From Candidatus Woesearchaeota archaeon (GTDB lineage Archaea; Nanobdellota; Nanobdellia; Pacearchaeales; GW2011-AR1): a stretch of DNA of 64,000 nucleotides. Positions within the stretch are counted from its first letter, which is position 1, and every line of letters starts with the position of its first letter. The notes under the pieces were generated by a model. That model was not told the DNA's origin and searched no databases. It saw only the letters and a list, made by a program, of their open reading frames with translations. Of the stretch, positions 1 to 64,000 are shown piece after piece. Where the stretch lies: positions 36,625 to 100,624 of the forward strand of contig CAZYZS010000003.1 of NCBI GenBank assembly GCA_964651965.1, in the 5' to 3' direction. A program made the translations under genes and the position numbers.

Positions 1-170
1 CTATCAACTATAGCAACAGTCTCTCTGCTTCCTTTAATAGAGATAACATCCCCCCTATTAATTCCAAGCTGCCTCATCAAATCACTGTCAATACGGGCAA
101 TGCCCTTGTAAGCATCATCCTGCAAAGCTTCAACAACTCTTAATCTTGCTTCTTTTGCATTTTCAACCAT
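1..170 (-). CDS. CDC48/VCP-like AAA+ ATPase, N-terminal fragment (gene continues past window start)
   Basis: Reverse-strand ATG at 168-170. My translation, MVENAKEARLRVVEALQDDAYKGIARIDSDLMRQLGINRGDVISIKGSRETVAIVD, fits the archaeal CDC48/VAT N-domain pattern (L.V.EA..D.G.GIARID..M..LG...GD.I.I.G.R.T.A.V). It is truncated, so it is absent from the ORF track. Confidence 0.6.
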   Translation of the reverse strand, partial: MVENAKEARLRVVEALQDDAYKGIARIDSDLMRQLGINRGDVISIKGSRETVAIVD

Positions 171-171
171 T

Positions 172-543
172 TTATTCTTTTACCTCCTCGGGTTCTTCTT
201 CCTCCAGATTATCCCCAAAAGATAAACTCAATTTTCTGGAATCGCTAAAACACATTCTTACCATATCATCCATAATCTTTTCTTGCTCCTTAATAAAATT
301 TACTATTTCTCTTGGAATGGAAACAGCATAAGAATTTCCAATAATTCTCATTTTTACTCTGAAAGTCTTGTTTCTTAGCTGCTTAAATCGGCTATATTCG
401 GCTTCATCTGCCGGATGCATAAACCTTGCCTTGCACTCTGGACATTCCACTACTCTCAATAAAAATCCATCTTTCTCAATCTGCTTTTTCTGCATTTCTT
501 TTCTGCATTTCTTGCATAAAATCGGGTTTTCGAATATATCCAT
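172..543 (-). CDS. Zinc-ribbon plus SpoVT/AbrB-like domain protein with acidic tail
   Basis: CKKC...CPEC cysteine pairs, then RIIGNSYAVSIPREIV (swapped-hairpin AbrB/MazE-like motif), then an EEEEPEEVKE tail. Its stop codon (172-174) abuts the CDC48 start. Confidence 0.55.
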   Translation of the reverse strand: MDIFENPILCKKCRKEMQKKQIEKDGFLLRVVECPECKARFMHPADEAEYSRFKQLRNKTFRVKMRIIGNSYAVSIPREIVNFIKEQEKIMDDMVRMCFSDSRKLSLSFGDNLEEEEPEEVKE

Positions 544-594
544 TTTTCGAGCATAAACCGCCCGTAACGGGCAGTATTTATGAAAGGAGGCATT

Positions 595-620
595 TAATTG
601 AATATGTATCTATTCAATTA
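595..620. promoter_or_regulatory. Inverted repeat TAATTGAATA-N6-TATTCAATTA in a divergent intergenic region
   Basis: Perfect 10-bp arms. It lies between the divergent starts at 543 (-) and 736 (+). Confidence 0.4.
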
Positions 621-624
621 GCTA

Positions 625-644
625 CCTTCTGTGTATACAGAAGG
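625..644. promoter_or_regulatory. Inverted repeat CCTTCTGT-GTAT-ACAGAAGG
   Basis: Perfect 8-bp arms, 4 nt after the previous palindrome. Confidence 0.4.
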
Positions 645-735
645 GATATACTATTTAAACGTTTCTATAGCTTTGTACCTACTTAAAAATAACAAAAAAT
701 GAAAAGTTTAAAAAGGCCAAGTTAATTGATTAAAT

Positions 736-1683
736 ATGAATAGAAGACAATTTTTGATAGGGATATGTTCAATACCTTTAGTTGCAACACTGCCTTCTTT
801 AGGCCAAATTCAGGATAAAACAGAAAGTCCCAGCATAGAAAAAAGAGTGGATATGGATAGTTTTATTCAAGAAATCTCAAAATATGATTTAATACATTTC
901 GGAGAGGAACATTCCAGCCCAAACTCAGAAACAACAGAAACAACAACCCTAGAGGATTTCGTAGATTTTATTCTTCCAAAATTAAGAGGTGAAAAACCAG
1001 GAAACAAGCCTCACGAATTGTTAAGAACAGAATATTTGCCTTATGAAACTGAAAATGGAAAACGGTTTATTCCTCAAGCAGAACTAGATGCTCTTGATAA
1101 AACCGGAATACTAACCCCCGATTCTACTCCAACAATCTTCAGAGAGGTTTCACACTACAAAGATCCAAAAGGCTCTATTAAACTAGCTAAAGAAGCTGTA
1201 AGGAATGGTTTCAAAGTAAGAGGATTATCTATCCCCTCTGATAAAAGCGAATTGTACAAGATGGTCGCTAGAGCAGAAAGAAAAGATTTTTCACCAGAAG
1301 AGATTGAAAGAGTCTCCCTACTGATGATGGCACTCGAAACAACTAAAAATTACCTAGCAATGTTAAGATCGGACATGAATTCAGGGAGAAGAGTAGTTAT
1401 CTACGGGGGAGCATTGCATAACGATAACAGCGATTTATTACAATGCGGAATAGCTGATGAAATGCATAAGGAGTTTCCTGGAAGATACGTTTCAATAGAT
1501 CTCGTGAAGCCATCAGTTTCTAAAACAGATACGCCTTACTTTGCCCGTTATTTTGAGATTTTAAGAGCTACCGGAGTAAGTTCAGAAAATGAGCCAGATA
1601 AAATTACGATAGTAAAAATGAAAAACAGTTCATTAGCAAACTATATAGTCTTCTTACCAAAAAGACAAAACAAGAACCCTTAA
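736..1683 (+). CDS. Hypothetical exported protein (twin-arginine-like N-terminus; possible ChaN/Tiki-like fold)
   Basis: MNRRQFLIG followed by a hydrophobic stretch. The HFGEEHS and YGGALHND motifs are reminiscent of the ChaN/TraB/Tiki superfamily. The function call is weak. Confidence 0.5.
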   Translation: MNRRQFLIGICSIPLVATLPSLGQIQDKTESPSIEKRVDMDSFIQEISKYDLIHFGEEHSSPNSETTETTTLEDFVDFILPKLRGEKPGNKPHELLRTEYLPYETENGKRFIPQAELDALDKTGILTPDSTPTIFREVSHYKDPKGSIKLAKEAVRNGFKVRGLSIPSDKSELYKMVARAERKDFSPEEIERVSLLMMALETTKNYLAMLRSDMNSGRRVVIYGGALHNDNSDLLQCGIADEMHKEFPGRYVSIDLVKPSVSKTDTPYFARYFEILRATGVSSENEPDKITIVKMKNSSLANYIVFLPKRQNKNP

Positions 1684-1723
1684 AAACCCCAAAATATATA
1701 TTCTAAAATAATCTATCTATAAA

Positions 1724-2353
1724 ATGAAAGTCAAAATTGAAAAAGAAAAAACAAGCAAAAGCCAAAATCCAGTTGCCAAGTTTTGGGACTGGCTCTGGCA
1801 TTCAGATAGCTTGCTAAGCTGGGTCGTAGCCTTAGCTCTTGCTTTCATAACTGTAAAATACATTTTCTTTCCAATACTCTCGCTAATGACAGGCACTCAA
1901 CTTCCATTAGTTGTAGTGGAAAGCTCCTCGATGGAGCATCCTGGAAGTTTTGTGGGCAATGTGATAGGAGCAGAAGACAATGTAGAGTTATGGTGGGAAG
2001 AGAAAGGGAATTGGTATGAAGAAAGAGACATAGGCATTAACGAAGCTGAATCCTGGCCACTTAGAACTGGCTTCGACAAAGGGGACATTATGGTAGTATA
2101 CGGAAGATTTGAACCAAAAGTCGGAGATGTTATAATCTTCAATGCAAACACTCAGCATCCAATAATACACAGAATCATTAACATAAAAGAAGACGGGACA
2201 CTTGAAACAAAAGGAGACAACAACAACGCTCAACTACCAATAGAGAAAAATGTCCCAGAAGGTACAGTAATTGGAAAGGCAGTTTTTAGGATACCCAAAT
2301 TAGGATGGTTAAAGCTAATATTCGTTGAACTTGGAAAAGCTATAGTGGGATAA
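1724..2353 (+). CDS. Signal peptidase I, archaeal/eukaryotic type (S26B, Sec11-like)
   Basis: N-terminal TM segment, VVESSSMEHP (Ser box), GDIMVV, HRII, TKGDNN motifs. Confidence 0.75.
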   Translation: MKVKIEKEKTSKSQNPVAKFWDWLWHSDSLLSWVVALALAFITVKYIFFPILSLMTGTQLPLVVVESSSMEHPGSFVGNVIGAEDNVELWWEEKGNWYEERDIGINEAESWPLRTGFDKGDIMVVYGRFEPKVGDVIIFNANTQHPIIHRIINIKEDGTLETKGDNNNAQLPIEKNVPEGTVIGKAVFRIPKLGWLKLIFVELGKAIVG

Positions 2354-2355
2354 AA

Positions 2356-2559
2356 TTAAAGTCGCATTCTCCACATAGCATCTTCATTATTCTGTTTAAG
2401 TGAAACAAGGTATTTTATCTCGTATTCTTCCAATCCCAACTTCTGAAGCATTGAAATCTCTCTGACATCCATTGAATTCGCCAATTTTTTAATTGCCATA
2501 ATTAAAACAATAAATTTGCTTTTAAATCGCTTATCAAAAAATCCCTCTTGTTCGTTCAT
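2356..2559 (-). CDS. Hypothetical small protein
   Basis: 67-aa ORF only; no recognisable motif. Confidence 0.3.
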   Translation of the reverse strand: MNEQEGFFDKRFKSKFIVLIMAIKKLANSMDVREISMLQKLGLEEYEIKYLVSLKQNNEDAMWRMRL

Positions 2560-2663
2560 GGGATTTTAGGATGCTCAGAAATGCGAGCCTCACGAGCATT
2601 TCTGACATGAAAAAATAATCTATAGCAGAAGTAGTTATCCTAGCTATTAACCCGGGTAGAAAG

Positions 2664-2672
2664 TTTTAAAAA
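2664..2672 (+). promoter_or_regulatory. Putative TATA box for tfs
   Basis: TTTTAAAAA followed by CC. A second TTTATA lies at 2675-2680. The elements sit about 30-40 nt before ATG 2711. Confidence 0.35.
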
Positions 2673-2710
2673 CCTTTATAGACAAAAGCATAGATAACAT
2701 AGGAATAAAA

Positions 2711-3019
2711 ATGGAATTTTGTCCACGGTGCGGCTCAGTCTTGGTGGAAAAAAGAAAAAATTTTGGATGTATTAACTGTAATTACACTGCAAAAGGCAAA
2801 GTGAAGATAGAAGCCAATGAAAAGATGAAAGAAGCCACACAAGTTGGAGTCATAAAAGACAAGGACACTGATGTTTTTCCAGTAATCAACAACACCTGCC
2901 CTAAATGCGGGCATAGAGAAGCTTATTTCTGGACTGGTCAAATGCGGGCAGGCGATGAAGCTGAAACTCGCTTTTTCAAGTGCACCAAGTGCAAGCACAC
3001 TTGGAGGGAATACCATTAG
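2711..3019 (+). CDS. tfs: Transcription factor S / RNA polymerase subunit M family
   Basis: N-terminal CPRCGS...CINC zinc ribbon and C-terminal CPKCGH..FWTGQMRAGDEAETRFFKCTKCKHTW (TFIIS-type ribbon with an acidic loop). Confidence 0.85.
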   Translation: MEFCPRCGSVLVEKRKNFGCINCNYTAKGKVKIEANEKMKEATQVGVIKDKDTDVFPVINNTCPKCGHREAYFWTGQMRAGDEAETRFFKCTKCKHTWREYH

Positions 3020-3056
3020 AATATATTTTTAAACTACTTATTCTTAGCTGAATTAT

Positions 3057-3151
3057 GGACCCGTAGCTCAGCCCGGTTAGAGCACCGGACTCTTAAATTT
3101 TCAAATTTTGAAGAAATCCGGGTGTCGGGGGTTCAAATCCCCTCGGGTCCA
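3057..3151 (+). tRNA. tRNA-Lys(CUU) with 20-nt intron (about 3097-3116)
   Basis: Hand-folded: acceptor GGACCCG/CGGGTCC, D arm GCTC..GAGC, anticodon stem CCGGA/TCCGG, loop CTCTTAA, T arm GGGGG-TTCAAAT-CCCCT. A T5 run follows (3152-3156). Confidence 0.85.
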
Positions 3152-3170
3152 TTTTTGTTTATCAAATAAA

Positions 3171-3581
3171 ATGAAGATATTCATATGCTGTAGTAAATAT
3201 TTATATGGAAAAATTCCAGAGATAAAACAATTTTTAGAAAAAGCAGGTCATCAAATCATTCTGCCAAATAGTTTTGAAGAGCCATTAAAAGAAGAAGAGA
3301 TGAAAAAAATCAGCAAAGAGGAACACATTAAATGGAAAAGCACCATGATAAAATTGCAGGCCCATAAAGTTAGAGAAAGCGATGCTCTGTTAGTATTAAA
3401 TTTTGAGAAAAATGGTCAGCCCAACTATATTGGCGGAGCAACATTTTTAGAAATATTCCGTGCTTGGGAATTAAATAAGAAAATCTATCTTATGAACCCT
3501 ATTCCAGAGAATCTATTAAACGATGAGCTAACTGCCATGGACCCTATTATCTTAAATCAAGATTTAACAAAGATTAAATAA
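3171..3581 (+). CDS. Nucleoside 2-deoxyribosyltransferase-like (Rossmann-like) protein, function uncertain
   Basis: I take the start at MKIFICCS (3171) because the 3108 start overlaps tRNA-Lys. The MKIFIC.. beta-strand start and IGGATFLEIFRAWELNKKIYL resemble the NDT-like fold. Weak call. Confidence 0.35.
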   Translation: MKIFICCSKYLYGKIPEIKQFLEKAGHQIILPNSFEEPLKEEEMKKISKEEHIKWKSTMIKLQAHKVRESDALLVLNFEKNGQPNYIGGATFLEIFRAWELNKKIYLMNPIPENLLNDELTAMDPIILNQDLTKIK

Positions 3582-3600
3582 TTATCAAAATCCATAAACA

Positions 3601-4641
3601 ATGAAAATAGTGCTAATTTCTTGCGTTAGTAAAAAGCTGAATTATAAAGCCAAAGCAAAAGAACTCTACATAAGCAGCTTATTTAAGCTGAATATGAAAT
3701 ATGCCCAGTCTCTTAGTCCAGACAAAATTTTCATTTTATCTGCAAAATATGGCTTGTTAAAGTTGGATGAAGAAATTGATCCATATAATGAAACGCTCAA
3801 TGAAAAAAAAGACAGCGAGATTAAAGAGTGGGCAGGGAGGGTTTTAAACCAACTGACAAAAGAGGCAGATTTAGAAAATGATGAAATAATTTTTCTTGCA
3901 GGAGAAAAATATAGAAAATACCTTCTTCCACAAATAAAAAATTATAAAGTTCCGTTAGAAGGATTGGGGATAGGAAAGCAACTTGGACTGTTAAAAGAGA
4001 AAACAGAGAATAAATGCGAAGAAATCCACGAAATATTTAACAGCATGAAGAGGTACAGATTTCCATTTAACGAGAGAGAAATTCCAAAAAATGGCGTATA
4101 CGTCTTATTTGAAAAAGGAGAAAGCGGCCACGGAAAAGACAGGATTGTGAGGGTGGGAACTCATACTGGAAAAAATCAGCTGCCCTCAAGGCTAATGCAG
4201 CATTTTGTAAATGAAAACAAAGATAGGAGTATTTTCAGAAAAAATATAGGAAGGGCAATTTTAAGTCAAGAAAAAGATCCTTTTCTCAAATATTGGGAAA
4301 TTGACCTTACAACAAAAGAATCGAAAAACAAATTTCTAAACTTAATCGATTTAGAGAAACAGAAACAAATAGAGAAGAAAGTAACAGATTACATACAAAA
4401 GAATTTAAGTTTCGTTGTATTTATTATAGAAGACAAAGAAAAAAGGCTGGAAATAGAAAGCAAAATTATATCGACCCTGTCGTTATGCAAAGAATGCAAT
4501 CCTTCAGTAAACTGGCTTGGCTTGTTCTCTCCAAAAGAAAAAATAAGGAAGAGTGGATTATGGCAAGTTAATGAGCTTTATAAATCCAGCTTAACAAATA
4601 AAGATATAGAAGAACTAAAAAAGCTGAAAGAAAATGGATGA
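3601..4641 (+). CDS. Fusion protein: DUF6884-like N-terminal domain plus GIY-YIG-like nuclease domain
   Basis: N-terminus ISCVSKK...AKELYISSLF...ILSAKYGLL...IDPYNETL...W...FLAGEKY...PLEGLGIGKQLGLL fits my memory of DUF6884. C-terminus GVYVLFEKGE..RIVRVGTHTG..LPSRLMQHF..RSIFRKNIGRA is GIY-YIG-like. Confidence 0.45.
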   Translation: MKIVLISCVSKKLNYKAKAKELYISSLFKLNMKYAQSLSPDKIFILSAKYGLLKLDEEIDPYNETLNEKKDSEIKEWAGRVLNQLTKEADLENDEIIFLAGEKYRKYLLPQIKNYKVPLEGLGIGKQLGLLKEKTENKCEEIHEIFNSMKRYRFPFNEREIPKNGVYVLFEKGESGHGKDRIVRVGTHTGKNQLPSRLMQHFVNENKDRSIFRKNIGRAILSQEKDPFLKYWEIDLTTKESKNKFLNLIDLEKQKQIEKKVTDYIQKNLSFVVFIIEDKEKRLEIESKIISTLSLCKECNPSVNWLGLFSPKEKIRKSGLWQVNELYKSSLTNKDIEELKKLKENG

Positions 4642-5005
4642 AAAATTAGAAAGAGAACTAGAACATGCAAAGAGCAATTTAACAATTGTAGAGGGGAAAA
4701 ATGATAAAAGTGCCTTAGAAGAGCTAGGCTTCCAGAATATCTTCGTTATTCATGAGACTGGAAAATCCCTTGGGGAAAAAATCGAGCAAATCCAACAATT
4801 ATGCAGCAAAAAAGATAAAGCCTGCATTCTTACAGACTTCGACAAAAAAGGCAAGCAGATGTATCTCCTTCTTAAATCCAAGCTCTCAGAAAGCGGGGTA
4901 AAAATGGACAACACTTTAAGAGGATTTTTGCTGAAAGAAAAAATAAGCCATATCGAAGGGCTTTCAACTTACTTAGCTAATGAAAATGGAAAACACAAAA
5001 ATTGA
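4634..5005 (+). CDS. Small Toprim-domain protein (RNase M5 / primase-like family)
   Basis: IVEGKNDK (Toprim Glu) and ILTDFDKKGK (DxD) motifs. Its 5' end overlaps the upstream gene by 8 nt. Confidence 0.65.
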   Translation: MDEKLERELEHAKSNLTIVEGKNDKSALEELGFQNIFVIHETGKSLGEKIEQIQQLCSKKDKACILTDFDKKGKQMYLLLKSKLSESGVKMDNTLRGFLLKEKISHIEGLSTYLANENGKHKN

Positions 5006-5639
5006 TGAAATTATGCAAACTCTTGCAGAGCATTTCAATTATACAGAACGAACCACCTTAAATAGCATGAGAAAGGAGCCAGATGCATTCAAAATTCTAA
5101 TCGCCTGCCTTCTCTCTTTAAGAGCAAGAGATGAAAACACAGAAAAAGTAAGCAAGCAATTATTCGCCGTGGCTTCCACCCCAGAAGAAATATTAAAAAT
5201 GCCGACAAAAAGACTTGAAAAGCTCATATTTAGTTCAGGGCATTATCATAAAAAAGCCCAAACATTGAAGTATGTATCTCAAGTGCTTTTGGAAAAATAC
5301 AATGGAAAAGTTCCAGATAATAAAGAAGAACTACTAAGCATTAAAGGCATTGGGCCAAAAACTGCAAATATTGTCCTTAATTTTGCATTTGGGCAGTGCG
5401 TCCTACCAATCGATACCCATTGCCACAGAGTTCCAAACAGATTAGGATGGGTAAAGACAAAAACTCCAGAACAGACAGAAAAAGAGCTAGAAAAAATCCT
5501 TCCTAAAAAATACTGGTGCGAATTCAATGGCATTTTTGTTTTATTCGGAAGAACCATCTGCCAGCCAGTCTCTCCATTGTGCAGCCAATGCCCAATAAAC
5601 AATTTATGCCCAAAAATGGGCGTGGAAAAAAGTAGATAG
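4980..5639 (+). CDS. nth: Endonuclease III (HhH-GPD DNA glycosylase/AP lyase)
   Basis: LLSIKGIGPKTANIVL helix-hairpin-helix, a catalytic-region Asp, and the C-terminal CQPVSPLCSQCPINNLC Fe-S cluster loop. The start could instead be 5013 (MQTLAEHF). Confidence 0.85.
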   Translation: MKMENTKIDEIMQTLAEHFNYTERTTLNSMRKEPDAFKILIACLLSLRARDENTEKVSKQLFAVASTPEEILKMPTKRLEKLIFSSGHYHKKAQTLKYVSQVLLEKYNGKVPDNKEELLSIKGIGPKTANIVLNFAFGQCVLPIDTHCHRVPNRLGWVKTKTPEQTEKELEKILPKKYWCEFNGIFVLFGRTICQPVSPLCSQCPINNLCPKMGVEKSR

Positions 5640-5661
5640 AAACAAAATAAATAATTTCTAT

Positions 5662-6000
5662 CTAAATAAATCTATATCGGACAGGCCTCATTGCTAGGTA
5701 TAAAAGAATAATGTCAACAACGTAACTGGTCATACAAATTACTGCAGTTTCTTGATTAATCAATACCAAACTTGAGAAGAAAGAAAGTATCCCCATAAGA
5801 GTATAGATGTCTAAACCCCATTTTCTCCAGTTGTAAATAGCCCATATACAGATGAGGTTTACAGTAAGAAAAGGAAGGAATAACAACAAGCCCATAAAGA
5901 CAGTCACCCCTAAAGCAAATAAGTTGCCAAGAACCAAAAGTATTAACAGAATTCTTAAAAGAAGCGACCCCCTGTCTTTTTCTGTACTTTCATAATACAT
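5662..6000 (-). CDS. Hypothetical integral membrane protein
   Basis: 112 aa with about 4 hydrophobic segments. Confidence 0.5.
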   Translation of the reverse strand: MYYESTEKDRGSLLLRILLILLVLGNLFALGVTVFMGLLLFLPFLTVNLICIWAIYNWRKWGLDIYTLMGILSFFSSLVLINQETAVICMTSYVVDIILLYLAMRPVRYRFI

Positions 6001-6035
6001 TTTGTCTCCTACCCCTTATTTCATAAATTTAATTT

Positions 6036-6233
6036 TTATTCCCAATCATAAAACTCTGGCTGGGTCAGGCTCCAAACCAGATAAACCAGCGCAGAAATAA
6101 CAATAAACACAACTACAGGAATAATTATACCATAATCTAATCCAAAAAAAGTCAGAACCACAATTACCAGAGCGCAAACTGCTCCTATAATCAAAGAAAC
6201 TACCACTTTTTTTAAATCCGGCTTTAGCCTCAT
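6036..6233 (-). CDS. Hypothetical small membrane protein
   Basis: 65 aa with two hydrophobic segments. Confidence 0.45.
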   Translation of the reverse strand: MRLKPDLKKVVVSLIIGAVCALVIVVLTFFGLDYGIIIPVVVFIVISALVYLVWSLTQPEFYDWE

Positions 6234-6280
6234 AAGTATGATTAGATACTCTTATTTATAAAACTAATGCATTAAGAAGT

Positions 6281-6547
6281 TTAACCAAGAAGCCTTTTTA
6301 TAGAGTCTATATTCTCTGCAATATCTTGGCCTTTCTTAGTCAGCTTGATTAACTTTATTCTCCCCTTTTTCTCAAAGGTGACTAATCCGAGCTTCTCTAA
6401 AGTCTGAAGAATCTTAACAGCATGGCTATAGGTACAATCAACTTCTTTTGCAAGAATGCTGCCGTATCTCGCCTTGCTTAGCTTCTTCAAGGCAACCAAC
6501 ATCAAGGCTGGTTTTCTTCTAAAAAAGATATCAAAATTGTCTTTCAT
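6281..6547 (-). CDS. Winged-helix transcriptional regulator (ArsR/MarR-like)
   Basis: ILAKEVDCTYSHAVKILQTLEKLGLVTFEKKGRIKLIKLTKKG is a typical wHTH plus wing. Confidence 0.6.
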   Translation of the reverse strand: MKDNFDIFFRRKPALMLVALKKLSKARYGSILAKEVDCTYSHAVKILQTLEKLGLVTFEKKGRIKLIKLTKKGQDIAENIDSIKRLLG

Positions 6548-6753
6548 TTTTAATTTCCCTTAAGCTTTTGTTTGTATCTTATATATATTCAAAAGTATAT
6601 TAATCCACTATAGTGAATACAAACTATATATTAGAGGAATAGAATTTGTTTATAAATCTTTCTATACAAAAATTTAACCAGCTGGTAGTAAAATAATTTA
6701 CCACTTTTTTCTGATAAATAAATCAAAATTTCCTATGGAGAATTTTCTCTCAC

Positions 6754-8166
6754 TCAGATACCACTAGCTAAGAAGCTCCACCAGGGCTTATTGATGTTTA
6801 TAATTTCTCCACTTTGAGCATTTACTCGCGAAATAATTCTTGCTCTTATTCTAAACAAACCAAAAAGTCTTGCTTCTTTTTCTCCAGTAATCTCATAGAT
6901 TGCTATTTTTTGCCCATCAATTACTTCTTCTTTTAATTCTGCTTCATAATTTCCTTCTCCGATTTCTTGAGTTAATTTTTGATTTGCCTGTTCTGGCATA
7001 ATCTGCACTTCTACATCCCCTCCGGTAGACAATACGTAACTGCATCTGTATCTAATTATGCATCCAAAACCATCTTTCTCTTCCTGCAATTCACTTCCAG
7101 AAGGGCAGTTTAAGAGAGCAACCGCTTGACAGATTTGTTGTTGGGTTTGCTGTGTTTGATTTCCCGGATTTTGCTCTTGCATTGTTTCTTGATCGGGATT
7201 ATTACCTTCAGCATCACAGCTCATTGAAGTCTCTGGCTTATTACTTAAGGTTCCACAATTATTCTTATCGGTGCAAGTCCTTGTCTTTTGTCCATTTAAA
7301 CAATTGCTCCAAGAAGCGCATTCCCAATTTTCACTGCATTTTCTTTCTTTTGTATCTCTTACCTCACCACTTCCACCAATGCAAGAACTGTTTACACATC
7401 CATTTGGGCAATCAACATATTTTATCCCTGGCTTTCCGTCTGTTGTACAATAATTTTCTACAACAAAACAATCTTCTTGACCTGAGCATGAACTGATTAC
7501 ATCGCCATAACGGGTTGTGTGCCCTGCTATTTCACAATAATCATGAATCTCAGAATAATAAGGACTTCCGGAATTAGACCATGCTCCAATACTCCCCTTT
7601 ATATCACCATTAATTCCTTCATCAGAATCTACGCAGGTAACTCCTTCTTCTACACAGGCGCCAAAAACACATTTGTTACTACACTCTACTCTTTGAGAGT
7701 CTATGAATGTACTATTACAAAAATATTCATCTAATGTTAATGGGTCAAAACAATCATCGCTCGTCTTATAACCCCCATGGGAGACTTCTCCAAGAGTATA
7801 ATAATCAATTCCTTCATCACTTTCCTGGCAAGTCTGGCCACTATTTAAACAGATTCCATTAGCACAACCTATAGGACAGCTTATAATTTTTTCTGCATAA
7901 CTATCATTTTTACAATAAGTTTCAAGAATATAACATTTTTCCTTTGAACAATAATTCACTTTTGATAAATCTTCCCTATCAACTGGAAATGCAGGTACAC
8001 TCCAAGGATATTTTCCGCAAAAATCATAATCATCTCCTCCGCCTCCAGAAACAAATCCATAAACCCCCTCATTTATTCCACCATCACTATCAACACAAGC
8101 AGCATAAACTCCAGAAATTAAACTCAAAACTAACAAAATACCCAGTACCAACACTCTTTTTTTCAT
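6754..8166 (-). CDS. Secreted cysteine-rich modular surface protein with PepSY-like C-terminus
   Basis: Signal peptide MKKRVLVLGILLVLSLISGVYA. Three modules each open with C[VQ][DE]SD[GE]GI. One CSENWECASWSNCLNGQKTRTCTDKNNCGT module. A Q/N/T-rich linker. The C-terminus ..EARLFGLFRIRARI..VNAQSGEIININKPWWSFLA is PepSY-like. Confidence 0.7.
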   Translation of the reverse strand: MKKRVLVLGILLVLSLISGVYAACVDSDGGINEGVYGFVSGGGGDDYDFCGKYPWSVPAFPVDREDLSKVNYCSKEKCYILETYCKNDSYAEKIISCPIGCANGICLNSGQTCQESDEGIDYYTLGEVSHGGYKTSDDCFDPLTLDEYFCNSTFIDSQRVECSNKCVFGACVEEGVTCVDSDEGINGDIKGSIGAWSNSGSPYYSEIHDYCEIAGHTTRYGDVISSCSGQEDCFVVENYCTTDGKPGIKYVDCPNGCVNSSCIGGSGEVRDTKERKCSENWECASWSNCLNGQKTRTCTDKNNCGTLSNKPETSMSCDAEGNNPDQETMQEQNPGNQTQQTQQQICQAVALLNCPSGSELQEEKDGFGCIIRYRCSYVLSTGGDVEVQIMPEQANQKLTQEIGEGNYEAELKEEVIDGQKIAIYEITGEKEARLFGLFRIRARIISRVNAQSGEIININKPWWSFLASGI

Positions 8167-8216
8167 AGTTTATCTAGGTAAAGGAGTTTAAAAAACTATC
8201 TGCCATTTGAATCTCG

Positions 8217-8942
8217 CTAATCCTCAACTCCCTCTATTAATGGTACAAAAACATACTGTTCTTTTGTTTCATCTCTTTTCAGCTCTCCATTCTTTCTGTA
8301 AATAACAATGGGCCCAGAAACATACGGACAAATCAAAATGCCTCCTTCTTTTAACAGCTCCTCTGCCGCCTTTTCAACTTTTTTCTCGCTTTTCTCATCA
8401 GCAATTCCTGCAGTTATAATTACTTTATCAAAACTTTTTTTCCAGACGCCTCTCTCTGCAAAAATATCTTCAGTCAATAAATAAAGGTTTTCCAGTTTTA
8501 GATAATCTTTTGAGCCTTTTTTCTTAAGTTCCTCTTTCACATCCTTAATGTTGAGTTTAGCCCTCTCAACTAGACTGCTAATCCTGTCAACACTGACTAC
8601 GCTTCCAGGATAGACTAAAAGAGACGCCAAAGAAGCACTCCAACCGCTTCCAGTTCCAACCTCTAATACATTATCTCCTTCTTTTAATTCTGCTAAAATA
8701 AGCATTCTTGCAACAGTGCTCGGCTGGCTTATTGTCTGCCCTTTCCCAATAGGCAAAGCGTTGTCTTCGTATGCCCCTATTTTATTTACTACAAAAAATT
8801 TCCTGTTCAAAACAACCATCGAACTAATTATCTTCCCGAGAAGTTTTTTGTTTCCAAACCTTGAATTAAAAGAATAAACACTCTGTAGCATTTCCTGCAT
8901 ATTTACAGGAGCCTCTTTTATTATCTTCTCTTCTTCATACAT
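8217..8942 (-). CDS. pcm: Protein-L-isoaspartate O-methyltransferase
   Basis: GQTISQPSTVARMLILAELKEGDNVLEVGTGSGWSAS (SAM-binding motif I and the PCMT signature). Confidence 0.8.
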   Translation of the reverse strand: MYEEEKIIKEAPVNMQEMLQSVYSFNSRFGNKKLLGKIISSMVVLNRKFFVVNKIGAYEDNALPIGKGQTISQPSTVARMLILAELKEGDNVLEVGTGSGWSASLASLLVYPGSVVSVDRISSLVERAKLNIKDVKEELKKKGSKDYLKLENLYLLTEDIFAERGVWKKSFDKVIITAGIADEKSEKKVEKAAEELLKEGGILICPYVSGPIVIYRKNGELKRDETKEQYVFVPLIEGVED

Positions 8943-8973
8943 ATCCTAAAATATATTTCTGAATTAATAAATG

Positions 8974-8981
8974 TTTTTAAA
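8974..8981 (+). promoter_or_regulatory. Putative TATA box for SAM synthetase
   Basis: TTTTTAAA about 30 nt before ATG 9010. This supports the internal Met as the true start. Confidence 0.35.
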
Positions 8982-9009
8982 CAAAATAAGGCATCTTCAA
9001 ATTGATAAA

Positions 9010-10185
9010 ATGAGAAACATAATAGTTGAACAAACAACTTCTCCAACAATATACGAGAATCATATAGAGATAATAGAAAGAAAATGCTCTGGGCATCCAG
9101 ATACAATCTGCGATGCCATATGCGAATCTGTCTCCAGAGAGCTCAGCAAAGAGTACATTAAAAGATTTGGCAAAGTTCTTCATCATAATGTAGACAAGGC
9201 CCTATTAGTTGCAGGAGAAAGCAAGCCGGAATTTGGGGGCGGCAAGCTAACTAAAAAAATAAAGATAATAATATCTGGAAGAGCAACCTCGAAAGTCGGA
9301 AATAAAAAAATAGATATCAAAAAGATAGTGGAAGAAGCAGCAGAAGAATATCTTTCTAAGCTTCACGCACTGAAACCTGAACATTACGAGATTATTGCAG
9401 AGATAAACGAGGGTTCTGGGATATTAAAAGAAGTCTTTGCACAAAAAATGCCTCTTTCTAACGATACAAGCATAGGAGTTGGATACGCCCCATTCTCGAA
9501 AACAGAAAAAATTGTGCTTGAAGTAGGAAAAATGCTTAATTCCAAAGAATTCGTAAAAAAATATCCTGCAGTTGGAGAAGATATAAAAATAATGGCTTTA
9601 AGGCAAGGCAGACATATAAAATTAACAATAAGCATGGCTTTTGTTTCTAAATATATTCATAACTTCGACGAATACTACGAGGTGAAAGAAAAAGTAAAAG
9701 AAGAGATCATTAAAAAATCTGGATGTCGAGATATAACAATTAATGCCCTGGATAAAAAAAAGGAAGAAGCTAAAAAAATAGAGGATATTTATTTACACGT
9801 GACTGGTCTTTCCGCAGAAATGGGAGATGACGGGCAAGTAGGAAGAGGAAACAGGATAAACGGCCTTATAACTCCCTACCGAGAAATGACCCTAGAAGCA
9901 GCAGCAGGGAAAAATCCAACAAGACACGTTGGAAAAATATATAATGTAGTAGCAAACATAATAGCCAGCGAGATAGTCAAAAATCTAGGTTTAAAAGAAG
10001 TTCATGTCAAGATTCTTAGCAGAATAGGGAATCCGATAGACCAGCCACAAATAGTAAATATACAAACCCCCTATGAAATAGAAAGAGAAACAGCCATGAA
10101 AATGAAAAAAATAGCAGATTATTGGCTTGCCAACATAACCAAAGTAACAGACATGATTATTGAAGGAAAAGTGGGAATCTATTAA
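9010..10185 (+). CDS. mat: S-adenosylmethionine synthetase, archaeal type
   Basis: ERKCSGHPDTICDAICESVSRELSKEY and the overall ~390-aa archaeal MAT layout. Start taken at MRNIIVEQ rather than 8971. Confidence 0.8.
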   Translation: MRNIIVEQTTSPTIYENHIEIIERKCSGHPDTICDAICESVSRELSKEYIKRFGKVLHHNVDKALLVAGESKPEFGGGKLTKKIKIIISGRATSKVGNKKIDIKKIVEEAAEEYLSKLHALKPEHYEIIAEINEGSGILKEVFAQKMPLSNDTSIGVGYAPFSKTEKIVLEVGKMLNSKEFVKKYPAVGEDIKIMALRQGRHIKLTISMAFVSKYIHNFDEYYEVKEKVKEEIIKKSGCRDITINALDKKKEEAKKIEDIYLHVTGLSAEMGDDGQVGRGNRINGLITPYREMTLEAAAGKNPTRHVGKIYNVVANIIASEIVKNLGLKEVHVKILSRIGNPIDQPQIVNIQTPYEIERETAMKMKKIADYWLANITKVTDMIIEGKVGIY

Positions 10186-10190
10186 AAACC

Positions 10191-10198
10191 TTTAAATA
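10191..10198 (+). promoter_or_regulatory. Putative TATA box for serS
   Basis: TTTAAATA 22 nt before ATG 10220. Confidence 0.4.
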
Positions 10199-10219
10199 AC
10201 CTTTTTTTCTAGTTTTCTT

Positions 10220-11500
10220 ATGATAGATATAAAGCTTATAAGAGAGAATCCGGAAGTTGTAAAAGAAAACATGAAAAAGCGGGGGCTAGAAATTGGTGAG
10301 GTAGACGGACTTCTAAAGTTAGATAAGGAATGGCGCGAATTAAAACAGGAAAATGATAGCCTAAGATCAGAAAGAAATAAGGTAAGCCAAGAGATTAATG
10401 AAGCTAAAAAGAAAAAACAGGATGTTTCGAGATTGCTAAAAAGAGCAAAAGAAATTCCAGAGAAGATAGAAGAAAATGAAAAGCTAATGAAAGAGAAAGA
10501 AGAAGCACGTAATCTGATTTTAATGGACTTGCCAAATATTTTAGAGGACGATGTCCCGACTGGAAAAGATGAGAATGAAAATAAAGAGCTTAAAAAAGTT
10601 GGAAAACCAGAAAAATTTAGTTTTGAACCAAAACATCATCAGGATCTTTTAGAAAAGTTAGACTGTCTAGATGTTGAGCAGGCAGCCAAGGTTGCAGGAG
10701 CAAGATTTTATTATCTGAAAAACCAGATAGTTAAGCTAAATCAAGCATTGCAGGTTTTCGCTTTAGACCTTTTAATGGAGCGGGGATTCAAGCCGATACA
10801 GCCCCCTTATATGCTGAATTTAGCTGCTATGTCCGGAGCAGTCCATGTTTCTGCTTTCAAAGAGGCAATTTATAAAATTCAGGACGAAGATCTTTATCTG
10901 ATAGCAACTGCTGAGCATCCGCTTGTTGCTTATATGCGGGACAAAACTGTACAGGGAAAAGAGCTTCCAATCAGGTTTGTAGGGATATCTCCTTGTTTCA
11001 GAAAGGAAGCTGGAACTCATGGAAAAGATTCAAAAGGAATTTTTAGGATACATCAATTTGAAAAAATAGAACAAGTAGTAATATGCAAAAAAGAACAAGC
11101 TAAAGAGGAATTCAATCTTTTATTAAAAAACCTGGAAGATATTTTTAAGGCATTAGAAATTCCTTATAGGCTAATTATTTTATGTTCTGGGGATACTGGG
11201 AAAAAAGACGCAAAAACAATTGACTTAGAGGGATGGTTTCCTTCACAAGGAAAATACAGGGAATTGGGGTCATGTTCTACATTAAAAGATTATCAAGGAA
11301 GGCGCTCAAATATTAAATATATGGAAGGCGGAAAATTGATTATAGCAGACACCCTTAATAATACTGCAATTGCAACAGAAAGGGCTATGGCCTGTTTGGT
11401 CGAGAATTTTCAGCAAAAAGATGGCTCAATAAAAATTCCAAAAGCATTATGGAAGTATACTGGATTCAAGGAAATAAAAGCTAAGCAGGTCAAAAAGTAA
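10220..11500 (+). CDS. serS: Seryl-tRNA synthetase
   Basis: N-terminal coiled-coil arm (MIDIKLIRENPE..) and class II motifs (..FRKEAG.., ..GDTG.., ..NNTAIATERAM..). Confidence 0.9.
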   Translation: MIDIKLIRENPEVVKENMKKRGLEIGEVDGLLKLDKEWRELKQENDSLRSERNKVSQEINEAKKKKQDVSRLLKRAKEIPEKIEENEKLMKEKEEARNLILMDLPNILEDDVPTGKDENENKELKKVGKPEKFSFEPKHHQDLLEKLDCLDVEQAAKVAGARFYYLKNQIVKLNQALQVFALDLLMERGFKPIQPPYMLNLAAMSGAVHVSAFKEAIYKIQDEDLYLIATAEHPLVAYMRDKTVQGKELPIRFVGISPCFRKEAGTHGKDSKGIFRIHQFEKIEQVVICKKEQAKEEFNLLLKNLEDIFKALEIPYRLIILCSGDTGKKDAKTIDLEGWFPSQGKYRELGSCSTLKDYQGRRSNIKYMEGGKLIIADTLNNTAIATERAMACLVENFQQKDGSIKIPKALWKYTGFKEIKAKQVKK

Positions 11501-11501
11501 A

Positions 11502-11756
11502 ATGGCTCTACGATCCAAACGCTATGATACAATATATCTTAATAGGAACGAAATAAGAATGGGCGTTGGCGCTCCAGAGCCATCTAAAGAACCGCCTTAT
11601 TACCAGTTTGTTAAAGATTTTAAAGGGTGCATGAGGGCAGTAAAGCGTTTTGCAGTAAATCTAATTGGTTATTTTAGAAGCGGGGATAGCAACCCCAATA
11701 ATGAAAGTTCAGACATGAGAAATAGGAGTTCTAGAGATTTAGGTGCATCTTTATGA
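11502..11756 (+). CDS. Hypothetical small protein (orphan), coupled to serS stop
   Basis: 84-aa ORF starting 1 nt after the serS stop. No motif recognised; coding status uncertain. Confidence 0.3.
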   Translation: MALRSKRYDTIYLNRNEIRMGVGAPEPSKEPPYYQFVKDFKGCMRAVKRFAVNLIGYFRSGDSNPNNESSDMRNRSSRDLGASL

Positions 11757-11804
11757 GCCCTTAGAATAAGCCTTTTTGGGTAAGCGGTGATTATAGGAAC
11801 CTAG

Positions 11805-12413
11805 ATGGTAAAGATTAATGGAAAAGAAATTCAAGAATTAGGAAGGAAAATTCTCCACATACTTATGGGCATAACTGCACTGCTCTTGATTATTTATGAG
11901 ATTCTAACCCCCTTAATCATCTTTATCCTTTTTGCTATCTCAGTAATGCTAAGCCTTTTTAGCTTGTACTACAAATTGCCGATAGTTAATTTTTTCCTGA
12001 ACAATTTCGAAAGAGATAGAGATAAACACCAGCTTCCAGGAAAAGGTTTTTTGTTTGCAGCAGCAGGAACACTCCTAGCTCTAAGATTGTTTGAAAGAGA
12101 CATTGCACTTGCCTCAATAATAATCTTGATTTTTGCCGACCCAATCTCTTACCTGGTTGGAAAGTACTTTGGGAAAACCCAATCTTTCCTGGATAGAAGA
12201 AAAAACGTTGAAGGAAATATTGCAGGTTTTTTAATAAGCTCCCTCCTAGCCCTTTTCTTTGTAAGCCCTGTTCTAGCTATCGCAGGAAGTCTCATAGCCA
12301 TGTTATTCGAATCTCTAATAATAGAAATACAAAGAATACAACTAGATGATAATTTAATAATCCCCCTAACAGCAGGCACAACCATGTTTCTAATAAGAAC
12401 TTTTTTAATGTAA
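11805..12413 (+). CDS. Polyprenol (dolichol/phytol) kinase-like membrane protein, CTP-transferase family
   Basis: Multi-TM protein with ADPISYLVGKYFGK...NVEGNIAGF, resembling the CdsA/dolichol kinase C-terminal motif. Confidence 0.5.
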   Translation: MVKINGKEIQELGRKILHILMGITALLLIIYEILTPLIIFILFAISVMLSLFSLYYKLPIVNFFLNNFERDRDKHQLPGKGFLFAAAGTLLALRLFERDIALASIIILIFADPISYLVGKYFGKTQSFLDRRKNVEGNIAGFLISSLLALFFVSPVLAIAGSLIAMLFESLIIEIQRIQLDDNLIIPLTAGTTMFLIRTFLM

Positions 12414-12444
12414 CATTTAAATATAATCTAAGATAAATAATTCT

Positions 12445-13065
12445 ATGATTAGCTCAAAAAAAGATAAAAGAAAAAAACTGAAGATACTTGCAGCAGGTGA
12501 TTTGCATGGGGATACAAAGCTTGCAGAAAATCTTGCAAAAAGAGCTGAAAAAGAGAAAGTTGACCTTGTGATACTCAACGGAGACATAACTGGATTAATA
12601 GAAACAGAGAATCTCATAAGACCATTCACCAAGCGCAATGAAAAAGTAGTTTTTGTTCCTGGAAACTGGGACGACCCAGATACTGCCTCTTTCCTCTCCA
12701 AATATTATGGAATTAAAAATATCGACAATTACTACGTAAAGTACAAAGACGTGGGAATTTTTGGAGCGGGCAATGCCAGAGGAGCGCTAGAAACAGAAGA
12801 AGAAACTTTCAAGAAATTAGAAAAAAACTTCAAGAAAGTAAAAAATCTAGAAAAAAAAGTTATGGTAACGCATATGCACGCAGCAGGAACAAAATCAGAG
12901 CTTTCAGGATTTCCAGGAAACGAAGGAATAAGAAAAGCAGTTGAAAAATTCCAGCCGGATTTGTTTATCTCAGGCCATATCCACGAACTAGAAGGTGTGG
13001 AAGAAAAAATAGGCAAGACAAGAGTAATCAATGTAGGCAAAAAAGGAAAGATTATAGAAATCTAA
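12445..13065 (+). CDS. Metallophosphoesterase (calcineurin-like)
   Basis: GDLHGD, NGDITG, GNWD, THMH and SGHIHE motifs in the canonical order. Confidence 0.8.
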   Translation: MISSKKDKRKKLKILAAGDLHGDTKLAENLAKRAEKEKVDLVILNGDITGLIETENLIRPFTKRNEKVVFVPGNWDDPDTASFLSKYYGIKNIDNYYVKYKDVGIFGAGNARGALETEEETFKKLEKNFKKVKNLEKKVMVTHMHAAGTKSELSGFPGNEGIRKAVEKFQPDLFISGHIHELEGVEEKIGKTRVINVGKKGKIIEI

Positions 13066-13604
13066 CCACAACTTACTTCAAATGGCTCTCCGCCGATTTT
13101 TCCTCTTATTCTATAAACAGCGAACATATCAGCATCTGAGCGTACTTCCATTGTTACAGGGTTATGGTTTCTTGAAGAAATTGACAGAAATCCAAGAGCC
13201 CTCCGCCTAGCCTCTTCACAATCCATTGTCTCTCCACTGAAATAAAACTGCACTAAACCGCTATTATCTACTATTGCCCCAACACCCCCGTCTAAAAAAG
13301 GAAGGCAGAACCTTACTTTCCCTTCGACAAGAGAATGCTCTTCAGAATCAGCACCCAAAGCATCTACAAGACTTCTTCGTACAGGCGCAGGGTCAGTAAT
13401 TTGTTTTACTGGAACATAATTTCCTACAGCTGCAGGTTTAGTAGCCATCTTATCAAGACGTCTATGAAATCTACCATAAGCATAACACCCCAACCCATAT
13501 GCTACTAAAGCCAAAGCTCCTGCCGCATATGAAACATAGGGATGCAAATGCCCGAAGTTGTCAAAAAATTGATTTAAGCCCATAAAAACAAAATTAAGAG
13601 CCAA
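13062..13604 (-). CDS. Hypothetical membrane-anchored protein (orphan, G+C-richer)
   Basis: 180 aa. One hydrophobic segment (YVSYAAGALALVAYGLGCYAY) followed by a soluble domain. No motif recognised. Confidence 0.5.
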   Translation of the reverse strand: MALNFVFMGLNQFFDNFGHLHPYVSYAAGALALVAYGLGCYAYGRFHRRLDKMATKPAAVGNYVPVKQITDPAPVRRSLVDALGADSEEHSLVEGKVRFCLPFLDGGVGAIVDNSGLVQFYFSGETMDCEEARRRALGFLSISSRNHNPVTMEVRSDADMFAVYRIRGKIGGEPFEVSCG

Positions 13605-13658
13605 TATTTAAACTTTTCTAGTGTAGTTATTTTATAGTAATTACAAAATAGATAATCT

Positions 13659-13943
13659 TCAATTTCTGCAAAAGCATCTGGGATAAGTGACCATATCCAG
13701 AGCAATAGGATTCCATAAGCATTGCCCTTCTGTAAGATTAGCATTTTCGCTTATTTCAATCTGATATATTTGTGGAGAATCTCTGGCAACTTTAACGCAA
13801 AATCCCCCTCTAAATCCTTCTCCTATACAGTATTTTACACATGCATTCTCATTTTCAATCGGCACTAGCAAAACATAGGCTACAACCAGTATTAAGCCAA
13901 AAAAAATTACAAATACCAGTACATTAAATAGCCCTGAATCCAT
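13659..13943 (-). CDS. Small secreted/anchored Cys-containing protein
   Basis: Start taken at MDSGLFNVLVFVIFF (signal anchor). The longer 14039 start would overlap topA. There are 6 Cys in the C-terminal half. Confidence 0.4.
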   Translation of the reverse strand: MDSGLFNVLVFVIFFGLILVVAYVLLVPIENENACVKYCIGEGFRGGFCVKVARDSPQIYQIEISENANLTEGQCLWNPIALDMVTYPRCFCRN

Positions 13944-14031
13944 AAAATATAAAGAAAAATGCAATATAAAAGCATTTCTAAGAAAAAAGTCTAATAAGAA
14001 GATATAAAAAGACCCTTTAATTCGCTTAAAA

Positions 14032-16239
14032 ATGGCCAATCAACTAGCAACAGAAATCCCAATAGCCCCTGAAAATGTAAGGATTTCAATAGAAGTTCCT
14101 GTAAAAAAGCCCTCTCAAGAACAGCTGATAAAAATTGAAAAGCAAGGCAAGAAAGTAGTAAAAAAAGAAAGAAAGCCAAAAGTATCAAAAAACGCCGAGC
14201 TTATTATAACAGAAAAGCCAGCTGCAGCAGAAAAAATAGCTACAGCTTTAGGAAAAGCACAAAAGAGAAATATAGGCGGAGCTCCATATTATGAACTAGA
14301 AAAAGATGGCAAAAGAATCCTGATTGGATGCGCTGTAGGGCATTTATTCTCTTTAAAACAGATGTCAGGAAAAGGATGGCCGGTTTTTGATATAGCATGG
14401 GAGCCTAATTTTAAAGTCAAGAAAAAGGACTGGAGCAAAAAATATTACAATGCACTGCAAAAGTTGTGCAAAGAAGCAGATTCTTACATAATAGCCTGCG
14501 ACTATGATATAGAAGGAGAGGTGATAGGCTGGAATGTTTTGAGATTCATATGCAAAAAAAACAACGCCAAAAGAATGAAGTTCTCGACTCTTACACCCAC
14601 AGAACTAAAGCAGTCTTATGAGCAAGTTATGCCAGAAATAGACTATGGACAGGCTTATGCAGGAGAAACCAGGCACAAATTAGACTGGCTCTATGGAATT
14701 AATCTATCCAGAGCACTAATGGAAGCTATTAAAAAAACCGGAAGTTTTAAGATAATGTCCATCGGAAGAGTCCAGGGCCCTGCCTTACATTTAATAGTAG
14801 AAAAAGAAAAAGCAATCCAGAGTTTTAAGCCAGAGCCTTTCTGGCAAGTTTTTCTCTCAGTAAAAAACAGCCATCAGATAGAGGTTAAATTTCCAAAGGA
14901 TATAACAAAAAAAGAGGAGCTGGATAAATTTAAGACATTAAAAGGTAAAGAAGGCATAGCATCAACATCAAAAGCACAGGAAAAAATTCCCCCACCAGCC
15001 CCTTTTGACCTAACTACTTTACAGACAGAAGCTTACAAATTCCACGGATTAAATCCTTCAAGAACTTTAGCTTTAGCCCAGCAGCTCTATCTTGCAGGAC
15101 TAATATCTTATCCTCGTACTTCTTCTCAAAAGCTCCCACCGAGCATAGAATACAAGGATATATTAAAAAAGTTGTCAAAAAATTATAAAAATTTTACAGA
15201 CTATGCAAAAAAAGCAAAGCCGGTAGAAGGAAATAAATCAGATCCGGCCCATCCATCCATCTACCCAACAGGAGATCACAAAGACCTTTCACTAGAAGAA
15301 AAGAGAGTCTATGAACTTATTGTAAAAAGATTTATTTCCTGTTTCTGTGAATCTGCTGTACTTGAAGACAAAAAAATAGAAGTGATTGTTGATTCTTTAA
15401 AATTCATGACAAAAGGAACAAAGATACTTGAAAAAGGATGGATGAACGTCTATCCCGCAAAAATTCAGGAAGCAGATTTACCAGACTTAAATGGTAAAGT
15501 CAAAGTTCTGGAAGTGCGGATTGAAGAAAAAATGACCCAGCCTCCAAAAAGGTATACTCCCGCTTCTATTATCCGCGAGTTAGAAAAAAAATCCCTAGGA
15601 ACAAAAGCTACAAGAGCTGCAATAGTCGAGACTTTATTTGATAGAGGATACGTTAAAGGAAGGAGCATAGAAGCTACAAAACTAGGAATCTCCCTAATAG
15701 AAAGCTTAGAAAAACATTCGCCAATAATAATCGATGAAAAACTCACTCGCGACTTTGAGAAGCAGATGGAGTCTATCCAAACTTCGAAAAAAGAGCAGAA
15801 AGAGAAATCAGAAAAAGTGATTGAAGAGGCAAAAACTAAGCTACTAGAAATAGAAAAACAATTTAGAAAAGAAGAAGATAAAATAGGCCAGGAACTCTTA
15901 TCTTCAATTAATCATATAAGAGACCAGGAAAGGCAGGAAAATACACTTACAAAATGCCCTAAATGCAACAAAGGAGACTTAAGGATACTCTACAATAAAA
16001 CAAGCAGGAGATACTTTATTGCCTGCTCTGCTTATCCTGAATGCAGAAATACCTACACTCTCCCTCCTTATGGACTGATGAAGCCTTCTATGATAGAAGA
16101 CAAAGAAGGAAACAGAACCAATGAAAAATGCCCTGAATGTAACTTTCCATTAATGCTAGCAATCAAAAAAGGCAAACGTCCTTGGAAATTTTGCTTTAAT
16201 TCAGAATGCCCAACGAGAAAACAAGTTGTTTCAAATTAA
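14032..16239 (+). CDS. topA: DNA topoisomerase, type IA
   Basis: Toprim start LIITEKPAAAEKIA, DYDIEGE, an active-site region (SYPRTSSQ with Tyr), and C-terminal CPKC...C..C / CPEC zinc ribbons. It also has a Lys-rich ~55-aa N-terminal extension. Confidence 0.85.
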   Translation: MANQLATEIPIAPENVRISIEVPVKKPSQEQLIKIEKQGKKVVKKERKPKVSKNAELIITEKPAAAEKIATALGKAQKRNIGGAPYYELEKDGKRILIGCAVGHLFSLKQMSGKGWPVFDIAWEPNFKVKKKDWSKKYYNALQKLCKEADSYIIACDYDIEGEVIGWNVLRFICKKNNAKRMKFSTLTPTELKQSYEQVMPEIDYGQAYAGETRHKLDWLYGINLSRALMEAIKKTGSFKIMSIGRVQGPALHLIVEKEKAIQSFKPEPFWQVFLSVKNSHQIEVKFPKDITKKEELDKFKTLKGKEGIASTSKAQEKIPPPAPFDLTTLQTEAYKFHGLNPSRTLALAQQLYLAGLISYPRTSSQKLPPSIEYKDILKKLSKNYKNFTDYAKKAKPVEGNKSDPAHPSIYPTGDHKDLSLEEKRVYELIVKRFISCFCESAVLEDKKIEVIVDSLKFMTKGTKILEKGWMNVYPAKIQEADLPDLNGKVKVLEVRIEEKMTQPPKRYTPASIIRELEKKSLGTKATRAAIVETLFDRGYVKGRSIEATKLGISLIESLEKHSPIIIDEKLTRDFEKQMESIQTSKKEQKEKSEKVIEEAKTKLLEIEKQFRKEEDKIGQELLSSINHIRDQERQENTLTKCPKCNKGDLRILYNKTSRRYFIACSAYPECRNTYTLPPYGLMKPSMIEDKEGNRTNEKCPECNFPLMLAIKKGKRPWKFCFNSECPTRKQVVSN

Positions 16240-16280
16240 GGGCAAGAAAGGTTTTTAAATAAAAAAAGCATTATAAAAAG

Positions 16281-16919
16281 ATGGCAGTAAAAAAGAGGCG
16301 AAAAAGCAAGTCTGACTCCTGGGCAAAAAAGATAGAAGAAAATAAGTATAAAATTACACTCGCGGTTGTTTTGCTGGCAATAGCTTCTTTTATAGATTTT
16401 TTAGCAGGGAGTTACACAACTTCAATTCAAGGAGTACATGTAGACGACCTTCTTTTAGACCTGTTTAAGCCAATAAACTTAGGAATTCTTTTTGTATGGG
16501 GATACCTATTGATAGTACTTATATATTTTGCATACCCCGTTTTTTTTAGGCCAGAGAAAATACATCTGGCAGTAACTATGTTCAGCTTATTAATTCTTAC
16601 AAGGTCGATATCTATGATCCTAACTCATTTAGCAACTCCTCCAGATGCTATTCCAGTTAATTTTCCCTCAATTTTTGTTTATCTTAGGTTCAAAAACGAT
16701 TTATTCTTTTCAGGACACACTGCCCTGCCCTTTCTCGGCTTTCTAATTTTTAAAAAAAGAGTGATGAAATATTTCATGTTAATCTGCTCATTTGTAATGG
16801 CTGCAACAGTTCTTTTAATGCATCAACATTATTCCATAGATGTTTTTGCAGCATTTTTCATATCCTATGGAATTTACAGGATTGGCGAAAAAATATTCAA
16901 GAATGGCTTGGAAGAATAA
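16281..16919 (+). CDS. PAP2_C / sphingomyelin-synthase-like membrane phosphotransferase
   Basis: Multi-TM protein with FFSGHTALPF and HQHYSIDVFAAFF (the SGH...H-Y-S-x-D pair typical of PAP2_C). Confidence 0.5.
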   Translation: MAVKKRRKSKSDSWAKKIEENKYKITLAVVLLAIASFIDFLAGSYTTSIQGVHVDDLLLDLFKPINLGILFVWGYLLIVLIYFAYPVFFRPEKIHLAVTMFSLLILTRSISMILTHLATPPDAIPVNFPSIFVYLRFKNDLFFSGHTALPFLGFLIFKKRVMKYFMLICSFVMAATVLLMHQHYSIDVFAAFFISYGIYRIGEKIFKNGLEE

Positions 16920-16921
16920 AG

Positions 16922-16929
16922 TTTAAAAA
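16922..16929 (+). promoter_or_regulatory. Putative TATA box
   Basis: TTTAAAAA then CCC, 25 nt before ATG 16954. Confidence 0.4.
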
Positions 16930-16953
16930 CCCCTCTTTCTAAAAGAAAATACA

Positions 16954-17253
16954 ATGCCATTATATGATATGCACTGCACCGGTCCAGGATGTAATTATAC
17001 TGGCGAGTATCTTTTAAGGCACAGAGATGAAACACTAAAATGCCCAAGATGCAAAGAAGGAGAGCTTGTTAGAAATGGGGTACAGTGTTTTAATATTGGA
17101 AGCGGTAATAGAAAGGATTCAATAGATATTTCAGTTAGCTCTCAAAATGTATGCCTCCCTGCTTATGCAATAAGCCCTTCTGGGCTTCACGAAGGAGTTG
17201 CAATAGGCGAGTTAATTAGTGTAAGAAGGAATAGAACTTCTTCTAAAAACTAA
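16954..17253 (+). CDS. FmdB-family (CxxC_CxxC_SSSS) zinc-ribbon protein, bacterial-like
   Basis: MPLYDMHCTGPGCNYTGEYLLRHRDETLKCPRCKEGELVR matches the MP.Y.Y.C..C...FE.......CP.CG pattern. Confidence 0.55.
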   Translation: MPLYDMHCTGPGCNYTGEYLLRHRDETLKCPRCKEGELVRNGVQCFNIGSGNRKDSIDISVSSQNVCLPAYAISPSGLHEGVAIGELISVRRNRTSSKN

Positions 17254-17270
17254 ATCCACCCTTTTTTTCT
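17251..17270 (+). repeat. Direct repeat copy 1: TAAATCCACCCTTTTTTTCT (contains T7 run, likely terminator)
   Basis: Exact 20-nt match to 17651-17670. It begins with the stop codon of the 16954 gene. Confidence 0.8.
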
Positions 17271-17295
17271 ATATGTTCTCTGTTGCAATAATCTT

Positions 17296-17303
17296 TTTAT
17301 ATA
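17296..17303 (+). promoter_or_regulatory. Putative TATA box
   Basis: TTTATATA 20 nt before ATG 17323. Confidence 0.35.
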
Positions 17304-17322
17304 ATCAGCTCTTAAGCAAGTC

Positions 17323-17643
17323 ATGAAAAAAGCAAGACCTGCCTTTAATGTTGAATTACAAGTTGATGACACCCTTTCAGGAAGTCACTCTCTTCCTTAT
17401 ACCGGAGAATTTACAGTTCTAAGTGATGGAAGATTAGTAAGATGTTTTACAAAAGGGCTTGAAACTCATAAAGGGTTAGTTGATCTGGCAAGTACGCCTC
17501 CATTACATGTTGATTTTGAGGACAGACCAGAAGCTTACCTCGTAAGAAGAGGAAGCGATTACTACCTTAAAGACCGAGCATTAGAAGTTACCGCAGAAGT
17601 TGTAAGGGCTACTGTAGATGCGGCTAAAAGATACAGAACTTAA
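17323..17643 (+). CDS. Hypothetical protein (orphan, G+C-richer)
   Basis: 106-aa ORF with its own TATA-like element. No motif recognised. Confidence 0.45.
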   Translation: MKKARPAFNVELQVDDTLSGSHSLPYTGEFTVLSDGRLVRCFTKGLETHKGLVDLASTPPLHVDFEDRPEAYLVRRGSDYYLKDRALEVTAEVVRATVDAAKRYRT

Positions 17644-17650
17644 CGTGGCT

Positions 17651-17670
17651 TAAATCCACCCTTTTTTTCT
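17651..17670 (+). repeat. Direct repeat copy 2: TAAATCCACCCTTTTTTTCT
   Basis: Exact copy located exactly 400 nt after copy 1 and 7 nt after the stop of the 17323 gene. Its T7 run lies between convergent genes. Confidence 0.8.
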
Positions 17671-17688
17671 TATTCCTTAGTTAGTTAT

Positions 17689-18378
17689 TTAAAAGCTAAG
17701 CTCTTTTTCAGGCAAACTTCTGTGTTTTCTTAAAATTGCCTTTCTTTTGCCTTTGTTGTTTTCCAGTTCAATTATGCATTTGCTCCAATATTTTAAAATA
17801 TCTCCTCCAACCATCATCATTTTTCTCTCTTTCCCGCTCCTCAAATCTTCTTCACTTAAAAACTCCCCATAAACTTGATTGGTAACAATTACTGCAATCT
17901 CCTGTTTTCTTGCTATTTCTGCTAAAATTCTCATCTGCTTAGCTAACTCCGAGTTGATTTCCTTTACGCTGCCTTCTTCTTTTTGCTTTGCCTCTGCCAA
18001 ATCCAGGCGATAAAGCATAGTCATTCCATCAATAACTACCAACCCTACCTCTCCTTTTTTTAGCTCTTTTAAAAGCTGCAAAAAAGCCTCTTGCTGCTCT
18101 TTAAATGTTGTAGGTTTTAATAAAAGCACGTTATCCAGAACTTCTTTGCACCTCTCTCCTGCAATCTGCTTTGCTCTCTCAACAGAGAATCCCCCTTCTG
18201 TATCCATATAAATAACTTTTTTCCCCTTTTTTGCCTGGCTTGCAGCAGCCAATAAGCAAAAGTTAGTTTTCCCACTTCCTGCGGGGCCATAAATAGTAGT
18301 AATAATATCTTTTTCATACCCTCCATGAAGCCACTGGTTTAAATCGTAGCTTCCTGCACTTATTTTCCTTTCATTCAT
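17689..18378 (-). CDS. radB: DNA repair and recombination protein RadB
   Basis: RecA-fold core only (229 aa, no N-terminal HhH domain). Walker A GPAGSGKTNF and Walker B LVVID. Confidence 0.8.
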   Translation of the reverse strand: MNERKISAGSYDLNQWLHGGYEKDIITTIYGPAGSGKTNFCLLAAASQAKKGKKVIYMDTEGGFSVERAKQIAGERCKEVLDNVLLLKPTTFKEQQEAFLQLLKELKKGEVGLVVIDGMTMLYRLDLAEAKQKEEGSVKEINSELAKQMRILAEIARKQEIAVIVTNQVYGEFLSEEDLRSGKERKMMMVGGDILKYWSKCIIELENNKGKRKAILRKHRSLPEKELSF

Positions 18379-18430
18379 TGAATAATAATAAAATTCAGAG
18401 TTATAAGGATTATTATAGTCAAGAATTAAG

Positions 18431-18438
18431 TTTAAAAA
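18431..18438 (+). promoter_or_regulatory. Putative TATA box
   Basis: TTTAAAAA then CCC, 22 nt before ATG 18460. Confidence 0.4.
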
Positions 18439-18459
18439 CCCTAGAAACCTATATAAATA

Positions 18460-18741
18460 ATGGCAAAAAAGAGTGTGGAAAGAAAAGAGGCATGGTTTAG
18501 AATCCTAGTTTTTATAATAGGCGGGATAATTCTGGCAGTTTGGTCAGTTATAGTTAAGATTCTATCAATAATAAACTGGCTTATAGCGGTGATTACAGGA
18601 AAAAGAAGCAGAAGCCTTGCCATGTTCTGCGAGTACTGGAATTCTGAAGTTTATAAGTTCTTAAAATACATGACTTTTGTAACAAACACAAGGCCTTTCC
18701 CTTTTAATAAAGTAGGAAAACTAAGCAAGTTTGAGAGATAA
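18460..18741 (+). CDS. DUF4389-like membrane protein
   Basis: WFRILVFIIGGIIL...LIAVITGKRSRSLAMFCEYW...YMTFVTNTRPFPF fits the DUF4389 pattern. Confidence 0.55.
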   Translation: MAKKSVERKEAWFRILVFIIGGIILAVWSVIVKILSIINWLIAVITGKRSRSLAMFCEYWNSEVYKFLKYMTFVTNTRPFPFNKVGKLSKFER

Positions 18742-18749
18742 AAATAATT

Positions 18750-19187
18750 CTATTTCCAAATAAACCACCAGATTAACAGTGCCAAAACAAGATACATAAT
18801 ATACCCCCAAGGAATTATCTTTCTTTTGCCAATTCTTATCCACGGATAATAATCTGAAAAACTGGTCCAGAATTCTTTTGGCTTTACTACAGGATTAACA
18901 AGATACCAGACAAAATCTTCTATAATCAGGCTTGTAAGATATGCGCTGAGAAGTATGCCAAATAATCTGGTGTCCCAACCATAAATAATTAATGGTAGCC
19001 CTATTAACAATGGAAAGGTAATGAAAAAAGCAAAAAAATGATATCTAGATACTACAAATTTTCCTATTTTTATCTTAAATCCAACTTTTCCTTTATCCCA
19101 AGAATTTCTTCCTTCAAAAGAGCTTTCTGCAAAAGCCCAGGCTATCATTGCAGCATAAATCCAGATAAAAATTAATAAGGCGTTCAT
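18750..19187 (-). CDS. Hypothetical integral membrane protein
   Basis: 145 aa with 4 hydrophobic segments. It has a 4-nt start/stop overlap with the upstream AMMECR1 gene. Confidence 0.5.
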   Translation of the reverse strand: MNALLIFIWIYAAMIAWAFAESSFEGRNSWDKGKVGFKIKIGKFVVSRYHFFAFFITFPLLIGLPLIIYGWDTRLFGILLSAYLTSLIIEDFVWYLVNPVVKPKEFWTSFSDYYPWIRIGKRKIIPWGYIMYLVLALLIWWFIWK

Positions 19188-19729
19188 TTTTCTTCCATAA
19201 CCTCTTCTTCATCTATAATCCTGGCTTGAAACTTCCAAAGCTTAAATCCTTTTTCTTTCCACAAATTTCTAGGCAATCCCGCTTTCATGCACAAGCCTTC
19301 TAAAAATTGCACCTGATTCCATCCCTGCTCAGGAGCTACTTGCGGTAACAACAACCCGCCACAATCTTCGTATTCACACATCAATCCATCTTTCCCAATC
19401 TTTATCTTTTCTGGTGCAGCAGGACATTCAACAGGCACAGATAAAACAGAAACTTCTATCTTGCATAAAACAAACTCTTCTTCATCAATGGGGGGAAATC
19501 TAGGGTCTGAAAATGCAGCAGATTTTGCAGCCAAAATTATTGCCTCGCCTAGCTCATAGTTCGGATAAGGAAATCCAATACATCCTCTTAGTTCCCCATT
19601 TTTCTTCAGAGTTACAAAAACCCCTCTTTTCTCCTTCAACTCTTTATAATCGGGTATCTTAACCTTCTTTCCTGAAAATTCAGAAGCAATTGCCTCTTTT
19701 GCCAGTTTTACATATTCCAAGTCTTTCAT
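19184..19729 (-). CDS. AMMECR1-domain protein
   Basis: GVFVTLKKNGELRGCIGFPYP and AAFSDPRFPP motifs. Confidence 0.8.
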   Translation of the reverse strand: MKDLEYVKLAKEAIASEFSGKKVKIPDYKELKEKRGVFVTLKKNGELRGCIGFPYPNYELGEAIILAAKSAAFSDPRFPPIDEEEFVLCKIEVSVLSVPVECPAAPEKIKIGKDGLMCEYEDCGGLLLPQVAPEQGWNQVQFLEGLCMKAGLPRNLWKEKGFKLWKFQARIIDEEEVMEEK

Positions 19730-19769
19730 AAAGAAACAAGAAAAAAGGAATTAATAAAGTTAATCTTCT

Positions 19770-20072
19770 TTAAACTACTTCATCTAAAATAATTTTTTTC
19801 TTAAATCCCCCTCTCTCCTCCTCCTTTGATTTCCTAATTGCTTCTAAGTCCTCTTTTTCAAATTTAAAGTTTTTTACAGCATAAATTACCTCTAATATAT
19901 CTGCTAATTCTTCAGGATTACTCCCTTTTAAAAACTCTGCAACTTCTTCTTGTAGTTTTTCTTTTAATTTTTCCCAATACTCGTTATCAGATGCGATATG
20001 TACTGTTGGGGTTTTTCCATTGCCCTCTATTATTTCCGGAATCTTATCCCTTACTAGCTTATTGTATTTCAT
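19770..20072 (-). CDS. MazG-like nucleoside triphosphate pyrophosphohydrolase (all-alpha NTP-PPase)
   Basis: MKYNKLVRDKIPEII...EKLQEEVAEF...ELADILEVIYA pattern. Start taken at MKYNK. Confidence 0.6.
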   Translation of the reverse strand: MKYNKLVRDKIPEIIEGNGKTPTVHIASDNEYWEKLKEKLQEEVAEFLKGSNPEELADILEVIYAVKNFKFEKEDLEAIRKSKEEERGGFKKKIILDEVV

Positions 20073-20107
20073 CCTGTGCAAGAAAGAAAACCTTAGTTAA
20101 TAAATCT

Positions 20108-20461
20108 TTATAACTCCCTACACATAATTGCCATAGAACCATAATGAATTTTAAACTTCTGTTCTTTTGGATTCACCCTCTTAGGACCTAACCTTGCTCT
20201 AGTAAGCCTCTCTCGATTCAACCCATACAAATAAGCGCTTATAATTGCCCCATCATCCAATCCGTCTACTTTAACCCCGAGCTCAGCGAGACCCCTCCTA
20301 GTTCTTTCCCTGTTTCCATTACTAAGATTTCTTTCCAGAAGTTCTACAACTCTCCAAGCAGGTCCGTACTCCTCTAGAAAGGCAGGATATCTTAAAAGCA
20401 CATACTTCCCTCTTAAAAGCTCATACCTGCTCTCTACAGATAAATCTAAGCCTTCTACCAT
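20108..20461 (-). CDS. Hypothetical protein (orphan, Arg-rich, G+C-richer)
   Basis: 117-aa ORF; no motif recognised. Confidence 0.45.
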   Translation of the reverse strand: MVEGLDLSVESRYELLRGKYVLLRYPAFLEEYGPAWRVVELLERNLSNGNRERTRRGLAELGVKVDGLDDGAIISAYLYGLNRERLTRARLGPKRVNPKEQKFKIHYGSMAIMCREL

Positions 20462-20486
20462 CTTAAGAAAACGTATAGAAGGCTAA

Positions 20487-20750
20487 CTACTTAGCCTTCT
20501 TAAATTCATTAAAAAATTTAGTTGTATCTTTCTCTACAGCATCTATGGCATCTTGCAGAGCTTTTTTAGCTGCCTTGCCATTTGTCTTTATATGAAGAAT
20601 AGGATTTTTGCTTGGGTGATCTCTTCTCCAAGCAGCAAAAGAAACCGAGCTGTCTTTATTTAAATAGACTCTAAGAATTTCTACAATAGTCACGCTACCA
20701 ATTTCTACTTTTAATTCATTCTTATCATCTTGAAGAATCTTGATGTCCAT
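20487..20750 (-). CDS. rpoL: DNA-directed RNA polymerase subunit L (Rpb11-like)
   Basis: MDIKILQDDKNELKVEI...VSFAAWRRDHP..NPILHIKTNG...AL.DAI matches the archaeal RpoL layout. Confidence 0.7.
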   Translation of the reverse strand: MDIKILQDDKNELKVEIGSVTIVEILRVYLNKDSSVSFAAWRRDHPSKNPILHIKTNGKAAKKALQDAIDAVEKDTTKFFNEFKKAK

Positions 20751-20796
20751 GAAAACTATAGAAAAAGGGCATTTTTAAAGCTTACTAAAGCCTCTT

Positions 20797-22008
20797 TTAC
20801 TCTTCAATCACTTCTATCTCATCCCCTAACAAGCTTTCAGAAGGCTTTTTCTCAGAAAGCTCTGATAATTTCTGGAAATCAGTATCCTTGGTTATTTCTT
20901 CTATTTTTTCTTCTTCAATCTCAATCGGTTTTTCTTCTTTTTTAGTCAGCTCTCCAGGCTCTCCTCTTAAAATCTCTTTTATTTGCTCTTGCTCTGATTT
21001 TTTCTCTAGCATTCTTACTTCCATTTTTTCTTTTTCCAGTTCTGCTTTTTCTTTATCTTTCTTCTTCTCTGCTAATTCAGCAATGCTGGGAACTCTCTCT
21101 TCTTCCTTCTTCCCAATCCATTGTATGGCTTTATTTAGCATTGTCCTTTTTTCTTCGATTGTCACCTCCCCTCCTAACGCAAGGCTCTTCATTTCCTCAC
21201 CAACCTTATTCCTAAATTCTTTTTGCTCTGCTTCACTTGACGCTCGCTTTTGCAAGTTTTCTTCTCTCTCTTTCTCGTCTTTGATTTTCTTCAGGTCTGC
21301 TATTGTAATACTATCCATTAATTCTGGACGGAATTTTAAAACTCTGGCAGGTCTTTTTACTTTTTCTTCTTTAAGCTCTTCTGCCTTAACTTCCATCAAG
21401 TCCCCTTCCTCTAATTCCTCTTCTAAAATGGGTTCTATTGGTTCAGATAATGTCTCTGAAATTGGAGCGGAGGCCGCTTGCTTTTTCCTCCTTTCCTGTT
21501 CTAGTTCCTCTTCATCCATCTCTCTTAATCTAATTTGAAAGAATTGCTCTAATTTCTTTATTAATTTCTCAGGCTCTTCTGGAAGCTCGCCTTTTTCAAC
21601 CATCTTAAGAGCAGTCTCGCTTTCCCCAATTACCTTAGCTAGACTACTAATGCTCATGCCCCTATTCCTTCTTGCTCTCATAACATGCCAGTGAAAGTTT
21701 CTTATAAGATTAAACGGGCTTGAGGCGGGCTTTTCTAGCTCCGGATGCTCATCAAGTTTTTTTATTTCTGCCAGCATGCTTCTATCTTTTTTTTCAGGCT
21801 CCCAAGTACCAGAAAGTCTCTTAAGCCTTTCGTAAACTCCAAGGCTTCTCTCAGCAGCCTTAAGCTGGGAAGTGGAAGGCTTCCTTAATACAGGTATGTT
21901 TTCAGTTATCGCGCATCTTTCGCAAACCTTCACCAAATCATTTTCATAAAGGGCGTCACTAAGTTTAACCTCTTTTGCATCTCTTTCGCACCTAAAACAC
22001 CTAGCCAT
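20797..22008 (-). CDS. MBF1-like protein: zinc ribbon plus XRE-type HTH, with long Glu/Lys-rich C-terminal extension
   Basis: CFRCE...VCERC ribbon and the HTH MSISSLAKVIGESETALKMVEKGE, followed by about 230 aa of E/K-rich low-complexity sequence. Confidence 0.5.
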   Translation of the reverse strand: MARCFRCERDAKEVKLSDALYENDLVKVCERCAITENIPVLRKPSTSQLKAAERSLGVYERLKRLSGTWEPEKKDRSMLAEIKKLDEHPELEKPASSPFNLIRNFHWHVMRARRNRGMSISSLAKVIGESETALKMVEKGELPEEPEKLIKKLEQFFQIRLREMDEEELEQERRKKQAASAPISETLSEPIEPILEEELEEGDLMEVKAEELKEEKVKRPARVLKFRPELMDSITIADLKKIKDEKEREENLQKRASSEAEQKEFRNKVGEEMKSLALGGEVTIEEKRTMLNKAIQWIGKKEEERVPSIAELAEKKKDKEKAELEKEKMEVRMLEKKSEQEQIKEILRGEPGELTKKEEKPIEIEEEKIEEITKDTDFQKLSELSEKKPSESLLGDEIEVIEE

Positions 22009-22154
22009 TCTGAGAAGTAGTAAAGAAAACTAATTTTTAAATAAATATGTTATCAAAAAGTTTCTTTGTATTACATAGAATCTCTCGTTCAAGAAACTTT
22101 AGGATGCATGAAAAATCTGAATTTATAAAGATTTTTGACATAAAAAATATATAA

Positions 22155-22823
22155 TTACTTAAGGAATTTTTCTACCTCTTCTACTGTCCCAAGCTCGTTT
22201 ATTTTTGTTTTTTCGTCAATTAAAATAACTGGCAACTCGCTCTCAGAAACATTGTAAAGACCCATCATTAAACTAACAGAAGAAAGGTTATTATCGCCTG
22301 CAAAAGGAATAAGAACGATTTCCTGGCCTTTATCTTCTTTTAATTCCGCAAGTATCCTTGAAAAAACTCCTTGCTTGGCCTTGGTATCCATTGAAGGTTC
22401 GTTATAATCATAAATATACACAACCGTATGAAAATCTGCCTTGCACTTTTTCTTTAAGGCTATGGAATTTGACCACAAAAGAGCTCTTAAAATATCATAT
22501 TTCTTATGCTCCAAATTTATTTGCTCTGTAAGAGTCTGGGCTCCTTCATATCTAGATAATAATTCGGCCTCTTTAAAAATTCTATCTGCAAAAGCAATGT
22601 TCTGTGATATAGCCTCCCCACAATCAAGGGGTAATGAAGAAGCTATTTCACCCTGCGCCCTAATATCCGACAGGGTAATTTCAGACTCCTTGTAAAGATA
22701 ATCTATTTTATTAGCTCTCCAATTTTCAAAAATAACTCCTGCAATGACTCCTATTGCAAATATAAGAATAGTCACTAAGAAAGCTTCCCAAAAAACATGC
22801 TTCTGTGATTTTAATATTTCCAT
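22155..22823 (-). CDS. Hypothetical membrane-anchored protein
   Basis: Single N-terminal TM segment (FWEAFLVTILIFAIGVIAGVIF). It lies 2 nt downstream of the GT2 gene. Confidence 0.5.
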   Translation of the reverse strand: MEILKSQKHVFWEAFLVTILIFAIGVIAGVIFENWRANKIDYLYKESEITLSDIRAQGEIASSLPLDCGEAISQNIAFADRIFKEAELLSRYEGAQTLTEQINLEHKKYDILRALLWSNSIALKKKCKADFHTVVYIYDYNEPSMDTKAKQGVFSRILAELKEDKGQEIVLIPFAGDNNLSSVSLMMGLYNVSESELPVILIDEKTKINELGTVEEVEKFLK

Positions 22824-22825
22824 TT

Positions 22826-24067
22826 CTATCTCCAGATTTTTTTGCCTCTAACCGCATGCCAAATTGAACCTAGCATTATAAACGGATAAAAAGAGATGTA
22901 AATTAGCATATAAAAAGGTATGTTTAACAAATTTTCCCTCATCAATATTTTCTCTTTTAAAATCGCGAGTATAACTAATGTGAACACCAGACCTGCTAGA
23001 AATAGTACAACTCCAAGATAGTTCAAAAAATTGGGAGTTATATAGAAATCCTCAAGGGTAAGGAGGGGGGTACTAGCTACGATGGTATATTTAGTATATA
23101 GAGACCAAGAAATAACCCTCCTTGCAATAAGATACGCCCAAATAGATAATCCCACCAGTCCTAAAAAAGTGCTAAATATAAAAAAAGGAACAATAAAAAA
23201 TCCGAGCATAGCAGATCCTTTCCTAGAACTAAACAAGTAACTCTTATATTTATAGATACATTGCAAACCTCCGACATTCCACCTTCTCCTCTGCCTGTAC
23301 CATTCCTTAAATTTGCTTGGAACTGTGCTAGAAACATTAGCAGAAAGTGACATCCTTCTATCCCATCCATGAGCTGTTAAATTCCAAGTAGCTTCAATAT
23401 CTTGGGTCATATTTTTCTCATCGAATCCGCCAATTTCCAGAAGCGCTTTTCTCCTGTATAACGCAAGTGGCCCGGGGGTGACATAGATTGCATCTACATA
23501 ATCTAGAAGCTTCCTGGAAAAAGCAATTACTTTATACTCTATTGCCTGTAATTTTTCAATAAAAATGTCTGTGTTTCTCGCAACAACAGGGCAAGTGACT
23601 GCTCCAACCTTTTCATCATTAAAAAAGCCAACCATCTTGCCAATAGAGTCTCTAGAAGGATAAGAGTCTGCATCCACTACTGCAACTAGCTCGCTTTTAG
23701 CTGCTTTCAATCCTGTATTCTGAGAGGCCGCTGCGCTTCCTGAATTTTTCTTGTGGGTTATTACCCTCAACTTAGGATATTTATCTTTTAATTTTTCCAA
23801 AACTTCCAGAGTATTATCAGTAGAAGCATCATTTACCACAATAACTTCCTCAAGAAGATAATCTATATTAAATATGTGCTCTAGAGTATCTGCTATCGTC
23901 TCTCCTTCGTTGTAAGCGGGTACAACAAAACTTACAGAATACTTCTTCTTAGGAACTGGATAAGAAAAAATATTTTTCCTATTAACAGAATAAATAGTTA
24001 AAAACAAGGCTAAGAAGTAAAGGGTTATAAACATATACACAAGGTAAATTATAGGCAAGATACTCAT
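22826..24067 (-). CDS. Family 2 glycosyltransferase, processive (chitin/cellulose-synthase-like)
   Basis: VVPAYNEGETI, VVDADS and QRRRWNVG (QxxRW) motifs, plus N- and C-terminal TM segments. Confidence 0.8.
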   Translation of the reverse strand: MSILPIIYLVYMFITLYFLALFLTIYSVNRKNIFSYPVPKKKYSVSFVVPAYNEGETIADTLEHIFNIDYLLEEVIVVNDASTDNTLEVLEKLKDKYPKLRVITHKKNSGSAAASQNTGLKAAKSELVAVVDADSYPSRDSIGKMVGFFNDEKVGAVTCPVVARNTDIFIEKLQAIEYKVIAFSRKLLDYVDAIYVTPGPLALYRRKALLEIGGFDEKNMTQDIEATWNLTAHGWDRRMSLSANVSSTVPSKFKEWYRQRRRWNVGGLQCIYKYKSYLFSSRKGSAMLGFFIVPFFIFSTFLGLVGLSIWAYLIARRVISWSLYTKYTIVASTPLLTLEDFYITPNFLNYLGVVLFLAGLVFTLVILAILKEKILMRENLLNIPFYMLIYISFYPFIMLGSIWHAVRGKKIWR

Positions 24068-24107
24068 GTTCCGCTTTTTGATAAAATAGACATTAAAAAA
24101 AGAATAT

Positions 24108-24830
24108 TTAAGGATTATTGTTCTCTAATATGGATTTGTCCTCTTGTTCTTCTGTTTCTATAGCTAATTCTTTTTCAACAGGCCCTTTTTCTTCTTTGTC
24201 TTCTATTTCTTTTTGCTTCTCCTCTTCTTTTATACTTTCAACAACCTCTTTTCTTTCCACAACTTCTTTCTCTCCCTTACCAACTTCTAGAAATTCTACT
24301 GAATTTCGATGATCATCAGAAACCTCACCAGAGTTTCTGAGAGTAAAATAATCGTAAAATTCATCGCTTAAAGAAAGCTCTTTAGTATGCCCAATTTTCT
24401 TCCCCCTCACCAGCCCCATTTCAATGAAATTTTTTACGTGGTCATAAGCCTTATTTCCTCTTATTTTTATTATTACTGACTGTTTTACGGGCTGCTTGTA
24501 AGCAATTATAGCAAGCGTTTCCTGCTCTGCTTTTGTAAATTCAGCTGTTCCTGTAGCCAGCTTATTGACCATGTTCCTATATTCCTGCTTCACATCCATT
24601 TTCCATCGGTCTTCTTTTTGCAAAACTTCTATAGCACAACTATCATCATATTTACCAATAAGCTTCTCAATTAGTTCCCTAAGCAAAAGCGGGTTAATTT
24701 CCGTAAGTGCAACTAGCTCCTGCAAGGATAAGAATCTTCCAGAGATGAACAAAGCAGCCTCAACCTTTTTAAGATTCTTGATTTCCTCTGCATTATCTAC
24801 CTCGTTTTGGCTTTCAGATGTAAGCTCCAT
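24108..24830 (-). CDS. scpB: Segregation and condensation protein B (ScpB) with acidic C-terminal tail
   Basis: VEAALFISGRFLSLQELVALT, a tandem winged-helix layout and IIAYKQPV. Start taken at MELTSE. Confidence 0.7.
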   Translation of the reverse strand: MELTSESQNEVDNAEEIKNLKKVEAALFISGRFLSLQELVALTEINPLLLRELIEKLIGKYDDSCAIEVLQKEDRWKMDVKQEYRNMVNKLATGTAEFTKAEQETLAIIAYKQPVKQSVIIKIRGNKAYDHVKNFIEMGLVRGKKIGHTKELSLSDEFYDYFTLRNSGEVSDDHRNSVEFLEVGKGEKEVVERKEVVESIKEEEKQKEIEDKEEKGPVEKELAIETEEQEDKSILENNNP

Positions 24831-24866
24831 AGAAAAAAAGAGCAGCATAACATTTTAAAGGTTTCT

Positions 24867-25427
24867 ATGCCTATAAATAGTATGAAAAAGAGAGTTAAAA
24901 ATTACATAAAGTTATCTCTAATTATTCTATTAGCTTTAATTATCTTTTTATTCTTATTCAGACAGTTTTCTGCAAGGCAGTTAGATGATGTTTCTCCGCA
25001 AATTCAGTGCGACACTCAACTGCTAGAAAAAGCAGATATTTTATATGTTATTCCAAAGTTTAACAATTCCCCTATCTCAGAAAATAAAGAATGGTGCAAT
25101 TACATTCTTTCTTTAAACAAAACTCTAGCAATGCACGGAGTTTATCATACTTACAATGAGTTTTCAGAGGATAAAAATGAAACTTATTTGCAGGAAGGAA
25201 TAACAGAGTTTGAAAAATGCTTTGGCACAAAGCCAGATAGATTCAAGGCGCCTCAATTGGCAATATCAAAAAACAATAAGGAACTAATAAAAAAACAGAT
25301 GAACTTCGATGGTTTTTCAAATCAGGTGCTCCATAAAGTTTATCACTGTAATGAATCTGGAGACTTTTCCAGCCACCTAACAAGAAGAACGGGATTATTT
25401 TCAAATAGATTTAATGAGATATTCTAA
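24867..25427 (+). CDS. DUF2334 / polysaccharide-deacetylase-like protein, membrane anchored
   Basis: TM anchor LSLIILLALIIFLF plus LAMHGVYHTYNEF and FKAPQLA motifs. Start taken at MPINS to avoid overlap with scpB. Confidence 0.45.
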   Translation: MPINSMKKRVKNYIKLSLIILLALIIFLFLFRQFSARQLDDVSPQIQCDTQLLEKADILYVIPKFNNSPISENKEWCNYILSLNKTLAMHGVYHTYNEFSEDKNETYLQEGITEFEKCFGTKPDRFKAPQLAISKNNKELIKKQMNFDGFSNQVLHKVYHCNESGDFSSHLTRRTGLFSNRFNEIF

Positions 25428-26525
25428 TTATCTCAACCCAATATCAAATCTTAAAATTGCCCCAATTCTTCCCAAGCTGGCAAACTGCCTTCCTTCTTCT
25501 GTATCTTCTGAAACAAGAACTATTTTAGAAGAAATGTTTTCAGCCTTCGCAGTGTATTCAGTTATATATTTCCTGTCGAGTTTCTTGCTTATTATAAGAA
25601 GTTCAACAGCTCCTGCATCCAACGCCTTTCTAACATCCTCTAATCCATAGACTGTCTTCTCAGGGTTTTTTGCTAATTTAGTCATAAAATCTTCAAGTAT
25701 TTCTTTTTCCTTTATTATTTCCTGTTCTGAAAGCAGATCTCTGCTGCATTCAACAAGCAAATCAAGTCCATGCTCATCAGCATAACCAATATCTTTCACT
25801 CCTATAATCATCTCTTTTAGTTTGGTAACTATCTGCCCTTCTTTTAAAAAATCCTCTTTAGTGGGGCCGGGCCCTCCAACTAAAATTCCCTTTAATTTTT
25901 TCATGTCCCAAAAGTTATTCTTTACAGCTTCAGAAACTCTTCTATAAAACTCTTTTTTCATTCCCTCACGAATTCTCCCATACCTGGCTGCGCTCTGTCC
26001 TCCTTTCTCAGTCTTCCCAGGAACCCCAGAAGTCATTTTCTGCAGAACTCTTATTTGTTTTCCCTCTAATACCCCTAAAGTTGCTTCGTTTACTTCTATG
26101 ACTACTAAACCATAAACTTCCCCAACTTCCAGCATCTCTTTCAAAGGCTCTAAAACAAACTCCTGGTCGCATCTATACAGCCGGGCCCTTAACGGCACTG
26201 GCGGCTCAAAGCTCCATACCTTAATTTCAGGCTGCCCTTCATTGTCGCTTATATTCCCTGCAAACAAAGCAAGCCCATTTATAGGATTTTTTTGTATAAG
26301 CTTTAAGTGTCTTGTTAATCTTTCCAAGGCGTCAAGGACATTTTTCCGCGTCCCCTTGCTTTTGATATTTGACGCAGTTGACTTTTCCTGCTCCAGCAGC
26401 TTCGCTACAGCAATCAAAGAATATCCTGCAGGCACATAGACAGTTACAAGCTCGGTATGCCTGCCCCGGTATTTCTCCAACTCAGCTACGAATTCTTCTA
26501 ATTGGTACCGCATAGATTCTTCCAT
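25428..26525 (-). CDS. prf1: Peptide chain release factor aRF1
   Basis: NIKS motif (ASNIKSKGTRKNV) and GGQ motif (KGGQSAARYGR). Confidence 0.85.
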   Translation of the reverse strand: MEESMRYQLEEFVAELEKYRGRHTELVTVYVPAGYSLIAVAKLLEQEKSTASNIKSKGTRKNVLDALERLTRHLKLIQKNPINGLALFAGNISDNEGQPEIKVWSFEPPVPLRARLYRCDQEFVLEPLKEMLEVGEVYGLVVIEVNEATLGVLEGKQIRVLQKMTSGVPGKTEKGGQSAARYGRIREGMKKEFYRRVSEAVKNNFWDMKKLKGILVGGPGPTKEDFLKEGQIVTKLKEMIIGVKDIGYADEHGLDLLVECSRDLLSEQEIIKEKEILEDFMTKLAKNPEKTVYGLEDVRKALDAGAVELLIISKKLDRKYITEYTAKAENISSKIVLVSEDTEEGRQFASLGRIGAILRFDIGLR

Positions 26526-26602
26526 GAATGGATAAAAGATAAGGTGTTTATAAAGGTTAACTAGAAAGGAGGATTTTTAAAACACAGTTACTTAAATATC
26601 TA

Positions 26603-26890
26603 ATGCGAAAAAAGAGAGAGATTATTGAAGAACTAGAAAAAAGTGAGGAAGAGACTGCAAGCAAAATAATCAGATACCTTGGAGTTTTTTTAATTACCGC
26701 TGGCACGATCTGCTTGGTTGCTTTTGCATGGTTTTTGATTATTGTAGGAGTTTTAGGTTTATTTCTTCCGATAATCCCGGGATTGGTGTTAATCCTTATA
26801 GGAGCCACTCTTTTAGGCGGAAAGAAATTTAAAAACTACCTGATAAAATTAACAACAAAGATAATAAGAAGAATTAAGAAAGATAAATAA
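26603..26890 (+). CDS. Small membrane protein (PGPGW-like)
   Basis: Two TM segments with LFLPIIPGLVLILIGATLLG. Confidence 0.5.
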   Translation: MRKKREIIEELEKSEEETASKIIRYLGVFLITAGTICLVAFAWFLIIVGVLGLFLPIIPGLVLILIGATLLGGKKFKNYLIKLTTKIIRRIKKDK

Positions 26891-26954
26891 GTGAAAAATA
26901 CAGGATGCTTTAAAGCATATAAATGTTTATAAATTCTAACCAGTTCTTTAGGAT

Positions 26955-27254
26955 ATGAGCGTTCAAGGCTTTATAGATTATACCGGCTTAATGATTGCCC
27001 GGAAAGAAGAGAAAGTAACTGCTTTAAGAGAAAGAAAAAAGAGATTAGAAGAAAAATTGGCGCCATTAGATCTAACCAATTCATCAACAGCAGAAAGAGC
27101 CACAAGACTTTTTGAAAGACATAAGCAATTGATGAGAACTAACCAAGAATATAGAGAGCTATTCAATCAAATTTCAACAACACAGAATGATATAGAACAC
27201 CTTTATGAACAACAAAGCGCAACAAAACCATGGTATGTACTATCTGCTGCCTAA
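26955..27254 (+). CDS. Hypothetical coiled-coil protein
   Basis: 99 aa with heptad-like charged sequence; no motif. Confidence 0.4.
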   Translation: MSVQGFIDYTGLMIARKEEKVTALRERKKRLEEKLAPLDLTNSSTAERATRLFERHKQLMRTNQEYRELFNQISTTQNDIEHLYEQQSATKPWYVLSAA

Positions 27255-29668
27255 AACTCCACTTTAAACTTTCCTTCTTTAATATCTTTAATATTCATAA
27301 CATCTTTCAAATCTTCAAGAAGCCCATCTAATTTCTTCATGTGTTCTTTTTCTAGCTTTAATACTATCTCGCAGTTCATTGCTTTCTGCATTTTTGTTTT
27401 TTCCTGTCTTATTTTTGCAAGAATATCTGTGAACAATCCCCATTCATCCAGTTCTTTTTTATCTCCCTCCTTAACTTTTTTTCCTTCCACTTTTTTCGTC
27501 TTTTTTTCTTTTTTTTCGGTTTCTATTTTTTCAGTTTTTGGCCATTGACTTATGTGTATGCTTTTTTCTTTTTCTGTTTGCCTATAATGCTCCTGATAAA
27601 TTTCCTCTGTTATAAATGGCATTATTGGAGCGATAATTTTTAGCAAAGCAAGGAGAGAATGGTATAAAATATATTGCGCAGACTCTTTTCCTTTTTTATT
27701 ATTATATATTCTTTTCTTAACTATCTCCAAATAATTATCGCAAAATTCATGCCAGAAAAATTTCTCAACTTCAGTTTTTGCCCTTGAATATTCGTATTCT
27801 TCAAATGCAGATGTAGCAGTTTTTATCAAGCCATTCAATTCTTCTAAAAATAAAGAATCAATTTTTTCAATCTGTGCTGGCTTTTTGTTTTTGTAGTCGG
27901 CAAGGTTCATAAAAACAAAATTGCTTGCATTGAACAATTTTGTTATGAACTTCTTTCCAGTAAGTATGTCTTTTTCCTGATAATCTAAATCCTCTCCTAA
28001 CTTGCTTCCAGCTGCCCAGAATCTTAAAGCATCTGCCCCGTGCTGCTCTGTCACAGCCTGCGGCTCAACAACATTGCCTTTGCTTTTGCTCATTTTCTGC
28101 CCTTCAAGTGTTACAAATCCAGAAATCATTACATTTTTCCAGGGATTTTTTCCATAATGTATGTTGCTTTTGACAACTGTGTTGAAAAGCCAGAAGGTTA
28201 TAATATCATGAGCTTGTGGCCTTAAATCCATAAACTTGACTTTTTCTTCAATTTCAGGTCTAAGTTTTGCAGCGATTGTAGGCGTCAAGGAAGAAGTGAA
28301 CCAAGTATTAAAAATATCTGTTTCTCCAACTAATTTTCCTCCGCATTCACATTTTTCTCTAGGAGGAGAATCTTTCAAAGGATCAACCGGCAATTTATTT
28401 TCATCTGCCAAATAAACTTTATCGCATTTCTCGCAATACCAGACAGGAAAAGGGACACCATAATATCTCTGATTACTTATCAACCAGTCCCATTGCAATC
28501 CTTTTACCCAATTATCATATCTCGATTTCATGAATTTAGGATGCCATTTTAATTTAGCTCCCCACTTCAACATGTCTTTTCTCAAATCTAAATATCTAAC
28601 AAACCACTGTTTTGTTTTTATAAATTCAATTTCAGTATCGCATCTCTCATGAACATTTACAAAGTGCTTTATGCTTTTCTGATTTTTCAATAGCCCAACA
28701 GACCTCATATCTTCTATCATCTGCTTTCTTGCCTCTTTCATTGTCATACCTTTATATTTTCCAGCCAAATGGCTCATTTTTCCATCCTTAGTTATTGCCT
28801 CTTTTATTGGAAGCTTATGAGCCTTCTGCCATTCCATATCGGTCTGGTCGCCAAATGTACAGCACATTACAATTCCAGTTCCTTTTTCAGGGTCAGCCCT
28901 CTTGTCTTCTAAAATAGGAACTTCAAAATCAAAAAGCGGAACTTTTGCTTTTTTCCCCACCAACTCTTTGTATCTTTTGTCATCGGGATACACAAAAACA
29001 GCAACACACGCAGGCAGTAATTCAGGCCTAGTAGTTGCAATTATAATCTCTCTTTCTCCATTTTTCTCTTTAACCTTAAAGACAATATCGTTAAACATGC
29101 TGTCCAGCTCTTTGTCTTTTATTTCAATCTGAGAAACTCCGGTCCTGCACTCTGGGCACCACATTGCAGGCGCGTCTCTTCTTTCCATTCTTCCTTTTTT
29201 ATGCAAATCAAGGAAGCTCCATTGCGCAATTCTCCTGCAATGTTCATTAATAGTAGAATAAAATAATGTCCAATCACAACTCATCCCCACCCGTTTCCAG
29301 TCCTCTAAATATTTAGGACGAAGTTCTTTATCCAGAGTTTCCAAGACCAGCTTGATAAACTGCTCTCTCCCTAAACTGAATGCCTTGACTTTTTTCTCTT
29401 TCTCAATCAGTCTCTCTGTAGGCAAGCCATTGTCATCTGTTCCAAAAGGATAAAAAATAGAAAACCCATTCATCCTTTTAAACCGAGCAATAAAATCCAT
29501 CTGAGAATATTGAAAAGCATGCCCTATATGCATCTTCCCAGAAACAGTGGGCGGGGGGGTATCAATTGAAAAAATCTTCTTGGCATTGGAATCAAATTTA
29601 TAGATTCCTTCCTTGTCCCAAAATTCAATCAGCTTTTTTTCTGTTTCCTGTATGTTGTATTGTGCCAT
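27251..29668 (-). CDS. valS: Valyl-tRNA synthetase
   Basis: PPPTVSGKMHIGHAF (HIGH), KMSKSKGN (KMSKS), an editing-domain insertion and a C-terminal K/E-rich coiled coil. Confidence 0.85.
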   Translation of the reverse strand: MAQYNIQETEKKLIEFWDKEGIYKFDSNAKKIFSIDTPPPTVSGKMHIGHAFQYSQMDFIARFKRMNGFSIFYPFGTDDNGLPTERLIEKEKKVKAFSLGREQFIKLVLETLDKELRPKYLEDWKRVGMSCDWTLFYSTINEHCRRIAQWSFLDLHKKGRMERRDAPAMWCPECRTGVSQIEIKDKELDSMFNDIVFKVKEKNGEREIIIATTRPELLPACVAVFVYPDDKRYKELVGKKAKVPLFDFEVPILEDKRADPEKGTGIVMCCTFGDQTDMEWQKAHKLPIKEAITKDGKMSHLAGKYKGMTMKEARKQMIEDMRSVGLLKNQKSIKHFVNVHERCDTEIEFIKTKQWFVRYLDLRKDMLKWGAKLKWHPKFMKSRYDNWVKGLQWDWLISNQRYYGVPFPVWYCEKCDKVYLADENKLPVDPLKDSPPREKCECGGKLVGETDIFNTWFTSSLTPTIAAKLRPEIEEKVKFMDLRPQAHDIITFWLFNTVVKSNIHYGKNPWKNVMISGFVTLEGQKMSKSKGNVVEPQAVTEQHGADALRFWAAGSKLGEDLDYQEKDILTGKKFITKLFNASNFVFMNLADYKNKKPAQIEKIDSLFLEELNGLIKTATSAFEEYEYSRAKTEVEKFFWHEFCDNYLEIVKKRIYNNKKGKESAQYILYHSLLALLKIIAPIMPFITEEIYQEHYRQTEKEKSIHISQWPKTEKIETEKKEKKTKKVEGKKVKEGDKKELDEWGLFTDILAKIRQEKTKMQKAMNCEIVLKLEKEHMKKLDGLLEDLKDVMNIKDIKEGKFKVEF

Positions 29669-29702
29669 TCTAATTTTCCTACGATATCATGTGTTTTAAA
29701 TT

Positions 29703-30416
29703 TTATCTTTTAGCTATTTTCCATAATGCCTCAAAATATGATTTGTAAGAGTCTGCAACTTCTTTATCTTCAACTAATGTAACATTATAGGGTTCTGTCC
29801 AGATGAAAATAGCAACCTTATTACCATAAACAACTGTTGTTGCTGGAGAGAAAAACTTATCCTCTAGGTACTTTATTTGGGTACTCTTTGTAGTCACAAT
29901 TTTATTCTTCATTTGTTCTTTCGAAAGTAATTTTTCCCTTATGCCAAAATGTCTTACATCCCTTAAAAACTGCTGGATATAAATTGGAAATATCTCTTCA
30001 AATTGACCTTCTTCCCCAAACACAACGTAATCTTTTTTTGTTCGTATTATGTCTTGTAAAACTGCTTTTAATCCGCTTTTTCCCTGAAATAACTGAACTT
30101 TAGTATGCGGTCTTTCAGCTTCTTTAAGATTCTCAAGCTCTGGAAGTATCTCCTTTACCTCTTTTTCCATATTTTTTATATAATCTAAAACAGTCTCAGG
30201 AGAAGAAGGATTAAAATATAAAATGTTATTTGCTTCATATGTTGAAACTAATCCCTTATCTATCAATTTCTTTAGAGAATCATAAATATGGCTTCTATTC
30301 AGTCCTGTTTTTTCAGATATTCTTGTTGCATTGCTTGAACCTATTTTAAGGAGTATTAAGTATACGTCTATTTCTGCTTTGGCTAATCCAAGCTTCTCGA
30401 AAATTTTAGTATCCAT
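29703..30416 (-). CDS. TrmB-family transcriptional regulator
   Basis: LGLAKAEIDVYLILLKIGSSNATRISEKTGLNRSHIYDSLKKLIDKGLVS. Confidence 0.8.
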   Translation of the reverse strand: MDTKIFEKLGLAKAEIDVYLILLKIGSSNATRISEKTGLNRSHIYDSLKKLIDKGLVSTYEANNILYFNPSSPETVLDYIKNMEKEVKEILPELENLKEAERPHTKVQLFQGKSGLKAVLQDIIRTKKDYVVFGEEGQFEEIFPIYIQQFLRDVRHFGIREKLLSKEQMKNKIVTTKSTQIKYLEDKFFSPATTVVYGNKVAIFIWTEPYNVTLVEDKEVADSYKSYFEALWKIAKR

Positions 30417-30515
30417 AAAAACAAGAGCCCCCTAGACTATATAAAATTATCGTTCCTTATGGAACAACAAATATTTTTATAATAATCCCGCTATGCGTTA
30501 TAAAGGTGAAATAAA

Positions 30516-30674
30516 GTGTCAAATAAATTAGAAAGAATTACTTTAAGAGAAGAAGTTCCTGAATTGAAAAGGGAGCGGGGAGAAGACGTAGTTAAATATC
30601 TAGAAAGGATGACTACTTACATGAATCGCACAATTGTAGGATTAGACGGGAAATACGAAGAAACTCTAAGATAA
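30516..30674 (+). CDS. Small ORF (52 aa, GTG start) upstream of radical SAM gene
   Basis: Not in the ORF track (<60 aa). GGTGA (30505-30509) lies 6 nt before the GTG. Translation: (M)SNKLERITLREEVPELKRERGEDVVKYLERMTTYMNRTIVGLDGKYEETLR. It stops 13 nt before the rSAM ATG. Confidence 0.35.
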   Translation: MSNKLERITLREEVPELKRERGEDVVKYLERMTTYMNRTIVGLDGKYEETLR

Positions 30675-30687
30675 TTCTATAAAACCT

Positions 30688-31956
30688 ATGAAAGTACAGT
30701 TAGTGAATGTAATTAATAGAGCAGAGACTCTTGCTCAGGATAGATGGCTGGTTCCGTTAAATCTGTTATCTTTAAGCACTTATCTCGAACAAGCAGGTTA
30801 CGAAGCAGAGATATTAGATGGAACTCATATTTCTCATGAAGATATGTTAGGAAAGATTGACGGAGAAATAGTAGGAATAAATTTTAACATCTTTTCTGTA
30901 AAAGAAATGGAAAAAGTAGCTGGAAAAGCTAAGGGTAATGGAGCCCTAGTAGTTCTCGGCGGTCATGCTGCAACACACTTATCAAGACAGCTTCTAACAA
31001 AAAATAAAAATATTGATTTGGTTGTAAGATATGATGGAGAAGAAGCACTAAGGCAGATTGCCGAGAGAGTATCCACAAAAAGAAGGGATTTTTCCAGGAT
31101 TCCTAATGTTTCTTATAGAAGTAAAGACCAGATAGTTGAAGAACCAGTTCAATTATTAGACCTCACATCATTACCAATTCCAAATAGGAGATCTAGAGGA
31201 ATAAATCTAGAGGATTATATAAGTAATTTTAGCAAAATTCCTCTTATTGGCGAGTTTGCAAAAGGGAGAAGACCTTCCAATGTACAGAGTATTCGAGGAT
31301 GCAACCATGCTTGTTCTTTTTGTGGAAGAATCTACAAAGGCGGAAGAATGAGGCATCCAGAGCAAGTATATGAAGAAGATAAAATGCTTGTAGAAACTTC
31401 CGGGGTAAACTATATTTATGAAACTGCAGATAGCTTTTTTATGAATAAGCCTTGGCTAAAGGAGGTCGTAGAAGTGTACAGAAAAAGAGGCAGGCTCCCT
31501 GTAAACTACTGGGCATTATGTCACATACAAGATATCGACTGGGAAACAATAGAAGCCATGAAATTCTTCAATGTAGACATGGTGAATGTAGGCATTGAAT
31601 CTGGAAATGAGGAAGTAAGAAGGGAGAACGGAAAATGCTTCAGTGATGATGAAATATTCAGGGCAACTAGTCTATTGGGCCAAGCAGGAATTAAACTGCA
31701 AGATAATTATCTTCTTGGATTAATTGGAGAATCACAAGAAACTATACAAGATACCTATAGATTAGCAAAAAAAGTTGCTGAAACCTGTCAAGTGGCAAGC
31801 ATAAGAGGGTTTCATTTAATCCTGCCCACTCCTGGCTCTCCAATCTGGGCAAAAATGATGCAAATTCCAGAGTTCAGGGCAAAATATAGAGAAGATTACA
31901 AATTTGATATAGAAGAACTAAGAAGAGACTACCTAACTCACTTTTGTAACTTGTAA
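30688..31956 (+). CDS. B12-binding-domain (class B) radical SAM enzyme
   Basis: N-terminal Rossmann-like B12-binding-type region (LNLLSLSTYLEQAGYEAEILD...VVLGGHAAT), then the CxxxCxxC box IRGCNHACSFCG. Confidence 0.75.
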   Translation: MKVQLVNVINRAETLAQDRWLVPLNLLSLSTYLEQAGYEAEILDGTHISHEDMLGKIDGEIVGINFNIFSVKEMEKVAGKAKGNGALVVLGGHAATHLSRQLLTKNKNIDLVVRYDGEEALRQIAERVSTKRRDFSRIPNVSYRSKDQIVEEPVQLLDLTSLPIPNRRSRGINLEDYISNFSKIPLIGEFAKGRRPSNVQSIRGCNHACSFCGRIYKGGRMRHPEQVYEEDKMLVETSGVNYIYETADSFFMNKPWLKEVVEVYRKRGRLPVNYWALCHIQDIDWETIEAMKFFNVDMVNVGIESGNEEVRRENGKCFSDDEIFRATSLLGQAGIKLQDNYLLGLIGESQETIQDTYRLAKKVAETCQVASIRGFHLILPTPGSPIWAKMMQIPEFRAKYREDYKFDIEELRRDYLTHFCNL

Positions 31957-31997
31957 TAAATTTATTCAAAACCAAAAGTACTAGACAAAGCAATAAA

Positions 31998-32135
31998 ATG
32001 ACAAACCGATTCACCCTAACAAAGAAAATTGCCAAGCATGGCAATCAAGCAATAATTTGTATCCCAGAGATTCTAAAAGATAAGCTAAAACCAGGCACTC
32101 TTGCAGAAATTAAAATAGAAATAATTGAAAACTAA
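31998..32135 (+). CDS. SpoVT/AbrB-like small protein (45 aa)
   Basis: Not in the ORF track. MTNRFTLTKKIAKHGNQAIICIPEILKDKLKPGTLAEIKIEIIEN fits the AbrB swapped-hairpin motif (G..ItIP.eir..l.l.pG..v.i). Confidence 0.5.
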   Translation: MTNRFTLTKKIAKHGNQAIICIPEILKDKLKPGTLAEIKIEIIEN

Positions 32136-32143
32136 TCCCCTTT

Positions 32144-32593
32144 CTATCTTCTTAAAAAATCAGGGTCTCTTAGTAAAATCCCCATTAAAATTTGCGCGCA
32201 AAAACCCTTGGGCCTTGAGCCTAATTTTTCAGCAGGGTCATAAAATCCAGCTTCTGAATAATCTGCTTGATTTGCTCTTATTTCTCCCTCAACAATCTGC
32301 CCTAAAAAATCAGTCAGAGTCAAATAATAATCTGCTTGTCTTCCATCCATTACTCCAACAACCTCTTCTAACTTAACCCTCACGCCAAGTCTCTTTAGAA
32401 TTTCCGAGGTTAATTGCCACCTCATTTCTTCTTCTAAAGGAGGTTCAAAAACCCTATCTCCTTGCGGATTTCTAATGTAAGCTGAAGGAAGAGACCACGC
32501 ATTTGGATAAGGGTGCTTTGTTGGTGCTCTTCTGGCTATTAAAACTTCGCCTTTTCCATTATAAATTACTGCAGCAGCATATCTGTTTTCCAT
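32144..32593 (-). CDS. NUDIX-fold protein with degenerate Nudix box (G+C-richer)
   Basis: AAAVIYNGKGEVLIARRA...WSLPSAY...LEEEMRWQLTSEILKRLGV has the NUDIX layout, but the REx2EExG box is not canonical. Confidence 0.45.
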   Translation of the reverse strand: MENRYAAAVIYNGKGEVLIARRAPTKHPYPNAWSLPSAYIRNPQGDRVFEPPLEEEMRWQLTSEILKRLGVRVKLEEVVGVMDGRQADYYLTLTDFLGQIVEGEIRANQADYSEAGFYDPAEKLGSRPKGFCAQILMGILLRDPDFLRR

Positions 32594-32640
32594 AAAATGC
32601 GACTTTTCTATAGTTTATAAATTTAATCCAAACCAAAAGG

Positions 32641-32648
32641 TTTAAATA
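32641..32648 (+). promoter_or_regulatory. Putative TATA box for sec61-beta
   Basis: TTTAAATA 22 nt before ATG 32670. Confidence 0.4.
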
Positions 32649-32669
32649 AAAACCTTTCACATTTATTTT

Positions 32670-32840
32670 ATGGCTAAAAACAATATAAACCTCCCTGGAG
32701 GCTATGGCGGTTTAGTAAGGTACGGAGAAGAATACGAATCCAAACTGATGCTAAAACCAGAACATGTAATTATAATGATTGCTATAGTGATAATTTTTGT
32801 AATAATCCTAAAGCTATTCTGGAACATTTCTGCAGCTTAA
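32670..32840 (+). CDS. Preprotein translocase subunit Sec61-beta (archaeal SecG)
   Basis: Not in the ORF track (56 aa). MAKNNINLPGGYGGLVRYGEEYESKLMLKPEHVIIMIAIVIIFVIILKLF matches the GL.RY....l.l.PehV motif plus a C-terminal TM anchor. Confidence 0.8.
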   Translation: MAKNNINLPGGYGGLVRYGEEYESKLMLKPEHVIIMIAIVIIFVIILKLFWNISAA

Positions 32841-32878
32841 ATGCGCATCTTTAAATATTAAATACGACTCTTATTTCT

Positions 32879-33742
32879 ATGAAAAAGTTGGTGATAGGTT
32901 ATCTCTGGAGCGGGAACAAGCCAGGAAAAGATGAGAAAATATTTCTTAAGTTAGCAAAAGAAAAAGGCATTAAGCTGATTATGATAAACACTATTAAAGA
33001 TATTGACGAGAACGCGCTTGAAAAAAAATTAAAAGGTTGCAAGCTAGTTTTCAACAATACTGCAGAAGATTGTGCATTAGAGTATGTGAAAACTCTAGAA
33101 GAATGGGGCAAGAAAGTGATAGATTCTTCAGAATCCTATTACTACACAGAAGACAAATGGCTGTTTTTCCTAAAGTGCAGGGAAAACCGAATTCCAACCC
33201 CTGACACTATCCTTTTATGCGAAAATATCAACTTTGCGAAAAAAGAGTTGAAAAAATTCAACAGATGGCCAGTAATTCTAAAGAGGGTTGAAGGCACCTG
33301 TGGCGAATTTGTCAAAATGGCACAAAATATGAAAGAAGCAGACAGGGCACTCAAAAAACTATGGAAAAAAAGCGTAGAAAAACAGCCGTTAATTGCCCAG
33401 GAGTTTATAGACTCCCCGAGCTATAGAGTAACATTGATAGGCAGGAAAATAGTACAGACAGCTTTAAAACAAAACAAGTCAGGCTGGAAAGCAACAGGAA
33501 TATATGCAAAAAAATTTGATAAGTTCAAAGTTAATCATAAGCTAAAAAAGCTAGTAAAAAAAATAAGAAAGGTCTCAAAAATAAAAGTCTGTGGTATAGA
33601 TTTTGTTAAAAAAGGCAAGAAATGGCTGGTTTTAGAAGTTAATGCCCAGCCGGCCTTTGATTTCTTCGAAGATGAAAGAGAAAAGCTGATTTGTCTAACT
33701 TTAAAGCTCCTGATAAAAGAAGCAAAAAAGATTAGGAGATAA
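32879..33742 (+). CDS. ATP-grasp ligase, RimK-like
   Basis: WPVILKRVEGTCGEFV, AQEFI and LVLEVNAQPAF motifs typical of the RimK/LysX ATP-grasp fold. Confidence 0.65.
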   Translation: MKKLVIGYLWSGNKPGKDEKIFLKLAKEKGIKLIMINTIKDIDENALEKKLKGCKLVFNNTAEDCALEYVKTLEEWGKKVIDSSESYYYTEDKWLFFLKCRENRIPTPDTILLCENINFAKKELKKFNRWPVILKRVEGTCGEFVKMAQNMKEADRALKKLWKKSVEKQPLIAQEFIDSPSYRVTLIGRKIVQTALKQNKSGWKATGIYAKKFDKFKVNHKLKKLVKKIRKVSKIKVCGIDFVKKGKKWLVLEVNAQPAFDFFEDEREKLICLTLKLLIKEAKKIRR

Positions 33743-33754
33743 TTTAAGTTAAAC

Positions 33755-33762
33755 TTTATAAA
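33755..33762 (+). promoter_or_regulatory. Putative TATA box for nac
   Basis: TTTATAAA 22 nt before ATG 33784. Confidence 0.4.
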
Positions 33763-33783
33763 TGCCAGTTTCTTCAACATAAA

Positions 33784-34131
33784 ATGATTCCAGGACTAGA
33801 CCCAAAAAAAATGCAGGCAATGATGAAGCAGCTTGGCATAAAACAGGAAGAAATAGACGCAACAAGAGTGATTATAGAAAAAGAAGATGGAAAAATAATA
33901 ATCAATAATCCTTCTGTGTTAAAAGTTAATATGCAGGGGCAGGAAACTTTCCAGATTTCAGGAGATATCAGTGAAGAAGAAAATACAGCAGGAGGAGAAG
34001 AAACAGAGAACAACGAAAAAGATATAGAGATGATAATGGAAAAAACCAAAAAAAGCAAAGAAGAAGTTGCTCTTGCTTTAGAAAAAAACGAGGGAGATAT
34101 TGCTTCTACAATAATGGAATTAAGTGAGTAA
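33784..34131 (+). CDS. nac: Nascent polypeptide-associated complex protein (NAC alpha)
   Basis: MIPGLDPKKMQAMMKQLGI start, a NAC beta-barrel segment and a C-terminal UBA-like region (EVALALEKNEGDIASTIMEL). Confidence 0.85.
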   Translation: MIPGLDPKKMQAMMKQLGIKQEEIDATRVIIEKEDGKIIINNPSVLKVNMQGQETFQISGDISEEENTAGGEETENNEKDIEMIMEKTKKSKEEVALALEKNEGDIASTIMELSE

Positions 34132-34133
34132 AA

Positions 34134-34451
34134 TTAAACCTCAAAAGCATTTCCAGTTACACTAACTGGAATATTTCTTGCAGCAAAATAAGAATAAACT
34201 TCTGTGGCAACTTCATTTGCCCTTCGATATTTGTTTCCCGAATGAGTCCTACAATGAAAACCTGCTGAAAATTCAAGACTTTGAGGTCCTCCTTGATCCA
34301 CTGTTAGCTTATAATAAATTCCAGGAGCTACTCCCTTACGCGGGAGCATAATCTCATTTCTAACATTTAATTCAATTTTTTCGATTCTTCCTGGACACCT
34401 TCTATTTCCTTCAAGAATTTCTTTTACTAATTTTAATGCTAATTCCTCCAT
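34134..34451 (-). CDS. Hypothetical protein (orphan, Arg-rich, G+C-richer)
   Basis: 105-aa ORF; no motif. Confidence 0.45.
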   Translation of the reverse strand: MEELALKLVKEILEGNRRCPGRIEKIELNVRNEIMLPRKGVAPGIYYKLTVDQGGPQSLEFSAGFHCRTHSGNKYRRANEVATEVYSYFAARNIPVSVTGNAFEV

Positions 34452-34511
34452 AAAAAATAAATGAAATAAGAGTTAATAAGCATTATTATAATAGAATATA
34501 AAAATAAAAGT

Positions 34512-34820
34512 TTAAGCTGCAACTTCTGTAACTTGTGTACTCAGGCCTTTTTCTCTATAATAAGTCCTTACCCCTCTTGCTATTCTCGAAGCTCCAAAAT
34601 AAGTAAAAAAATAAGCAACTGGCTTAAAAAATCGGGTTTTAATTATTTCCTCACCGCCTTTTAATCTTAAGGAATAAGAAACACCCCATTTTTTAAAGTA
34701 ATGTTCTGGAAAATGCATAACAACCAATTCTACATCACTAGCATCTAAACAATCAAATTCGTATCTCGAATTTATTGAAGAGTCTATGCGATTTATTAAA
34801 TTTCTAGCCCTTCTCTTCAT
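34512..34820 (-). CDS. Hypothetical protein (orphan, Arg-rich)
   Basis: 102-aa ORF, in tandem with the previous gene. Confidence 0.45.
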   Translation of the reverse strand: MKRRARNLINRIDSSINSRYEFDCLDASDVELVVMHFPEHYFKKWGVSYSLRLKGGEEIIKTRFFKPVAYFFTYFGASRIARGVRTYYREKGLSTQVTEVAA

Positions 34821-34924
34821 ACCCGACTTTAACCATCTAAACTTAAAAAGATTGTTGTAATAAAGTATAACCCATAATTTTATTAATTCTAATTGCTTGA
34901 TTTAATTACTAAGGGAAAAGAATC

Positions 34925-35395
34925 ATGGAAAAGTATTTAGAAAACCTGAATAAAGCTGCAGCTATGCTTCAAACAGCAGACCATCTGCTTTATATGACTT
35001 ATCCACTAATAAAAGAAAAAAGGCTGCTTTTAAAAATACTTAATGAAATTTACCTGACAGTTTTAAATACAGTAAATGCCATCCTTCAATACGAATACGT
35101 CTATAAAAGAATAAACTTGTATAAAAATGCCCAAGAAAACATGTCTGTTTTTAAGAACAAGTGTGCACCAAGATTTGGAATAACAGAAGAGCAAGTTAAA
35201 GGCTTACAAACCATTTTCGAACTGGCTGAAAAGCATAAAACCAGCCCTTTTGAGTTTGTAAGGAACAATAAAATTGTAATCATGACCAATGCCCTCCATA
35301 CAGATACTATAACAGTAGAAAAGATGAAAGATTTCATACTTCTTTCTAAAGATGTACTAAGAAAAGCAGAAATAACAATAAAGAATAAGCAGTAA
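34925..35395 (+). CDS. Hypothetical alpha-helical protein, ADHLLY-motif family (paralogue 1)
   Basis: LQTADHLLYMTYPLIKE near the N-terminus; helical composition. Confidence 0.5.
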   Translation: MEKYLENLNKAAAMLQTADHLLYMTYPLIKEKRLLLKILNEIYLTVLNTVNAILQYEYVYKRINLYKNAQENMSVFKNKCAPRFGITEEQVKGLQTIFELAEKHKTSPFEFVRNNKIVIMTNALHTDTITVEKMKDFILLSKDVLRKAEITIKNKQ

Positions 35396-35522
35396 AAATC
35401 CCTATTTTACCCCTTATTAGTAATATTTTTGAATAGAAAGGCCATACAAAAGGTATAAATATATGGGTTGCTTCAATTTCCAATGCCCCGCCTTAGTTTC
35501 GAAAATAGGTGGTGGTACAAAT

Positions 35523-35963
35523 ATGCCATTGGAAAGGATTATGAAAGAAAAGACATCAGCAGATCATCTGCTGTATGTCAGCCTAAAGTATACGAAAACA
35601 TGTGATGTCATGCTTAACCTGTTAGAAAGATGGAAAAGCATGATAGATTTGTGTGTAGATGCACTTCTTGACAAGCTTAAGAAAAAAAGGAGCATAAAAA
35701 ACATTCCTGAAGCTCCAAAAATGAAAATCGTCACCTTAAGAGAATCTTTTAAAAAGGAGCCAATAATCATAGAAGCTCTTGATGTTTACGAGTTCTTTAA
35801 AAAAGTTCCGGAATCGCAAAAGCTGAAAGAAAACGAATTCAGGAAAAACGTTTGTTTAAGAATAATAGATAATAAAGAAACAAAGATCGATATGGACAAG
35901 CTAAAAGAATACTCTGAAATTCTAGAAAGGTTTATAAAATTCGTAAGAGCCTATCTATCTTAA
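35523..35963 (+). CDS. Hypothetical alpha-helical protein, ADHLLY-motif family (paralogue 2)
   Basis: KTSADHLLYVSLKYTK lies at the same relative position. Start taken at MPLERIM (GGTGG 7 nt upstream) rather than 35463. Confidence 0.45.
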   Translation: MPLERIMKEKTSADHLLYVSLKYTKTCDVMLNLLERWKSMIDLCVDALLDKLKKKRSIKNIPEAPKMKIVTLRESFKKEPIIIEALDVYEFFKKVPESQKLKENEFRKNVCLRIIDNKETKIDMDKLKEYSEILERFIKFVRAYLS

Positions 35964-36047
35964 AAACTATTGTGTTTTAAGAGGGTTTTTAAGAGACAGA
36001 AAACAAAACACTTATAAAAAGAGATGTTTTCTGTATCATAAGAAAAA

Positions 36048-36794
36048 ATGGCAAGAGTTTATAGCCTTGTTTCTGGCAAAGGAGGCACAGGAAAAACAAG
36101 TTCTGCAATAAATCTAGCTGCCGCATTAAACTCGTTAGGAGAAGACGTTATCGTTGTGGATGCAAATATTTCCACCCCTAATATAGGGATTCATTTAGGA
36201 GCTCCAATTGTGCCTGTAACTCTCAACCATATTCTAAACAACAGAGCAGAAGTTACAGAAGCAATATACAAACACGAATCTGGACTTAAAATACTTCCCG
36301 CCTCGCTATCCACCCAGGATTTGGGCAAGATAAAGCACGAAAATCTCATACATACAGTAAAACAATTAAAAAAATTTTCCAAGTATATAATACTAGACTC
36401 TGCAGCTGGTTTGGGCAAAGAAACAGAAATGGCCATACTTGCTTCAGACGAGGCAATAATAGTGACGCAACCTGAAATGCCTGCTATAACTGATGCTCTG
36501 AAGGCAATCAAGCTATGCGAGCAGCTGGGAAAACCAGTAAAAGGCTTTATTTTAACGAGACACAGGTGGAAAAAATCAGAGATGCAAGTAGAAAACATTC
36601 TGGATATGCTTGAAATTCCAGTTGTTGGACTAATACCCGAAGATAAAAACATGCAAAAAGCTCTAATGCTTAAATCTCCAATAGTCAATTCCCATCCAAG
36701 AAGCAAGGCGAGCAAAGCCTATTTTGAAACAGCCAGGCGCCTTTTAGGAATTAAAGAAGAAAAAAGCTTCTTTAAAAAATTATTTGGAAGCTGA
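36048..36794 (+). CDS. minD: MinD/ParA-family ATPase (archaeal MinD-like)
   Basis: Deviant Walker A SGKGGTGKTS, DSAAGLG, VTQPEMPAITDA and a C-terminal amphipathic SFFKKLFGS tail. Confidence 0.8.
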   Translation: MARVYSLVSGKGGTGKTSSAINLAAALNSLGEDVIVVDANISTPNIGIHLGAPIVPVTLNHILNNRAEVTEAIYKHESGLKILPASLSTQDLGKIKHENLIHTVKQLKKFSKYIILDSAAGLGKETEMAILASDEAIIVTQPEMPAITDALKAIKLCEQLGKPVKGFILTRHRWKKSEMQVENILDMLEIPVVGLIPEDKNMQKALMLKSPIVNSHPRSKASKAYFETARRLLGIKEEKSFFKKLFGS

Positions 36795-36832
36795 AAATAA
36801 ACTTTTTAGTTTATTTCTTAATAAACCTAAGC

Positions 36833-36842
36833 TTAATATTTA
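36833..36842 (+). promoter_or_regulatory. Putative TATA-like element upstream of the sigma factor gene
   Basis: TTAATATTTA about 20 nt before ATG 36862, the same geometry as other genes in the window. Confidence 0.3.
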
Positions 36843-36861
36843 TTGACTGCAAAAGATATTC

Positions 36862-37650
36862 ATGTTAAAAGGAGGCGACACAGAAACAATCGAAGATCTC
36901 TGGAAAGCCTACCATCAAGGAAGAGCGCAAGGCGATGGGCAAGTTTATAAAAATCACTTAATAGAACGCTACCGAGATTTAGTAAAATACGCAGCAGAGC
37001 GACTTCATGAAAAACTTCCAGATAAAGTAGAATTAGACGATTTGATTTCTGCTGGGACTTTCGGTTTAATAAATGCTATAGAAGCCTACGATCCCGAACG
37101 AGGAGTTAAGTTTGAAACTTACTGCGCACCAAGAATTAAAGGCTCAATTTTAGATGAATTAAGAAGAATGGACTGGGCTCCAAGACTGATGAGAGCAAGA
37201 GCCCAGCAGCTGACAAAAGCAACTCACACCCTAGAAATGCGCCTTGGAAGAACGCCAAATGACGAAGAACTAGCAGAAGAGCTAAATATGGGCAGAGAAG
37301 AATATAAAAGGCTAAGAAGAGACGCAGATGCAGCAGCACTTTTCTCTTTAGAAAACCCGACCAGTTCAGATGAGTATGACGGAGAAAAAACTTATTTAGT
37401 AGATGAGCTTGATAATCAAAGAGCAGAAGATCCAGTTTTAGAAGTTCAAAAAAGAGACCTTCAAGAATTATTAACAAAAGGCCTGGCCCGCGCAGAACGA
37501 TTAATAATTGCTCTCTATTATTATGAAGAGATGACAATGGAAGAAATAGGCGCAGTCCTAGATTTAAGTCAATCACGAGTAAGCCAGCTGCATGCCTCAA
37601 TTATTGCAAGATTAAAAGTCAGAATAAGCCCAGGGCACTTGCAGCTATAA
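36862..37650 (+). CDS. fliA: RNA polymerase sigma factor, sigma-28 (FliA/WhiG) family, bacterial type
   Basis: Region 2 DDLISAGTFGLINAIEAYDPERGVKFETYCAPRIKGSILDELRRMDWAPR, region 3 LEMRLGRTPNDEELAEEL, and region 4 ERLIIALYYYEEMTMEEIGAVLDLSQSRVSQLHASIIARLK. Confidence 0.9.
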   Translation: MLKGGDTETIEDLWKAYHQGRAQGDGQVYKNHLIERYRDLVKYAAERLHEKLPDKVELDDLISAGTFGLINAIEAYDPERGVKFETYCAPRIKGSILDELRRMDWAPRLMRARAQQLTKATHTLEMRLGRTPNDEELAEELNMGREEYKRLRRDADAAALFSLENPTSSDEYDGEKTYLVDELDNQRAEDPVLEVQKRDLQELLTKGLARAERLIIALYYYEEMTMEEIGAVLDLSQSRVSQLHASIIARLKVRISPGHLQL

Positions 37651-37682
37651 TAAAAGAGATAAAATAAAAAAATTAAAGTTCC

Positions 37683-37961
37683 TCAACTAACCTTTCTAGA
37701 TAAATCGATAAACCCGATATACTTATACTCACTTCTAAGCCCCGAAACCTGCCCCCTAGTCTCATAAACCGCTCTATCGAGTTGTATCCTTTTTGCCTCT
37801 CCAATATAAACTCTCCTTACCCCCTTTTCTAAACCATCAAGCCCTGCCCTTAATTTCCTTGCGGCATGCCTGGGATCTTTTGCAGAAAAGCTAACTATTC
37901 CCCAAGAAGTTAAAGTGTCGCTATTATTAAAGATATCACATCTTACAAAGTAAGTTGTCAT
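37683..37961 (-). CDS. Hypothetical protein (orphan, Arg-rich, G+C-richer)
   Basis: 92-aa ORF convergent with the sigma gene; no motif. Confidence 0.45.
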   Translation of the reverse strand: MTTYFVRCDIFNNSDTLTSWGIVSFSAKDPRHAARKLRAGLDGLEKGVRRVYIGEAKRIQLDRAVYETRGQVSGLRSEYKYIGFIDLSRKVS

Positions 37962-38028
37962 AAAAATAATATATCAAAAAATCCATTATAAATTTTATGG
38001 TGATCAAGGACACATTAAAAAATATAAA

Positions 38029-38115
38029 TGGGCCTGCAAGGAATTGAACCTTGTACCTTCTCGATTTTCAGTGTGCACTCGTGAACGAGACGTTCTGCCG
38101 ATGAACCACAAGCCC
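38029..38115 (-). tRNA. tRNA-Val(CAC) with ~15-nt intron
   Basis: Hand-folded from the reverse complement: acceptor GGGCTTG/CAGGCCC, D arm GTTC..GAAC, anticodon stem TCTCG/CGAGA, loop TTCACG.., T arm CAAGG-TTCAATT-CCTTG, discriminator A. Confidence 0.75.
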
Positions 38116-38173
38116 GTAAACAAATATAAACTAAAGAAAAAGAGTTTTTATAGTTTTATATCTTTATTATCCA

Positions 38174-40066
38174 TCAGCTTATCTTACTTCCATTAGGCAC
38201 ATCTTTTTCTGGTGAGATAAGAACGCATAAATCTTTTTCATCAGAGCCTGCTGCTAAAAGCATTCCCTGACTTGTTATTCCCCTCATCACTCTTGGTGCA
38301 AGGTTTGCAAATAATACTATTTTCTTTCCTTTTAGCTCTTCTTTCTTGTAATATTTTTTAATTCCAGCACAAATAACTCTCTTCCCTAATTCTCCAACAT
38401 CGATTGATAATTTATACAGTTTATCTGCTCCCCCAATATCTTCCACTTTTTCTATCTGAGCAACTCTTAAATCCAATTTCTGCCATTCTTCAAACTTAAC
38501 TTCACTCATTTTCATTACTCCTTCAATTTTATTCTGTTTAGTTTCTTTTTTCTCTTCTTTCTTTTCTTTCTTTTTTGTTTTATTTTCTTGTTTTTCTTCT
38601 TTTTCGGTCTCTATTTTAATGAACAATATCTCAGATTTCTTAATTGCCTGCACTTTATAAGGCTTTTTAATTTCCTTATAATCTATTTTAAAATTTAAAG
38701 AAGAGGCAATTTTCTCGGAAGTTTCAGGCATAAAAGGCCACAACAAAATTGCAATTGCCTTAATGCTATCAGCTAATTCATAAAGCACTTTCTGATCTCC
38801 TGTCTCCCACGGCTTTTTCTCCTGAACATATAAATTACATGTATCAATAAATTCAAAAATTAAATTCAATGCCTTGTCTAACTCATAATTATTGACAAAT
38901 TTCTCAATTTCTTTAAGCTTTAATTTTTTAAGAAGCTTGTTTTCACATTTTTGTATACCATTTTTCTCAGCCAGAGCTGTTACTCTAGAAACTAAGTTGC
39001 CCAGCTTATCTGCCAACTCACTATTATGTTTTTCTACTAACACTTTTTCAGAAAAGTCCCCATCGTCTCCAAATGGGACTGAGCGCATTAGAGTGTACCT
39101 TATGGAGTCTGCATCATATTTTTTCCTGAGATCTAAAGGATTAATTACATTACCTAGCGATTTAGACATCTTCTGGCCATTAACAGTTAAAAAGCCGTGC
39201 ACAATTACTTCTTTTGGCAGAGACAAGCCAGCACTCAACAACATTCCAGGCCAAATCCCTGTATGAAACCTTAGCATGTCTTTTCCAACTACATGTATAT
39301 CAGCAGGCCAGTACTTTTTATATTTTTTATCGGGAAATCCTATGCCTGTAATATAGTTCGTAAGTGCGTCCGGCCAGACATACATGACCTGGCTATTATC
39401 TCCAGGGACAGGGATTCCCCAAGGAAGATGCTCTTTATCCCTCGAAAAGCTTACATCAGTTAATCCATCTTTAATCAAAGAAAGAAAGTCATTTTTCCAT
39501 TTTTCAGGAGATATTTTCAGCTTATCCTTTTTAATTAACTCTATTATCTTATTTGAATATTTGGACAATTTAAAAAAATAATTAGTTTCAGAAATTAATT
39601 CTGGAGCTAAATTTGGATGATTTGGACACTTTCCACCAATTAGGTCTTTTTCAGTAACAAATCTCTCACAACCATAACAGTAATACCCTTCGTAGGATTT
39701 TTTGTATATATCGCCTTTTTTCTCTAATTTTTTCCAAAGTTCAAAAACTCCCGGCCAATGGGCATTTTTATCTGTAGTCCTAATAAAATAATTATTAGAT
39801 ATATCGAGCGCTTTTGTTAGCTCTCTAAAATAATCGGAATTCTTATCAACAAATTGTTGTGGAGTAAGGTTTTCTTCTTTTGCCATCTTATAATTTTTTA
39901 CCCCATGCTCATCTGTCCCTGTTAAAAAGAAAACATCTTCTCCTAGAAGGGAGTGCCATCTAGCTAAAACATCTGCCTCAACAATCTCCAAAGCAAAACC
40001 TATATGTGGAGGCGCATTTGCATACGGGATTGTTGTTGTTACATAAAATTTTTTCTTGGTTGCCAT
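38174..40066 (-). CDS. metG: Methionyl-tRNA synthetase with C-terminal EMAP/Trbp111-like tRNA-binding domain
   Basis: TTTIPYANAPPHIGF (HIGH-type), KMSKSLGN, CxxC knuckles (CYGCE, CPNH), a K/E-rich linker, and the C-terminus LDLRVAQIEKVE...KLYKLSIDVG. Confidence 0.9.
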   Translation of the reverse strand: MATKKKFYVTTTIPYANAPPHIGFALEIVEADVLARWHSLLGEDVFFLTGTDEHGVKNYKMAKEENLTPQQFVDKNSDYFRELTKALDISNNYFIRTTDKNAHWPGVFELWKKLEKKGDIYKKSYEGYYCYGCERFVTEKDLIGGKCPNHPNLAPELISETNYFFKLSKYSNKIIELIKKDKLKISPEKWKNDFLSLIKDGLTDVSFSRDKEHLPWGIPVPGDNSQVMYVWPDALTNYITGIGFPDKKYKKYWPADIHVVGKDMLRFHTGIWPGMLLSAGLSLPKEVIVHGFLTVNGQKMSKSLGNVINPLDLRKKYDADSIRYTLMRSVPFGDDGDFSEKVLVEKHNSELADKLGNLVSRVTALAEKNGIQKCENKLLKKLKLKEIEKFVNNYELDKALNLIFEFIDTCNLYVQEKKPWETGDQKVLYELADSIKAIAILLWPFMPETSEKIASSLNFKIDYKEIKKPYKVQAIKKSEILFIKIETEKEEKQENKTKKKEKKEEKKETKQNKIEGVMKMSEVKFEEWQKLDLRVAQIEKVEDIGGADKLYKLSIDVGELGKRVICAGIKKYYKKEELKGKKIVLFANLAPRVMRGITSQGMLLAAGSDEKDLCVLISPEKDVPNGSKIS

Positions 40067-40118
40067 GTAAAGTCAAGAAAAAAAGAATATTTAAACCTTG
40101 TTTTATTGTAATTTTTAC

Positions 40119-40200
40119 GCGCTAGTCGTCCAGTGGCAAGACGCGAGCTTCCCATATTAGGAAAAAGCTCGTAACCCGGGTTCGAGCCCCGGCTGGCGCA
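40119..40200 (+). tRNA. tRNA-Gly(CCC) with ~11-nt intron
   Basis: Acceptor GCGCTAG/CTGGCGC, anticodon stem CGAGC/GCTCG, loop TTCCCA.., T arm CCGGG-TTCGAGC-CCCGG, discriminator A. Coordinates are anchored on ORF-track positions 40066, 40122 and 40238. Confidence 0.8.
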
Positions 40201-40307
40201 TCTTGTTCGGGTCTTGTTTCTGTAAAATAGGAACAAGATGCGACATGGGCGCATAGGCTCATCGCATTTTTCAAATACCTTTTTAAACAACAAAACACTA
40301 TATTCCC

Positions 40308-41021
40308 ATGCAAAAAGAGGAAATAAAAAAACTTATCTGGATAGGAATCTTTGCTATAGCAATGGCTTTCGTAGAGACCATGATTGTCTATTATCTAAGA
40401 AAGTTATATTATCCAGATAATGTCCTTTTTCCTCTTAACACTTCAATGCCAACCAGTATACTTGTTCTTGAATGGATAAGAGAAGCCTCAACAATAATAA
40501 TGTTAGTAGCAATAGCAGCATTATGTGGAAAAAGATTCAAGGAAAAACTAGCATATTTCTTCTATGCCTTTGCCGTCTGGGATATTTTTTACTATATCTG
40601 GCTGAAAGTAACCCTAAACTGGCCCTCTTCTCTTATGACCTGGGATGTTTTATTCCTTATACCTGTAACCTGGGCTTCTCCTGTCATTTGCCCCATTATA
40701 GTATCTGCATCCATGATTCTTTATGCCCTTGCAATTCTACGTTCAGATAAAAATAAGTTTACAAAAAAACAAATATGGATGTTAGCAATAGGAGGAATTT
40801 TGATTTATGCCTCTTTTGTCTGGAACTATTCAGATCTTTTGTTAAAAAAAGCCTATGTTCTGAAATTTTCTGAGATTGCAATTGAAGAAGATATAATGAA
40901 TTTAGCCTTGACTCTTACTTCTTCTTACATCCCAGATTATTTTAACTGGCCTTTGTTTATATTGGGAATAATTCTTGCTTTAGGCTCTTTATACTTCTTC
41001 TATAAAGGCAGTAAAAAGTAA
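40308..41021 (+). CDS. Hypothetical integral membrane protein
   Basis: 237 aa with about 7 hydrophobic segments. Confidence 0.55.
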   Translation: MQKEEIKKLIWIGIFAIAMAFVETMIVYYLRKLYYPDNVLFPLNTSMPTSILVLEWIREASTIIMLVAIAALCGKRFKEKLAYFFYAFAVWDIFYYIWLKVTLNWPSSLMTWDVLFLIPVTWASPVICPIIVSASMILYALAILRSDKNKFTKKQIWMLAIGGILIYASFVWNYSDLLLKKAYVLKFSEIAIEEDIMNLALTLTSSYIPDYFNWPLFILGIILALGSLYFFYKGSKK

Positions 41022-41053
41022 AAACTTAAATATCTTCTTTTATAATAACTTCT

Positions 41054-42646
41054 ATGGAATTAAAAGAAATTAAATCTTTTATAAAAGAAAAAGAAAAACA
41101 GATCTCTGTTCTATATAAAAATCTTAATTCCTCTTACTGGATAGCCTCTATTTCAGGAAAAAAAGAAGATTACGATGAATATGGAAAAAACGAACTCGCT
41201 TTACAGAAGTTTTTCAATAATAAAGAAGACTTTGAAAAAATTAAGCAAATGAAACAAGAGGATATAGAAGATAAAATTACAGCTAGGGAGCTAAAACTCT
41301 TCTATTATGCCTATCTTTCTTACCAAGGAGATTACAAATTAATGGAAGAAATCACAAAGAAGGTCACTGCAACAGAACAAAAGTTCAATACCTTCAGAGC
41401 AAAAATAGGCAACAAGGAATATACAGAAAATGAAATTAAAGCGATATTAAAAGATGGTAAAAATAACAAAGAAGCAAAAAAAGCCTGGGAAGCAATAAAA
41501 GTACAAGGAGCTATTGTTGAAAAGGAGGTTTTAGAAATAGTAAAACTGAGAAACAAGCTAGCTAGAAGCCTGGGATTCAGAGATTACTATGAATTTGCTC
41601 TGGAAGTCGGAGAGCAAAAAGAAAAAGAGATAGAAGAAATAATGGATCATCTGGATAAATTAACAGAACAACCATTCAAAAAGCTTAAGGAAGAAATGGA
41701 CTCCTTTCTATCCAAAAGATACAAGATTAAAAAAGAAGAACTAGGACCATGGAATTATGGAGACCCTTTTTTCCAGGAGGGGCCTGAAATCTACGAAGTC
41801 GACTTAGACAGTTACTATAGCGAAGATATTGTAGAGAAAGCAAAGGCATATTACAAAAGCATAGGATTAAATGTAGAAGGCATCTTAAGCAGAAGCGATT
41901 TATACGAAAAACCTGGAAAAAATCAGCATGCCTATTGCACTGACATAGATCGGCAAGGAGACGTAAGAACTCTCCAAAATCTAAAAAATTCAGAAAGATG
42001 GATGGAAACTCTCCTTCATGAATTGGGGCATGGACTATACAGCGAAAATCACGACAAAAAATTACCATTTATCTTAAGAGATTCTGCCCATCTGTTTACA
42101 ACAGAAGCAATTGCAATGCTCTTTGGAAGAATGTCTAGAAACTCAGAATTTTTAAGGAACTATTGCAAAGTTAGTGAAAAAGAAGCAGAGCAGATTAAAG
42201 AAGATACTAGGAAATTGTTAAGGTTAAAAGAACTGCTTTGCTCAAGATGGATTCAGGTGATGTTTAGATTTGAACAACAGTTATACAGAAATCCAGAACA
42301 AGACTTAAGAAAATTATGGTGGGATTTAGTTAAAAAGTATCAGTTAATAGACTTTTCAAGAGATGCTCCAGACTGGGCATCTAAGTATCATATTGTTTCA
42401 GCTCCAGTATATTATCATAACTATCTTTTAGGAGAGCTCCTAGCATCTCAAATTCATAATTATATCGCGAAAAATTTCACAAAAGACCCAGATTCAGATT
42501 ACACAGGACATAAAGAAGTTGGAGAATATCTAATTGAAAATATCTTCGCTCCAGGAACAAGATACCGCTGGGATGAAATGATAAAAAGAGCCTTAAAAGA
42601 ACCATTAAATCCAAAATATTTTGCAGAAGAGTTTACAAAAGAGTGA
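41054..42646 (+). CDS. Zinc metallopeptidase, gluzincin (M3/M2-like oligopeptidase)
   Basis: HExxH in WMETLLHELGHGLYS, large all-helical protein. I cannot decide the subfamily (M3 versus M2) by eye. Confidence 0.6.
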   Translation: MELKEIKSFIKEKEKQISVLYKNLNSSYWIASISGKKEDYDEYGKNELALQKFFNNKEDFEKIKQMKQEDIEDKITARELKLFYYAYLSYQGDYKLMEEITKKVTATEQKFNTFRAKIGNKEYTENEIKAILKDGKNNKEAKKAWEAIKVQGAIVEKEVLEIVKLRNKLARSLGFRDYYEFALEVGEQKEKEIEEIMDHLDKLTEQPFKKLKEEMDSFLSKRYKIKKEELGPWNYGDPFFQEGPEIYEVDLDSYYSEDIVEKAKAYYKSIGLNVEGILSRSDLYEKPGKNQHAYCTDIDRQGDVRTLQNLKNSERWMETLLHELGHGLYSENHDKKLPFILRDSAHLFTTEAIAMLFGRMSRNSEFLRNYCKVSEKEAEQIKEDTRKLLRLKELLCSRWIQVMFRFEQQLYRNPEQDLRKLWWDLVKKYQLIDFSRDAPDWASKYHIVSAPVYYHNYLLGELLASQIHNYIAKNFTKDPDSDYTGHKEVGEYLIENIFAPGTRYRWDEMIKRALKEPLNPKYFAEEFTKE

Positions 42647-42743
42647 ATAAAAAATTTGTAGGGCATTAATCCTTAGGATTAAGTAATCGTGGGGGCATGT
42701 TACCTAAAATCGAATTTTTCTCCTCAAACCAAAACATTTAAAT

Positions 42744-42763
42744 AGTATTACTCCGGTAATACT
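42744..42763 (+). promoter_or_regulatory. Perfect palindrome AGTATTAC-TCCG-GTAATACT, candidate operator of the RHH/PIN operon
   Basis: 8-bp arms separated by 4 nt. It lies between a TTTAAATA element and ATG 42766. Confidence 0.45.
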
Positions 42764-42765
42764 TT

Positions 42766-42975
42766 ATGGAAAATCAATCTGATATGGAATGCGTTCCTGC
42801 AAAATTAACTAAACGGATAGTTAATGAAATGGAAGGCCTCATTAAAGAAGGATGGTATGCAAATAAATCAGAACTTATTCGAGATGCTGTCCGCGATTTA
42901 ATTAAAAAACAAAAAGTTGCTCAATTGGAATCTGCGATAAAAAGCGATATTCAATGGGGGCTTTATGGCAAATAA
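42766..42975 (+). CDS. Ribbon-helix-helix (CopG-like) antitoxin
   Basis: VPAKLTKRIVNEMEGLIKEG.YANKSELIRDAVRDLI is an RHH pattern. Its stop overlaps the start of the next gene. Confidence 0.6.
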   Translation: MENQSDMECVPAKLTKRIVNEMEGLIKEGWYANKSELIRDAVRDLIKKQKVAQLESAIKSDIQWGLYGK

Positions 42976-43459
42976 GGCAGTTTCTAATACCGGACCAATA
43001 ATTCATCTAACTGAAATTAATCTACTCGAAGCTTTTAATGTTTTTTCTCAAACACTAATCCCAGAAGAAGTCGAAAAAGAGCTGGGTATTAGCAAGACAG
43101 CTATCCCAAAGAAAATAAAAGTCTTAAAAATATTGCCTGAATTCAAAGATAGAATCAAGATATTATCTAATCAAGAAAATATTGATTTAGGAGAAGCATT
43201 TGCAATTGTCCTGACAATGCAAGAAAAAGCAGATTATTTTTTGGCAGATGATTTAGATGCAAGAAGCGTTGCTATAAAATATAATATTGAAGTTCACGGA
43301 ACAGTTGGAATTATATTAAGGGCATTTAGAGAAAAAATAATAGACAAAAAAACAGCTATTGAAAAAATAAACGAACTCTATCATAAATCCTCTTTGTTTA
43401 TAACAAAGGACTTAGTTAATGAAGTTATAAATTCCATAGAGTTATTTGCAAGAGAATAG
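42965..43459 (+). CDS. PIN-like nuclease domain protein (DUF3368 type), putative toxin
   Basis: VSNTGPIIHL, LGEAFAIVLTMQEKADYFLADDLDARSVA and GTVGIIL fit the DUF3368/PIN pattern. Confidence 0.6.
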   Translation: MANKAVSNTGPIIHLTEINLLEAFNVFSQTLIPEEVEKELGISKTAIPKKIKVLKILPEFKDRIKILSNQENIDLGEAFAIVLTMQEKADYFLADDLDARSVAIKYNIEVHGTVGIILRAFREKIIDKKTAIEKINELYHKSSLFITKDLVNEVINSIELFARE

Positions 43460-43510
43460 ATATTTATTATTACCCCTATTCATTTAAACTCTTGATTTAT
43501 TGTCTTTTAA

Positions 43511-44008
43511 ATGAAAGAAGAAGCTCTCACAAAAAAAGTTTCTGAATTTTTAATTGCTAACAACACTAGAATACTGAACGGCAGAGTGCATATTCAGGGC
43601 AGGGTTATCGAAACTGAAACTATAAAAGTTTCTGCTTTGAGTCCTCTCTTTTTCGAGCCTCCTCTTCAAACTGCCCAGAATATTAATCTAGAGTATTTAA
43701 AACAGCTTTTAGAATATTTAGAAGGTTACAGACCGATTTCTCGTAGAGGTTTAATCTTTTATCCTTCAGGAGACTTTAGTTTGTATAAAGGCGAAGGAAG
43801 ATTAAGCTTAACAATGCAAGGAGACGGTAATTGGGCACAAGGAGAAACTATTGATGTTATCGATCTCTCTGTTATTGATAATAGAGAGTTTGATGAAGTT
43901 GTTGAGATAATAAAGCAAAAAAGAGTTTCATCATTTGTATTCGGGGAATTAACTGACAGAAAAGACAATAGAAGATATAGCATACTACGAAGATATTTCC
44001 AAGAGTAA
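43511..44008 (+). CDS. Hypothetical protein
   Basis: 165-aa ORF; no motif. Confidence 0.45.
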   Translation: MKEEALTKKVSEFLIANNTRILNGRVHIQGRVIETETIKVSALSPLFFEPPLQTAQNINLEYLKQLLEYLEGYRPISRRGLIFYPSGDFSLYKGEGRLSLTMQGDGNWAQGETIDVIDLSVIDNREFDEVVEIIKQKRVSSFVFGELTDRKDNRRYSILRRYFQE

Positions 44009-44111
44009 CTATCCAACTCCGCCTATTATCAATATTGCATATTTTAAAATGAACAGTTTGCAAAAGATTAAAAATTAATTACTTAGATCTAATGACATTT
44101 CTTCGGAGAAC

Positions 44112-44119
44112 TTTTTAAA
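44112..44119 (+). promoter_or_regulatory. Putative TATA box for the pur operon
   Basis: TTTTTAAA about 23 nt before ATG 44142. Confidence 0.4.
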
Positions 44120-44141
44120 CTCCATTTCTATTGTTATTTTA

Positions 44142-47100
44142 ATGGCGAGTAGGATAGAAGTGATAACAACAACTGGGGATACAAGGGCAGAAGTTAGAAG
44201 AAGAAAAATACAGTCAATGGGTCTTCAGTTAAATGAAGTTAATCTAGTTGATGTTTATACACTTGAAGAAGGTTTTGACGCAGAGGGATTAAAATCTATT
44301 GCGTATATGCTTTCTAATCCAGTAACACAAGAAACTGGAATAAATACTCCTAAAGCTCCAGAACAATTTGATTTTGCAATTGAAGTGGGTTATTTATCAG
44401 GTGTAACAGATAACGTTGGAACTACTGCAAGAGGAATTATAGAAGATAGATTTAGAAGGAATTTAAAAGGCCAAGCAGTTTATAGTTCTCAGGTTATGTT
44501 CTTATCAGGAGGTCTAACAAGAGAAGAGGCCGTTAGCATTGGAGACTCATTCTCAAATCCAGTAATTCAAAGAGCTTCTGTTAAAAGTCATGATGAGTTT
44601 ATAAGAGATGGAGGGATGGATGTGATTGTCCCAAGGGTTAGACTTAATGAAGAACCTGTTGCAGGATTAGTTGAGATACTGGACGCAAGCGATACCGAAT
44701 TAACTATAATTGGAAAATCAGGAATATTCGACCATAACGAAGAGCTGTCCAGAGAAGAATACGCCTCTCAGGCTACTCCGGAGCTAATCCAAGTTGGAGA
44801 ATTTTTTGAAAGCGATGGGAAATTTTTCGAGAAAGTAAGAAGAGGACCTCTTGCATTAGTCCCACAAAAAGATAGCGGAGAGCCGGATTTAGCTTATATG
44901 AAAGCTGTTCAAGGTTATTTTAGAGATTTAGGAAGAAATCCTACTGATGTTGAACTAGAATCAATTGCACAAACCTGGAGCGAGCATTGTAAGCATACAA
45001 TATTTGCAGATTCTATAGATGATATCCAAGATGGTTTGTTCAGGCATTTTATTAAAAGGGCAACAAATGAAATAAGAAGAGCGAAAGGGAATAATGATTT
45101 TTGTGTTTCTGTATTTACTGATAATGCTGGGGGGATAGTATTTGATGACGACTATTTAGTTTGTGATAAAGTTGAGACTCATAATTCTCCTTCTGCATTA
45201 GATCCTTTTGGCGGAGCAATAACTGGAATTGTAGGGGTTAATAGGGACCCTATGGGTTTTGGAATGGGAGCAAAACCAATAATAAATAGATATTGGTTTT
45301 GCTTTGCGCCACAAAAGACAATAAAACTTTATCCTGGAATAGAAAGAGCAGTAGCAGCATGTGAAGAGAGAGTTTTTTATCGCGATAAAGGGCTTACACA
45401 AAAAATGTTGTCTCCAAGAAGGATTTTGGATGGAGTGGTTGATGGAGTTAATGTAGGAGGAAATTGTTCTGGAATTCCTACTACTCAAGGAACTGTTTAC
45501 TTTGATGAGAGTTATACGGGAAAACCTCTTGTTGGCGTAGGAACAGTCGGTTTAATACCAAGAGAAATAAACGGAAAACCGAGCCATGAAAAACAGGCAA
45601 TGCCTGGAGATTATATTGTAATGGTTGGTGGCAGAGTTGGAAAAGATGGAATTCACGGAGCAACTTTTTCTTCTGAAGCAATTGATTCTGGAAGCCCTGC
45701 TACTGCTGTTCAAATTGGAGACCCAATAACCCAGAAAAAAATGAGCGATGCTCTTATCAAAGAAGCACGGGACAGGGGATTATATAGAAGCATAACTGAT
45801 AATGGTGCTGGAGGATTATCTTGTTCTGTTGCAGAAATGGCAAAAGAATCTGGTGGATGTTATGTTCATTTGGATAAAGTTCCTTTAAAATATCCTGGGC
45901 TTGCTCCTTGGGAAACCTGGGTTTCTGAATCTCAGGAAAGAATGACTTTAGCAGTTCCAAGAGAAAAATGGGATAGTTTCAATGATTTAATGAGAAGAAG
46001 AGGAGTTGAAGCAACTGTTATTGGAGAATTTACAAGCTCTGGAAAATGTGTTGTGGATTATAATGGAAATAGAGTTATGGATGTTGACATGGAATTTTTG
46101 CATAATGGATTGCCTCCAAGACCAATTAAGACAACTTTCACAAGAAAAAACCATGAGGAGCCAAACTTTGAATGCTTAGATAATTTAACAGAATCCCTGC
46201 ATGAAATGCTAAAGAGACAAAATATCACAAGTTTTGAATTTATTTCTCAACAATATGACCATGAAGTTCAGGGTGGTAGTGTTATTAAACCATTGCAAGG
46301 GAGAGGTAGAGTTAATGGAGATGCAACGGTTGTAAAGCCGAGACTGGATTCAAATAAAGCAGTTGTATTGTCTCAAGGCCTTAATCCTTCTTATAGTGAA
46401 ATTGATACTTATCATATGGCTGCATGCGCAATTGATACTGCAATAAGAAATGCAGTTGCAGCAGGAGCAGATTTGGAACATTTGGCATTATTAGATAACT
46501 TCTGCTGGTGCAGCTCAACTGAACCAGAAAGATTGGGACAACTAAAAAGAGCATGCCAGGCATGTTATGATGTTGCAACAGAATTCGGAACTCCTTTTAT
46601 TTCTGGCAAAGACAGCATGTTCAATGATTTCAAGGGATTTGATGAAGCTGGAAAACCAATAAAAATTTCTGTTCTTCCGACTTTATTAGTTTCGACAATA
46701 GGCGTAATGAAAGATGCCAGAAAAGCTGTTTCTATTGACCCAAAATTTGAAGGAGATTTAGTCTATGTTTTAGGAAGCACTCGTAATGAACTTGGAGGAA
46801 GCGAATATTTTGCAATGATGGGGGAAGAGCAAAGAGGGAAAAAGTACATAGGCAATAATGTTCCAAAAGTTGATGCAAGGAAAAACCTTAGCATGTATAG
46901 GGCATTTTCTAAAGCTGCTGAAGAAGGATTAGTTGCCTCTGCAATGAGCGTTGGCAGAGGAGGATTAGGAACTGCACTGGCAAAGAGTGCAATTGCAGGT
47001 CAATTAGGAATGGAAATTGATTTAGAAAAAGCTCCGGTTGATGAAGAGTTAGGAATGGGAAATGAACATTTACTATATTCAGAAAGCCAAGGAAGATTAG

Positions 47101-47297
47101 TTGTTACTGTTAATCCTGCAAATAGAGAGAGATTTGAAAGTGCAATGGGAGAAAATATTTACAAGCTAGTTGGAAAAGTAAGAGGAGATAATAAATTTGT
47201 TGTTGCAGGATTTTTTGGGCAATCTTCCACAACTGTAGTAGACACTACTGTTGAAGAACTGACACAATCCTATAAATCAACTTTTAAGGAGTATTAA
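44142..47297 (+). CDS. purL: Phosphoribosylformylglycinamidine synthase, synthetase subunit with ~245-aa PurS-like N-terminal extension (PurSL-type, no glutaminase domain)
   Basis: LGRNPTDVELESIAQTWSEHCKHTIF, ETHNSPSALDPFGGA and duplicated AIR-synthase-like domains (GKDGIHGATFSS; ISGKDSMFND). The N-terminus carries two PurS-like segments. Confidence 0.85.
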   Translation: MASRIEVITTTGDTRAEVRRRKIQSMGLQLNEVNLVDVYTLEEGFDAEGLKSIAYMLSNPVTQETGINTPKAPEQFDFAIEVGYLSGVTDNVGTTARGIIEDRFRRNLKGQAVYSSQVMFLSGGLTREEAVSIGDSFSNPVIQRASVKSHDEFIRDGGMDVIVPRVRLNEEPVAGLVEILDASDTELTIIGKSGIFDHNEELSREEYASQATPELIQVGEFFESDGKFFEKVRRGPLALVPQKDSGEPDLAYMKAVQGYFRDLGRNPTDVELESIAQTWSEHCKHTIFADSIDDIQDGLFRHFIKRATNEIRRAKGNNDFCVSVFTDNAGGIVFDDDYLVCDKVETHNSPSALDPFGGAITGIVGVNRDPMGFGMGAKPIINRYWFCFAPQKTIKLYPGIERAVAACEERVFYRDKGLTQKMLSPRRILDGVVDGVNVGGNCSGIPTTQGTVYFDESYTGKPLVGVGTVGLIPREINGKPSHEKQAMPGDYIVMVGGRVGKDGIHGATFSSEAIDSGSPATAVQIGDPITQKKMSDALIKEARDRGLYRSITDNGAGGLSCSVAEMAKESGGCYVHLDKVPLKYPGLAPWETWVSESQERMTLAVPREKWDSFNDLMRRRGVEATVIGEFTSSGKCVVDYNGNRVMDVDMEFLHNGLPPRPIKTTFTRKNHEEPNFECLDNLTESLHEMLKRQNITSFEFISQQYDHEVQGGSVIKPLQGRGRVNGDATVVKPRLDSNKAVVLSQGLNPSYSEIDTYHMAACAIDTAIRNAVAAGADLEHLALLDNFCWCSSTEPERLGQLKRACQACYDVATEFGTPFISGKDSMFNDFKGFDEAGKPIKISVLPTLLVSTIGVMKDARKAVSIDPKFEGDLVYVLGSTRNELGGSEYFAMMGEEQRGKKYIGNNVPKVDARKNLSMYRAFSKAAEEGLVASAMSVGRGGLGTALAKSAIAGQLGMEIDLEKAPVDEELGMGNEHLLYSESQGRLVVTVNPANRERFESAMGENIYKLVGKVRGDNKFVVAGFFGQSSTTVVDTTVEELTQSYKSTFKEY

Positions 47298-47299
47298 AA

Positions 47300-48100
47300 A
47301 TGGCAAATCCAAATGCTTTAGTTTTAACAGGATATGGAATAAACTGCGATGATGAAACAGCATTTGCACTCGCGTTTGATAAAGCAGGGGCAAGAGCAGA
47401 TATAGTCCATATTAATGATTTAATTGCAACACCACAGAAATTAGACAAGTATCAAATCGTTGCTTTTCCCGGAGGGTTTTCATACGGAGATGATACTGGC
47501 TCTGGAAATGCTTTAGCTTGGAAAATAAGAAATAATCTAGGAATAGAAAGATTTACTAAAGAGAATAGATTGATAATAGGAATCTGTAATGGCTTTCAGG
47601 TACTGGTAAATCTTGGACTTCTTCCAGCATTAGATGGAGAGTACGGACAAAGGCAGGTTGCTTTAAATCATAACGATTCTGCAAGGTACTCTTGCAGATG
47701 GGTAGATTTAGAATTCAATGGGAAAAGCCCATGGGTAGAAGGAATTGAAAGAATCTCTTTACCAATAGCTCACGGAGAGGGAAATTTTTACGCAAGTCCA
47801 GCAGTTTTAAGAGAAATTAATGCAAAAGGCTTAGTTGCTGCAAGATACATAGAAGGTGAAATATGCCAGTACCAAAGTCTTCCTGCAAATCCTAACGGTT
47901 CTTTAGAAAATATAGCAGGGATTACAGATGAAAGTGGGAGGATTTTTGGATTAATGCCCCATCCTGAAAGAGCAATAGCTTTCACGCAATTGCCTCATTG
48001 GCCTTTTCTAAGAGAACAACTTATAAGGGCGGGAAGCGAGATTCCAGAGACTGCAGACGGAATAAAAATATTTAAAAATGGAGTAGAATATTTTAAATAA
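47300..48100 (+). CDS. purQ: Phosphoribosylformylglycinamidine synthase, glutaminase subunit
   Basis: FPGGFSYGDD, GICNGFQ (catalytic Cys), AHGEG and MPHPER. An AAGGAG Shine-Dalgarno-like sequence lies upstream. Confidence 0.85.
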   Translation: MANPNALVLTGYGINCDDETAFALAFDKAGARADIVHINDLIATPQKLDKYQIVAFPGGFSYGDDTGSGNALAWKIRNNLGIERFTKENRLIIGICNGFQVLVNLGLLPALDGEYGQRQVALNHNDSARYSCRWVDLEFNGKSPWVEGIERISLPIAHGEGNFYASPAVLREINAKGLVAARYIEGEICQYQSLPANPNGSLENIAGITDESGRIFGLMPHPERAIAFTQLPHWPFLREQLIRAGSEIPETADGIKIFKNGVEYFK

Positions 48101-48101
48101 A

Positions 48102-49415
48102 ATGGCAAAAGTAATGATAGTTGGTTCTGGAGCAAGGGAACACGAGATTGCTCTTTCTTATATGCGCTCAAAAAATGTTAGCGAAGTTCTTGTAACTCCT
48201 GGAAATGATGGAATGATAAATAACAGGCTAAATAGAGAACCTGCTAATATAATAATAAATAAATCTTCTTCTTTAAAAGACCCCTCTTCAATTCTTTTGG
48301 TCGCTCAAGAATACAAACCAGATTTAGTTGATGTAGCTCAAGATGACGCATTGGCTGCAGGAACAGTTGATTTGTTAGAAAAAAATGGGTTCAGAGTTTT
48401 CGGCCCATCTAAGCTAGCTGCGCAGATTGAGTGGGATAAAGAATGGTCTAGAAGCTTTATGTTAAGACACGGCATTCCAGTTCCTGAATATAAATCTTTT
48501 TCTGATATTGGAGAGGGCAGAGCATACGCTTGTGATTTGCTTGCAAGAAAAGGAGGCGTATTTTTTAAAGCAGCGGGATTATATGCTGGCAAAGGAGTAA
48601 TCCCTGCATTTAGTAGAGAAGAAGTAGAAGAAGCTGCAAGAAAAATTCATGATATAGGAGAAGCATCAAGAGTTTTTCTTGTTGAAGAAGCGATGGTAGG
48701 AGAAGAATTTTCTTATTATGCTATTGTCGATGGAAGAGCTTTCCAATGTTTTAAGTCGTCACAAGATAATAAGCGGGTTAATAACAGAGACCAAGGGCCA
48801 AATACAGGAGGAATGGGAGCAAATGCTCCTGCCTTAATTACTCGCGGTTTAGAGAAAAGAATAGAAGAAGAAATAATTTCTCCAGCAGTAAGAGGAATGC
48901 TAGAAGAAGGTCGGTCTTATAAAGGAGTATTATATCTAGGTGGGATGGTTTGTAAAGACGGAAGCTTAAAAGTAGTTGAGTTTAATTCTAGATGGGGAGA
49001 TCCTGAATGCCATGTTGTTCTTCCTGGAGTAATAAGTGATTATTTTGATTTAGTAAGTCATGCAGTTGATGGGACTCTCCAAGATTTTAAATTAGAAGAA
49101 GATGATATCTCAAGAGTTTGTATTATAAGCGCTTCTACAGGTTATCCTGGGGATTATCAAAAAGGCAAAAAAATTTGGATTGATAATGAAAAAATTCCTG
49201 CTGGAATACATCTTTTGAGTGCAGGAATCCAAGTTAAAGACGGACAGATTTATACAGGCGGTGGAAGGGTTTTTAGTGTTGTTGCAGAAGGCAGAAATGT
49301 AATCGAAGCTAGAATGCGAGCATTACAAGGAATAGCCTGTTGTTCGATTGAAGATAATGGATTACACTATAGAACTGATATTGCATGGAGGGATGTACAA
49401 AGAGTTCAAAAATGA
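48102..49415 (+). CDS. purD: Phosphoribosylamine--glycine ligase
   Basis: MIVGSGAREHEIA, an ATP-grasp core, NTGGMGA and VEFNSRWGDPE. Confidence 0.9.
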   Translation: MAKVMIVGSGAREHEIALSYMRSKNVSEVLVTPGNDGMINNRLNREPANIIINKSSSLKDPSSILLVAQEYKPDLVDVAQDDALAAGTVDLLEKNGFRVFGPSKLAAQIEWDKEWSRSFMLRHGIPVPEYKSFSDIGEGRAYACDLLARKGGVFFKAAGLYAGKGVIPAFSREEVEEAARKIHDIGEASRVFLVEEAMVGEEFSYYAIVDGRAFQCFKSSQDNKRVNNRDQGPNTGGMGANAPALITRGLEKRIEEEIISPAVRGMLEEGRSYKGVLYLGGMVCKDGSLKVVEFNSRWGDPECHVVLPGVISDYFDLVSHAVDGTLQDFKLEEDDISRVCIISASTGYPGDYQKGKKIWIDNEKIPAGIHLLSAGIQVKDGQIYTGGGRVFSVVAEGRNVIEARMRALQGIACCSIEDNGLHYRTDIAWRDVQRVQK

Positions 49416-50179
49416 AGTTAACTAAATTATATAATGCTGCAGAAGCGGGTCAATTAAGAGTAGCTGGTTTCATGTCTGGAAGCGGAACTAATTTAATTAA
49501 AATAATTGAGCATGAACAAATATTAGAACAAGCAAGAGGCGAATCGCCATTTCATGTAGCTGTAATTTTTAGCGATAATCCTAAAAGTAAGGCAATCGAG
49601 ATTGGAGCAAAATTTGCAGTACCTGTTGTTATTCATGATATAGAAAGTTTTTATAGGCAAAGAGAAATGCCCATAAAGGATATGGGCACAAGAGCAGAAT
49701 ATGAAAGAGAATGTTTAAGGGCATTAAAAGGATTTGAATGTGCAGTTGCAGCTTATGCGGGTTATATGAGAAGAGCAACACCTGTTTTTGTTAATTCATT
49801 TTTAGGTGTTAATGTTCATCCAGCAGATTTGACATTAAAAACTCCAGATGGCAGGCCTAGATATAGAGGAGACCACGCTGTAAAAGATGCTATACAAGCA
49901 GGAGAGCCATCTATAAGGTCAACAACACACATCGTTATAGAAAAAGTTGATTGCGGTCCCATACTAATGGTATCAGCACCACTTGAAATAACTTATCCAA
50001 TTCCTGATGATATCGACCAAGTAGCAGGGCAGTATCAAAATGCACTAAAAGAAAAAGGAGATTGGGTAATTTTTCCAAGCACTCTAGAATATATTGCAAA
50101 TGGAAGATATGCAAGAGATGAACAAGGAAGATTATATTTTGATGGTAAAGAAATTCCTCAAGGAGTCAGATTAGAGTAG
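49412..50179 (+). CDS. purN: Phosphoribosylglycinamide formyltransferase-like (PurN family) with C-terminal extension
   Basis: FMSGSGTNL, NVHPADL and THIVIEKVDCGPIL. Start taken at MKLTK (ATGA overlap with the purD stop). Confidence 0.65.
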   Translation: MKLTKLYNAAEAGQLRVAGFMSGSGTNLIKIIEHEQILEQARGESPFHVAVIFSDNPKSKAIEIGAKFAVPVVIHDIESFYRQREMPIKDMGTRAEYERECLRALKGFECAVAAYAGYMRRATPVFVNSFLGVNVHPADLTLKTPDGRPRYRGDHAVKDAIQAGEPSIRSTTHIVIEKVDCGPILMVSAPLEITYPIPDDIDQVAGQYQNALKEKGDWVIFPSTLEYIANGRYARDEQGRLYFDGKEIPQGVRLE

Positions 50180-50206
50180 AATATTTTAAATAAAGTTTAT
50201 AGTTTT

Positions 50207-50530
50207 TTATTCTACATAATGCAGCACAAAATCAAACCAGTGAACTTCAGTTCTGCAGTCATCTGTAACATCGTATCTCCTGCTGATATACTCGTTGTTT
50301 CTGCATATTAAAATCTCTTTTGCATTGCAAACTTTTGCCACGTTTATAACCCCCAAGGCAAATATAAGGTCTTCGCTGCTGCAAGTGTTGCAAGGAATCT
50401 CTCCCTCTTTTTCACACAAGCATCCCATCTCAGTACAACTGGTTATACCTGCATTTAAAAACACTCCAGCCACAAATCCTATTATAATTGCGGCAACAAT
50501 AAGGAAAAGAGCATAAAGATATTTATTCAT
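50207..50530 (-). CDS. Small membrane-anchored Cys-rich protein
   Basis: N-terminal TM segment followed by 9 Cys in about 80 aa. Confidence 0.45.
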   Translation of the reverse strand: MNKYLYALFLIVAAIIIGFVAGVFLNAGITSCTEMGCLCEKEGEIPCNTCSSEDLIFALGVINVAKVCNAKEILICRNNEYISRRYDVTDDCRTEVHWFDFVLHYVE

Positions 50531-50531
50531 T

Positions 50532-51218
50532 TTAATCCTCGTTTTTTTTATCTTGTTTTACACTCCCAAAGGCCTCTTTCCTAACTTCTCTTGAATATTT
50601 ATGGACAAGATGAAGCGGCTCGGGAAGTTTATGCGGCAGTTTAATGAATTTTTTTGCTAGTTCATAAGCAGTGTTGATAGAAATTAGGTTTCCGGGGCTG
50701 ACGTACATTGGCTTGCTTCCTGGCTTTGTCATTAAAACTTTGCCAACTTTCTTTCCATTGACAATTACATCCTCTCCTTTTACTTCCCCTGCAATTAAAG
50801 AATTTGCAACCCCAATTGAAGGAATGCCAGTAGAAATTGAGAAATGGCTTGCAATGCCGAGTCTAGGATGTGCTATCCCGTGGCCAGGAATAAAGATTAC
50901 ATCTGGCTTCTCAGATATCTTGTTAAATGCCTCTATCATTGAAGGAAGTTCTCTATAAGCCCTAAAACCAGCAATATAAGGGAATTTCAGCTTGTCTGAA
51001 AAATACTCCTGCTCCAGTATTTCCATGTCAGGAGTCAAGACTATACAAGCAGAGATAATCTTGTTTTCAAAAAAAGCGTTGTCAATAGCGCCTATCCTTT
51101 CAACAGAGTTAAAGTCAATTGAATCTTCAATCCGAATCTGTTTTGCAAGCTTAAGCTGCTCCTCTTCCAGTCGTTTTAAATTAATACCATATTTTTTAGC
51201 AATCTCTTCGGAATTCAT
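50532..51218 (-). CDS. nfi: Endonuclease V
   Basis: IGAIDNAF, YIAGFRAYRELP and DVIFIPGHGIAHPRLGIASH motifs. Confidence 0.8.
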   Translation of the reverse strand: MNSEEIAKKYGINLKRLEEEQLKLAKQIRIEDSIDFNSVERIGAIDNAFFENKIISACIVLTPDMEILEQEYFSDKLKFPYIAGFRAYRELPSMIEAFNKISEKPDVIFIPGHGIAHPRLGIASHFSISTGIPSIGVANSLIAGEVKGEDVIVNGKKVGKVLMTKPGSKPMYVSPGNLISINTAYELAKKFIKLPHKLPEPLHLVHKYSREVRKEAFGSVKQDKKNED

Positions 51219-51338
51219 TTTAACCCCTCTTTTATCAGCTTACTAAGAAAGCAAGAATTAAAAATGTTTCGTTATGCCAATTATCTCTAGAAAGAGTAGT
51301 AAATATCCACAAGCTTTTTAAACCTCTTCGCCTCATAA

Positions 51339-52070
51339 ATGACTATGTTCAATAAAAAATCTTGCAAGAGATGCGGAAAGAAAATCCATAAGGATTTCGA
51401 ATATTGCCCACATTGTGGTCTCTTTACAGAAGACAGACAAAAAGAGCAGAGAGACTATGGATTTTTAGGAAAAAACGACACGATAGACAATTTTTCAAAC
51501 GAGTTCAGGCTTCCACTCGGCTTCAACACACTCTTTAAGAAACTAATGAAAGAAATGGACAAGCAATTTCAGGAATTAGACAAAGAAATAGGAAAAGAAA
51601 AAGAACTGACAAGAAGAATGCCACAAAATAAGAATCCCTATGTAAAACAAGGCGGGATAAGCATAAATATATCAAGCGGGGCAGGAACTCCGGTCATAAG
51701 AGTTAAATCCTTTGGCAATATGCCTGAATTTAAAGATATAGAAACACAGATCAAAAATCCTAGAAGAACGGGCATAAAAAAGCAGGAGCTGCCAAAAATA
51801 GACGAAGAAAAAGCAAAAAAGCTTGCAAAACTGCCAAGAGAAGAAGCAACAAGCAAAGTAAGAAGGCTCTCAGGCAAAGTTGTATATGAAATAGACCTTC
51901 CAGAAGTCAAGGACATCAAAGATATTATAGTCAATCAACTAGAAAACAGCATTGAAGTAAAAGCTTTTGCCAAAGATAAGGCATATTTCAAGTTTCTTCC
52001 AGTAAGCCTTCCTTTGCTTAAGTACAAGTTTGACGAAGGAAAACTGATTCTAGAGCTGGGAGAAGAATAA
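51339..52070 (+). CDS. Zinc-ribbon protein with C-terminal Hsp20/alpha-crystallin-like domain
   Basis: CKRCGKK...CPHCG ribbon. The C-terminus VVYEIDLPEVKDIKDIIVNQLENSIEVKAF...KYKFDEGKLILEL resembles an ACD beta-sandwich. Confidence 0.5.
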   Translation: MTMFNKKSCKRCGKKIHKDFEYCPHCGLFTEDRQKEQRDYGFLGKNDTIDNFSNEFRLPLGFNTLFKKLMKEMDKQFQELDKEIGKEKELTRRMPQNKNPYVKQGGISINISSGAGTPVIRVKSFGNMPEFKDIETQIKNPRRTGIKKQELPKIDEEKAKKLAKLPREEATSKVRRLSGKVVYEIDLPEVKDIKDIIVNQLENSIEVKAFAKDKAYFKFLPVSLPLLKYKFDEGKLILELGEE

Positions 52071-52076
52071 ATTTAC

Positions 52077-52352
52077 TTATTCTTGAACCAAATTCAATTC
52101 TAATGCTTTCTGATAAGAAAACTCCTCTACCCAAAAATCATCTAATCTTGTTCCGCTACAATCATTACATTGCGGCAATCCAGTATAAGCACAATAATTC
52201 ACCGTGTTTATTAACCCCCGTTCTCTAAGAAATTCTTCTGTAGGTTTAACTGGGCTTACAATTATCTTAGTCTGTTCATCGTTACAATAAGGCGCGTCGC
52301 CTCTTATGCTCCAATGTGCTATATATTTCTTAAGTTCTGATTTCTCTTCCAT
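52077..52352 (-). CDS. Hypothetical small Cys-containing protein
   Basis: 91-aa ORF; no motif. Confidence 0.4.
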   Translation of the reverse strand: MEEKSELKKYIAHWSIRGDAPYCNDEQTKIIVSPVKPTEEFLRERGLINTVNYCAYTGLPQCNDCSGTRLDDFWVEEFSYQKALELNLVQE

Positions 52353-52410
52353 TTTTACTTTAAGTTTTAGAAATATTTATATATGATTTAGTACTGATAG
52401 TAGTAATAAA

Positions 52411-53145
52411 ATGGAAGAGCTAAGAAAAATCTTAACTGAAATGGAAATGAGCAGCTATAAAATAGAAACTTATCTCTCTCTGTTAAAAATAAAAAAAGGA
52501 ACAATACAGCAAATAGCAAAAGTATCCAAAGTTCCTGCCTGTAAATTATATGAAAATTTAAAATGGCTTTATGAACATGGCTACATTTCTTTAAGCTTGG
52601 AAAAGCCACTTACTTATCAAGCAAATGACCCCAAAGTCATTCTAGAGTCAGATATAAACGAGAAAGAAGAAAAATTAGAGAGGATTAAAAAAGAAATTGG
52701 AAAATTAAATCTTATTTTTCCACAAATAGAAAATGATCTAGTAGAAATAACCAGCAGCAAAGAGGCTTTCATTAAAAAAATGAAAGAATCAGTGATTAAA
52801 AGCAAAAAATCAATCTCTTATACAACTGAAAATTGGTCAGCTGATTCAGAACTCTGGAGGCTATTGTCTGAAAAAGCGAAAAAAGGCGTTAAAATAAGGG
52901 CAATAGGGCCAATAGATAAAAAAACAAAGGAAAGAGCAGAAAAAATAAAGCAAGCAGGAGTAAAAATCAAACCGCATAATCTTGAGTCAACTCGTTTTTC
53001 TATATACGATAAAGAACTCGCGATAATAAGGATAAGAAAAGATGAATCTTACAGTTCTATCTGGATTAAAAGTGAGGTTCTTGCAGAAATTTTAGAAAAC
53101 TATTTTAATATGTTATGGAATTCTCCTCAAAAAAATAATTCATAG
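52411..53145 (+). CDS. TrmB-family transcriptional regulator
   Basis: MSSYKIETYLSLLKIKKGTIQQIAKVSKVPACKLYENLKWLYEHGYISL plus a TrmB-type C-terminal domain. Confidence 0.7.
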   Translation: MEELRKILTEMEMSSYKIETYLSLLKIKKGTIQQIAKVSKVPACKLYENLKWLYEHGYISLSLEKPLTYQANDPKVILESDINEKEEKLERIKKEIGKLNLIFPQIENDLVEITSSKEAFIKKMKESVIKSKKSISYTTENWSADSELWRLLSEKAKKGVKIRAIGPIDKKTKERAEKIKQAGVKIKPHNLESTRFSIYDKELAIIRIRKDESYSSIWIKSEVLAEILENYFNMLWNSPQKNNS

Positions 53146-53983
53146 CATTACTTATTGTTTCAACTTCCTTTATTTGTAGCCCTGCTTCTTTTTCTACATC
53201 AACTTGTCTTGGCCTTGTTTCTGTTGTGCAAATTTCTGAGTTTCCAAAAGTCTCACAGTGCTCGCTCTCTTCATAAATAACGTCCCTGCTTTGTAATAAA
53301 GGAACAAGGAATAAAGTAGCTCCTGCCTTCTTTGCAGCCTGTGCTTTTTCAAGTATAGCTGAAACCGGGCTTACAGTACCGTCATGATTTATCCCTCCAG
53401 TAATCATTACGTCCTCTCTTAAAGGCCTGCTTTCTAAAGCCGCAATAGTTGCTATTGCCAAAGCAGCTCCTGCAGAAGGCCCCCCAATAAGTGTAGCATT
53501 AGGCGCTTCAATTGTGTAAACAATATCATAATCCCCCATTTTCTTTCCAGTTATATTTTCAGCAACTCTCCTGGCAATTCTTATGCTGTGTTGAGTATCT
53601 GCCCAGAATAAAAGATTATCAATATCAGTTAAAGTCCTGCCTGTTCCGAGAGTAGCTTCAACAGTTAATACAGTAGTTGTCCCGTTTCCTTCTGCGTCAA
53701 CTGCAGGCAAGTACATCTTAATTCTTGTTGAGCCATTCAAAGAAAAAAAGCCATCAATCCCTTTATTGTCTAAATCAGAATCACTGAATTTAAACTCTCC
53801 ATAAGAACCCTCATTTTCTGTCTCTTCAACCGGATTTTCATAAGAAATTATCCTTAAAGCCACACTCAACAAAGAAAGTATGATCGCAACTACCAAAAGA
53901 GCAACTACTATAAATCTAAAACTTCTTCTTGAATTCCCATCTTCAACAACTATTTTTTCTCTCACCATCTTTTCTTCTTTCAT
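53105..53983 (-). CDS. Membrane-anchored Lon-like serine protease (S16 proteolytic domain only)
   Basis: TM anchor FIVVALLVVAIILSLLSVAL and the catalytic region IGGPSAGAALAIATIAAL...ITGGINHDGTVSPVSAILEKAQAAKKAG. Confidence 0.75.
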   Translation of the reverse strand: MKEEKMVREKIVVEDGNSRRSFRFIVVALLVVAIILSLLSVALRIISYENPVEETENEGSYGEFKFSDSDLDNKGIDGFFSLNGSTRIKMYLPAVDAEGNGTTTVLTVEATLGTGRTLTDIDNLLFWADTQHSIRIARRVAENITGKKMGDYDIVYTIEAPNATLIGGPSAGAALAIATIAALESRPLREDVMITGGINHDGTVSPVSAILEKAQAAKKAGATLFLVPLLQSRDVIYEESEHCETFGNSEICTTETRPRQVDVEKEAGLQIKEVETISNAMNYFFEENSITY

Positions 53984-54048
53984 CTTACTACTAAAAACCG
54001 GGGATTATTAAACCTTTTGAAAAATCTGCGCAGAATAAGATTAGAAAA

Positions 54049-54157
54049 TGAGGCTGCGCAGATTTGAACTGCGGACCCCCGCCTTATCAGACTCACCTCC
54101 TGCCTAAATGTTCTCAGGACAGGATGCGGTGCTCTAACCGGGCTGAGCTACAGCCTC
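54049..54157 (-). tRNA. tRNA-Ile(GAU) with 34-nt intron at a non-canonical position (within anticodon stem, about 30/31)
   Basis: Hand-folded: acceptor GAGGCTG/CAGCCTC, D arm GCTC-AGCCCGGTTA-GAGC, 5' stem CCGC[intron]T pairing with GGCGG, loop CTGATAA, T arm CGCAG-TTCAAAT-CTGCG, discriminator A. Confidence 0.7.
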
Positions 54158-54240
54158 ATTCAATATAATGCAAATAAAAACCTTATTTAAAGGTTTTTAT
54201 GCACTCCTAATTTTAATAGCAAAGTGTCCAAACAATTAAC

Positions 54241-54248
54241 TTTAAAAA
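54241..54248 (+). promoter_or_regulatory. Putative TATA box for rpl15e
   Basis: TTTAAAAA 22 nt before ATG 54270. Confidence 0.45.
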
Positions 54249-54269
54249 CACTCTTTTTCTTAACAAACC

Positions 54270-54842
54270 ATGGCAAGAGGAATGTATTATTATTTAAGAA
54301 AGGCCTGGAAAAAACCAGACGAAAAAGTACTAAGAGAAAGAATGATTCAATGGAGAAAGTCAGAAACAGTAGTCAAGGTTGAAAAACCATTAAGATTAGA
54401 CCGCGCAAGAAGCCTGGGCTACAAAGCCAAAAAAGGATTTATAGTTGTAAGAGTAAGGATTAAAAGAGGGGGAAGAAAAAGGCCTACAAGAAGCAAAGGC
54501 AGGAGAAGCAAGAGGCAAACTATAAGAAAAGTAGTTAAAATGAGTTACAGGTGGATTGCAGAAGCAAGAGTTGCAAAAAAATACCCTAATATGGAAGTAT
54601 TAAACTCCTACTTAATTGGAAAAGATGGCATCAATTATTTCTTTGAAGTTATTTTAGTTGATAAAAACAGGCCTGAAATTAAAAACGACCCTACAATGAA
54701 CTGGATATGTAAATCCTCCAACAAGAATAGAGTATTCAGGGGATTAACAAGCGCAGGAAAAAAGAGCAGGGGCTTGTTGAAAAAAAACCCTGAAAACAAA
54801 AGCAGGCCATCTGTAATGGCTTCTGACAGACAAGGAAAATAA
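54270..54842 (+). CDS. rpl15e: 50S ribosomal protein L15e
   Basis: MARGMYYYLRKAWKKPDE...RVRIKRGGRKRP...GRRSKRQ is a characteristic L15e sequence. Confidence 0.9.
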   Translation: MARGMYYYLRKAWKKPDEKVLRERMIQWRKSETVVKVEKPLRLDRARSLGYKAKKGFIVVRVRIKRGGRKRPTRSKGRRSKRQTIRKVVKMSYRWIAEARVAKKYPNMEVLNSYLIGKDGINYFFEVILVDKNRPEIKNDPTMNWICKSSNKNRVFRGLTSAGKKSRGLLKKNPENKSRPSVMASDRQGK

Positions 54843-54844
54843 AA

Positions 54845-55144
54845 ATGTTAGATCAACAAGTAGATTCTTTATATAAAAATTCTATTGTTCCATTTTTAAA
54901 AAAACGTAAAATCCAAAGAGAGTTCAGAGAGTGCATGCAGGATATAACTGTTAACTATATTTTCGGTGATTGTACTGAATCTCATGTAATCTTAAAACAA
55001 GCAAAAAGGCTAATAAGGCAAGCAGGAGGATTCAACCGCTTTTATCAGGGCAGAAATTCTCCAATAAATACCGAAAGAATGAGCGAAGCCCTTGGACATG
55101 CACAATTGTTAACGAGTGCTTCTTATCGAATGGGTTGGTTCTGA
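54845..55144 (+). CDS. Hypothetical protein (orphan) coupled to rpl15e stop
   Basis: 99-aa ORF starting 2 nt after the L15e stop; no motif. Confidence 0.35.
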   Translation: MLDQQVDSLYKNSIVPFLKKRKIQREFRECMQDITVNYIFGDCTESHVILKQAKRLIRQAGGFNRFYQGRNSPINTERMSEALGHAQLLTSASYRMGWF

Positions 55145-55197
55145 TCGTTTGTTAAATAAAATAAAATTAAACCCAAAGTAATTCCTAAAAAAGTAAA

Positions 55198-55728
55198 TTG
55201 ACCATGAGCCTTATAAAAAAAATATACCAAGAAGGAGTCCGCTGCATAGGATTTAATGCTCATGGAGAGGTTATTCTAGTAAAAAGAAGAGATTTAAAGG
55301 TCTGGGAGCTTCCAGGAGGAGGAATTGATCCAGGAGAAAGTCTAGAGGAAGCAGCAAAGAGAGAATTTGAAGAAGAAACCGGCCTAGGAATAATAATAAC
55401 AACTTATCGGGGCCCATACAAAATATCCTTTCCACATCCCTTTCCTTTTCTCTATAATACCTATCATGTTTATTCTGGGCAAGTTACAGGAGGAAAAATT
55501 AAAATGAATGACGAAGTTAGTAAAATAAGGGCATTCTCACCATATAATCTCCCTCGAGGTCTCCCATATTATTATAAGAGCTGTATAAACGACGCAACAG
55601 CTGGAACAATTCATGATTCTCCAGTTATACAAAGAGCAGGTCTCTCCCATCTGGTAAGAACATTGGCAGCCAATCCCCAAGTACTTCTTCGCCTCCCAAT
55701 TTTGTTCAGATTTTTAACAAAGGAATGA
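55198..55728 (+). CDS. NUDIX hydrolase
   Basis: Canonical Nudix box WELPGGGIDPGESLEEAAKREFEEETGL. Confidence 0.8.
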   Translation: MTMSLIKKIYQEGVRCIGFNAHGEVILVKRRDLKVWELPGGGIDPGESLEEAAKREFEEETGLGIIITTYRGPYKISFPHPFPFLYNTYHVYSGQVTGGKIKMNDEVSKIRAFSPYNLPRGLPYYYKSCINDATAGTIHDSPVIQRAGLSHLVRTLAANPQVLLRLPILFRFLTKE

Positions 55729-55749
55729 TATTTTTTATATATCTAAATC

Positions 55750-55757
55750 TTTAAAAA
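55750..55757 (+). promoter_or_regulatory. Putative TATA box for the LpxC-like gene
   Basis: TTTAAAAA 22 nt before ATG 55779. Confidence 0.4.
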
Positions 55758-55778
55758 CAACCAGTTCCAGTTTTCTTA

Positions 55779-56798
55779 ATGCCAAAACAGAGGACAATAA
55801 AAGAAGTAACTGACCTGTTAGTAGGAATTGAACCCTATGGAGGAAACGCCGTTAACGTTAGGATTTATCCAGCAGAACCAAATACAGGGATTGTTTTTAC
55901 TGACGGAAAACACTGGATTAAATTAGAAGATAGATACCTTCACACTGGCCATAGGCTTGCTCTCGCAAAAACACTGTTTTTAGAAAGAGATGGTGTAAAA
56001 GTAAGAGGATTAGAGCACCTTACAGGGGATATATTTGTGCACAGAATTGACAATGCAGTAGTGGAACTAAAAATGGAACCTCATTTAAGTTATAGGTTAT
56101 TCCACCGGCTTGGGCAGGCAAGAAACACCATAGTTGTTCCGTACTTTCCGGACTTAGAAGGAGGAGTGTGCAGAGCATTAAAAAAAGCAGGAATAGAAGA
56201 ACAACCTAAAGATATACCTTATCTTAGACTTAAAACCAATATAGATACAGAAAAAATAAAATTAGAAAAAATAAAAGGCGATGAGGTTGTTGTAGAAGCT
56301 AGAACCAGATACGCTCTTGCTAACGGCGACGTTGTTGAAGGAACAAGAACAATTACCTTAGTTCCAGAAGAATACAATGGCATAGCCAATGCAAGAGCTT
56401 TTTTTGGAGTCCCAATTGCTGTTCCAGAAGGTTTTACCAGAAAAAGAGGCATTTTACATAGCAGTTTTCCAACGTTATTTTCAAAAAGTGCGATGAGGTT
56501 TATAGGGCATTTTCTATATCTTAGTTTCGGACTTGGAACCGGGATTAATGAAGCTAATTCGTTTTACCCTCCAACTTCGGCTACAGAATGGAAAGAAAGA
56601 CAACTAAGGGAAAATGAAATAGCCGAACACTCGATAGTAGATCGGGCAGGAGACTTTATGGAAAGGCTTTACTTGATATTTAATGCTCGACCTGCTGGCA
56701 TGAAACTCACTTGCCAATTTGCAGGACATAAAGATGCACATGACCTTATAAGAAAGTGCGGTACAGAATATAGGAACAGATTTTATATAGAAGATTAA
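55779..56798 (+). CDS. LpxC-family (UDP-3-O-acyl-GlcNAc deacetylase-like) zinc hydrolase homologue
   Basis: PKQRTIK..., PAEPNTGIVF, GLEHL, ARAFFG, EHSIVDRAGD and AGHKDAH line up with E. coli LpxC (recalled from memory) at KQRTLK, PAPANTGVIY, VEHL (E78/H79), ARTFGF, RHKMLDAIGD (H238/D242/D246) and SGHALN (H265). Confidence 0.6.
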   Translation: MPKQRTIKEVTDLLVGIEPYGGNAVNVRIYPAEPNTGIVFTDGKHWIKLEDRYLHTGHRLALAKTLFLERDGVKVRGLEHLTGDIFVHRIDNAVVELKMEPHLSYRLFHRLGQARNTIVVPYFPDLEGGVCRALKKAGIEEQPKDIPYLRLKTNIDTEKIKLEKIKGDEVVVEARTRYALANGDVVEGTRTITLVPEEYNGIANARAFFGVPIAVPEGFTRKRGILHSSFPTLFSKSAMRFIGHFLYLSFGLGTGINEANSFYPPTSATEWKERQLRENEIAEHSIVDRAGDFMERLYLIFNARPAGMKLTCQFAGHKDAHDLIRKCGTEYRNRFYIED

Positions 56799-56829
56799 AA
56801 TATAAAAACCCTTATTTCTTAAATAAATC

Positions 56830-57507
56830 ATGAAAACAAAAAAGAGGAAGCTTAAAATCTACTTATTTAGGCACGGCAGAACTACTTATAATGTTAAAGG
56901 CATTTTTACTGGCTGGAAAGATGCAAAGCTGACTGATGGGGGAATAAAAGATGCAAAAAAAATAGCTATAAAATTAAAGGACAAAAAGTTCCAGGTAGCT
57001 TTCTATACAAAGCTCTCACGCTCCAGAGACACTCTAAAATATGTCCTTAGATATCATCCTGAATGCAGAACACTGATTGAAGATAACAGAATGATTGAAA
57101 GAAGCTACGGAATTCTTGAAGGTACTTCCCACGAGGAATTTATTAAAAAGATAGGAGAAAAAGAATTTGACCTAAAAGCATATGGAGACGCAAAAGAAGA
57201 CCTCCCGCCAAAGTTAAAAGAAAAAATAGAAAGATTATTAGGAGAAGAAGAATACGAAGAAATACACAGAGGATGGGCAACTCCTCCACCTTATGGAGAA
57301 AGCTTCAAAATGGTGAAAAAGAGAGTGAAAAAGTTTCTTAAATGGCTAAAAAAATACATGAGAAGAAATAATGTTAATGTAGCAATATCCGCACATGGAA
57401 ATTCCATCCGCTTGTTCAGGCATATCATGGAAAATTCTTCCATAAAAGACACTTGTTCTTGGTTTATTCCCTATGACAAAGTCTTTGAGTATGAAATAGA
57501 AACATAA
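56830..57507 (+). CDS. Histidine phosphatase family protein (phosphoglycerate-mutase-like)
   Basis: LFRHGRTTYN (RHG motif) and ISAHGNSIR. Confidence 0.75.
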   Translation: MKTKKRKLKIYLFRHGRTTYNVKGIFTGWKDAKLTDGGIKDAKKIAIKLKDKKFQVAFYTKLSRSRDTLKYVLRYHPECRTLIEDNRMIERSYGILEGTSHEEFIKKIGEKEFDLKAYGDAKEDLPPKLKEKIERLLGEEEYEEIHRGWATPPPYGESFKMVKKRVKKFLKWLKKYMRRNNVNVAISAHGNSIRLFRHIMENSSIKDTCSWFIPYDKVFEYEIET

Positions 57508-57891
57508 CTAATCTACCAAACGTAGTTTCTCTCGAAGCTGTTCAAATTCTCTATAATCCTGAGTTAATTCCTCTCCTTTTGCTATGTCTCGTTTAGCAAC
57601 TAAAGATTTTTCCTTTAAAGTTATATTTCCATCAGAACTATGATTGCAAAATCTTATGTCATCAAAAGAAAGATGCCATTTGCTTTTGGCTTTATCAAAA
57701 TATCCATAATGTTTAATTGTGTTTTGCTCATCAAGAGCCAGTTTAGAACATTCTTCTTCTGAAAGGAACAAATCTAGATTTTCATTTCCAGTGTATATTT
57801 TTTGACCTTTGCTGATATCTTGCCCCGCAAATAACCCTATTCCGTGAATCTTACTTTTCTTTAATTCTATTTTTACATGAAACATAACCAA
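57508..57891 (-). CDS. SET-domain protein (putative lysine methyltransferase)
   Basis: IHGIGLFAGQDISKGQKI, FCNHSSDGN and GEELTQDY. Confidence 0.7.
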   Translation of the reverse strand: MVMFHVKIELKKSKIHGIGLFAGQDISKGQKIYTGNENLDLFLSEEECSKLALDEQNTIKHYGYFDKAKSKWHLSFDDIRFCNHSSDGNITLKEKSLVAKRDIAKGEELTQDYREFEQLREKLRLVD

Positions 57892-57934
57892 ACAAATAGC
57901 TTATTATTTAAAAAAGTTGTTGAAATCTCTCTTT

Positions 57935-58741
57935 TTAGTAACTCTCTCTATCACTCCTATCATATGCCTCGTAATCTGGTCCAGTTACACAAGTATCTGC
58001 TCTGCAGTCTAATCCATCATAGCAAAAAGAAGTGAACTGCTGCATATTTTTACAGCAATCCTGGTCTAGATGCCCGCATTCGCTAGATTCTTGTGAATCA
58101 GGCTGGTAGCCATAAGGGTCGTAGTTAGGAGTGTCCTGGCTGTCAATATTAGACTGACTTGGTGTTGAAACTGTCTCTGCTTCTACTTTTTTGCAAGTTC
58201 CGCTTATGCACTGCCCATAAGCGCACGGATAATCAGTAGGGCAGCATGGCTGCTCGTAATCTCCACAAGCCTCGCATATCCCGCTGTAGGAGTTATAAAC
58301 CCCATAATAACAGCCACTATCGCAAGGAACATACCCAATCATCCCGCAATCATCATAATAATCAGAATTAACTTTGCATCTTCCCAGAGTGCAGCTTGCT
58401 CCTTGAAAACACTGAAGATTATCGTAATCTTTATAACAGCAGGCCTCACCAAAACTACCGCAATGAATACATTTCCCATTTTGGCATTCTCCATAATAAC
58501 AAACTCCATCAGAACAACAGGTTCCTCCATACTCCCCACAACCTGATTCAGAATAACTGTCATAAACAGAATTGGCAGAATCCGAACTAGAAGGAGTTGT
58601 CGAAGAATAATCAGAAACAGCCGCCCCAGTTACTTTAGGTTCAAAAAAAGGCCTGATAAAATAATATCCCCCAATAACAACAACTATTAAAAGAATAAGA
58701 ATAATAACCGCCGCGAAACTTGCCTTTTTATTCATCCTCAT
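57935..58741 (-). CDS. Membrane-anchored/secreted protein with five tandem Cys-rich (CG..CC..C..C..C) modules
   Basis: TM anchor AAVIILILLIVVVIGGYYFI and a Ser-rich linker. Modules: CGEYGGTCCSDGVCYYGECQNGKC, CGSFGEACCYKD..C..C..GRC, CGMIGYVPCDSGC.., CGDYEQPCCPTDYPCAYGQCISGTC, CGHLDQDCCKN..C..C..DTC. Confidence 0.65.
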   Translation of the reverse strand: MRMNKKASFAAVIILILLIVVVIGGYYFIRPFFEPKVTGAAVSDYSSTTPSSSDSANSVYDSYSESGCGEYGGTCCSDGVCYYGECQNGKCIHCGSFGEACCYKDYDNLQCFQGASCTLGRCKVNSDYYDDCGMIGYVPCDSGCYYGVYNSYSGICEACGDYEQPCCPTDYPCAYGQCISGTCKKVEAETVSTPSQSNIDSQDTPNYDPYGYQPDSQESSECGHLDQDCCKNMQQFTSFCYDGLDCRADTCVTGPDYEAYDRSDRESY

Positions 58742-58794
58742 TAAAAAGATAGAGGATTTTTAAATTTATATGTAGTTGAAAATGACAAATAGTT

Positions 58795-60033
58795 TTATTT
58801 TAAGTCAGATGGTTTTATATCGATTTTTATTTTTTTAGGTGTTATTATTAGCAAGAAAATTGCAATAATAACTCCTGCGATTCCCAAAATACTAAAAGCC
58901 AGTTTAATTAAAATTAAATCTGCTAAAAGTCCTCCTATCATTGGCCCAAAAATATAAGCAAAATTAAAAGAAGAGTCTTCTAAGGATTCTATTTCTTTTT
59001 CAACTATCTGAGTTTCAGAGATGTAATCTGCATAAGCGCCATTTATAGAAGGCAAAGCTAAATTAATAAAACATGCTGAAAGAAAAGTCAAAAGTATTAT
59101 TGTTATTGGAGTGCTCCAAAAATAAAAGAAAGAAAGAATAAAACATCCAATTAAAAGCCCTAAAAAAGCTGTCTTTTTCTTGCCTAATCTTTTAGTAATT
59201 TTCCCAGTATACCATCCCAATATTAAAGTTGGAAGTGCATAGGCCGTTAAGAATAATCCTCCGAAGTACTTAGGAATTGCTTCTTCAGCATATAATGGTG
59301 CGAGAGTCCAGAAAAAAGACTCTATAAAAAAAGCAAAGAAAGTAACAGCTAAGACAGGAAATATTTTTTTGCCTATTTTTCTCCAGAGCCTAAATTCCAG
59401 GAAAATATTTCTGAAGTTCGCCCGTTTAGTTTCTTTCTTGCGCACTTTACCTCCAGTCATAATGTTTAAAGTTATGAAAAAGATTATGGAAATAATCAGG
59501 AATATCCATCCGAATATAAATGGCAAGAAGGTTATTCCATCAATTATCAAAAGTCCTGCAATAGTTGGCGCCAAGATTATTCCTAAGTACTTAGCTATCT
59601 GGATTATTCCAAAATTAGAAGAATATTCTTTCTTTTTTGTGTAAATGCTTACAAAATCAAAAATCCCAAATCCAGACAAATCGAAATAAATTCCCCAAAG
59701 AGCCATTGCAACCAGGTAAACTAAGATAGAAGAAGCTTTCCACAGAATTAATGGATAAATAAGACATGCCAAAAACATCAGAAGAAATACTCTCCGGAAA
59801 TTAGTATTTCTGAAAAATCTGCAAACTAAGACATCAAAAAGAACGCCAGTTATAGAAGAAGTCCCAATTATAAATCCAATAAGGGTCATTGAAAAATTAT
59901 TTTGTGACAATAAAATTGGAACGAGGTAGGTCATGATTCCATCAAATATAGCCCAGAATAATATCATCAAAGATAAGATATAGATTGGAGAAGCAACTTT
60001 CTTGTATTTCCACAGGTACTTATTTAGAATCAT
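58795..60033 (-). CDS. MFS transporter
   Basis: 412 aa with about 12 TM segments in a 6+6 layout and a central basic loop (KVRKKETKRANFRN). Confidence 0.7.
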   Translation of the reverse strand: MILNKYLWKYKKVASPIYILSLMILFWAIFDGIMTYLVPILLSQNNFSMTLIGFIIGTSSITGVLFDVLVCRFFRNTNFRRVFLLMFLACLIYPLILWKASSILVYLVAMALWGIYFDLSGFGIFDFVSIYTKKKEYSSNFGIIQIAKYLGIILAPTIAGLLIIDGITFLPFIFGWIFLIISIIFFITLNIMTGGKVRKKETKRANFRNIFLEFRLWRKIGKKIFPVLAVTFFAFFIESFFWTLAPLYAEEAIPKYFGGLFLTAYALPTLILGWYTGKITKRLGKKKTAFLGLLIGCFILSFFYFWSTPITIILLTFLSACFINLALPSINGAYADYISETQIVEKEIESLEDSSFNFAYIFGPMIGGLLADLILIKLAFSILGIAGVIIAIFLLIITPKKIKIDIKPSDLK

Positions 60034-60042
60034 TTAATCCTC

Positions 60043-61326
60043 CTAAATAATGTAAAGATGATGAAACTCTTTATTCCTTTTTAGTTTAACATCTGGGTTA
60101 TATTTTGCCAGTTTTAAGGAATTTTGTTTTTTAAAAACATATTCTTGTACTCTCATGTTATCAAACATAAAATACCTGAAATAGGAATCCCATAAATCTT
60201 CCACAAAATTTGCTCCAGGCTTTATATCGCTGAACATCAGGCTGAAAATAGAGGCGAATATGCCTACAATTACCTGAGTATAAGTAGCATTAGTTCCAAT
60301 GGTTGCAAGATTCGGAACCGAATTAAAATAATAAACTTTTTTGTCAGGATAATCAAGAATCACCCCTATGCTGTCTGCACCATCTAGAATTTCACATGCA
60401 TTATCTCCTATCCTTAAGTCCTTTTTAGTTATATTTTTCTTATCTTCATAGATTTTGACTAGATATTTAAGTGTCTGCTGGTTTATCCCATAAATAAATT
60501 TTGAAGGGATATCGTACTTAGAAGATACAGAAAGATTTTCTTCATGCAAAACTGTCATTCCTTCGGGATACTGCCCCATCTTCCAGATAGGGCTTAATAT
60601 TTTCTTCATGCTTCTTCTATTTTCCAAAGCATTTGGTAAAAGCTTTTTTATCTTATTTTTACCAACCGCAAATCCGGAAGGGTCCCTTACTGATTCCACT
60701 AGAAACTCATGCAAAGACCAGGTCATCATAGGCCTCCATTTTCTAGCATCAATAGAAGTATCGTATTCAAAGTGAATTATTTCTTTCGGAATCCCGAATT
60801 TTTCTATGCCATATCTCACCCACATGTTCACATTGCCAGGATTCATTCCAGTACAGAGTATGTGAGGCGCATTATTCAGGGAGTCTTTTCGTGGATATAC
60901 ATTATAAACTAATTCAGAAACCATTTTGTTATCGTCGTTCATTGCAGTATTAATATAAGAAATTTTTGCTTTGTCAGTAGCTTCTAATGCCTCTATGCTG
61001 TTCATATCAGTTATGTCCAATACAATATCAATCTTATTGTCTTTCAATAGTTTAATGTATTCTCTTTCTTTCTCAGGCAATACTATTTCTTTATGTATGA
61101 ACTTATAATTTAGCAGTTCATGGTCTATATATGGGTCCTTAAGAAGCTTTTTATTTTTATCCAGTAAAATCACCTTGTTAAAATGATTTCTCTCGCTAGG
61201 AAGATGATGCAAAAAAGCATTAGCTACCCCTCCAGATGCCCCTAAAACTAAAAGATTCGGTTTATCTAACATTTTCTCTTTTTTTATATAGAGCGAAGTT
61301 AATTTATAAAGATTATGGATAGACAA
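60043..61326 (-). CDS. Saccharopine-dehydrogenase-family NAD(P)-binding protein (homospermidine-synthase-like)
   Basis: LLVLGASGGVANAF Rossmann motif, ILCTGMNPGNVNMWV and MTWSLHEFLVES resemble the bacterial HSS / saccharopine dehydrogenase family. The start may be MLDKPN (61272). Confidence 0.5.
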   Translation of the reverse strand: MSIHNLYKLTSLYIKKEKMLDKPNLLVLGASGGVANAFLHHLPSERNHFNKVILLDKNKKLLKDPYIDHELLNYKFIHKEIVLPEKEREYIKLLKDNKIDIVLDITDMNSIEALEATDKAKISYINTAMNDDNKMVSELVYNVYPRKDSLNNAPHILCTGMNPGNVNMWVRYGIEKFGIPKEIIHFEYDTSIDARKWRPMMTWSLHEFLVESVRDPSGFAVGKNKIKKLLPNALENRRSMKKILSPIWKMGQYPEGMTVLHEENLSVSSKYDIPSKFIYGINQQTLKYLVKIYEDKKNITKKDLRIGDNACEILDGADSIGVILDYPDKKVYYFNSVPNLATIGTNATYTQVIVGIFASIFSLMFSDIKPGANFVEDLWDSYFRYFMFDNMRVQEYVFKKQNSLKLAKYNPDVKLKRNKEFHHLYII

Positions 61327-61332
61327 AAGAAG

Positions 61333-62463
61333 CTATCCAAGCACTTTTCTTGTAAATTTAATCTTTCTTATCAAATCTCCAATTACAAAACACAATGTAA
61401 CTCCAAGTATCGAAACAAAAATAAACTTAACATAAGATGGAATAAAAATACCCTGGAAAATTATTACAAGAGGAAGAATTACTAGCTGATGGATTATATA
61501 AACAACATAAAAATTAGGAGCCATCCAGGCAATTAAATTTCCCTGCGAGTTAAGCCTTTTCTTAAAAATGTAAATTAAACTGATTATAATGCTGTAGCAT
61601 GCAATTGTCTCCCAGAAAGAATAAACTAACGACTGCCATGTCAGTCCACCTGTAAATTTTTCAGTGTTTTCTGCTGCCCCTCCAAATACAAATATAAATG
61701 GCAGAGCCACAAGAACTACAACAGCAATTATTTTCCATAGCCTTGCCTGTTTTGCCCCAAGGCTTTCAAGCCAATTCCCTCTGTACGCAAGGATTCCAAT
61801 CCAGAAACAAAAAATGTAATTGACAAAATGAGCCAACTGAAAAATATGAATTTCCACTCCTACCGGGAAAAGGGTACGGACAAAGAAAGTTAAGATTGCA
61901 AGAACAAAGATGCTTATTACAATTGTTCTATTAGAAGGAAATTTATCCTTAAAACAAATAAACGACTTATTTATTAAACCCCTGTATAAAACATAAACAA
62001 AGCAGAAAATAAGCAGAGCTTCAACAAACCATAATGGCCCGACAAACCATCCAGGATCTTTTAAATTATAAGCAATTACATTCACAAAAGTTATTGTCTC
62101 GCCTCTAAAAAAATTCAAGATAAGATAATCTATTATTACCTTAAAAACAGTTGTATAAATTAACAAAGGAATTCCCAATCTAATCAGCCTGTCTCCCAAA
62201 AACTTCCCTGCTCCTTTTCTGTCAAAAGACCCTAGAGTAAAATATCCTGAAAGCAAGAAAAACAAGCCCATAAAAAAGCTTTGGCAGATTGCATTAAAAA
62301 GAGTAAGAATTATCGGGCTTATCTCATCGCTTGCCCCTTCTTTAGCAGGATAAATGCCCTCTCCTCCATAAATAATAGAAATATGAATAAGTACAACAAG
62401 GATTATAAGAAAAAGCCTGATATTATCAATATACAAAAGTCTATCCTGCCTGCCTTTCTCCAT
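61333..62463 (-). CDS. Acyltransferase family 3 membrane protein
   Basis: RLLYIDNIRLFLIILVVLIHIS start and about 10 TM segments, typical of Acyl_transf_3 (OatA/OpgC-like). Confidence 0.7.
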   Translation of the reverse strand: MEKGRQDRLLYIDNIRLFLIILVVLIHISIIYGGEGIYPAKEGASDEISPIILTLFNAICQSFFMGLFFLLSGYFTLGSFDRKGAGKFLGDRLIRLGIPLLIYTTVFKVIIDYLILNFFRGETITFVNVIAYNLKDPGWFVGPLWFVEALLIFCFVYVLYRGLINKSFICFKDKFPSNRTIVISIFVLAILTFFVRTLFPVGVEIHIFQLAHFVNYIFCFWIGILAYRGNWLESLGAKQARLWKIIAVVVLVALPFIFVFGGAAENTEKFTGGLTWQSLVYSFWETIACYSIIISLIYIFKKRLNSQGNLIAWMAPNFYVVYIIHQLVILPLVIIFQGIFIPSYVKFIFVSILGVTLCFVIGDLIRKIKFTRKVLG

Positions 62464-62619
62464 TATCGGACAAAGAAAGCCCGATTATTAAATTTTTGCA
62501 ATTATTATAATTTTAGAATAAATGTTGCTATATGCCCCTAAAGGTAATGTTATACAAAATAAATTTTGGAGCGCTAATAAGCAATATTTATATAAATGCA
62601 ATTGTATTTTTAACTTATT

Positions 62620-63315
62620 ATGAGAATTAAGACTTACTTGAATTGCACTGAGCAAGATATCAAATCAAAAAAGTTTAACATTTTTGTAGGTATCAGTTTA
62701 GGGAACAAGTATTTTACCAAAGAAAATATTAAAAAGTATATTTTTTGGGCTTTGGAAAATACTAAAGAAGATGTTTTAGTTTTAATCGCAGATAAAAACC
62801 ACGCAATAAATTATGAAGTTCTCAATGATTACAGTCATGAAAGAGCTCTACAAGTCGCATTAAGAAAGGGTTTAGAAATTGAAGAATCTGTTAAAAAAAT
62901 AGTACGTGGGCTACCAAAAGAAAAACACCATCTTATTAAAATTTGCAAATGGGATGATGCAAGAAAGTCCTTTTATTATCAAAACAAAATAAAAATTTTT
63001 CTTGATGAATTTAGAGAAAATATCAAATTCCACGATTTCATAATAAAAATTGTTCAAGAGAATTTAGGAGAAAAGGCAATCAATTTAGATGTTGAACAAT
63101 TAGAAAAATTGTCTTTGTACATTCTTGATGAATGTCCAATTTTTTTGAATGGCGTGGAATTTGATGGAAAAATTTATGATTTACATCCTTATCCAGGGCT
63201 TTCTTGCTTTGATGATTTACTAATAGATTTGCAAAATGGAAAAATGTTCCCTAATCTTGCAAAGAGGTTAGAGATAAAAAATAAGATTGCAGAAGTAGAA
63301 GCTTACGTTGAATAG
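62620..63315 (+). CDS. tRNA-dependent cyclodipeptide synthase (CDPS)
   Basis: FNIFVGISLGNKYFTKENIKKYIFWAL...DVLVLIADK versus AlbC ALIGISAGNSYFSQKNTVMLLQWAG (recalled). LYILDECPIF versus NYVLAEAPLF (Y178/E182). A Tyr-Pro pair lies 20 residues after that Glu (XYP-type). Confidence 0.7.
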   Translation: MRIKTYLNCTEQDIKSKKFNIFVGISLGNKYFTKENIKKYIFWALENTKEDVLVLIADKNHAINYEVLNDYSHERALQVALRKGLEIEESVKKIVRGLPKEKHHLIKICKWDDARKSFYYQNKIKIFLDEFRENIKFHDFIIKIVQENLGEKAINLDVEQLEKLSLYILDECPIFLNGVEFDGKIYDLHPYPGLSCFDDLLIDLQNGKMFPNLAKRLEIKNKIAEVEAYVE

Positions 63316-63441
63316 ACCGGCGCCAAAATCTGCTCAAGGGAAAGCTGCGCTACGAAAACTTCTTTTATCCAATAGGTTCAACTCCCCCACTAATGTAAAA
63401 TATATAAACTCTTTTTCCATTATCAGGTTATAAAAAAGAAC

Positions 63442-64000
63442 ATGAAATACTCTCTACTCTGCGAAGTATACGAAGCTCTTGAAAGCCATGCTTCTCGACT
63501 GGAAAAAACAGAGATCCTAGCGGATTTCCTGAAAAAAATAAAGAGTGAAAAAAATAAAGATATTATTTATCTCCTGCAGGGAAGGATTTTTCCTGATTAT
63601 GATAATAGAGAAATTGGAATTTCAACTCAGCTAGTAATGAAAGCTCTTTCACGCTCTACAGGCTTATCTGCAGGTGAAATAGAAAAGCACTGGAAGAAAT
63701 TAGGAGATTTAGGATTAGTCGCAGAACTTATAACATCAAAAAAAAGGCAGTCAACTCTCTCTTCTTCCCAACTTACAACAGAAAAAGTACTAACAAACCT
63801 GCAAAAACTTCCTGCGTTAGAAGGAAAAGGGACAGTAGACAAAAAAATGGCTTTAATTTCAGAATTATTAACCTCTGCTTCACCTAAAGAAGCAAAATAC
63901 ATTGTCAGGACCCTTCTCTCAGACTTAAGAATCGGGACAGGCGCAGGAACTCTAAGAGACTCTATTGTCTGGGCTTGCTTTGACAAAGAAAACAAAGAAG
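63442..64000 (+). CDS. lig: ATP-dependent DNA ligase, N-terminal (DNA-binding domain) part; continues past window end
   Basis: My translation: MKYSLLCEVYEALESHASRLEKTEILADFLKKI...LLQGRIFPDYDNREIGIS...GDLGLVAE...KYIVRTLLSDLRIGTGAGTLRDSI, typical of archaeal Lig N-termini. The frame is anchored on ORF-track coordinate 63627. Confidence 0.75.
   Translation, partial: MKYSLLCEVYEALESHASRLEKTEILADFLKKIKSEKNKDIIYLLQGRIFPDYDNREIGISTQLVMKALSRSTGLSAGEIEKHWKKLGDLGLVAELITSKKRQSTLSSSQLTTEKVLTNLQKLPALEGKGTVDKKMALISELLTSASPKEAKYIVRTLLSDLRIGTGAGTLRDSIVWACFDKENKE

What the first reader, a model, noticed from the sequence alone, without database searches (positions are those of the whole stretch)
55779..56798. 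LpxC-family deacetylase homologue with the catalytic constellation preserved, in an organism that should have no lipid A
Seen: the 339-aa ORF aligns by eye with E. coli LpxC (recalled from memory) at several points. These are KQRTIK/KQRTLK, PAEPNTGIVF/PAPANTGVIY, GLEHL/TVEHL (Glu78, His79), ARAFFG/ARTFGF, EHSIVDRAGD/RHKMLDAIGD (His238, Asp242, Asp246) and AGHKDAH/SGHALNN (His265). The middle of the protein is divergent. The gene has its own TTTAAAAA element 22 nt upstream. Established: LpxC catalyses the committed step of lipid A synthesis in Gram-negative bacteria, and archaea lack lipid A; no other lpx gene is visible here. Inference: this is a horizontally acquired zinc deacetylase retargeted to another N-acetylated substrate, such as a surface glycan precursor, or possibly a host-derived molecule.
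Basis: partly seen in the sequence, partly recalled or inferred. Interest (0 to 1): 0.7.

Follow-up and report, generated by a model that had tools for sequence, protein, structure and literature searches.

The report
Divergent LpxC-fold deacetylase in DPANN archaeon
A tiny symbiotic-type archaeon carries a real but strongly remodelled relative of the bacterial enzyme LpxC, which commits bacteria to making lipid A. The metal-binding catalytic core is intact, the substrate-recognition parts are changed, and no other lipid A genes are nearby, so it most likely deacetylates some other, still unknown molecule.

Summary
ORF 55779-56798 (+) encodes a 339-aa protein that is homologous to bacterial LpxC over its full length: Pfam PF03331 E=7.5e-12, profile-profile E=1e-47, AlphaFold pLDDT 91.7, and all of the top 50 PDB fold matches are LpxC. 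The zinc ligands and acid/base residues are present (E79/H80, H284, D288, D292, H317 = E. coli E78/H79, H238, D242, D246, H265). They are invariant across 48 aligned relatives, except D246, which most relatives lack. The oxyanion Thr191 (Ala here), Lys239 (Ser here), the basic UDP patch, His19 and the PIxDGS loop are not kept. Two insertions remodel the cleft and the acyl-tunnel insert.

The host is a Nanoarchaeia (DPANN) archaeon, and no other lpx gene lies in the 64 kb. The gene is native: it has local GC content, an archaeal TATA box at exactly -29, and conserved synteny after rpl15e in relatives down to 47% identity. It belongs to a monophyletic, mostly archaeal clade of about 55 full-length representatives (80/80 NJ bootstrap). 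The nearest branches are divergent bacterial LpxCs, one of them lpxI-linked, which points to ancient rather than recent transfer.

The function is inferred only. The best reading is an active metallo-amidase retargeted to another N-acyl substrate, probably a nucleotide- or lipid-linked amino sugar. No description was found in the literature searched. It is a new variant of a known kind.

The parts
55750..55757 (+). TATA-box-like promoter element TTTAAAAA, -29 to -22 from the ATG (leaderless-type spacing)
   Evidence: Sequence read. The same motif class starts at exactly -29 for 10 of 58 ORFs in the window. Similar A/T boxes lie about 30 nt upstream of the homologues in L005, L006, L008, L105, L016, L096 and L098.
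55779..56798 (+). CDS, 339 aa: LpxC-fold metallo-amidohydrolase of the archaeal (Nanoarchaeia/Woesearchaeota) clade, long subclade
56013..56018 (+). Codons for Glu79-His80 (= E. coli general base E78 and Zn ligand H79)
   Evidence: Invariant in 48/48 family sequences and in bacterial LpxC.
56079..56135 (+). Family-specific 19-aa insertion (PHLSYRLFHRLGQARNTIV). It precedes VPYFPDLE, which replaces the bacterial E-x-P-I-x-D-G-S cleft loop
   Evidence: Gap opposite all bacterial sequences. The model places an extra helix at 103-111 and a strand at 117-119 with pLDDT of 90 or more.
56310..56312 (+). Tyr178, invariant aromatic residue aligned with E. coli Phe161 (Tyr in many bacteria)
   Evidence: 48/48 family sequences.
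56394..56399 (+). Arg206-Ala207 (= E. coli R190-T191). The Arg is invariant; the oxyanion-stabilising Thr is replaced
   Evidence: In the family this position is P/A/S and is Thr in only 3 of 48 aligned family sequences.
56403..56528 (+). Remodelled and enlarged Insert II (the acyl-tunnel insert of LpxC), about 35 aa longer than in E. coli, ending in the conserved G251-x-G-x-G255
   Evidence: This is the only low-confidence part of the model (block pLDDT 48-70 for residues about 210-240).
56628..56654 (+). H284-S-I-V-D288-R-A-G-D292 (= E. coli H238-K239-x-x-D242-x-x-x-D246). The Zn ligands are kept and Lys239 is replaced by Ser
56727..56729 (+). His317 (= E. coli H265, general acid / oxyanion partner)
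   Evidence: 48/48 family sequences.
55198..55728 (+). NUDIX hydrolase gene, a possible but unproven functional partner
   Evidence: Pfam NUDIX 4.8e-20. Its orthologue is adjacent to the LpxC-like gene in 3 of 5 long-subclade loci, on either side: upstream in L001 and L008, and starting 2 nt after the stop codon in L105. No specific subfamily could be assigned.

Best explanation
The gene encodes a functional, cytoplasmic, metal-dependent amidohydrolase with the two-domain LpxC fold. It is a native, independently transcribed gene of a Nanoarchaeia (DPANN) archaeon.

It belongs to a monophyletic, predominantly archaeal clade. That clade most likely arose from a bacterial lpxC acquired long ago and then diverged.

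The inferred chemistry is that of LpxC. A His-His-Asp-bound Zn2+ activates a water molecule, Glu79 acts as the general base, and His317 (paired with Asp292) acts as general acid and oxyanion stabiliser, so an amide bond is hydrolysed.

The elements that make LpxC specific for UDP-3-O-(R-3-hydroxyacyl)-GlcNAc have been replaced or remodelled. These are Thr191, Lys239, the basic UDP patch, His19, the PIxDGS cleft loop and the Insert-II acyl tunnel. No other Raetz-pathway gene accompanies it. The substrate is therefore most likely a different N-acetylated or N-acylated compound.

My best guess is a nucleotide- or isoprenoid-lipid-linked N-acetylhexosamine used for surface glycoconjugates. This rests on the invariant Tyr at the position I recall, unverified here, as the uracil-stacking site, and on the still hydrophobic Insert II.

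What is shown: homology, fold, conservation of catalytic residues, archaeal context, and the clade structure. What is inferred: catalytic activity and the substrate class.
For: - Homology and fold: hhalign E=1e-47, both domains; pLDDT 91.7, pTM 0.90; top 50 PDB hits all LpxC; TM 0.64-0.68 normalised to the query, 0.71-0.82 to the target.
- Catalytic residues: E78, H79, H238, D242, H265 and R190 equivalents are invariant in 48-56 family sequences whose mean column identity is only 29%. This argues for purifying selection on catalysis.
- Altered specificity determinants: T191 becomes A/P/S, K239 becomes T/S, K143 and K262 are absent, the D105-G-S loop is lost, H19 becomes Y/F, and the tunnel residue F212 becomes a charged residue. 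The roles of E78 and T191, of the tunnel residues and of the UDP-pocket residues F192 and D197 are taken from PMC11472313.
- Native archaeal gene: local GC content, TATA box at -29, rpl15e synteny in five loci at 47-61% identity.
- No lpx genes in the 64 kb.
- Clade monophyly 80/80 in NJ bootstraps, with bacterial P0131 (lpxI-linked) and P0140 branching first.
- Score gradient against the LpxC equivalog TIGR00325 (cutoff 187 bits): canonical LpxC 381 bits, divergent bacterial sequences 93-100, short archaeal clade 51-71, this subclade 24-39.
Against: - No biochemical data exist.
- I could not read the model's coordinates, so the zinc-site geometry, the tunnel and the pocket electrostatics are untested.
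- The alignment across Insert II is unreliable.
- The rest of the genome could not be searched for lpxA, lpxD and the other pathway genes.
- Gene neighbourhoods give no consistent functional signal. The short clade shares no neighbours, and the long subclade's neighbours are housekeeping genes (rpl15e, a dPGM-type mutase, DNA ligase).
- The equivalog cut-off is not discriminating on its own, because an lpxI-linked bacterial LpxC also falls below it.
- Loss of Thr191 and, in most of the family, of Asp246 could mean reduced or altered catalysis.
Confidence: 0.6

Rival explanations
1. It is a genuine LpxC. It deacetylates UDP-3-O-acyl-GlcNAc, which would be either made by lpxA-type genes elsewhere in the genome or scavenged from a bacterial partner, as part of making a lipid A-like or acyl-glucosamine lipid in DPANN archaea.
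For: - Full-length homology and the complete Zn and acid/base set.
- The aromatic residue at F161 and the Arg at R190 are invariant.
- Insert II is still present and hydrophobic.
- Short-clade relatives give full-length Pfam LpxC matches of 97-114 bits.
- The nearest bacterial branch includes an lpxI-linked gene that also scores below the equivalog cut-off.
Against: - No lpx gene lies in the 64 kb window or in any of the roughly 15 distinct family loci examined.
- T191, K239, K143, K262, H19 and D105-G-S, which are invariant or nearly so in bacterial LpxC, are all replaced.
- This subclade scores only 24-39 bits on TIGR00325.
- Lipid A is not known in archaea (established knowledge).
Confidence: 0.12
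2. It is an active LpxC-fold amidase, but its substrate is not a sugar. Candidates include an N-acyl amino acid, a peptide, or a small-molecule amide, for example in salvage or detoxification.
For: - The sugar- and UDP-contacting residues are not conserved.
- Neighbourhoods contain no glycosyltransferases or sugar-nucleotide enzymes.
- Neighbours in the short clade are central-metabolism or salvage genes: aldolase, an MtnA-like isomerase, APRT and transaldolase (labelled from my reading of the translations, not tested against any family library).
Against: - The aromatic residue aligned with F161 is invariant, which hints that a nucleotide is retained.
- Every characterised member of the fold acts on a GlcNAc derivative.
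- The NUDIX adjacency in 3 of 5 long-subclade loci fits a nucleoside-diphosphate-linked substrate.
Confidence: 0.2
3. It is not a working archaeal enzyme. It would be either bacterial contamination or mis-assembly, or a decaying or non-catalytic remnant.
For: Only the N-terminal 95 residues pass Pfam on their own. Close relatives are very rare: 4 among 5.8 billion proteins.
Against: - The identical gene lies in the same archaeal context on four independently assembled contigs, one of them 84 kb.
- It has an archaeal TATA box at -29 and the local GC content.
- The ORF is intact, with invariant catalytic residues across a 29%-identity family.
- The fold prediction is confident.
Confidence: 0.03

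Closest known systems
Bacterial LpxC, UDP-3-O-acyl-N-acetylglucosamine deacetylase (E. coli P0A725 / PDB 4MQY and 4MDT; P. aeruginosa PDB 7CIC; A. aeolicus 1P42); Pfam PF03331
   Same: [quoted passage not shown]
- N-terminal QxT and PAxPNTGIVF motifs.
- Zn ligands His/His/Asp in EH and HxxxD motifs.
- Glu general base, the GH histidine, Arg190, Glu234, and the Gly pair of Insert II.
   Different: - About 17-20% identity.
- Thr191 becomes Ala, Lys239 becomes Ser, and His19 becomes Tyr.
- The E-x-P-I-x-D-G-S loop is replaced, with a 19-aa insertion.
- Insert II is about 35 aa longer.
- The basic UDP patch (K143, K262) is absent.
- There is no C-terminal tail.
- The host is archaeal and the gene has no Raetz-pathway partners.
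- The score is far below the NCBIfam equivalog cut-offs (24 against 187 bits).
Divergent bacterial LpxC lineage represented by P0131 (directly downstream of lpxI) and P0140 (58.6% GC contig, overlapping an FGGY kinase gene)
   Same: They branch at the base of the same NJ clade. They share the family's sequence signature strongly enough to be retrieved by its profile at E of 1e-18 to 1e-26.
   Different: - They keep Thr191 and Lys239.
- They give full-length Pfam LpxC matches of 125-131 bits.
- Their context is bacterial, and for P0140 a Shine-Dalgarno-like sequence is present.
- P0131 is in a lipid A gene context, so it is probably a true LpxC.
Short archaeal LpxC-like clade (P0005, P0226; Woesearchaeota and Nanoarchaeota loci L016-L018)
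   Same: Same clade and same catalytic residues. The domain-I insertion is the same, and they have the FG-x-G-H-G and W271 signatures. Upstream elements are archaeal.
   Different: - About 300 aa, lacking the extra 16-aa Insert-II expansion.
- The Asp246 equivalent is mostly Ala.
- His254 is conserved there but is Thr in the window protein.
- They are closer to canonical LpxC (Pfam 97-114 bits, full length).
- They show no rpl15e synteny.
Functionally analogous Zn-dependent de-N-acetylases of other folds: PIG-L/LmbE family (GlcNAc-PI de-N-acetylase, MshB, BshB) and CE4 polysaccharide deacetylases
   Same: From my own knowledge, not tested here: metal-activated water hydrolyses the N-acetyl group of a GlcNAc conjugate in glycolipid or glycoconjugate synthesis. 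This is the kind of role proposed for the window protein.
   Different: The folds and motifs are unrelated. No sequence or fold match to them was seen.

Membership tests
LpxC superfamily (Pfam PF03331 / LpxC fold) | Significant match to the family HMM | tested here: met
   PF03331 E=7.5e-12, 45.8 bits against a gathering score of 27, but covering only profile positions 1-90 of 268. Full-length homology was shown by hhalign: probability 100%, E=1e-47, 271 columns.
LpxC superfamily (Pfam PF03331 / LpxC fold) | [quoted passage not shown] | tested here: met
   AlphaFold2 model with pLDDT 91.7 and pTM 0.90. In Foldseek against the PDB, the top 50 hits are all LpxC, with E down to 4e-19 and TM 0.64-0.68 (query-normalised) or 0.71-0.82 (target-normalised).
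LpxC superfamily (Pfam PF03331 / LpxC fold) | Zn2+ ligands His79, His238, Asp242 (E. coli numbering) | tested here: met
   H80, H284 and D288 are present and are invariant in 48/48 family sequences. Their three-dimensional geometry was not inspected.
LpxC superfamily (Pfam PF03331 / LpxC fold) | General base Glu78 and general acid His265, the latter oriented by Asp246 | tested here: met
   E79, H317 and D292 are present. Glu and His are invariant in the family. Asp246 is Ala in most of the family and is Asp or Glu only in this part of the tree.
Functional LpxC (UDP-3-O-acyl-GlcNAc deacetylase, NCBIfam TIGR00325 equivalog) | Score above the curated equivalog cut-off | tested here: not met
   24.1 bits against a cut-off of 187.25; 30.4 against 465; 36.2 against 423. 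Caveat: the lpxI-linked bacterial P0131 also scores below the cut-off at 100 bits, whereas a canonical LpxC scores 381 bits.
Functional LpxC (UDP-3-O-acyl-GlcNAc deacetylase, NCBIfam TIGR00325 equivalog) | Oxyanion-stabilising Thr191 | tested here: not met
   The position is Ala207. It is invariant Thr in 29 bacterial LpxCs and is P/A/S in the family.
Functional LpxC (UDP-3-O-acyl-GlcNAc deacetylase, NCBIfam TIGR00325 equivalog) | Lys239 and the basic UDP-binding patch (K143, K262), His19, and the PIxDGS cleft loop | tested here: not met
   K239 becomes Ser285. K143 aligns to a gap, K262 becomes Phe, H19 becomes Tyr20, and D105-G-S is replaced by FPDLE after a 19-aa insertion.
Functional LpxC (UDP-3-O-acyl-GlcNAc deacetylase, NCBIfam TIGR00325 equivalog) | Insert II forming a hydrophobic tunnel for the 3-O-acyl chain | tested here: inconclusive
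   The insert is present, rich in hydrophobic residues and about 35 aa longer. It is the only low-confidence region of the model (pLDDT 48-70), and the F212 equivalent is charged.
Functional LpxC (UDP-3-O-acyl-GlcNAc deacetylase, NCBIfam TIGR00325 equivalog) | Co-occurrence with the other Raetz-pathway genes (lpxA, lpxD, lpxH/I/G, lpxB, lpxK) | tested here: not met
   None was found among the Pfam labels of the window's ORFs of 120 aa or more, nor next to the homologues in about 15 distinct archaeal loci. Whole genomes could not be searched.
Functional LpxC (UDP-3-O-acyl-GlcNAc deacetylase, NCBIfam TIGR00325 equivalog) | Deacetylase activity on UDP-3-O-(R-3-hydroxyacyl)-GlcNAc | not testable with these tools
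   This needs a recombinant enzyme assay.

The most novel reading that the evidence does not exclude
Some DPANN archaea (Nanoarchaeia/Woesearchaeota) use a retained LpxC-type enzyme on an acylated UDP-glucosamine-type substrate. They would either make a lipid A-like acyl-aminosugar lipid themselves or process lipid A precursors taken from bacterial partners. This would be the first lipid A-related chemistry in Archaea, and it would hint that these archaea associate with Gram-negative hosts.
Probability: 0.1. Interest if true: 0.85.

Novelty: new variant of a known kind. Interest (0 to 1): 0.55.

Why it matters
LpxC is regarded as a hallmark of lipid A synthesis, as a single-function enzyme, and as a major antibiotic target. 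This finding shows a coherent archaeal clade that keeps the catalytic machinery, has rebuilt the substrate-binding surfaces, and lacks the rest of the pathway.

That has three consequences:
- The LpxC fold has a second, unknown substrate specificity.
- It gives a concrete, expressible candidate for an unknown step in the poorly understood envelope or scavenging biochemistry of DPANN archaea.
- It documents an old bacterium-to-archaeon transfer followed by a change of function.

It also warns against annotating PF03331 hits in archaeal metagenome-assembled genomes as 'lipid A biosynthesis'.

Tried and rejected
1. Gene-neighbourhood inference. I used ORF calling and all-against-all BLAST on 19 loci. 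Only the long subclade shares neighbours (rpl15e, EndoV, Lon_C, NUDIX, DNA ligase). That mostly reflects relatedness. The short clade shares none.
2. The downstream His_Phos_1 gene as a pathway partner. It is a dPGM-type phosphoglycerate mutase (TIGR01258, 98 bits against a cut-off of 81.7), so I treat it as a housekeeping gene.
3. Defence-system membership. The LpxC-like protein has no PADLOC hit.
4. Selection analysis from near-identical contigs. The four contigs are 100% identical in DNA, so they carry no information.
5. Literature. I found no paper linking LpxC with DPANN, Woesearchaeota or archaeal homologues. The primary LpxC mechanism papers were not held in the library. The roles of K239, D246, H265 and F161 therefore rest on my own knowledge. 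The roles of E78, T191, the tunnel residues and the UDP-pocket residues F192 and D197 come from PMC11472313.
6. A second profile search of the 5.8-billion-protein set was swamped by bacterial LpxC and added only P0226 and P0140.
7. The metagenome scan with a family-specific C-terminal pattern gave only 11 loci.
8. My first family-versus-bacteria labelling in the tree was wrong. P0143 and P0146 are N-terminally truncated family members. I corrected this before running the bootstrap.
9. Recent horizontal transfer or contamination. Rejected on GC content, promoter and synteny.
10. Donor identification. Not attempted rigorously, because the bacterial sample lacks taxonomy and is biased towards sequences that score best against the family profile.
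Full report
**1. The observation**

The ORF 55779-56798 (+) exists as stated: ATG start, 339 aa. Before comparing, I checked my recalled E. coli LpxC sequence against the PDB. It is 305/305 identical to 4mqy_A.

- E79/H80 = E78/H79
- R206 = R190
- H284 = H238, D288 = D242, D292 = D246
- H317 = H265

Thr191 is Ala207, and Lys239 is Ser285.

The similarity is far beyond chance:
- Pfam PF03331 gives E=7.5e-12 and 45.8 bits against a gathering score of 27, although only for residues 4-98.
- phmmer against the PDB finds only LpxC chains, and it weakly aligns the HxxxD segment as well.
- A 48-sequence family profile against a 29-sequence bacterial LpxC profile gives probability 100%, E=1e-47, over 271 columns spanning both domains.

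**2. Fold**

An AlphaFold2 model built on the family alignment is confident: mean pLDDT 91.7, pTM 0.90. Only residues about 210-240 are poorly defined.

A Foldseek search of the PDB returns LpxC structures from P. aeruginosa, E. coli, A. aeolicus and Yersinia as all of the top 50 matches. E-values reach 4e-19. TM-scores are 0.64-0.68 normalised to the query and 0.71-0.82 normalised to the target.

I had no access to the coordinates. The zinc-site geometry and the tunnel therefore could not be inspected.

**3. The organism and the locus**

The window is archaeal:
- It carries ribosomal protein L15e immediately upstream.
- It also carries archaeal AdoMet synthase, RadA, eRF1, Sec61-beta and NAC.
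- Three of its tRNA genes are long, 87-109 nt, indicating introns.
- Its SerRS is 59-67% identical to proteins labelled Ca. Nanoarchaeia, DPANN group, Pacearchaeota and Woesearchaeota.

The GC content around the gene, 0.35-0.37, is that of the rest of the window.

TTTAAAAA lies at 55750-55757, that is -29 to -22 from the ATG. Motifs of the class TTTAWAWA start at exactly -29 for 10 of 58 ORFs in the window. These include rpl15e and this gene. The background is 1.3 per kb. This is the signature of archaeal TATA boxes driving leaderless mRNAs. The gene therefore has its own native promoter.

Pfam labels for the window's ORFs of 120 aa or more show no LpxA, LpxD, LpxH/I, LpxB or LpxK, and no hexapeptide acyltransferase.

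**4. Relatives**

Among 5.8 billion clustered proteins, only four close homologues exist:
- P0002, 61% identity
- P0003, 52%
- P0004, 47%
- P0005, 30%

Everything after these is bacterial LpxC at E of about 1e-6.

An exhaustive profile search of 1.84 billion representatives found 55 proteins at E<1e-30. About 55 full-length, single-stretch family representatives appear before bacterial LpxCs begin at around E of 1e-16.

A scan of GTDB species genomes returned three archaeal members: two Ca. Woesearchaeota and one Nanoarchaeota single-cell genome. The other 77 loci kept were bacterial lpxC genes.

In an NJ tree of 130 sequences and 268 columns, the family separates from 70 sampled bacterial LpxCs in 80 of 80 bootstraps. 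The window's 'long' subclade (P0001-4, P0076, P0077) is recovered in 67 of 80 bootstraps and is nested deep inside the family.

The two earliest branches of the clade are bacterial:
- P0140 lies on a 58.6% GC contig with accB/accC, an overlapping FGGY kinase gene, an ECF sigma/anti-sigma pair and a Shine-Dalgarno-like sequence.
- P0131 lies directly downstream of lpxI (PF06230, E=2e-46).
- Both keep Thr191 and Lys239 and give full-length Pfam LpxC matches.

Most archaeal members (not L017 or L018) have A/T-rich TATA-like boxes about 30 nt upstream and no Shine-Dalgarno sequence.

The picture is a bacterial lpxC lineage transferred long ago into Nanoarchaeia-type archaea and then diversified. 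The window's gene belongs to the most derived branch.

**5. What is conserved and what is not**

Across 48-56 family sequences with a mean column identity of 29%, the following are invariant:
- the equivalents of E78, H79, H238, D242, H265 and R190
- the aromatic residue aligned with F161, which is Tyr178 here

G205/G209 (E. coli numbering) and E234 are also kept.

Residues that are invariant or nearly invariant in bacterial LpxC are replaced:
- T191 becomes P/A/S
- K239 becomes T/S
- D246 is mostly Ala, but is Asp or Glu in the window's part of the tree
- H19 becomes Y/F
- D105-G106-S107 are lost
- K143 and K262 are absent

A 19-aa insertion (residues 101-119) is modelled as an extra helix and strand. 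It precedes the remodelled cleft loop.

Insert II forms the acyl-chain tunnel in LpxC. According to PMC11472313, that tunnel is lined by L18, L62, I198, C207, F212 and V217. Here Insert II is about 10 aa longer in the family and about 35 aa longer in this subclade. The F212 equivalent is usually charged.

Family-specific conserved residues appear that bacterial LpxCs lack: C131, W271, R289, R304, and in most members His254.

Scores against the LpxC equivalog model TIGR00325 (cut-off 187 bits) form a gradient:
- canonical LpxC: 381 bits
- divergent bacterial members: 93-100 bits
- short archaeal clade: 51-71 bits
- this subclade: 24-39 bits

**6. Context**

In five long-subclade loci at 47-61% identity, the gene always follows rpl15e. 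DNA ligase lies downstream in three of them.

A NUDIX hydrolase orthologue is adjacent in three of the five, on either side. It is upstream in L001 and L008. In L105 it begins 2 nt after the stop codon.

This is the only hint of a functional partner. It would fit a nucleoside-diphosphate-linked substrate, with the NUDIX enzyme playing a role analogous to the LpxH/LpxI pyrophosphatase step. The NUDIX protein cannot be assigned to a subfamily, and the signal is weak.

The downstream His_Phos_1 gene is a dPGM-type mutase.

Short-clade genes share no neighbours. One of them sits next to a polyprenyl synthetase gene. There is no PADLOC hit.

**7. Interpretation**

Shown:
- The protein is a full-length LpxC-fold homologue.
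- Its metal and acid/base residues are intact and under purifying selection.
- It is encoded by a native gene of a DPANN archaeon.
- It belongs to a monophyletic, predominantly archaeal clade with bacterial LpxCs at its base.

Inferred:
- It is an active zinc amidohydrolase using LpxC-type chemistry.
- The determinants of LpxC's specificity are replaced and the pathway partners are missing, so it probably acts on a different N-acyl substrate.
- My best guess is a nucleotide- or isoprenoid-lipid-linked N-acetylhexosamine.

Confidences:
- about 0.6 for 'active, retargeted LpxC-fold amidase'; I consider any particular substrate much less likely
- about 0.12 for true LpxC activity
- about 0.2 for a non-sugar amidase
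- about 0.03 for an artefact or pseudo-enzyme

**8. Novelty**

Pipelines already tag these proteins with PF03331. Full-text searches found no paper that describes or discusses archaeal or DPANN LpxC homologues.

It is a new variant of a known kind. It is interesting to specialists in LpxC and lipid A and in DPANN biology, and it is directly testable by enzymology. It is not a categorically new system.

Noticed in passing
window 36862-37650 (+), with 36048-36794 (+): A complete bacterial-type FliA/WhiG (sigma-28) RNA polymerase sigma factor sits on this archaeal contig (NCBIfam TIGR02479, 246 bits against a cut-off of 189.6; Pfam Sigma70 regions 2, 3 and 4). It lies directly downstream of an archaeal-type MinD ATPase (TIGR01969, 232 bits). 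The pairing resembles the bacterial flhG-fliA arrangement. Local GC is 0.378 against 0.317 in the preceding 2 kb, and a tRNA gene lies just downstream at 38029-38115 (-). It may be a transferred island.
   Followed up: partly
window 62620-63315 (+): A tRNA-dependent cyclodipeptide synthase homologue (PF16715, E=8.5e-14; TIGR04539, 75 bits against a cut-off of 45) in a DPANN archaeon.
   Followed up: no
window 57935-58741 (-): A 268-aa protein with an N-terminal hydrophobic segment and many repeated Cys-rich modules (CxxGxC...C). It has no Pfam, NCBIfam or PADLOC match and is presumably a secreted or surface protein.
   Followed up: no
window 58795-62463 (-): A run of minus-strand genes close to the LpxC-like gene: an MFS transporter, a saccharopine-dehydrogenase-like protein (427 aa) and an Acyl_transf_3 / MdoC-like membrane O-acyltransferase (99 bits to MdoC, below its cut-off). 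It may be a surface-glycan modification cluster. No link to the LpxC-like gene is shown, because these genes are absent from the other family loci.
   Followed up: partly
window, upstream of 58 ORFs: TTTAWAWA-type boxes start at exactly -29 from the start codon for 10 of 58 ORFs, and 20 of 58 have one between -40 and -20. This implies widespread leaderless transcription in this genome.
   Followed up: yes
window 3057-3151 (+), 38029-38115 (-), 54049-54157 (-): Three tRNA genes of 87-109 nt found by Rfam, presumably intron-containing. ARAGORN mis-called the first one (anticodon 'ttaa') and missed the other two.
   Followed up: no
L016 10909-13713 (-): In the Woesearchaeota locus, the EF-2 gene next to the LpxC-like gene is 934 aa. 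From my reading of the translation, it appears to carry an intein-like insertion after the P-loop region.
   Followed up: no
L107 4470-7167 (+): In a 58.6% GC bacterial contig, the divergent LpxC P0140 overlaps the end of an FGGY carbohydrate kinase gene by 8 nt and follows accB-accC. This is an unusual context for lpxC.
   Followed up: partly

Follow-up and report, generated by a model that had tools for sequence, protein, structure and literature searches.

A contig of 157 kb from an archaeal assembly carries the stretch of 64,000 nucleotides that was analyzed here (hereafter, the window), and near the 3' end of this window lies an open reading frame (ORF) that the original prediction had read as a tRNA-dependent cyclodipeptide synthase (CDPS) in an archaeal, DPANN-like genome. 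The 231-residue ORF is present as described, and its translation contains both of the segments on which that reading had drawn, FVGISLGNKYFTKENIKKYIFWAL...DVLVLIADK and LYILDECPIF (Table 1). On either side of it are L15e (at 54270) and an ATP-dependent DNA ligase (at 63442); the tRNA genes are 87–109 nt long, a length that suggests introns, and the ValRS of the same contig is closest to those of Pacearchaeota and Nanoarchaeia. These markers bear out the archaeal, DPANN-like origin that had been proposed. The description of the organism as a reduced archaeon has to be tempered, since the window carries purine-biosynthesis genes and is not maximally reduced. Independent assemblies of the locus (L001-L003, from JGI and Logan) contain the identical gene with identical junctions to both of its neighbours. 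The source samples are JGI 3300027723 and 3300009082 and SRR5468432.

Table 1. Coordinates of the CDPS gene, its associated elements and its neighbours in the window
Feature	Position	Strand	Remarks
CDPS gene	62620..63315	+	231 aa, ATG start; profile HMMs, alignment, AF2 model
TATA-box-like element TTTATATA	62587..62594	+	direct sequence reading; promoter function inferred
Conserved ~0.8-kb cassette	62550..63351	+	promoter, CDS and 36 nt 3' tail; nucleotide alignment
Direct-repeat copy 1 CTTTCTCCATTATC	62454..62467	.	overlaps the real acyltransferase start (minus strand ATGGAGAAAG, M-E-K)
Direct-repeat copy 2 CTTTTTCCATTATC	63411..63424	.	13/14 identical to copy 1; 17 nt upstream of ligase ATG
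Membrane acyltransferase-3 (AcylT3, MdoC/OpgC-like)	61333..62463	-	divergent neighbour of CDPS
Cys-rich secreted protein, MFS transporter, saccharopine-dehydrogenase-like protein	57935..61326	-	family annotation, synteny
Short-type SET-domain methyltransferase	57508..57891	-	N-H-S motif and catalytic Tyr kept; 4.7 kb from CDPS
ATP-dependent DNA ligase (archaeal/eukaryotic type), 5' part	63442..64000	+	downstream housekeeping neighbour

Profile searches placed the ORF above the curated cut-offs of both the Pfam CDPS model PF16715 (52.2 bits, cut-off 27, E = 8.5e-14) and the NCBIfam model TIGR04539 (75 bits, cut-off 45, E = 5.9e-21), and the PDB entries 7QAT/7QB8, which represent the enzyme ParcuCDPS, matched it over its full length (E = 5e-30). 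An AlphaFold (AF2) model of the ORF (pLDDT 97.1, pTM 0.92) retrieved CDPS structures alone among the best 50 PDB matches in Foldseek; ParcuCDPS was the top match (TM 0.81/0.85), and YvmC, AlbC, Rv2275 and other CDPSs were matched with TM 0.58–0.79, in keeping with the one-domain, Rossmann-type CDPS fold that is akin to the catalytic domains of class-Ic aminoacyl-tRNA synthetases. Direct reading of the translation found no motif similar to the ATP-binding signatures HIGH and KMSKS of the aminoacyl-tRNA synthetases, the position of HIGH being taken by a GISLGN loop. Comparison with ten relatives gave dN/dS ratios of 0.08–0.21, which indicate purifying selection. At the level of sequence and predicted structure, these observations confirm the ORF as a genuine and intact tRNA-dependent CDPS. 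The find extends a known family, and standard annotation pipelines already recognise the gene.

The archetypal NYH CDPS, AlbC of Streptomyces noursei (PDB 3OQV), which makes cyclo(Phe-Leu), has the same fold as the ORF, whereas the sequence similarity between the two is weak (E 0.027). The AlbC string GISAGNSYFSQKNTVMLLQWAG, which had been cited in support of the prediction, proved to be an exact match to residues 35–56 of that protein. Residues 14–177 of the query align with AlbC 25–188, segments of equal length at a constant offset of 11, so that S26, Y167, E171 and Y191/P192 of the ORF are equivalent to S37, Y178, E182 and Y202/P203 of AlbC; N29 corresponds to N40, and the ping-pong set S26, Y167, E171, Y191 and N29 is common to both enzymes. 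Position 203 is His in AlbC but Pro in the window enzyme, which is therefore XYP-type, and the Tyr-Pro pair lies exactly 20 residues past E171, as had been claimed. The entire catalytic set of S26, D58, Y167, E171 and Y191-P192 is kept, and in a proper alignment with about 115 homologues the Ser/Tyr/Glu/Tyr constellation holds throughout, as does the Tyr-Pro pair of XYP type. S26, situated in the G-x-S-x-G-N loop (GISLGN), is conserved in 116/117 aligned homologues and P192 in 115/117, while N29, D58, Y167, E171 and Y191 are invariant in alignments of 47–117 homologues. The X of XYP, AlbC position 40, denotes a residue that is not conserved in the subfamily; in the clade of the window enzyme it is the invariant Asn29, giving an N-Y-P signature; ParcuCDPS has this signature too, and its authors class it as XYP (PMC7613923). 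In genomic setting AlbC, which is clustered with the AlbA/B oxidase, differs from the window CDPS, which stands alone.

ParcuCDPS (CDPS 90; PDB 7QB8 and mutants), from Parcubacteria bacterium RAAC4_OD1_1, makes cyclo(His-Pro) and cyclo(His-Glu), and is the best match of the window enzyme both in sequence (colinear over residues 6–215 with identical numbering) and in structure. Both enzymes come from ultra-small, host-dependent lineages, the one from a CPR bacterium and the other from an archaeon. They have in common S26, D58 (the Asp of an unusual Ser/Asp dyad, in which it would be hydrogen-bonded to the catalytic Ser), Y167, E171, Y191-P192, N29 and G84, yet their identity in a MAFFT alignment is only about 33%. 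Mutagenesis in ParcuCDPS established the roles of S26, D58, Y167, E171 and Y191 (PMC7613923). By analogy with this enzyme and with the family at large, the first aminoacyl-tRNA would deliver its aminoacyl group into pocket P1 and then onto Ser26, activated by Asp58; the residue of the second aminoacyl-tRNA would be delivered from pocket P2 to yield a dipeptidyl-enzyme, and Tyr167, Glu171 and Tyr191 would help its cyclisation to a 2,5-diketopiperazine. Helix 73–96 is unbroken in the AF2 model as assigned by DSSP, whereas ParcuCDPS is kinked at G84, and the fine geometry of the two enzymes may differ.

The mapping of the specificity pockets was calibrated on ParcuCDPS, for which it reproduced the published motifs exactly. 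In the window enzyme P1 consists of F22, G24, L55, A57, W111, I174, F175 and H189 (FGLAWIFH, as against GAYAWELY in ParcuCDPS), and P2 of I144, E147, N148, E151, G193, S195 and C196 (IENEGSC, as against FEWKYTR). Two basic residues of the ParcuCDPS P2 pocket (K151, R196) and two bulky ones (W148, Y193) have thereby been lost. The His-binding triad Y55/E174/Y189 of ParcuCDPS is replaced by L55/I174/H189, and hence we do not file the window enzyme as a cyclo(His-X) synthase. Its closest characterised P1 motifs are those of the XYP enzyme CDPS 91 of Methylovulum miyakonense (FGLAWSLL; Phe; products cFF/cFY/cFL) and of CDPS 85/86 (FGLGCIFF; Leu/Ile; products cLI/cLL). Compared by motif alone, each is identical to the window enzyme in 5/8 positions, with Leu or Phe instead of His at position 8 and unrelated P2 motifs. 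The ParcuCDPS variants Y55V+E174L and E174L+Y189L exchange the use of His for that of Leu or Phe (PMC7613923). As P1 is a hydrophobic pocket whose floor bears a single His, the first residue incorporated is most likely hydrophobic or aromatic (Phe, Leu, Ile, Met or Tyr) rather than His. P2 is open and without a basic residue, so that the second residue is not predictable, and the rules of P2 specificity are acknowledged to be unclear (PMC5816076). A lysine-containing product is pure speculation, the two Glu residues in P2 being its sole support. SET and GNAT enzymes, which occur beside other members of the clade, are classic modifiers of the lysine N-epsilon group; such partners accompany both His-type and hydrophobic-type P1 pockets, and for this reason the idea stays speculative. 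Lysine has never been seen in any CDPS product (Gondry 2018).

The centre of the TATA-like element lies some 29 nt ahead of the CDPS ATG, and no Shine-Dalgarno sequence was found upstream of the gene in the sequence as read, an arrangement that implies a leaderless or near-leaderless transcript; the element suggests that the gene is expressed. It is kept nearly base-for-base in two homologous loci, L004 and L007. The cassette to which it belongs has 83–84% nucleotide identity to L007 and L004, yet the flanking genes differ, and the homology stops at a GC-rich ...GCGCT... motif at both ends. Within the window this boundary motif (GCKGCGCT) shows no enrichment, with 3 matches against 0.9 expected, and is not a dispersed repeat; the GC-rich 3' tail, evaluated as a structured RNA or terminator, has no significant fold (z = +0.9). 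The 14-nt direct repeats, with their 13/14 identity, are by themselves near chance level. The second copy is located in the acyltransferase-ligase intergenic region, where a CDPS-less locus with the same acyltransferase and ligase (L073) has its acyltransferase start (some 56 nt away from the ATG of the ligase), and it resembles the remnant of an M-E-K start. The CDPS clade appears to move as a single-gene cassette, which, equipped with its own TATA box, would have been transferred from one genomic site to another and across the divide that separates DPANN archaea from CPR bacteria.

That archaeal CDPSs are only sporadic, as originally stated, holds for the literature, with one metagenomic archaeal sequence in Gondry 2018, but not for current databases: the clade comprises about 158 clusters at 50% identity, spread across DPANN and CPR genomes, and its members in databases are already auto-annotated as tRNA-dependent CDPSs. 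AQS34941 has been described as a metagenomic archaeal XYP CDPS with all XYP characteristics, nearest to metagenomic sequences and of unknown specificity (Gondry et al. 2018). It probably falls within the clade of the window enzyme, and P0034, a sequence labelled 'uncultured archaeon' and 62% identical to the window enzyme, may be the same protein. No relatives of the CDPS were found on IMG/VR contigs, which were searched for a viral origin or carriage, and PADLOC, consulted for a defence role, returned no match for the CDPS, SET or GNAT proteins. A 231-aa ORF upstream of the SET gene in another locus (L075) was considered as a divergent CDPS and rejected (BLASTP E 1.9, no Pfam match).

This distribution raises the issue of whether the gene might be a bacterial (CPR) contaminant or lie on a mis-binned contig. 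Patescibacteria hold many homologues, including one that is 73% identical and encoded on a genuinely bacterial contig, and the GC content of the CDPS gene is 28% against 35% for the window. However, the 64-kb window is unbroken, archaeal markers flank the gene on either side, the window has the long tRNA genes and its contig the Pacearchaeota-like ValRS; the junctions of the gene are reproduced in the three independent assemblies, its promoter is an archaeal-type TATA box, and its orthologues on other archaeal contigs diverge as much as housekeeping genes do. We hence regard contamination or mis-binning as exceedingly improbable. A different concern is that the protein has the CDPS fold with another activity, such as aminoacyl transfer from tRNA to some other acceptor, or is an inactive relic. 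In the searched literature no member of the hydrophobic-P1 clade has a biochemical assay, and for several CDPSs of the characterised set no product was obtained in E. coli (PMC5816076, Table 1 therein). On the other hand, the residues for both half-reactions and for cyclisation are all invariant, the dN/dS ratios argue against a relic or an altered activity, and ParcuCDPS, the nearest characterised relative in the subfamily, does make cyclodipeptides, which makes such a departure from the family activity quite unlikely. Very probably, then, a DPANN archaeon of Pacearchaeota/Woesearchaeota type carries in this ORF an active stand-alone tRNA-dependent CDPS that belongs to the ParcuCDPS-like branch of the XYP subfamily, as predicted from sequence comparisons and the structural model. 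The searched literature contains no biochemically characterised archaeal CDPS and, from the whole CPR/DPANN clade, ParcuCDPS alone.

The remaining alternatives concern the company that the enzyme keeps. It could be the core of a larger cluster with AcylT3, the saccharopine-dehydrogenase-like enzyme and the MFS exporter: the genes lie side by side, the CDPS and the AcylT3 side diverge from a common intergenic region of 156 bp, and an exporter and an acyltransferase would be plausible for export and tailoring. Against this, none of these genes lies next to a CDPS in 59 GTDB loci save in the identical-genome assemblies L001-L003, nor beside the CDPS of the closer relatives L063-L069; in L073 AcylT3 adjoins SET and the ligase without a CDPS, and the block from the Cys-rich protein to the saccharopine-dehydrogenase-like protein is missing from the syntenic site. 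Moreover, AcylT3 is of the MdoC/OpgC-like type, typically a glycan O-acyltransferase, the saccharopine-dehydrogenase-like protein matched neither a named NCBIfam family nor a sequence in the PDB, and none of the candidates belongs to a known CDPS tailoring family. We consider such a cluster very unlikely, and a conserved grouping of AcylT3, the saccharopine-dehydrogenase-like, MFS and Cys-rich proteins with the CDPS was rejected, as it did not recur in the other genomes examined and AcylT3 occupies the same place in CDPS-less L073. Among the ten genes within about 8 kb, annotation with Pfam and NCBIfam found no cyclodipeptide oxidase, P450, 2-OG oxygenase, prenyltransferase or class-I methyltransferase, so the window CDPS would operate without an adjacent tailoring gene, and the distant SET gene is the sole candidate. 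Across the clade, in turn, the CDPS repeatedly adjoins or is fused to SET-domain or class-I methyltransferases, or adjoins GNAT acetyltransferases. A SET ORF directly adjoins the CDPS in 9/57 loci, often overlapping its stop codon, and CDPS-SET fusions form three separate 50%-identity clusters; three further such clusters are fusions to class-I SAM methyltransferases, so that two unrelated methyltransferase folds have been fused to one enzyme. Among loci whose upstream context is known, L004 is the nearest (80% CDPS identity, same cassette); there, SET lies 100 bp upstream on the same strand. The window SET is 58% identical to that of L004 and still has both the N-H-S motif and the catalytic Tyr. 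These associations favour a pairing in which the CDPS and the window SET make a methylated diketopiperazine, with SET acting on a small molecule rather than on protein lysine. Such a pairing is nevertheless unlikely for the window: its SET gene lies on the opposite strand and is separated from the CDPS by 4.7 kb and four genes, a CDPS adjoins none of the three closest long-contig SET homologues that were checked, L073 has the same HisPhos-SET-AcylT3-ligase block without any CDPS, and SET and GNAT are both absent from many CDPS loci. We know of no SET enzyme that methylates a small molecule, and a literature search for such activity found nothing.

The window CDPS, then, belongs to an uncharacterised clade common to ultra-small archaea and CPR bacteria and is not unprecedented, and its calibrated pocket motifs give a product prediction other than cyclo(His-Pro). 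For a genome-reduced, host-dependent cell, one 231-aa enzyme that diverts charged tRNAs is among the cheapest routes to a bioactive small molecule. A role of the product in signalling or antagonism, as put forward with the original prediction, is speculative. Candidates for new tailoring chemistry are the SET, GNAT and class-I methyltransferase partners that recur in the clade. More tentatively, and with a low probability in our estimate, the CPR/DPANN clade as a whole may be a horizontally mobile single-gene cassette with which ultra-small episymbionts convert charged tRNAs to a diketopiperazine at the least expense to their genomes, the product being methylated by SET in many members, possibly including the window archaeon by way of its nearby SET gene, and the compound serving symbiont-host interaction; if true, this would be the first case of a SET-domain methyltransferase whose substrate is a small-molecule natural product. 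The presence of the gene in both DPANN archaea and CPR bacteria, with up to 73% identity across domains, together with purifying selection, suggests that the CDPS belongs to the ultra-small episymbiont lifestyle as a trait that is shared and can be transferred.

The open reading frame that the original prediction had read as a tRNA-dependent cyclodipeptide synthase (CDPS) has the position, strand, length and start codon given for it, and the peptides quoted from it (FVGISLGNKYF..., DVLVLIADK and LYILDECPIF) are all found in the translation, as is the claimed Tyr-Pro pair 20 residues past the Glu. The AlbC segment given for comparison agrees letter for letter with residues 35-56 of AlbC; from it, the entry of the S37C mutant (4Q24) departs solely at the catalytic Ser. 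The identical gene, with the same neighbours, is present in three independent assemblies (two from JGI and one from Logan). Profile searches with the window protein exceeded the curated thresholds of both family models, namely Pfam PF16715 (52.2 bits against 27) and NCBIfam TIGR04539 (75 bits against 45). Its best sequence matches in the PDB are the seven entries of ParcuCDPS, the solved CDPS of Parcubacteria bacterium RAAC4_OD1_1 (E 5e-30 to 1e-28), with residues 6-215 aligning colinearly under identical numbering; other matches are the P. gingivalis CDPS, the S. haemolyticus cLL synthase, BtCDPS, YvmC, Rv2275 and AlbC. An AlphaFold2 model based on 47 homologues (pLDDT 97.1, pTM 0.92) retrieved only cyclodipeptide synthases among its 50 best Foldseek matches in the PDB, with ParcuCDPS at the top (TM 0.81/0.85). 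None of the three outcomes named beforehand as refuting the identification came about, and it is correct in every checkable respect. It adds a new, uncharacterised enzyme to a known family but nothing categorically new, because standard pipelines already recognise the protein.

Mutagenesis of ParcuCDPS showed that S26, D58, Y167, E171 and Y191 are all required, with S26 and D58 forming an unusual Ser/Asp dyad (PMC7613923). The window protein carries all of these, along with P192 and N29 (AlbC N40); the Ser/Tyr/Glu constellation (S26/Y167/E171) survives alignment, and the catalytic positions are invariant or nearly so in ~115 homologues, the 47-sequence homologue alignment A1 and 55 genome loci. 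The alignment with AlbC has a constant offset of 11, and therefore S26, Y167, E171 and Y191/P192 correspond to AlbC S37, Y178, E182 and Y202/P203. The Y191-P192 pair conforms to the signature of the XYP subfamily, which with N29 reads strictly "N-Y-P" in the window enzyme. Neither HIGH nor KMSKS motifs occur in the translation, and dN/dS against ten relatives is 0.08-0.21. We infer from the sequence an active enzyme that uses the ping-pong mechanism established for the CDPS family: Ser26 would take the aminoacyl group, the resulting aminoacyl-Ser26 would be converted to a dipeptidyl-enzyme, and the Tyr would assist cyclisation of its dipeptide.

The substrate pockets P1 (AlbC residues 33-35-65-67-119-185-186-200) and P2 (152-155-156-159-204-206-207) were mapped after Gondry et al. 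2018 (PMC5816076), with calibration on ParcuCDPS, whose published motifs GAYAWELY (P1) and FEWKYTR (P2; PMC5816076) were both reproduced exactly. The same mapping gives FGLAWIFH and IENEGSC for the window enzyme. Whereas ParcuCDPS recognises His by Y55, E174 and Y189, the window enzyme has L55, I174 and H189 at these positions, and ParcuCDPS variants switch product: Y55V+E174L yields 84% cyclo(Leu-Pro) and E174L+Y189L 70% cyclo(Phe-Pro) (PMC7613923). The closest characterised P1 motifs are FGLAWSLL, of a Phe-accepting XYP enzyme, and FGLGCIFF, of cLI/cLL enzymes. Given the replaced His triad, the behaviour of these variants and the nearest motifs, the first residue is most likely hydrophobic or aromatic, with His189 at the P1 floor leaving Tyr possible. 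In P2, the bulky and the basic residues that ParcuCDPS has are gone (W148N, Y193G, K151E and R196C, from ParcuCDPS to the window enzyme). The pocket motifs predict that the window enzyme makes other products than the sole studied representative of the clade, which forms cyclo(His-Pro) and cyclo(His-Glu). The P1 motifs of the clade are of discrete types, among them a His type, GGYAWExY, seen in CPR-type loci only (ParcuCDPS included), and a hydrophobic type shared by archaea and CPR, which includes the window enzyme.

The view that CDPSs are sporadic in archaea holds for the literature, in which Gondry et al. 2018 report just one archaeal XYP sequence, metagenomic and of unknown specificity (PMC5816076), but fails for the sequence databases. 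Of the 154 homologues retrieved by a word-indexed search, many bear the name "tRNA-dependent cyclodipeptide synthase" already and come from Nanoarchaeota, Pacearchaeota, Lokiarchaeota and Patescibacteria. A scan of GTDB species representatives brought up 59 loci (14 labelled DPANN archaea, most others CPR), and in an exhaustive profile search 158 of the 1,347 CDPS-like clusters (50% identity) reached E <= 1e-30. Apart from the ParcuCDPS work, our literature search found no paper tying CDPSs to DPANN or CPR lineages.

The window itself is archaeal. Its description as DPANN-like is supported by ribosomal protein L15e, an ATP-dependent DNA ligase, three tRNA genes whose lengths of 87-109 nt suggest introns, and a ValRS whose named relatives (62-72% identity) are almost all Candidatus Pacearchaeota or Nanoarchaeia and which NCBI places with the CDPS on one 157-kb contig. 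The accompanying term "reduced" stands only in part, since genes for FGAM synthase and GAR synthetase are present in the window; with the purine-biosynthesis cluster to which they belong, the genome is less metabolically reduced than had been assumed. ARAGORN reads one long tRNA as an odd 'tRNA-???' with a four-base anticodon, which Rfam treats as a normal, probably intron-containing tRNA; it misses two further long tRNAs and reports a tRNA-Gly(CCC) missing from the Rfam list. A separate archaeal protein of 339 aa matches bacterial LpxC (lipid A deacetylase) over its ~100 first residues only, below the NCBIfam curated cut-offs; such a domain is unexpected in an archaeon.

Descent inside this archaeal group is compatible with the identities at two archaeal loci, L066 and L067, where the CDPS is 62-63% identical to that of the window and housekeeping orthologues 50-68%. 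A bacterial copy (L005/L071, JBHPEK010000001.1), 73% identical, lies mid-contig on 88 kb of a Patescibacteria single-cell genome (SAG AM-311-F06), with unambiguously bacterial flanks (ClpB, L33, MiaA/MiaB, RelA/SpoT, ParB and DprA). Because the window CDPS is nearer to this copy than to several archaeal ones, the simplest reading is that the gene passed recently between DPANN archaea and CPR bacteria. The window CDPS gene has 28% GC against 35% for the window as a whole, and no relatives were found in the viral contigs searched.

The neighbours of the CDPS differ in almost every locus. Despite different neighbours, the window shares 83-84% nucleotide homology with L007 and L004, starting 70 or 49 nt 5' of the ATG and reaching exactly 36 nt beyond the stop (62550/62571 to 63351). 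Both ends carry a GC-rich ...GCGCT... motif, in L004 a perfect 13-nt direct repeat (4295/5070). The homologous upstream part has a canonical archaeal TATA box, its centre ~29 nt from the ATG, and lacks a Shine-Dalgarno sequence, pointing to a leaderless transcript. The locus with the closest SET homologue, L073, has the order HisPhos-SET-AcylT3-ligase without CDPS. Compared with this order, the window shows two insertions: the CDPS, which lies between AcylT3 (acyltransferase-3) and ligase, and a CysRich-MFS-SacDH block, which separates SET from AcylT3. The CDPS insertion is bracketed by a 14-nt direct repeat (13/14 identical), whose second copy falls in the intergenic region that holds the AcylT3 start in L073. 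Taken by itself, this 14-mer is close to what chance would give in 1.3 kb of AT-rich sequence. Several genomes have direct repeats of 13-36 nt on both sides of the CDPS; those at CPR loci L018 (7959/8719) and L040 (294/1040) are 28 nt and ~36 nt long, where shuffled sequence gave at most 12-13 nt. The window shows no enrichment of the boundary motif, and no fold was found in the 3' tail. The repeats could represent target-site duplications of a cassette ~0.8-0.95 kb long; together with the homology ends they suggest, but do not prove, a single-gene insertion cassette.

Clustering of all ORFs around 57 CDPS loci revealed two small families that directly adjoin the CDPS, often overlapping its stop codon: SET-domain proteins in 10 loci (adjacent in 9) and GNAT acetyltransferases in 6, archaeal as well as CPR, where they may take the place of SET as tailoring partner. 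Three separate clusters at 50% identity (P0071, P0347, P0397) have a SET domain fused to the CDPS C-terminus. Among the further architectures (P0418, P0430, P0456, P0444), three clusters carry a class-I SAM methyltransferase behind the CDPS, and in one fusion a phosphoribosyltransferase precedes it. That two unrelated methyltransferase folds are fused to the same CDPS argues for product methylation as a recurrent tailoring step. P0427 (624 aa) and P0429 (716 aa) have large additional regions with no Pfam match. The SET proteins fall into a short and a long subtype, of which the long one has a post-SET Cys cluster; the N-H-S motif and the catalytic Tyr are retained in both. The searched literature has no mention of a functional CDPS-SET link. 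In L004 the same cassette lies 100 bp downstream of a SET orthologous to that of the window; of the SET homologues on long contigs, the three closest were examined and none of them adjoins a CDPS, and we consider functional coupling of the window SET to the CDPS in this genome improbable. In Pacearchaeota-like L074, a class-Ic aaRS of the TyrRS/TrpRS type is followed immediately by a SET homologue 65% identical to the window's, which begins right past the aaRS stop; CDPSs are structurally related to class-Ic aaRS, and the juxtaposition may be coincidence.

The CDPS-divergent genes encode an MdoC/OpgC-like acyltransferase-3, a saccharopine-dehydrogenase-like (SacDH-like) protein, an MFS transporter and a Cys-rich secreted protein. 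In the other genomes examined, none of them was found with the CDPS, nor does any belong to a known CDPS tailoring family. The SacDH-like protein has no named family or PDB relative, and defence-system models gave no match to the CDPS, SET and GNAT proteins. The Cys-rich protein (268 aa) carries a transmembrane or signal segment at its N-terminus and many Cys/Gly/Tyr-rich repeats at regular intervals, and matches nothing in Pfam or NCBIfam; its gene, in the three-gene block missing at the syntenic L073 site, has 42% GC against 31-34% in its neighbours. Elsewhere, a MetRS-like class-I aaRS lies directly upstream of the CDPS at one archaeal locus and two labelled bacterial, shortened to 457 aa in L066. 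Near the SET-CDPS pair of L004, the closest relative, an Asp/Glu-racemase-methyltransferase fusion and an archaeal-type D-aminoacyl-tRNA deacylase (DTD2) are D-amino-acid or aa-tRNA connected, and neither is conserved elsewhere.

Coordinates of features in the window and in the genome loci compared with it (L-handles)
Feature	Position	Strand	Remarks
CDPS gene	62620-63315	+	231 aa, ATG start
TATA box TTTATATA	62587-62594	+	
Direct-repeat copy 1	62454-62467		AcylT3 start, M-E-K, minus strand
Direct-repeat copy 2	63411-63424		relic M-E-K start, 17 nt before ligase ATG
ATP-dependent DNA ligase	from 63442		archaeal marker
Ribosomal protein L15e	54270-54842		archaeal marker
Purine-biosynthesis cluster	44142-49415	+	includes 1051-aa fused FGAM synthase and GAR synthetase
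SET gene	57508-57891	-	strand opposite CDPS, 4.7 kb from it
Cys-rich protein	57935-58741	-	
LpxC-matching protein	55779-56798	+	
tRNA, 'tRNA-???'	3056-3152		
tRNA-Gly(CCC)	40119-40200		ARAGORN
Further long tRNAs	38029-38115, 54049-54157		Rfam
Bacterial CDPS	L071:9001-9696		
SET beside CDPS	L004:3906-4250, L008:3197-3682, L020:8677-9129, L021:8675-9064, L042:8695-9165, L050:4718-5212		
GNAT immediately beside CDPS	L011:8724-9149, L012:7576-8001, L013:8744-9196, L019:8684-9112, L030:3855-4289, L051:8753-9175		~142 aa
MetRS-like aaRS	L066:5513-6886, L039:5877-7448, L030:1902-2915		
Class-Ic aaRS-SET juxtaposition	L074:4939-6378		
Racemase-methyltransferase fusion; DTD2	L076:1446-2741; 8524-9366		

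An ecological role in signalling, antagonism or nutrient acquisition toward a host is speculation. Beyond the original prediction, interest is added by the breadth of the clade over DPANN and CPR genomes, by the previously unreported partnership of SET, GNAT and methyltransferase proteins with the CDPS, and by a clear case for inter-domain transfer, the cassette-like organisation and a predicted product unlike those of ParcuCDPS.
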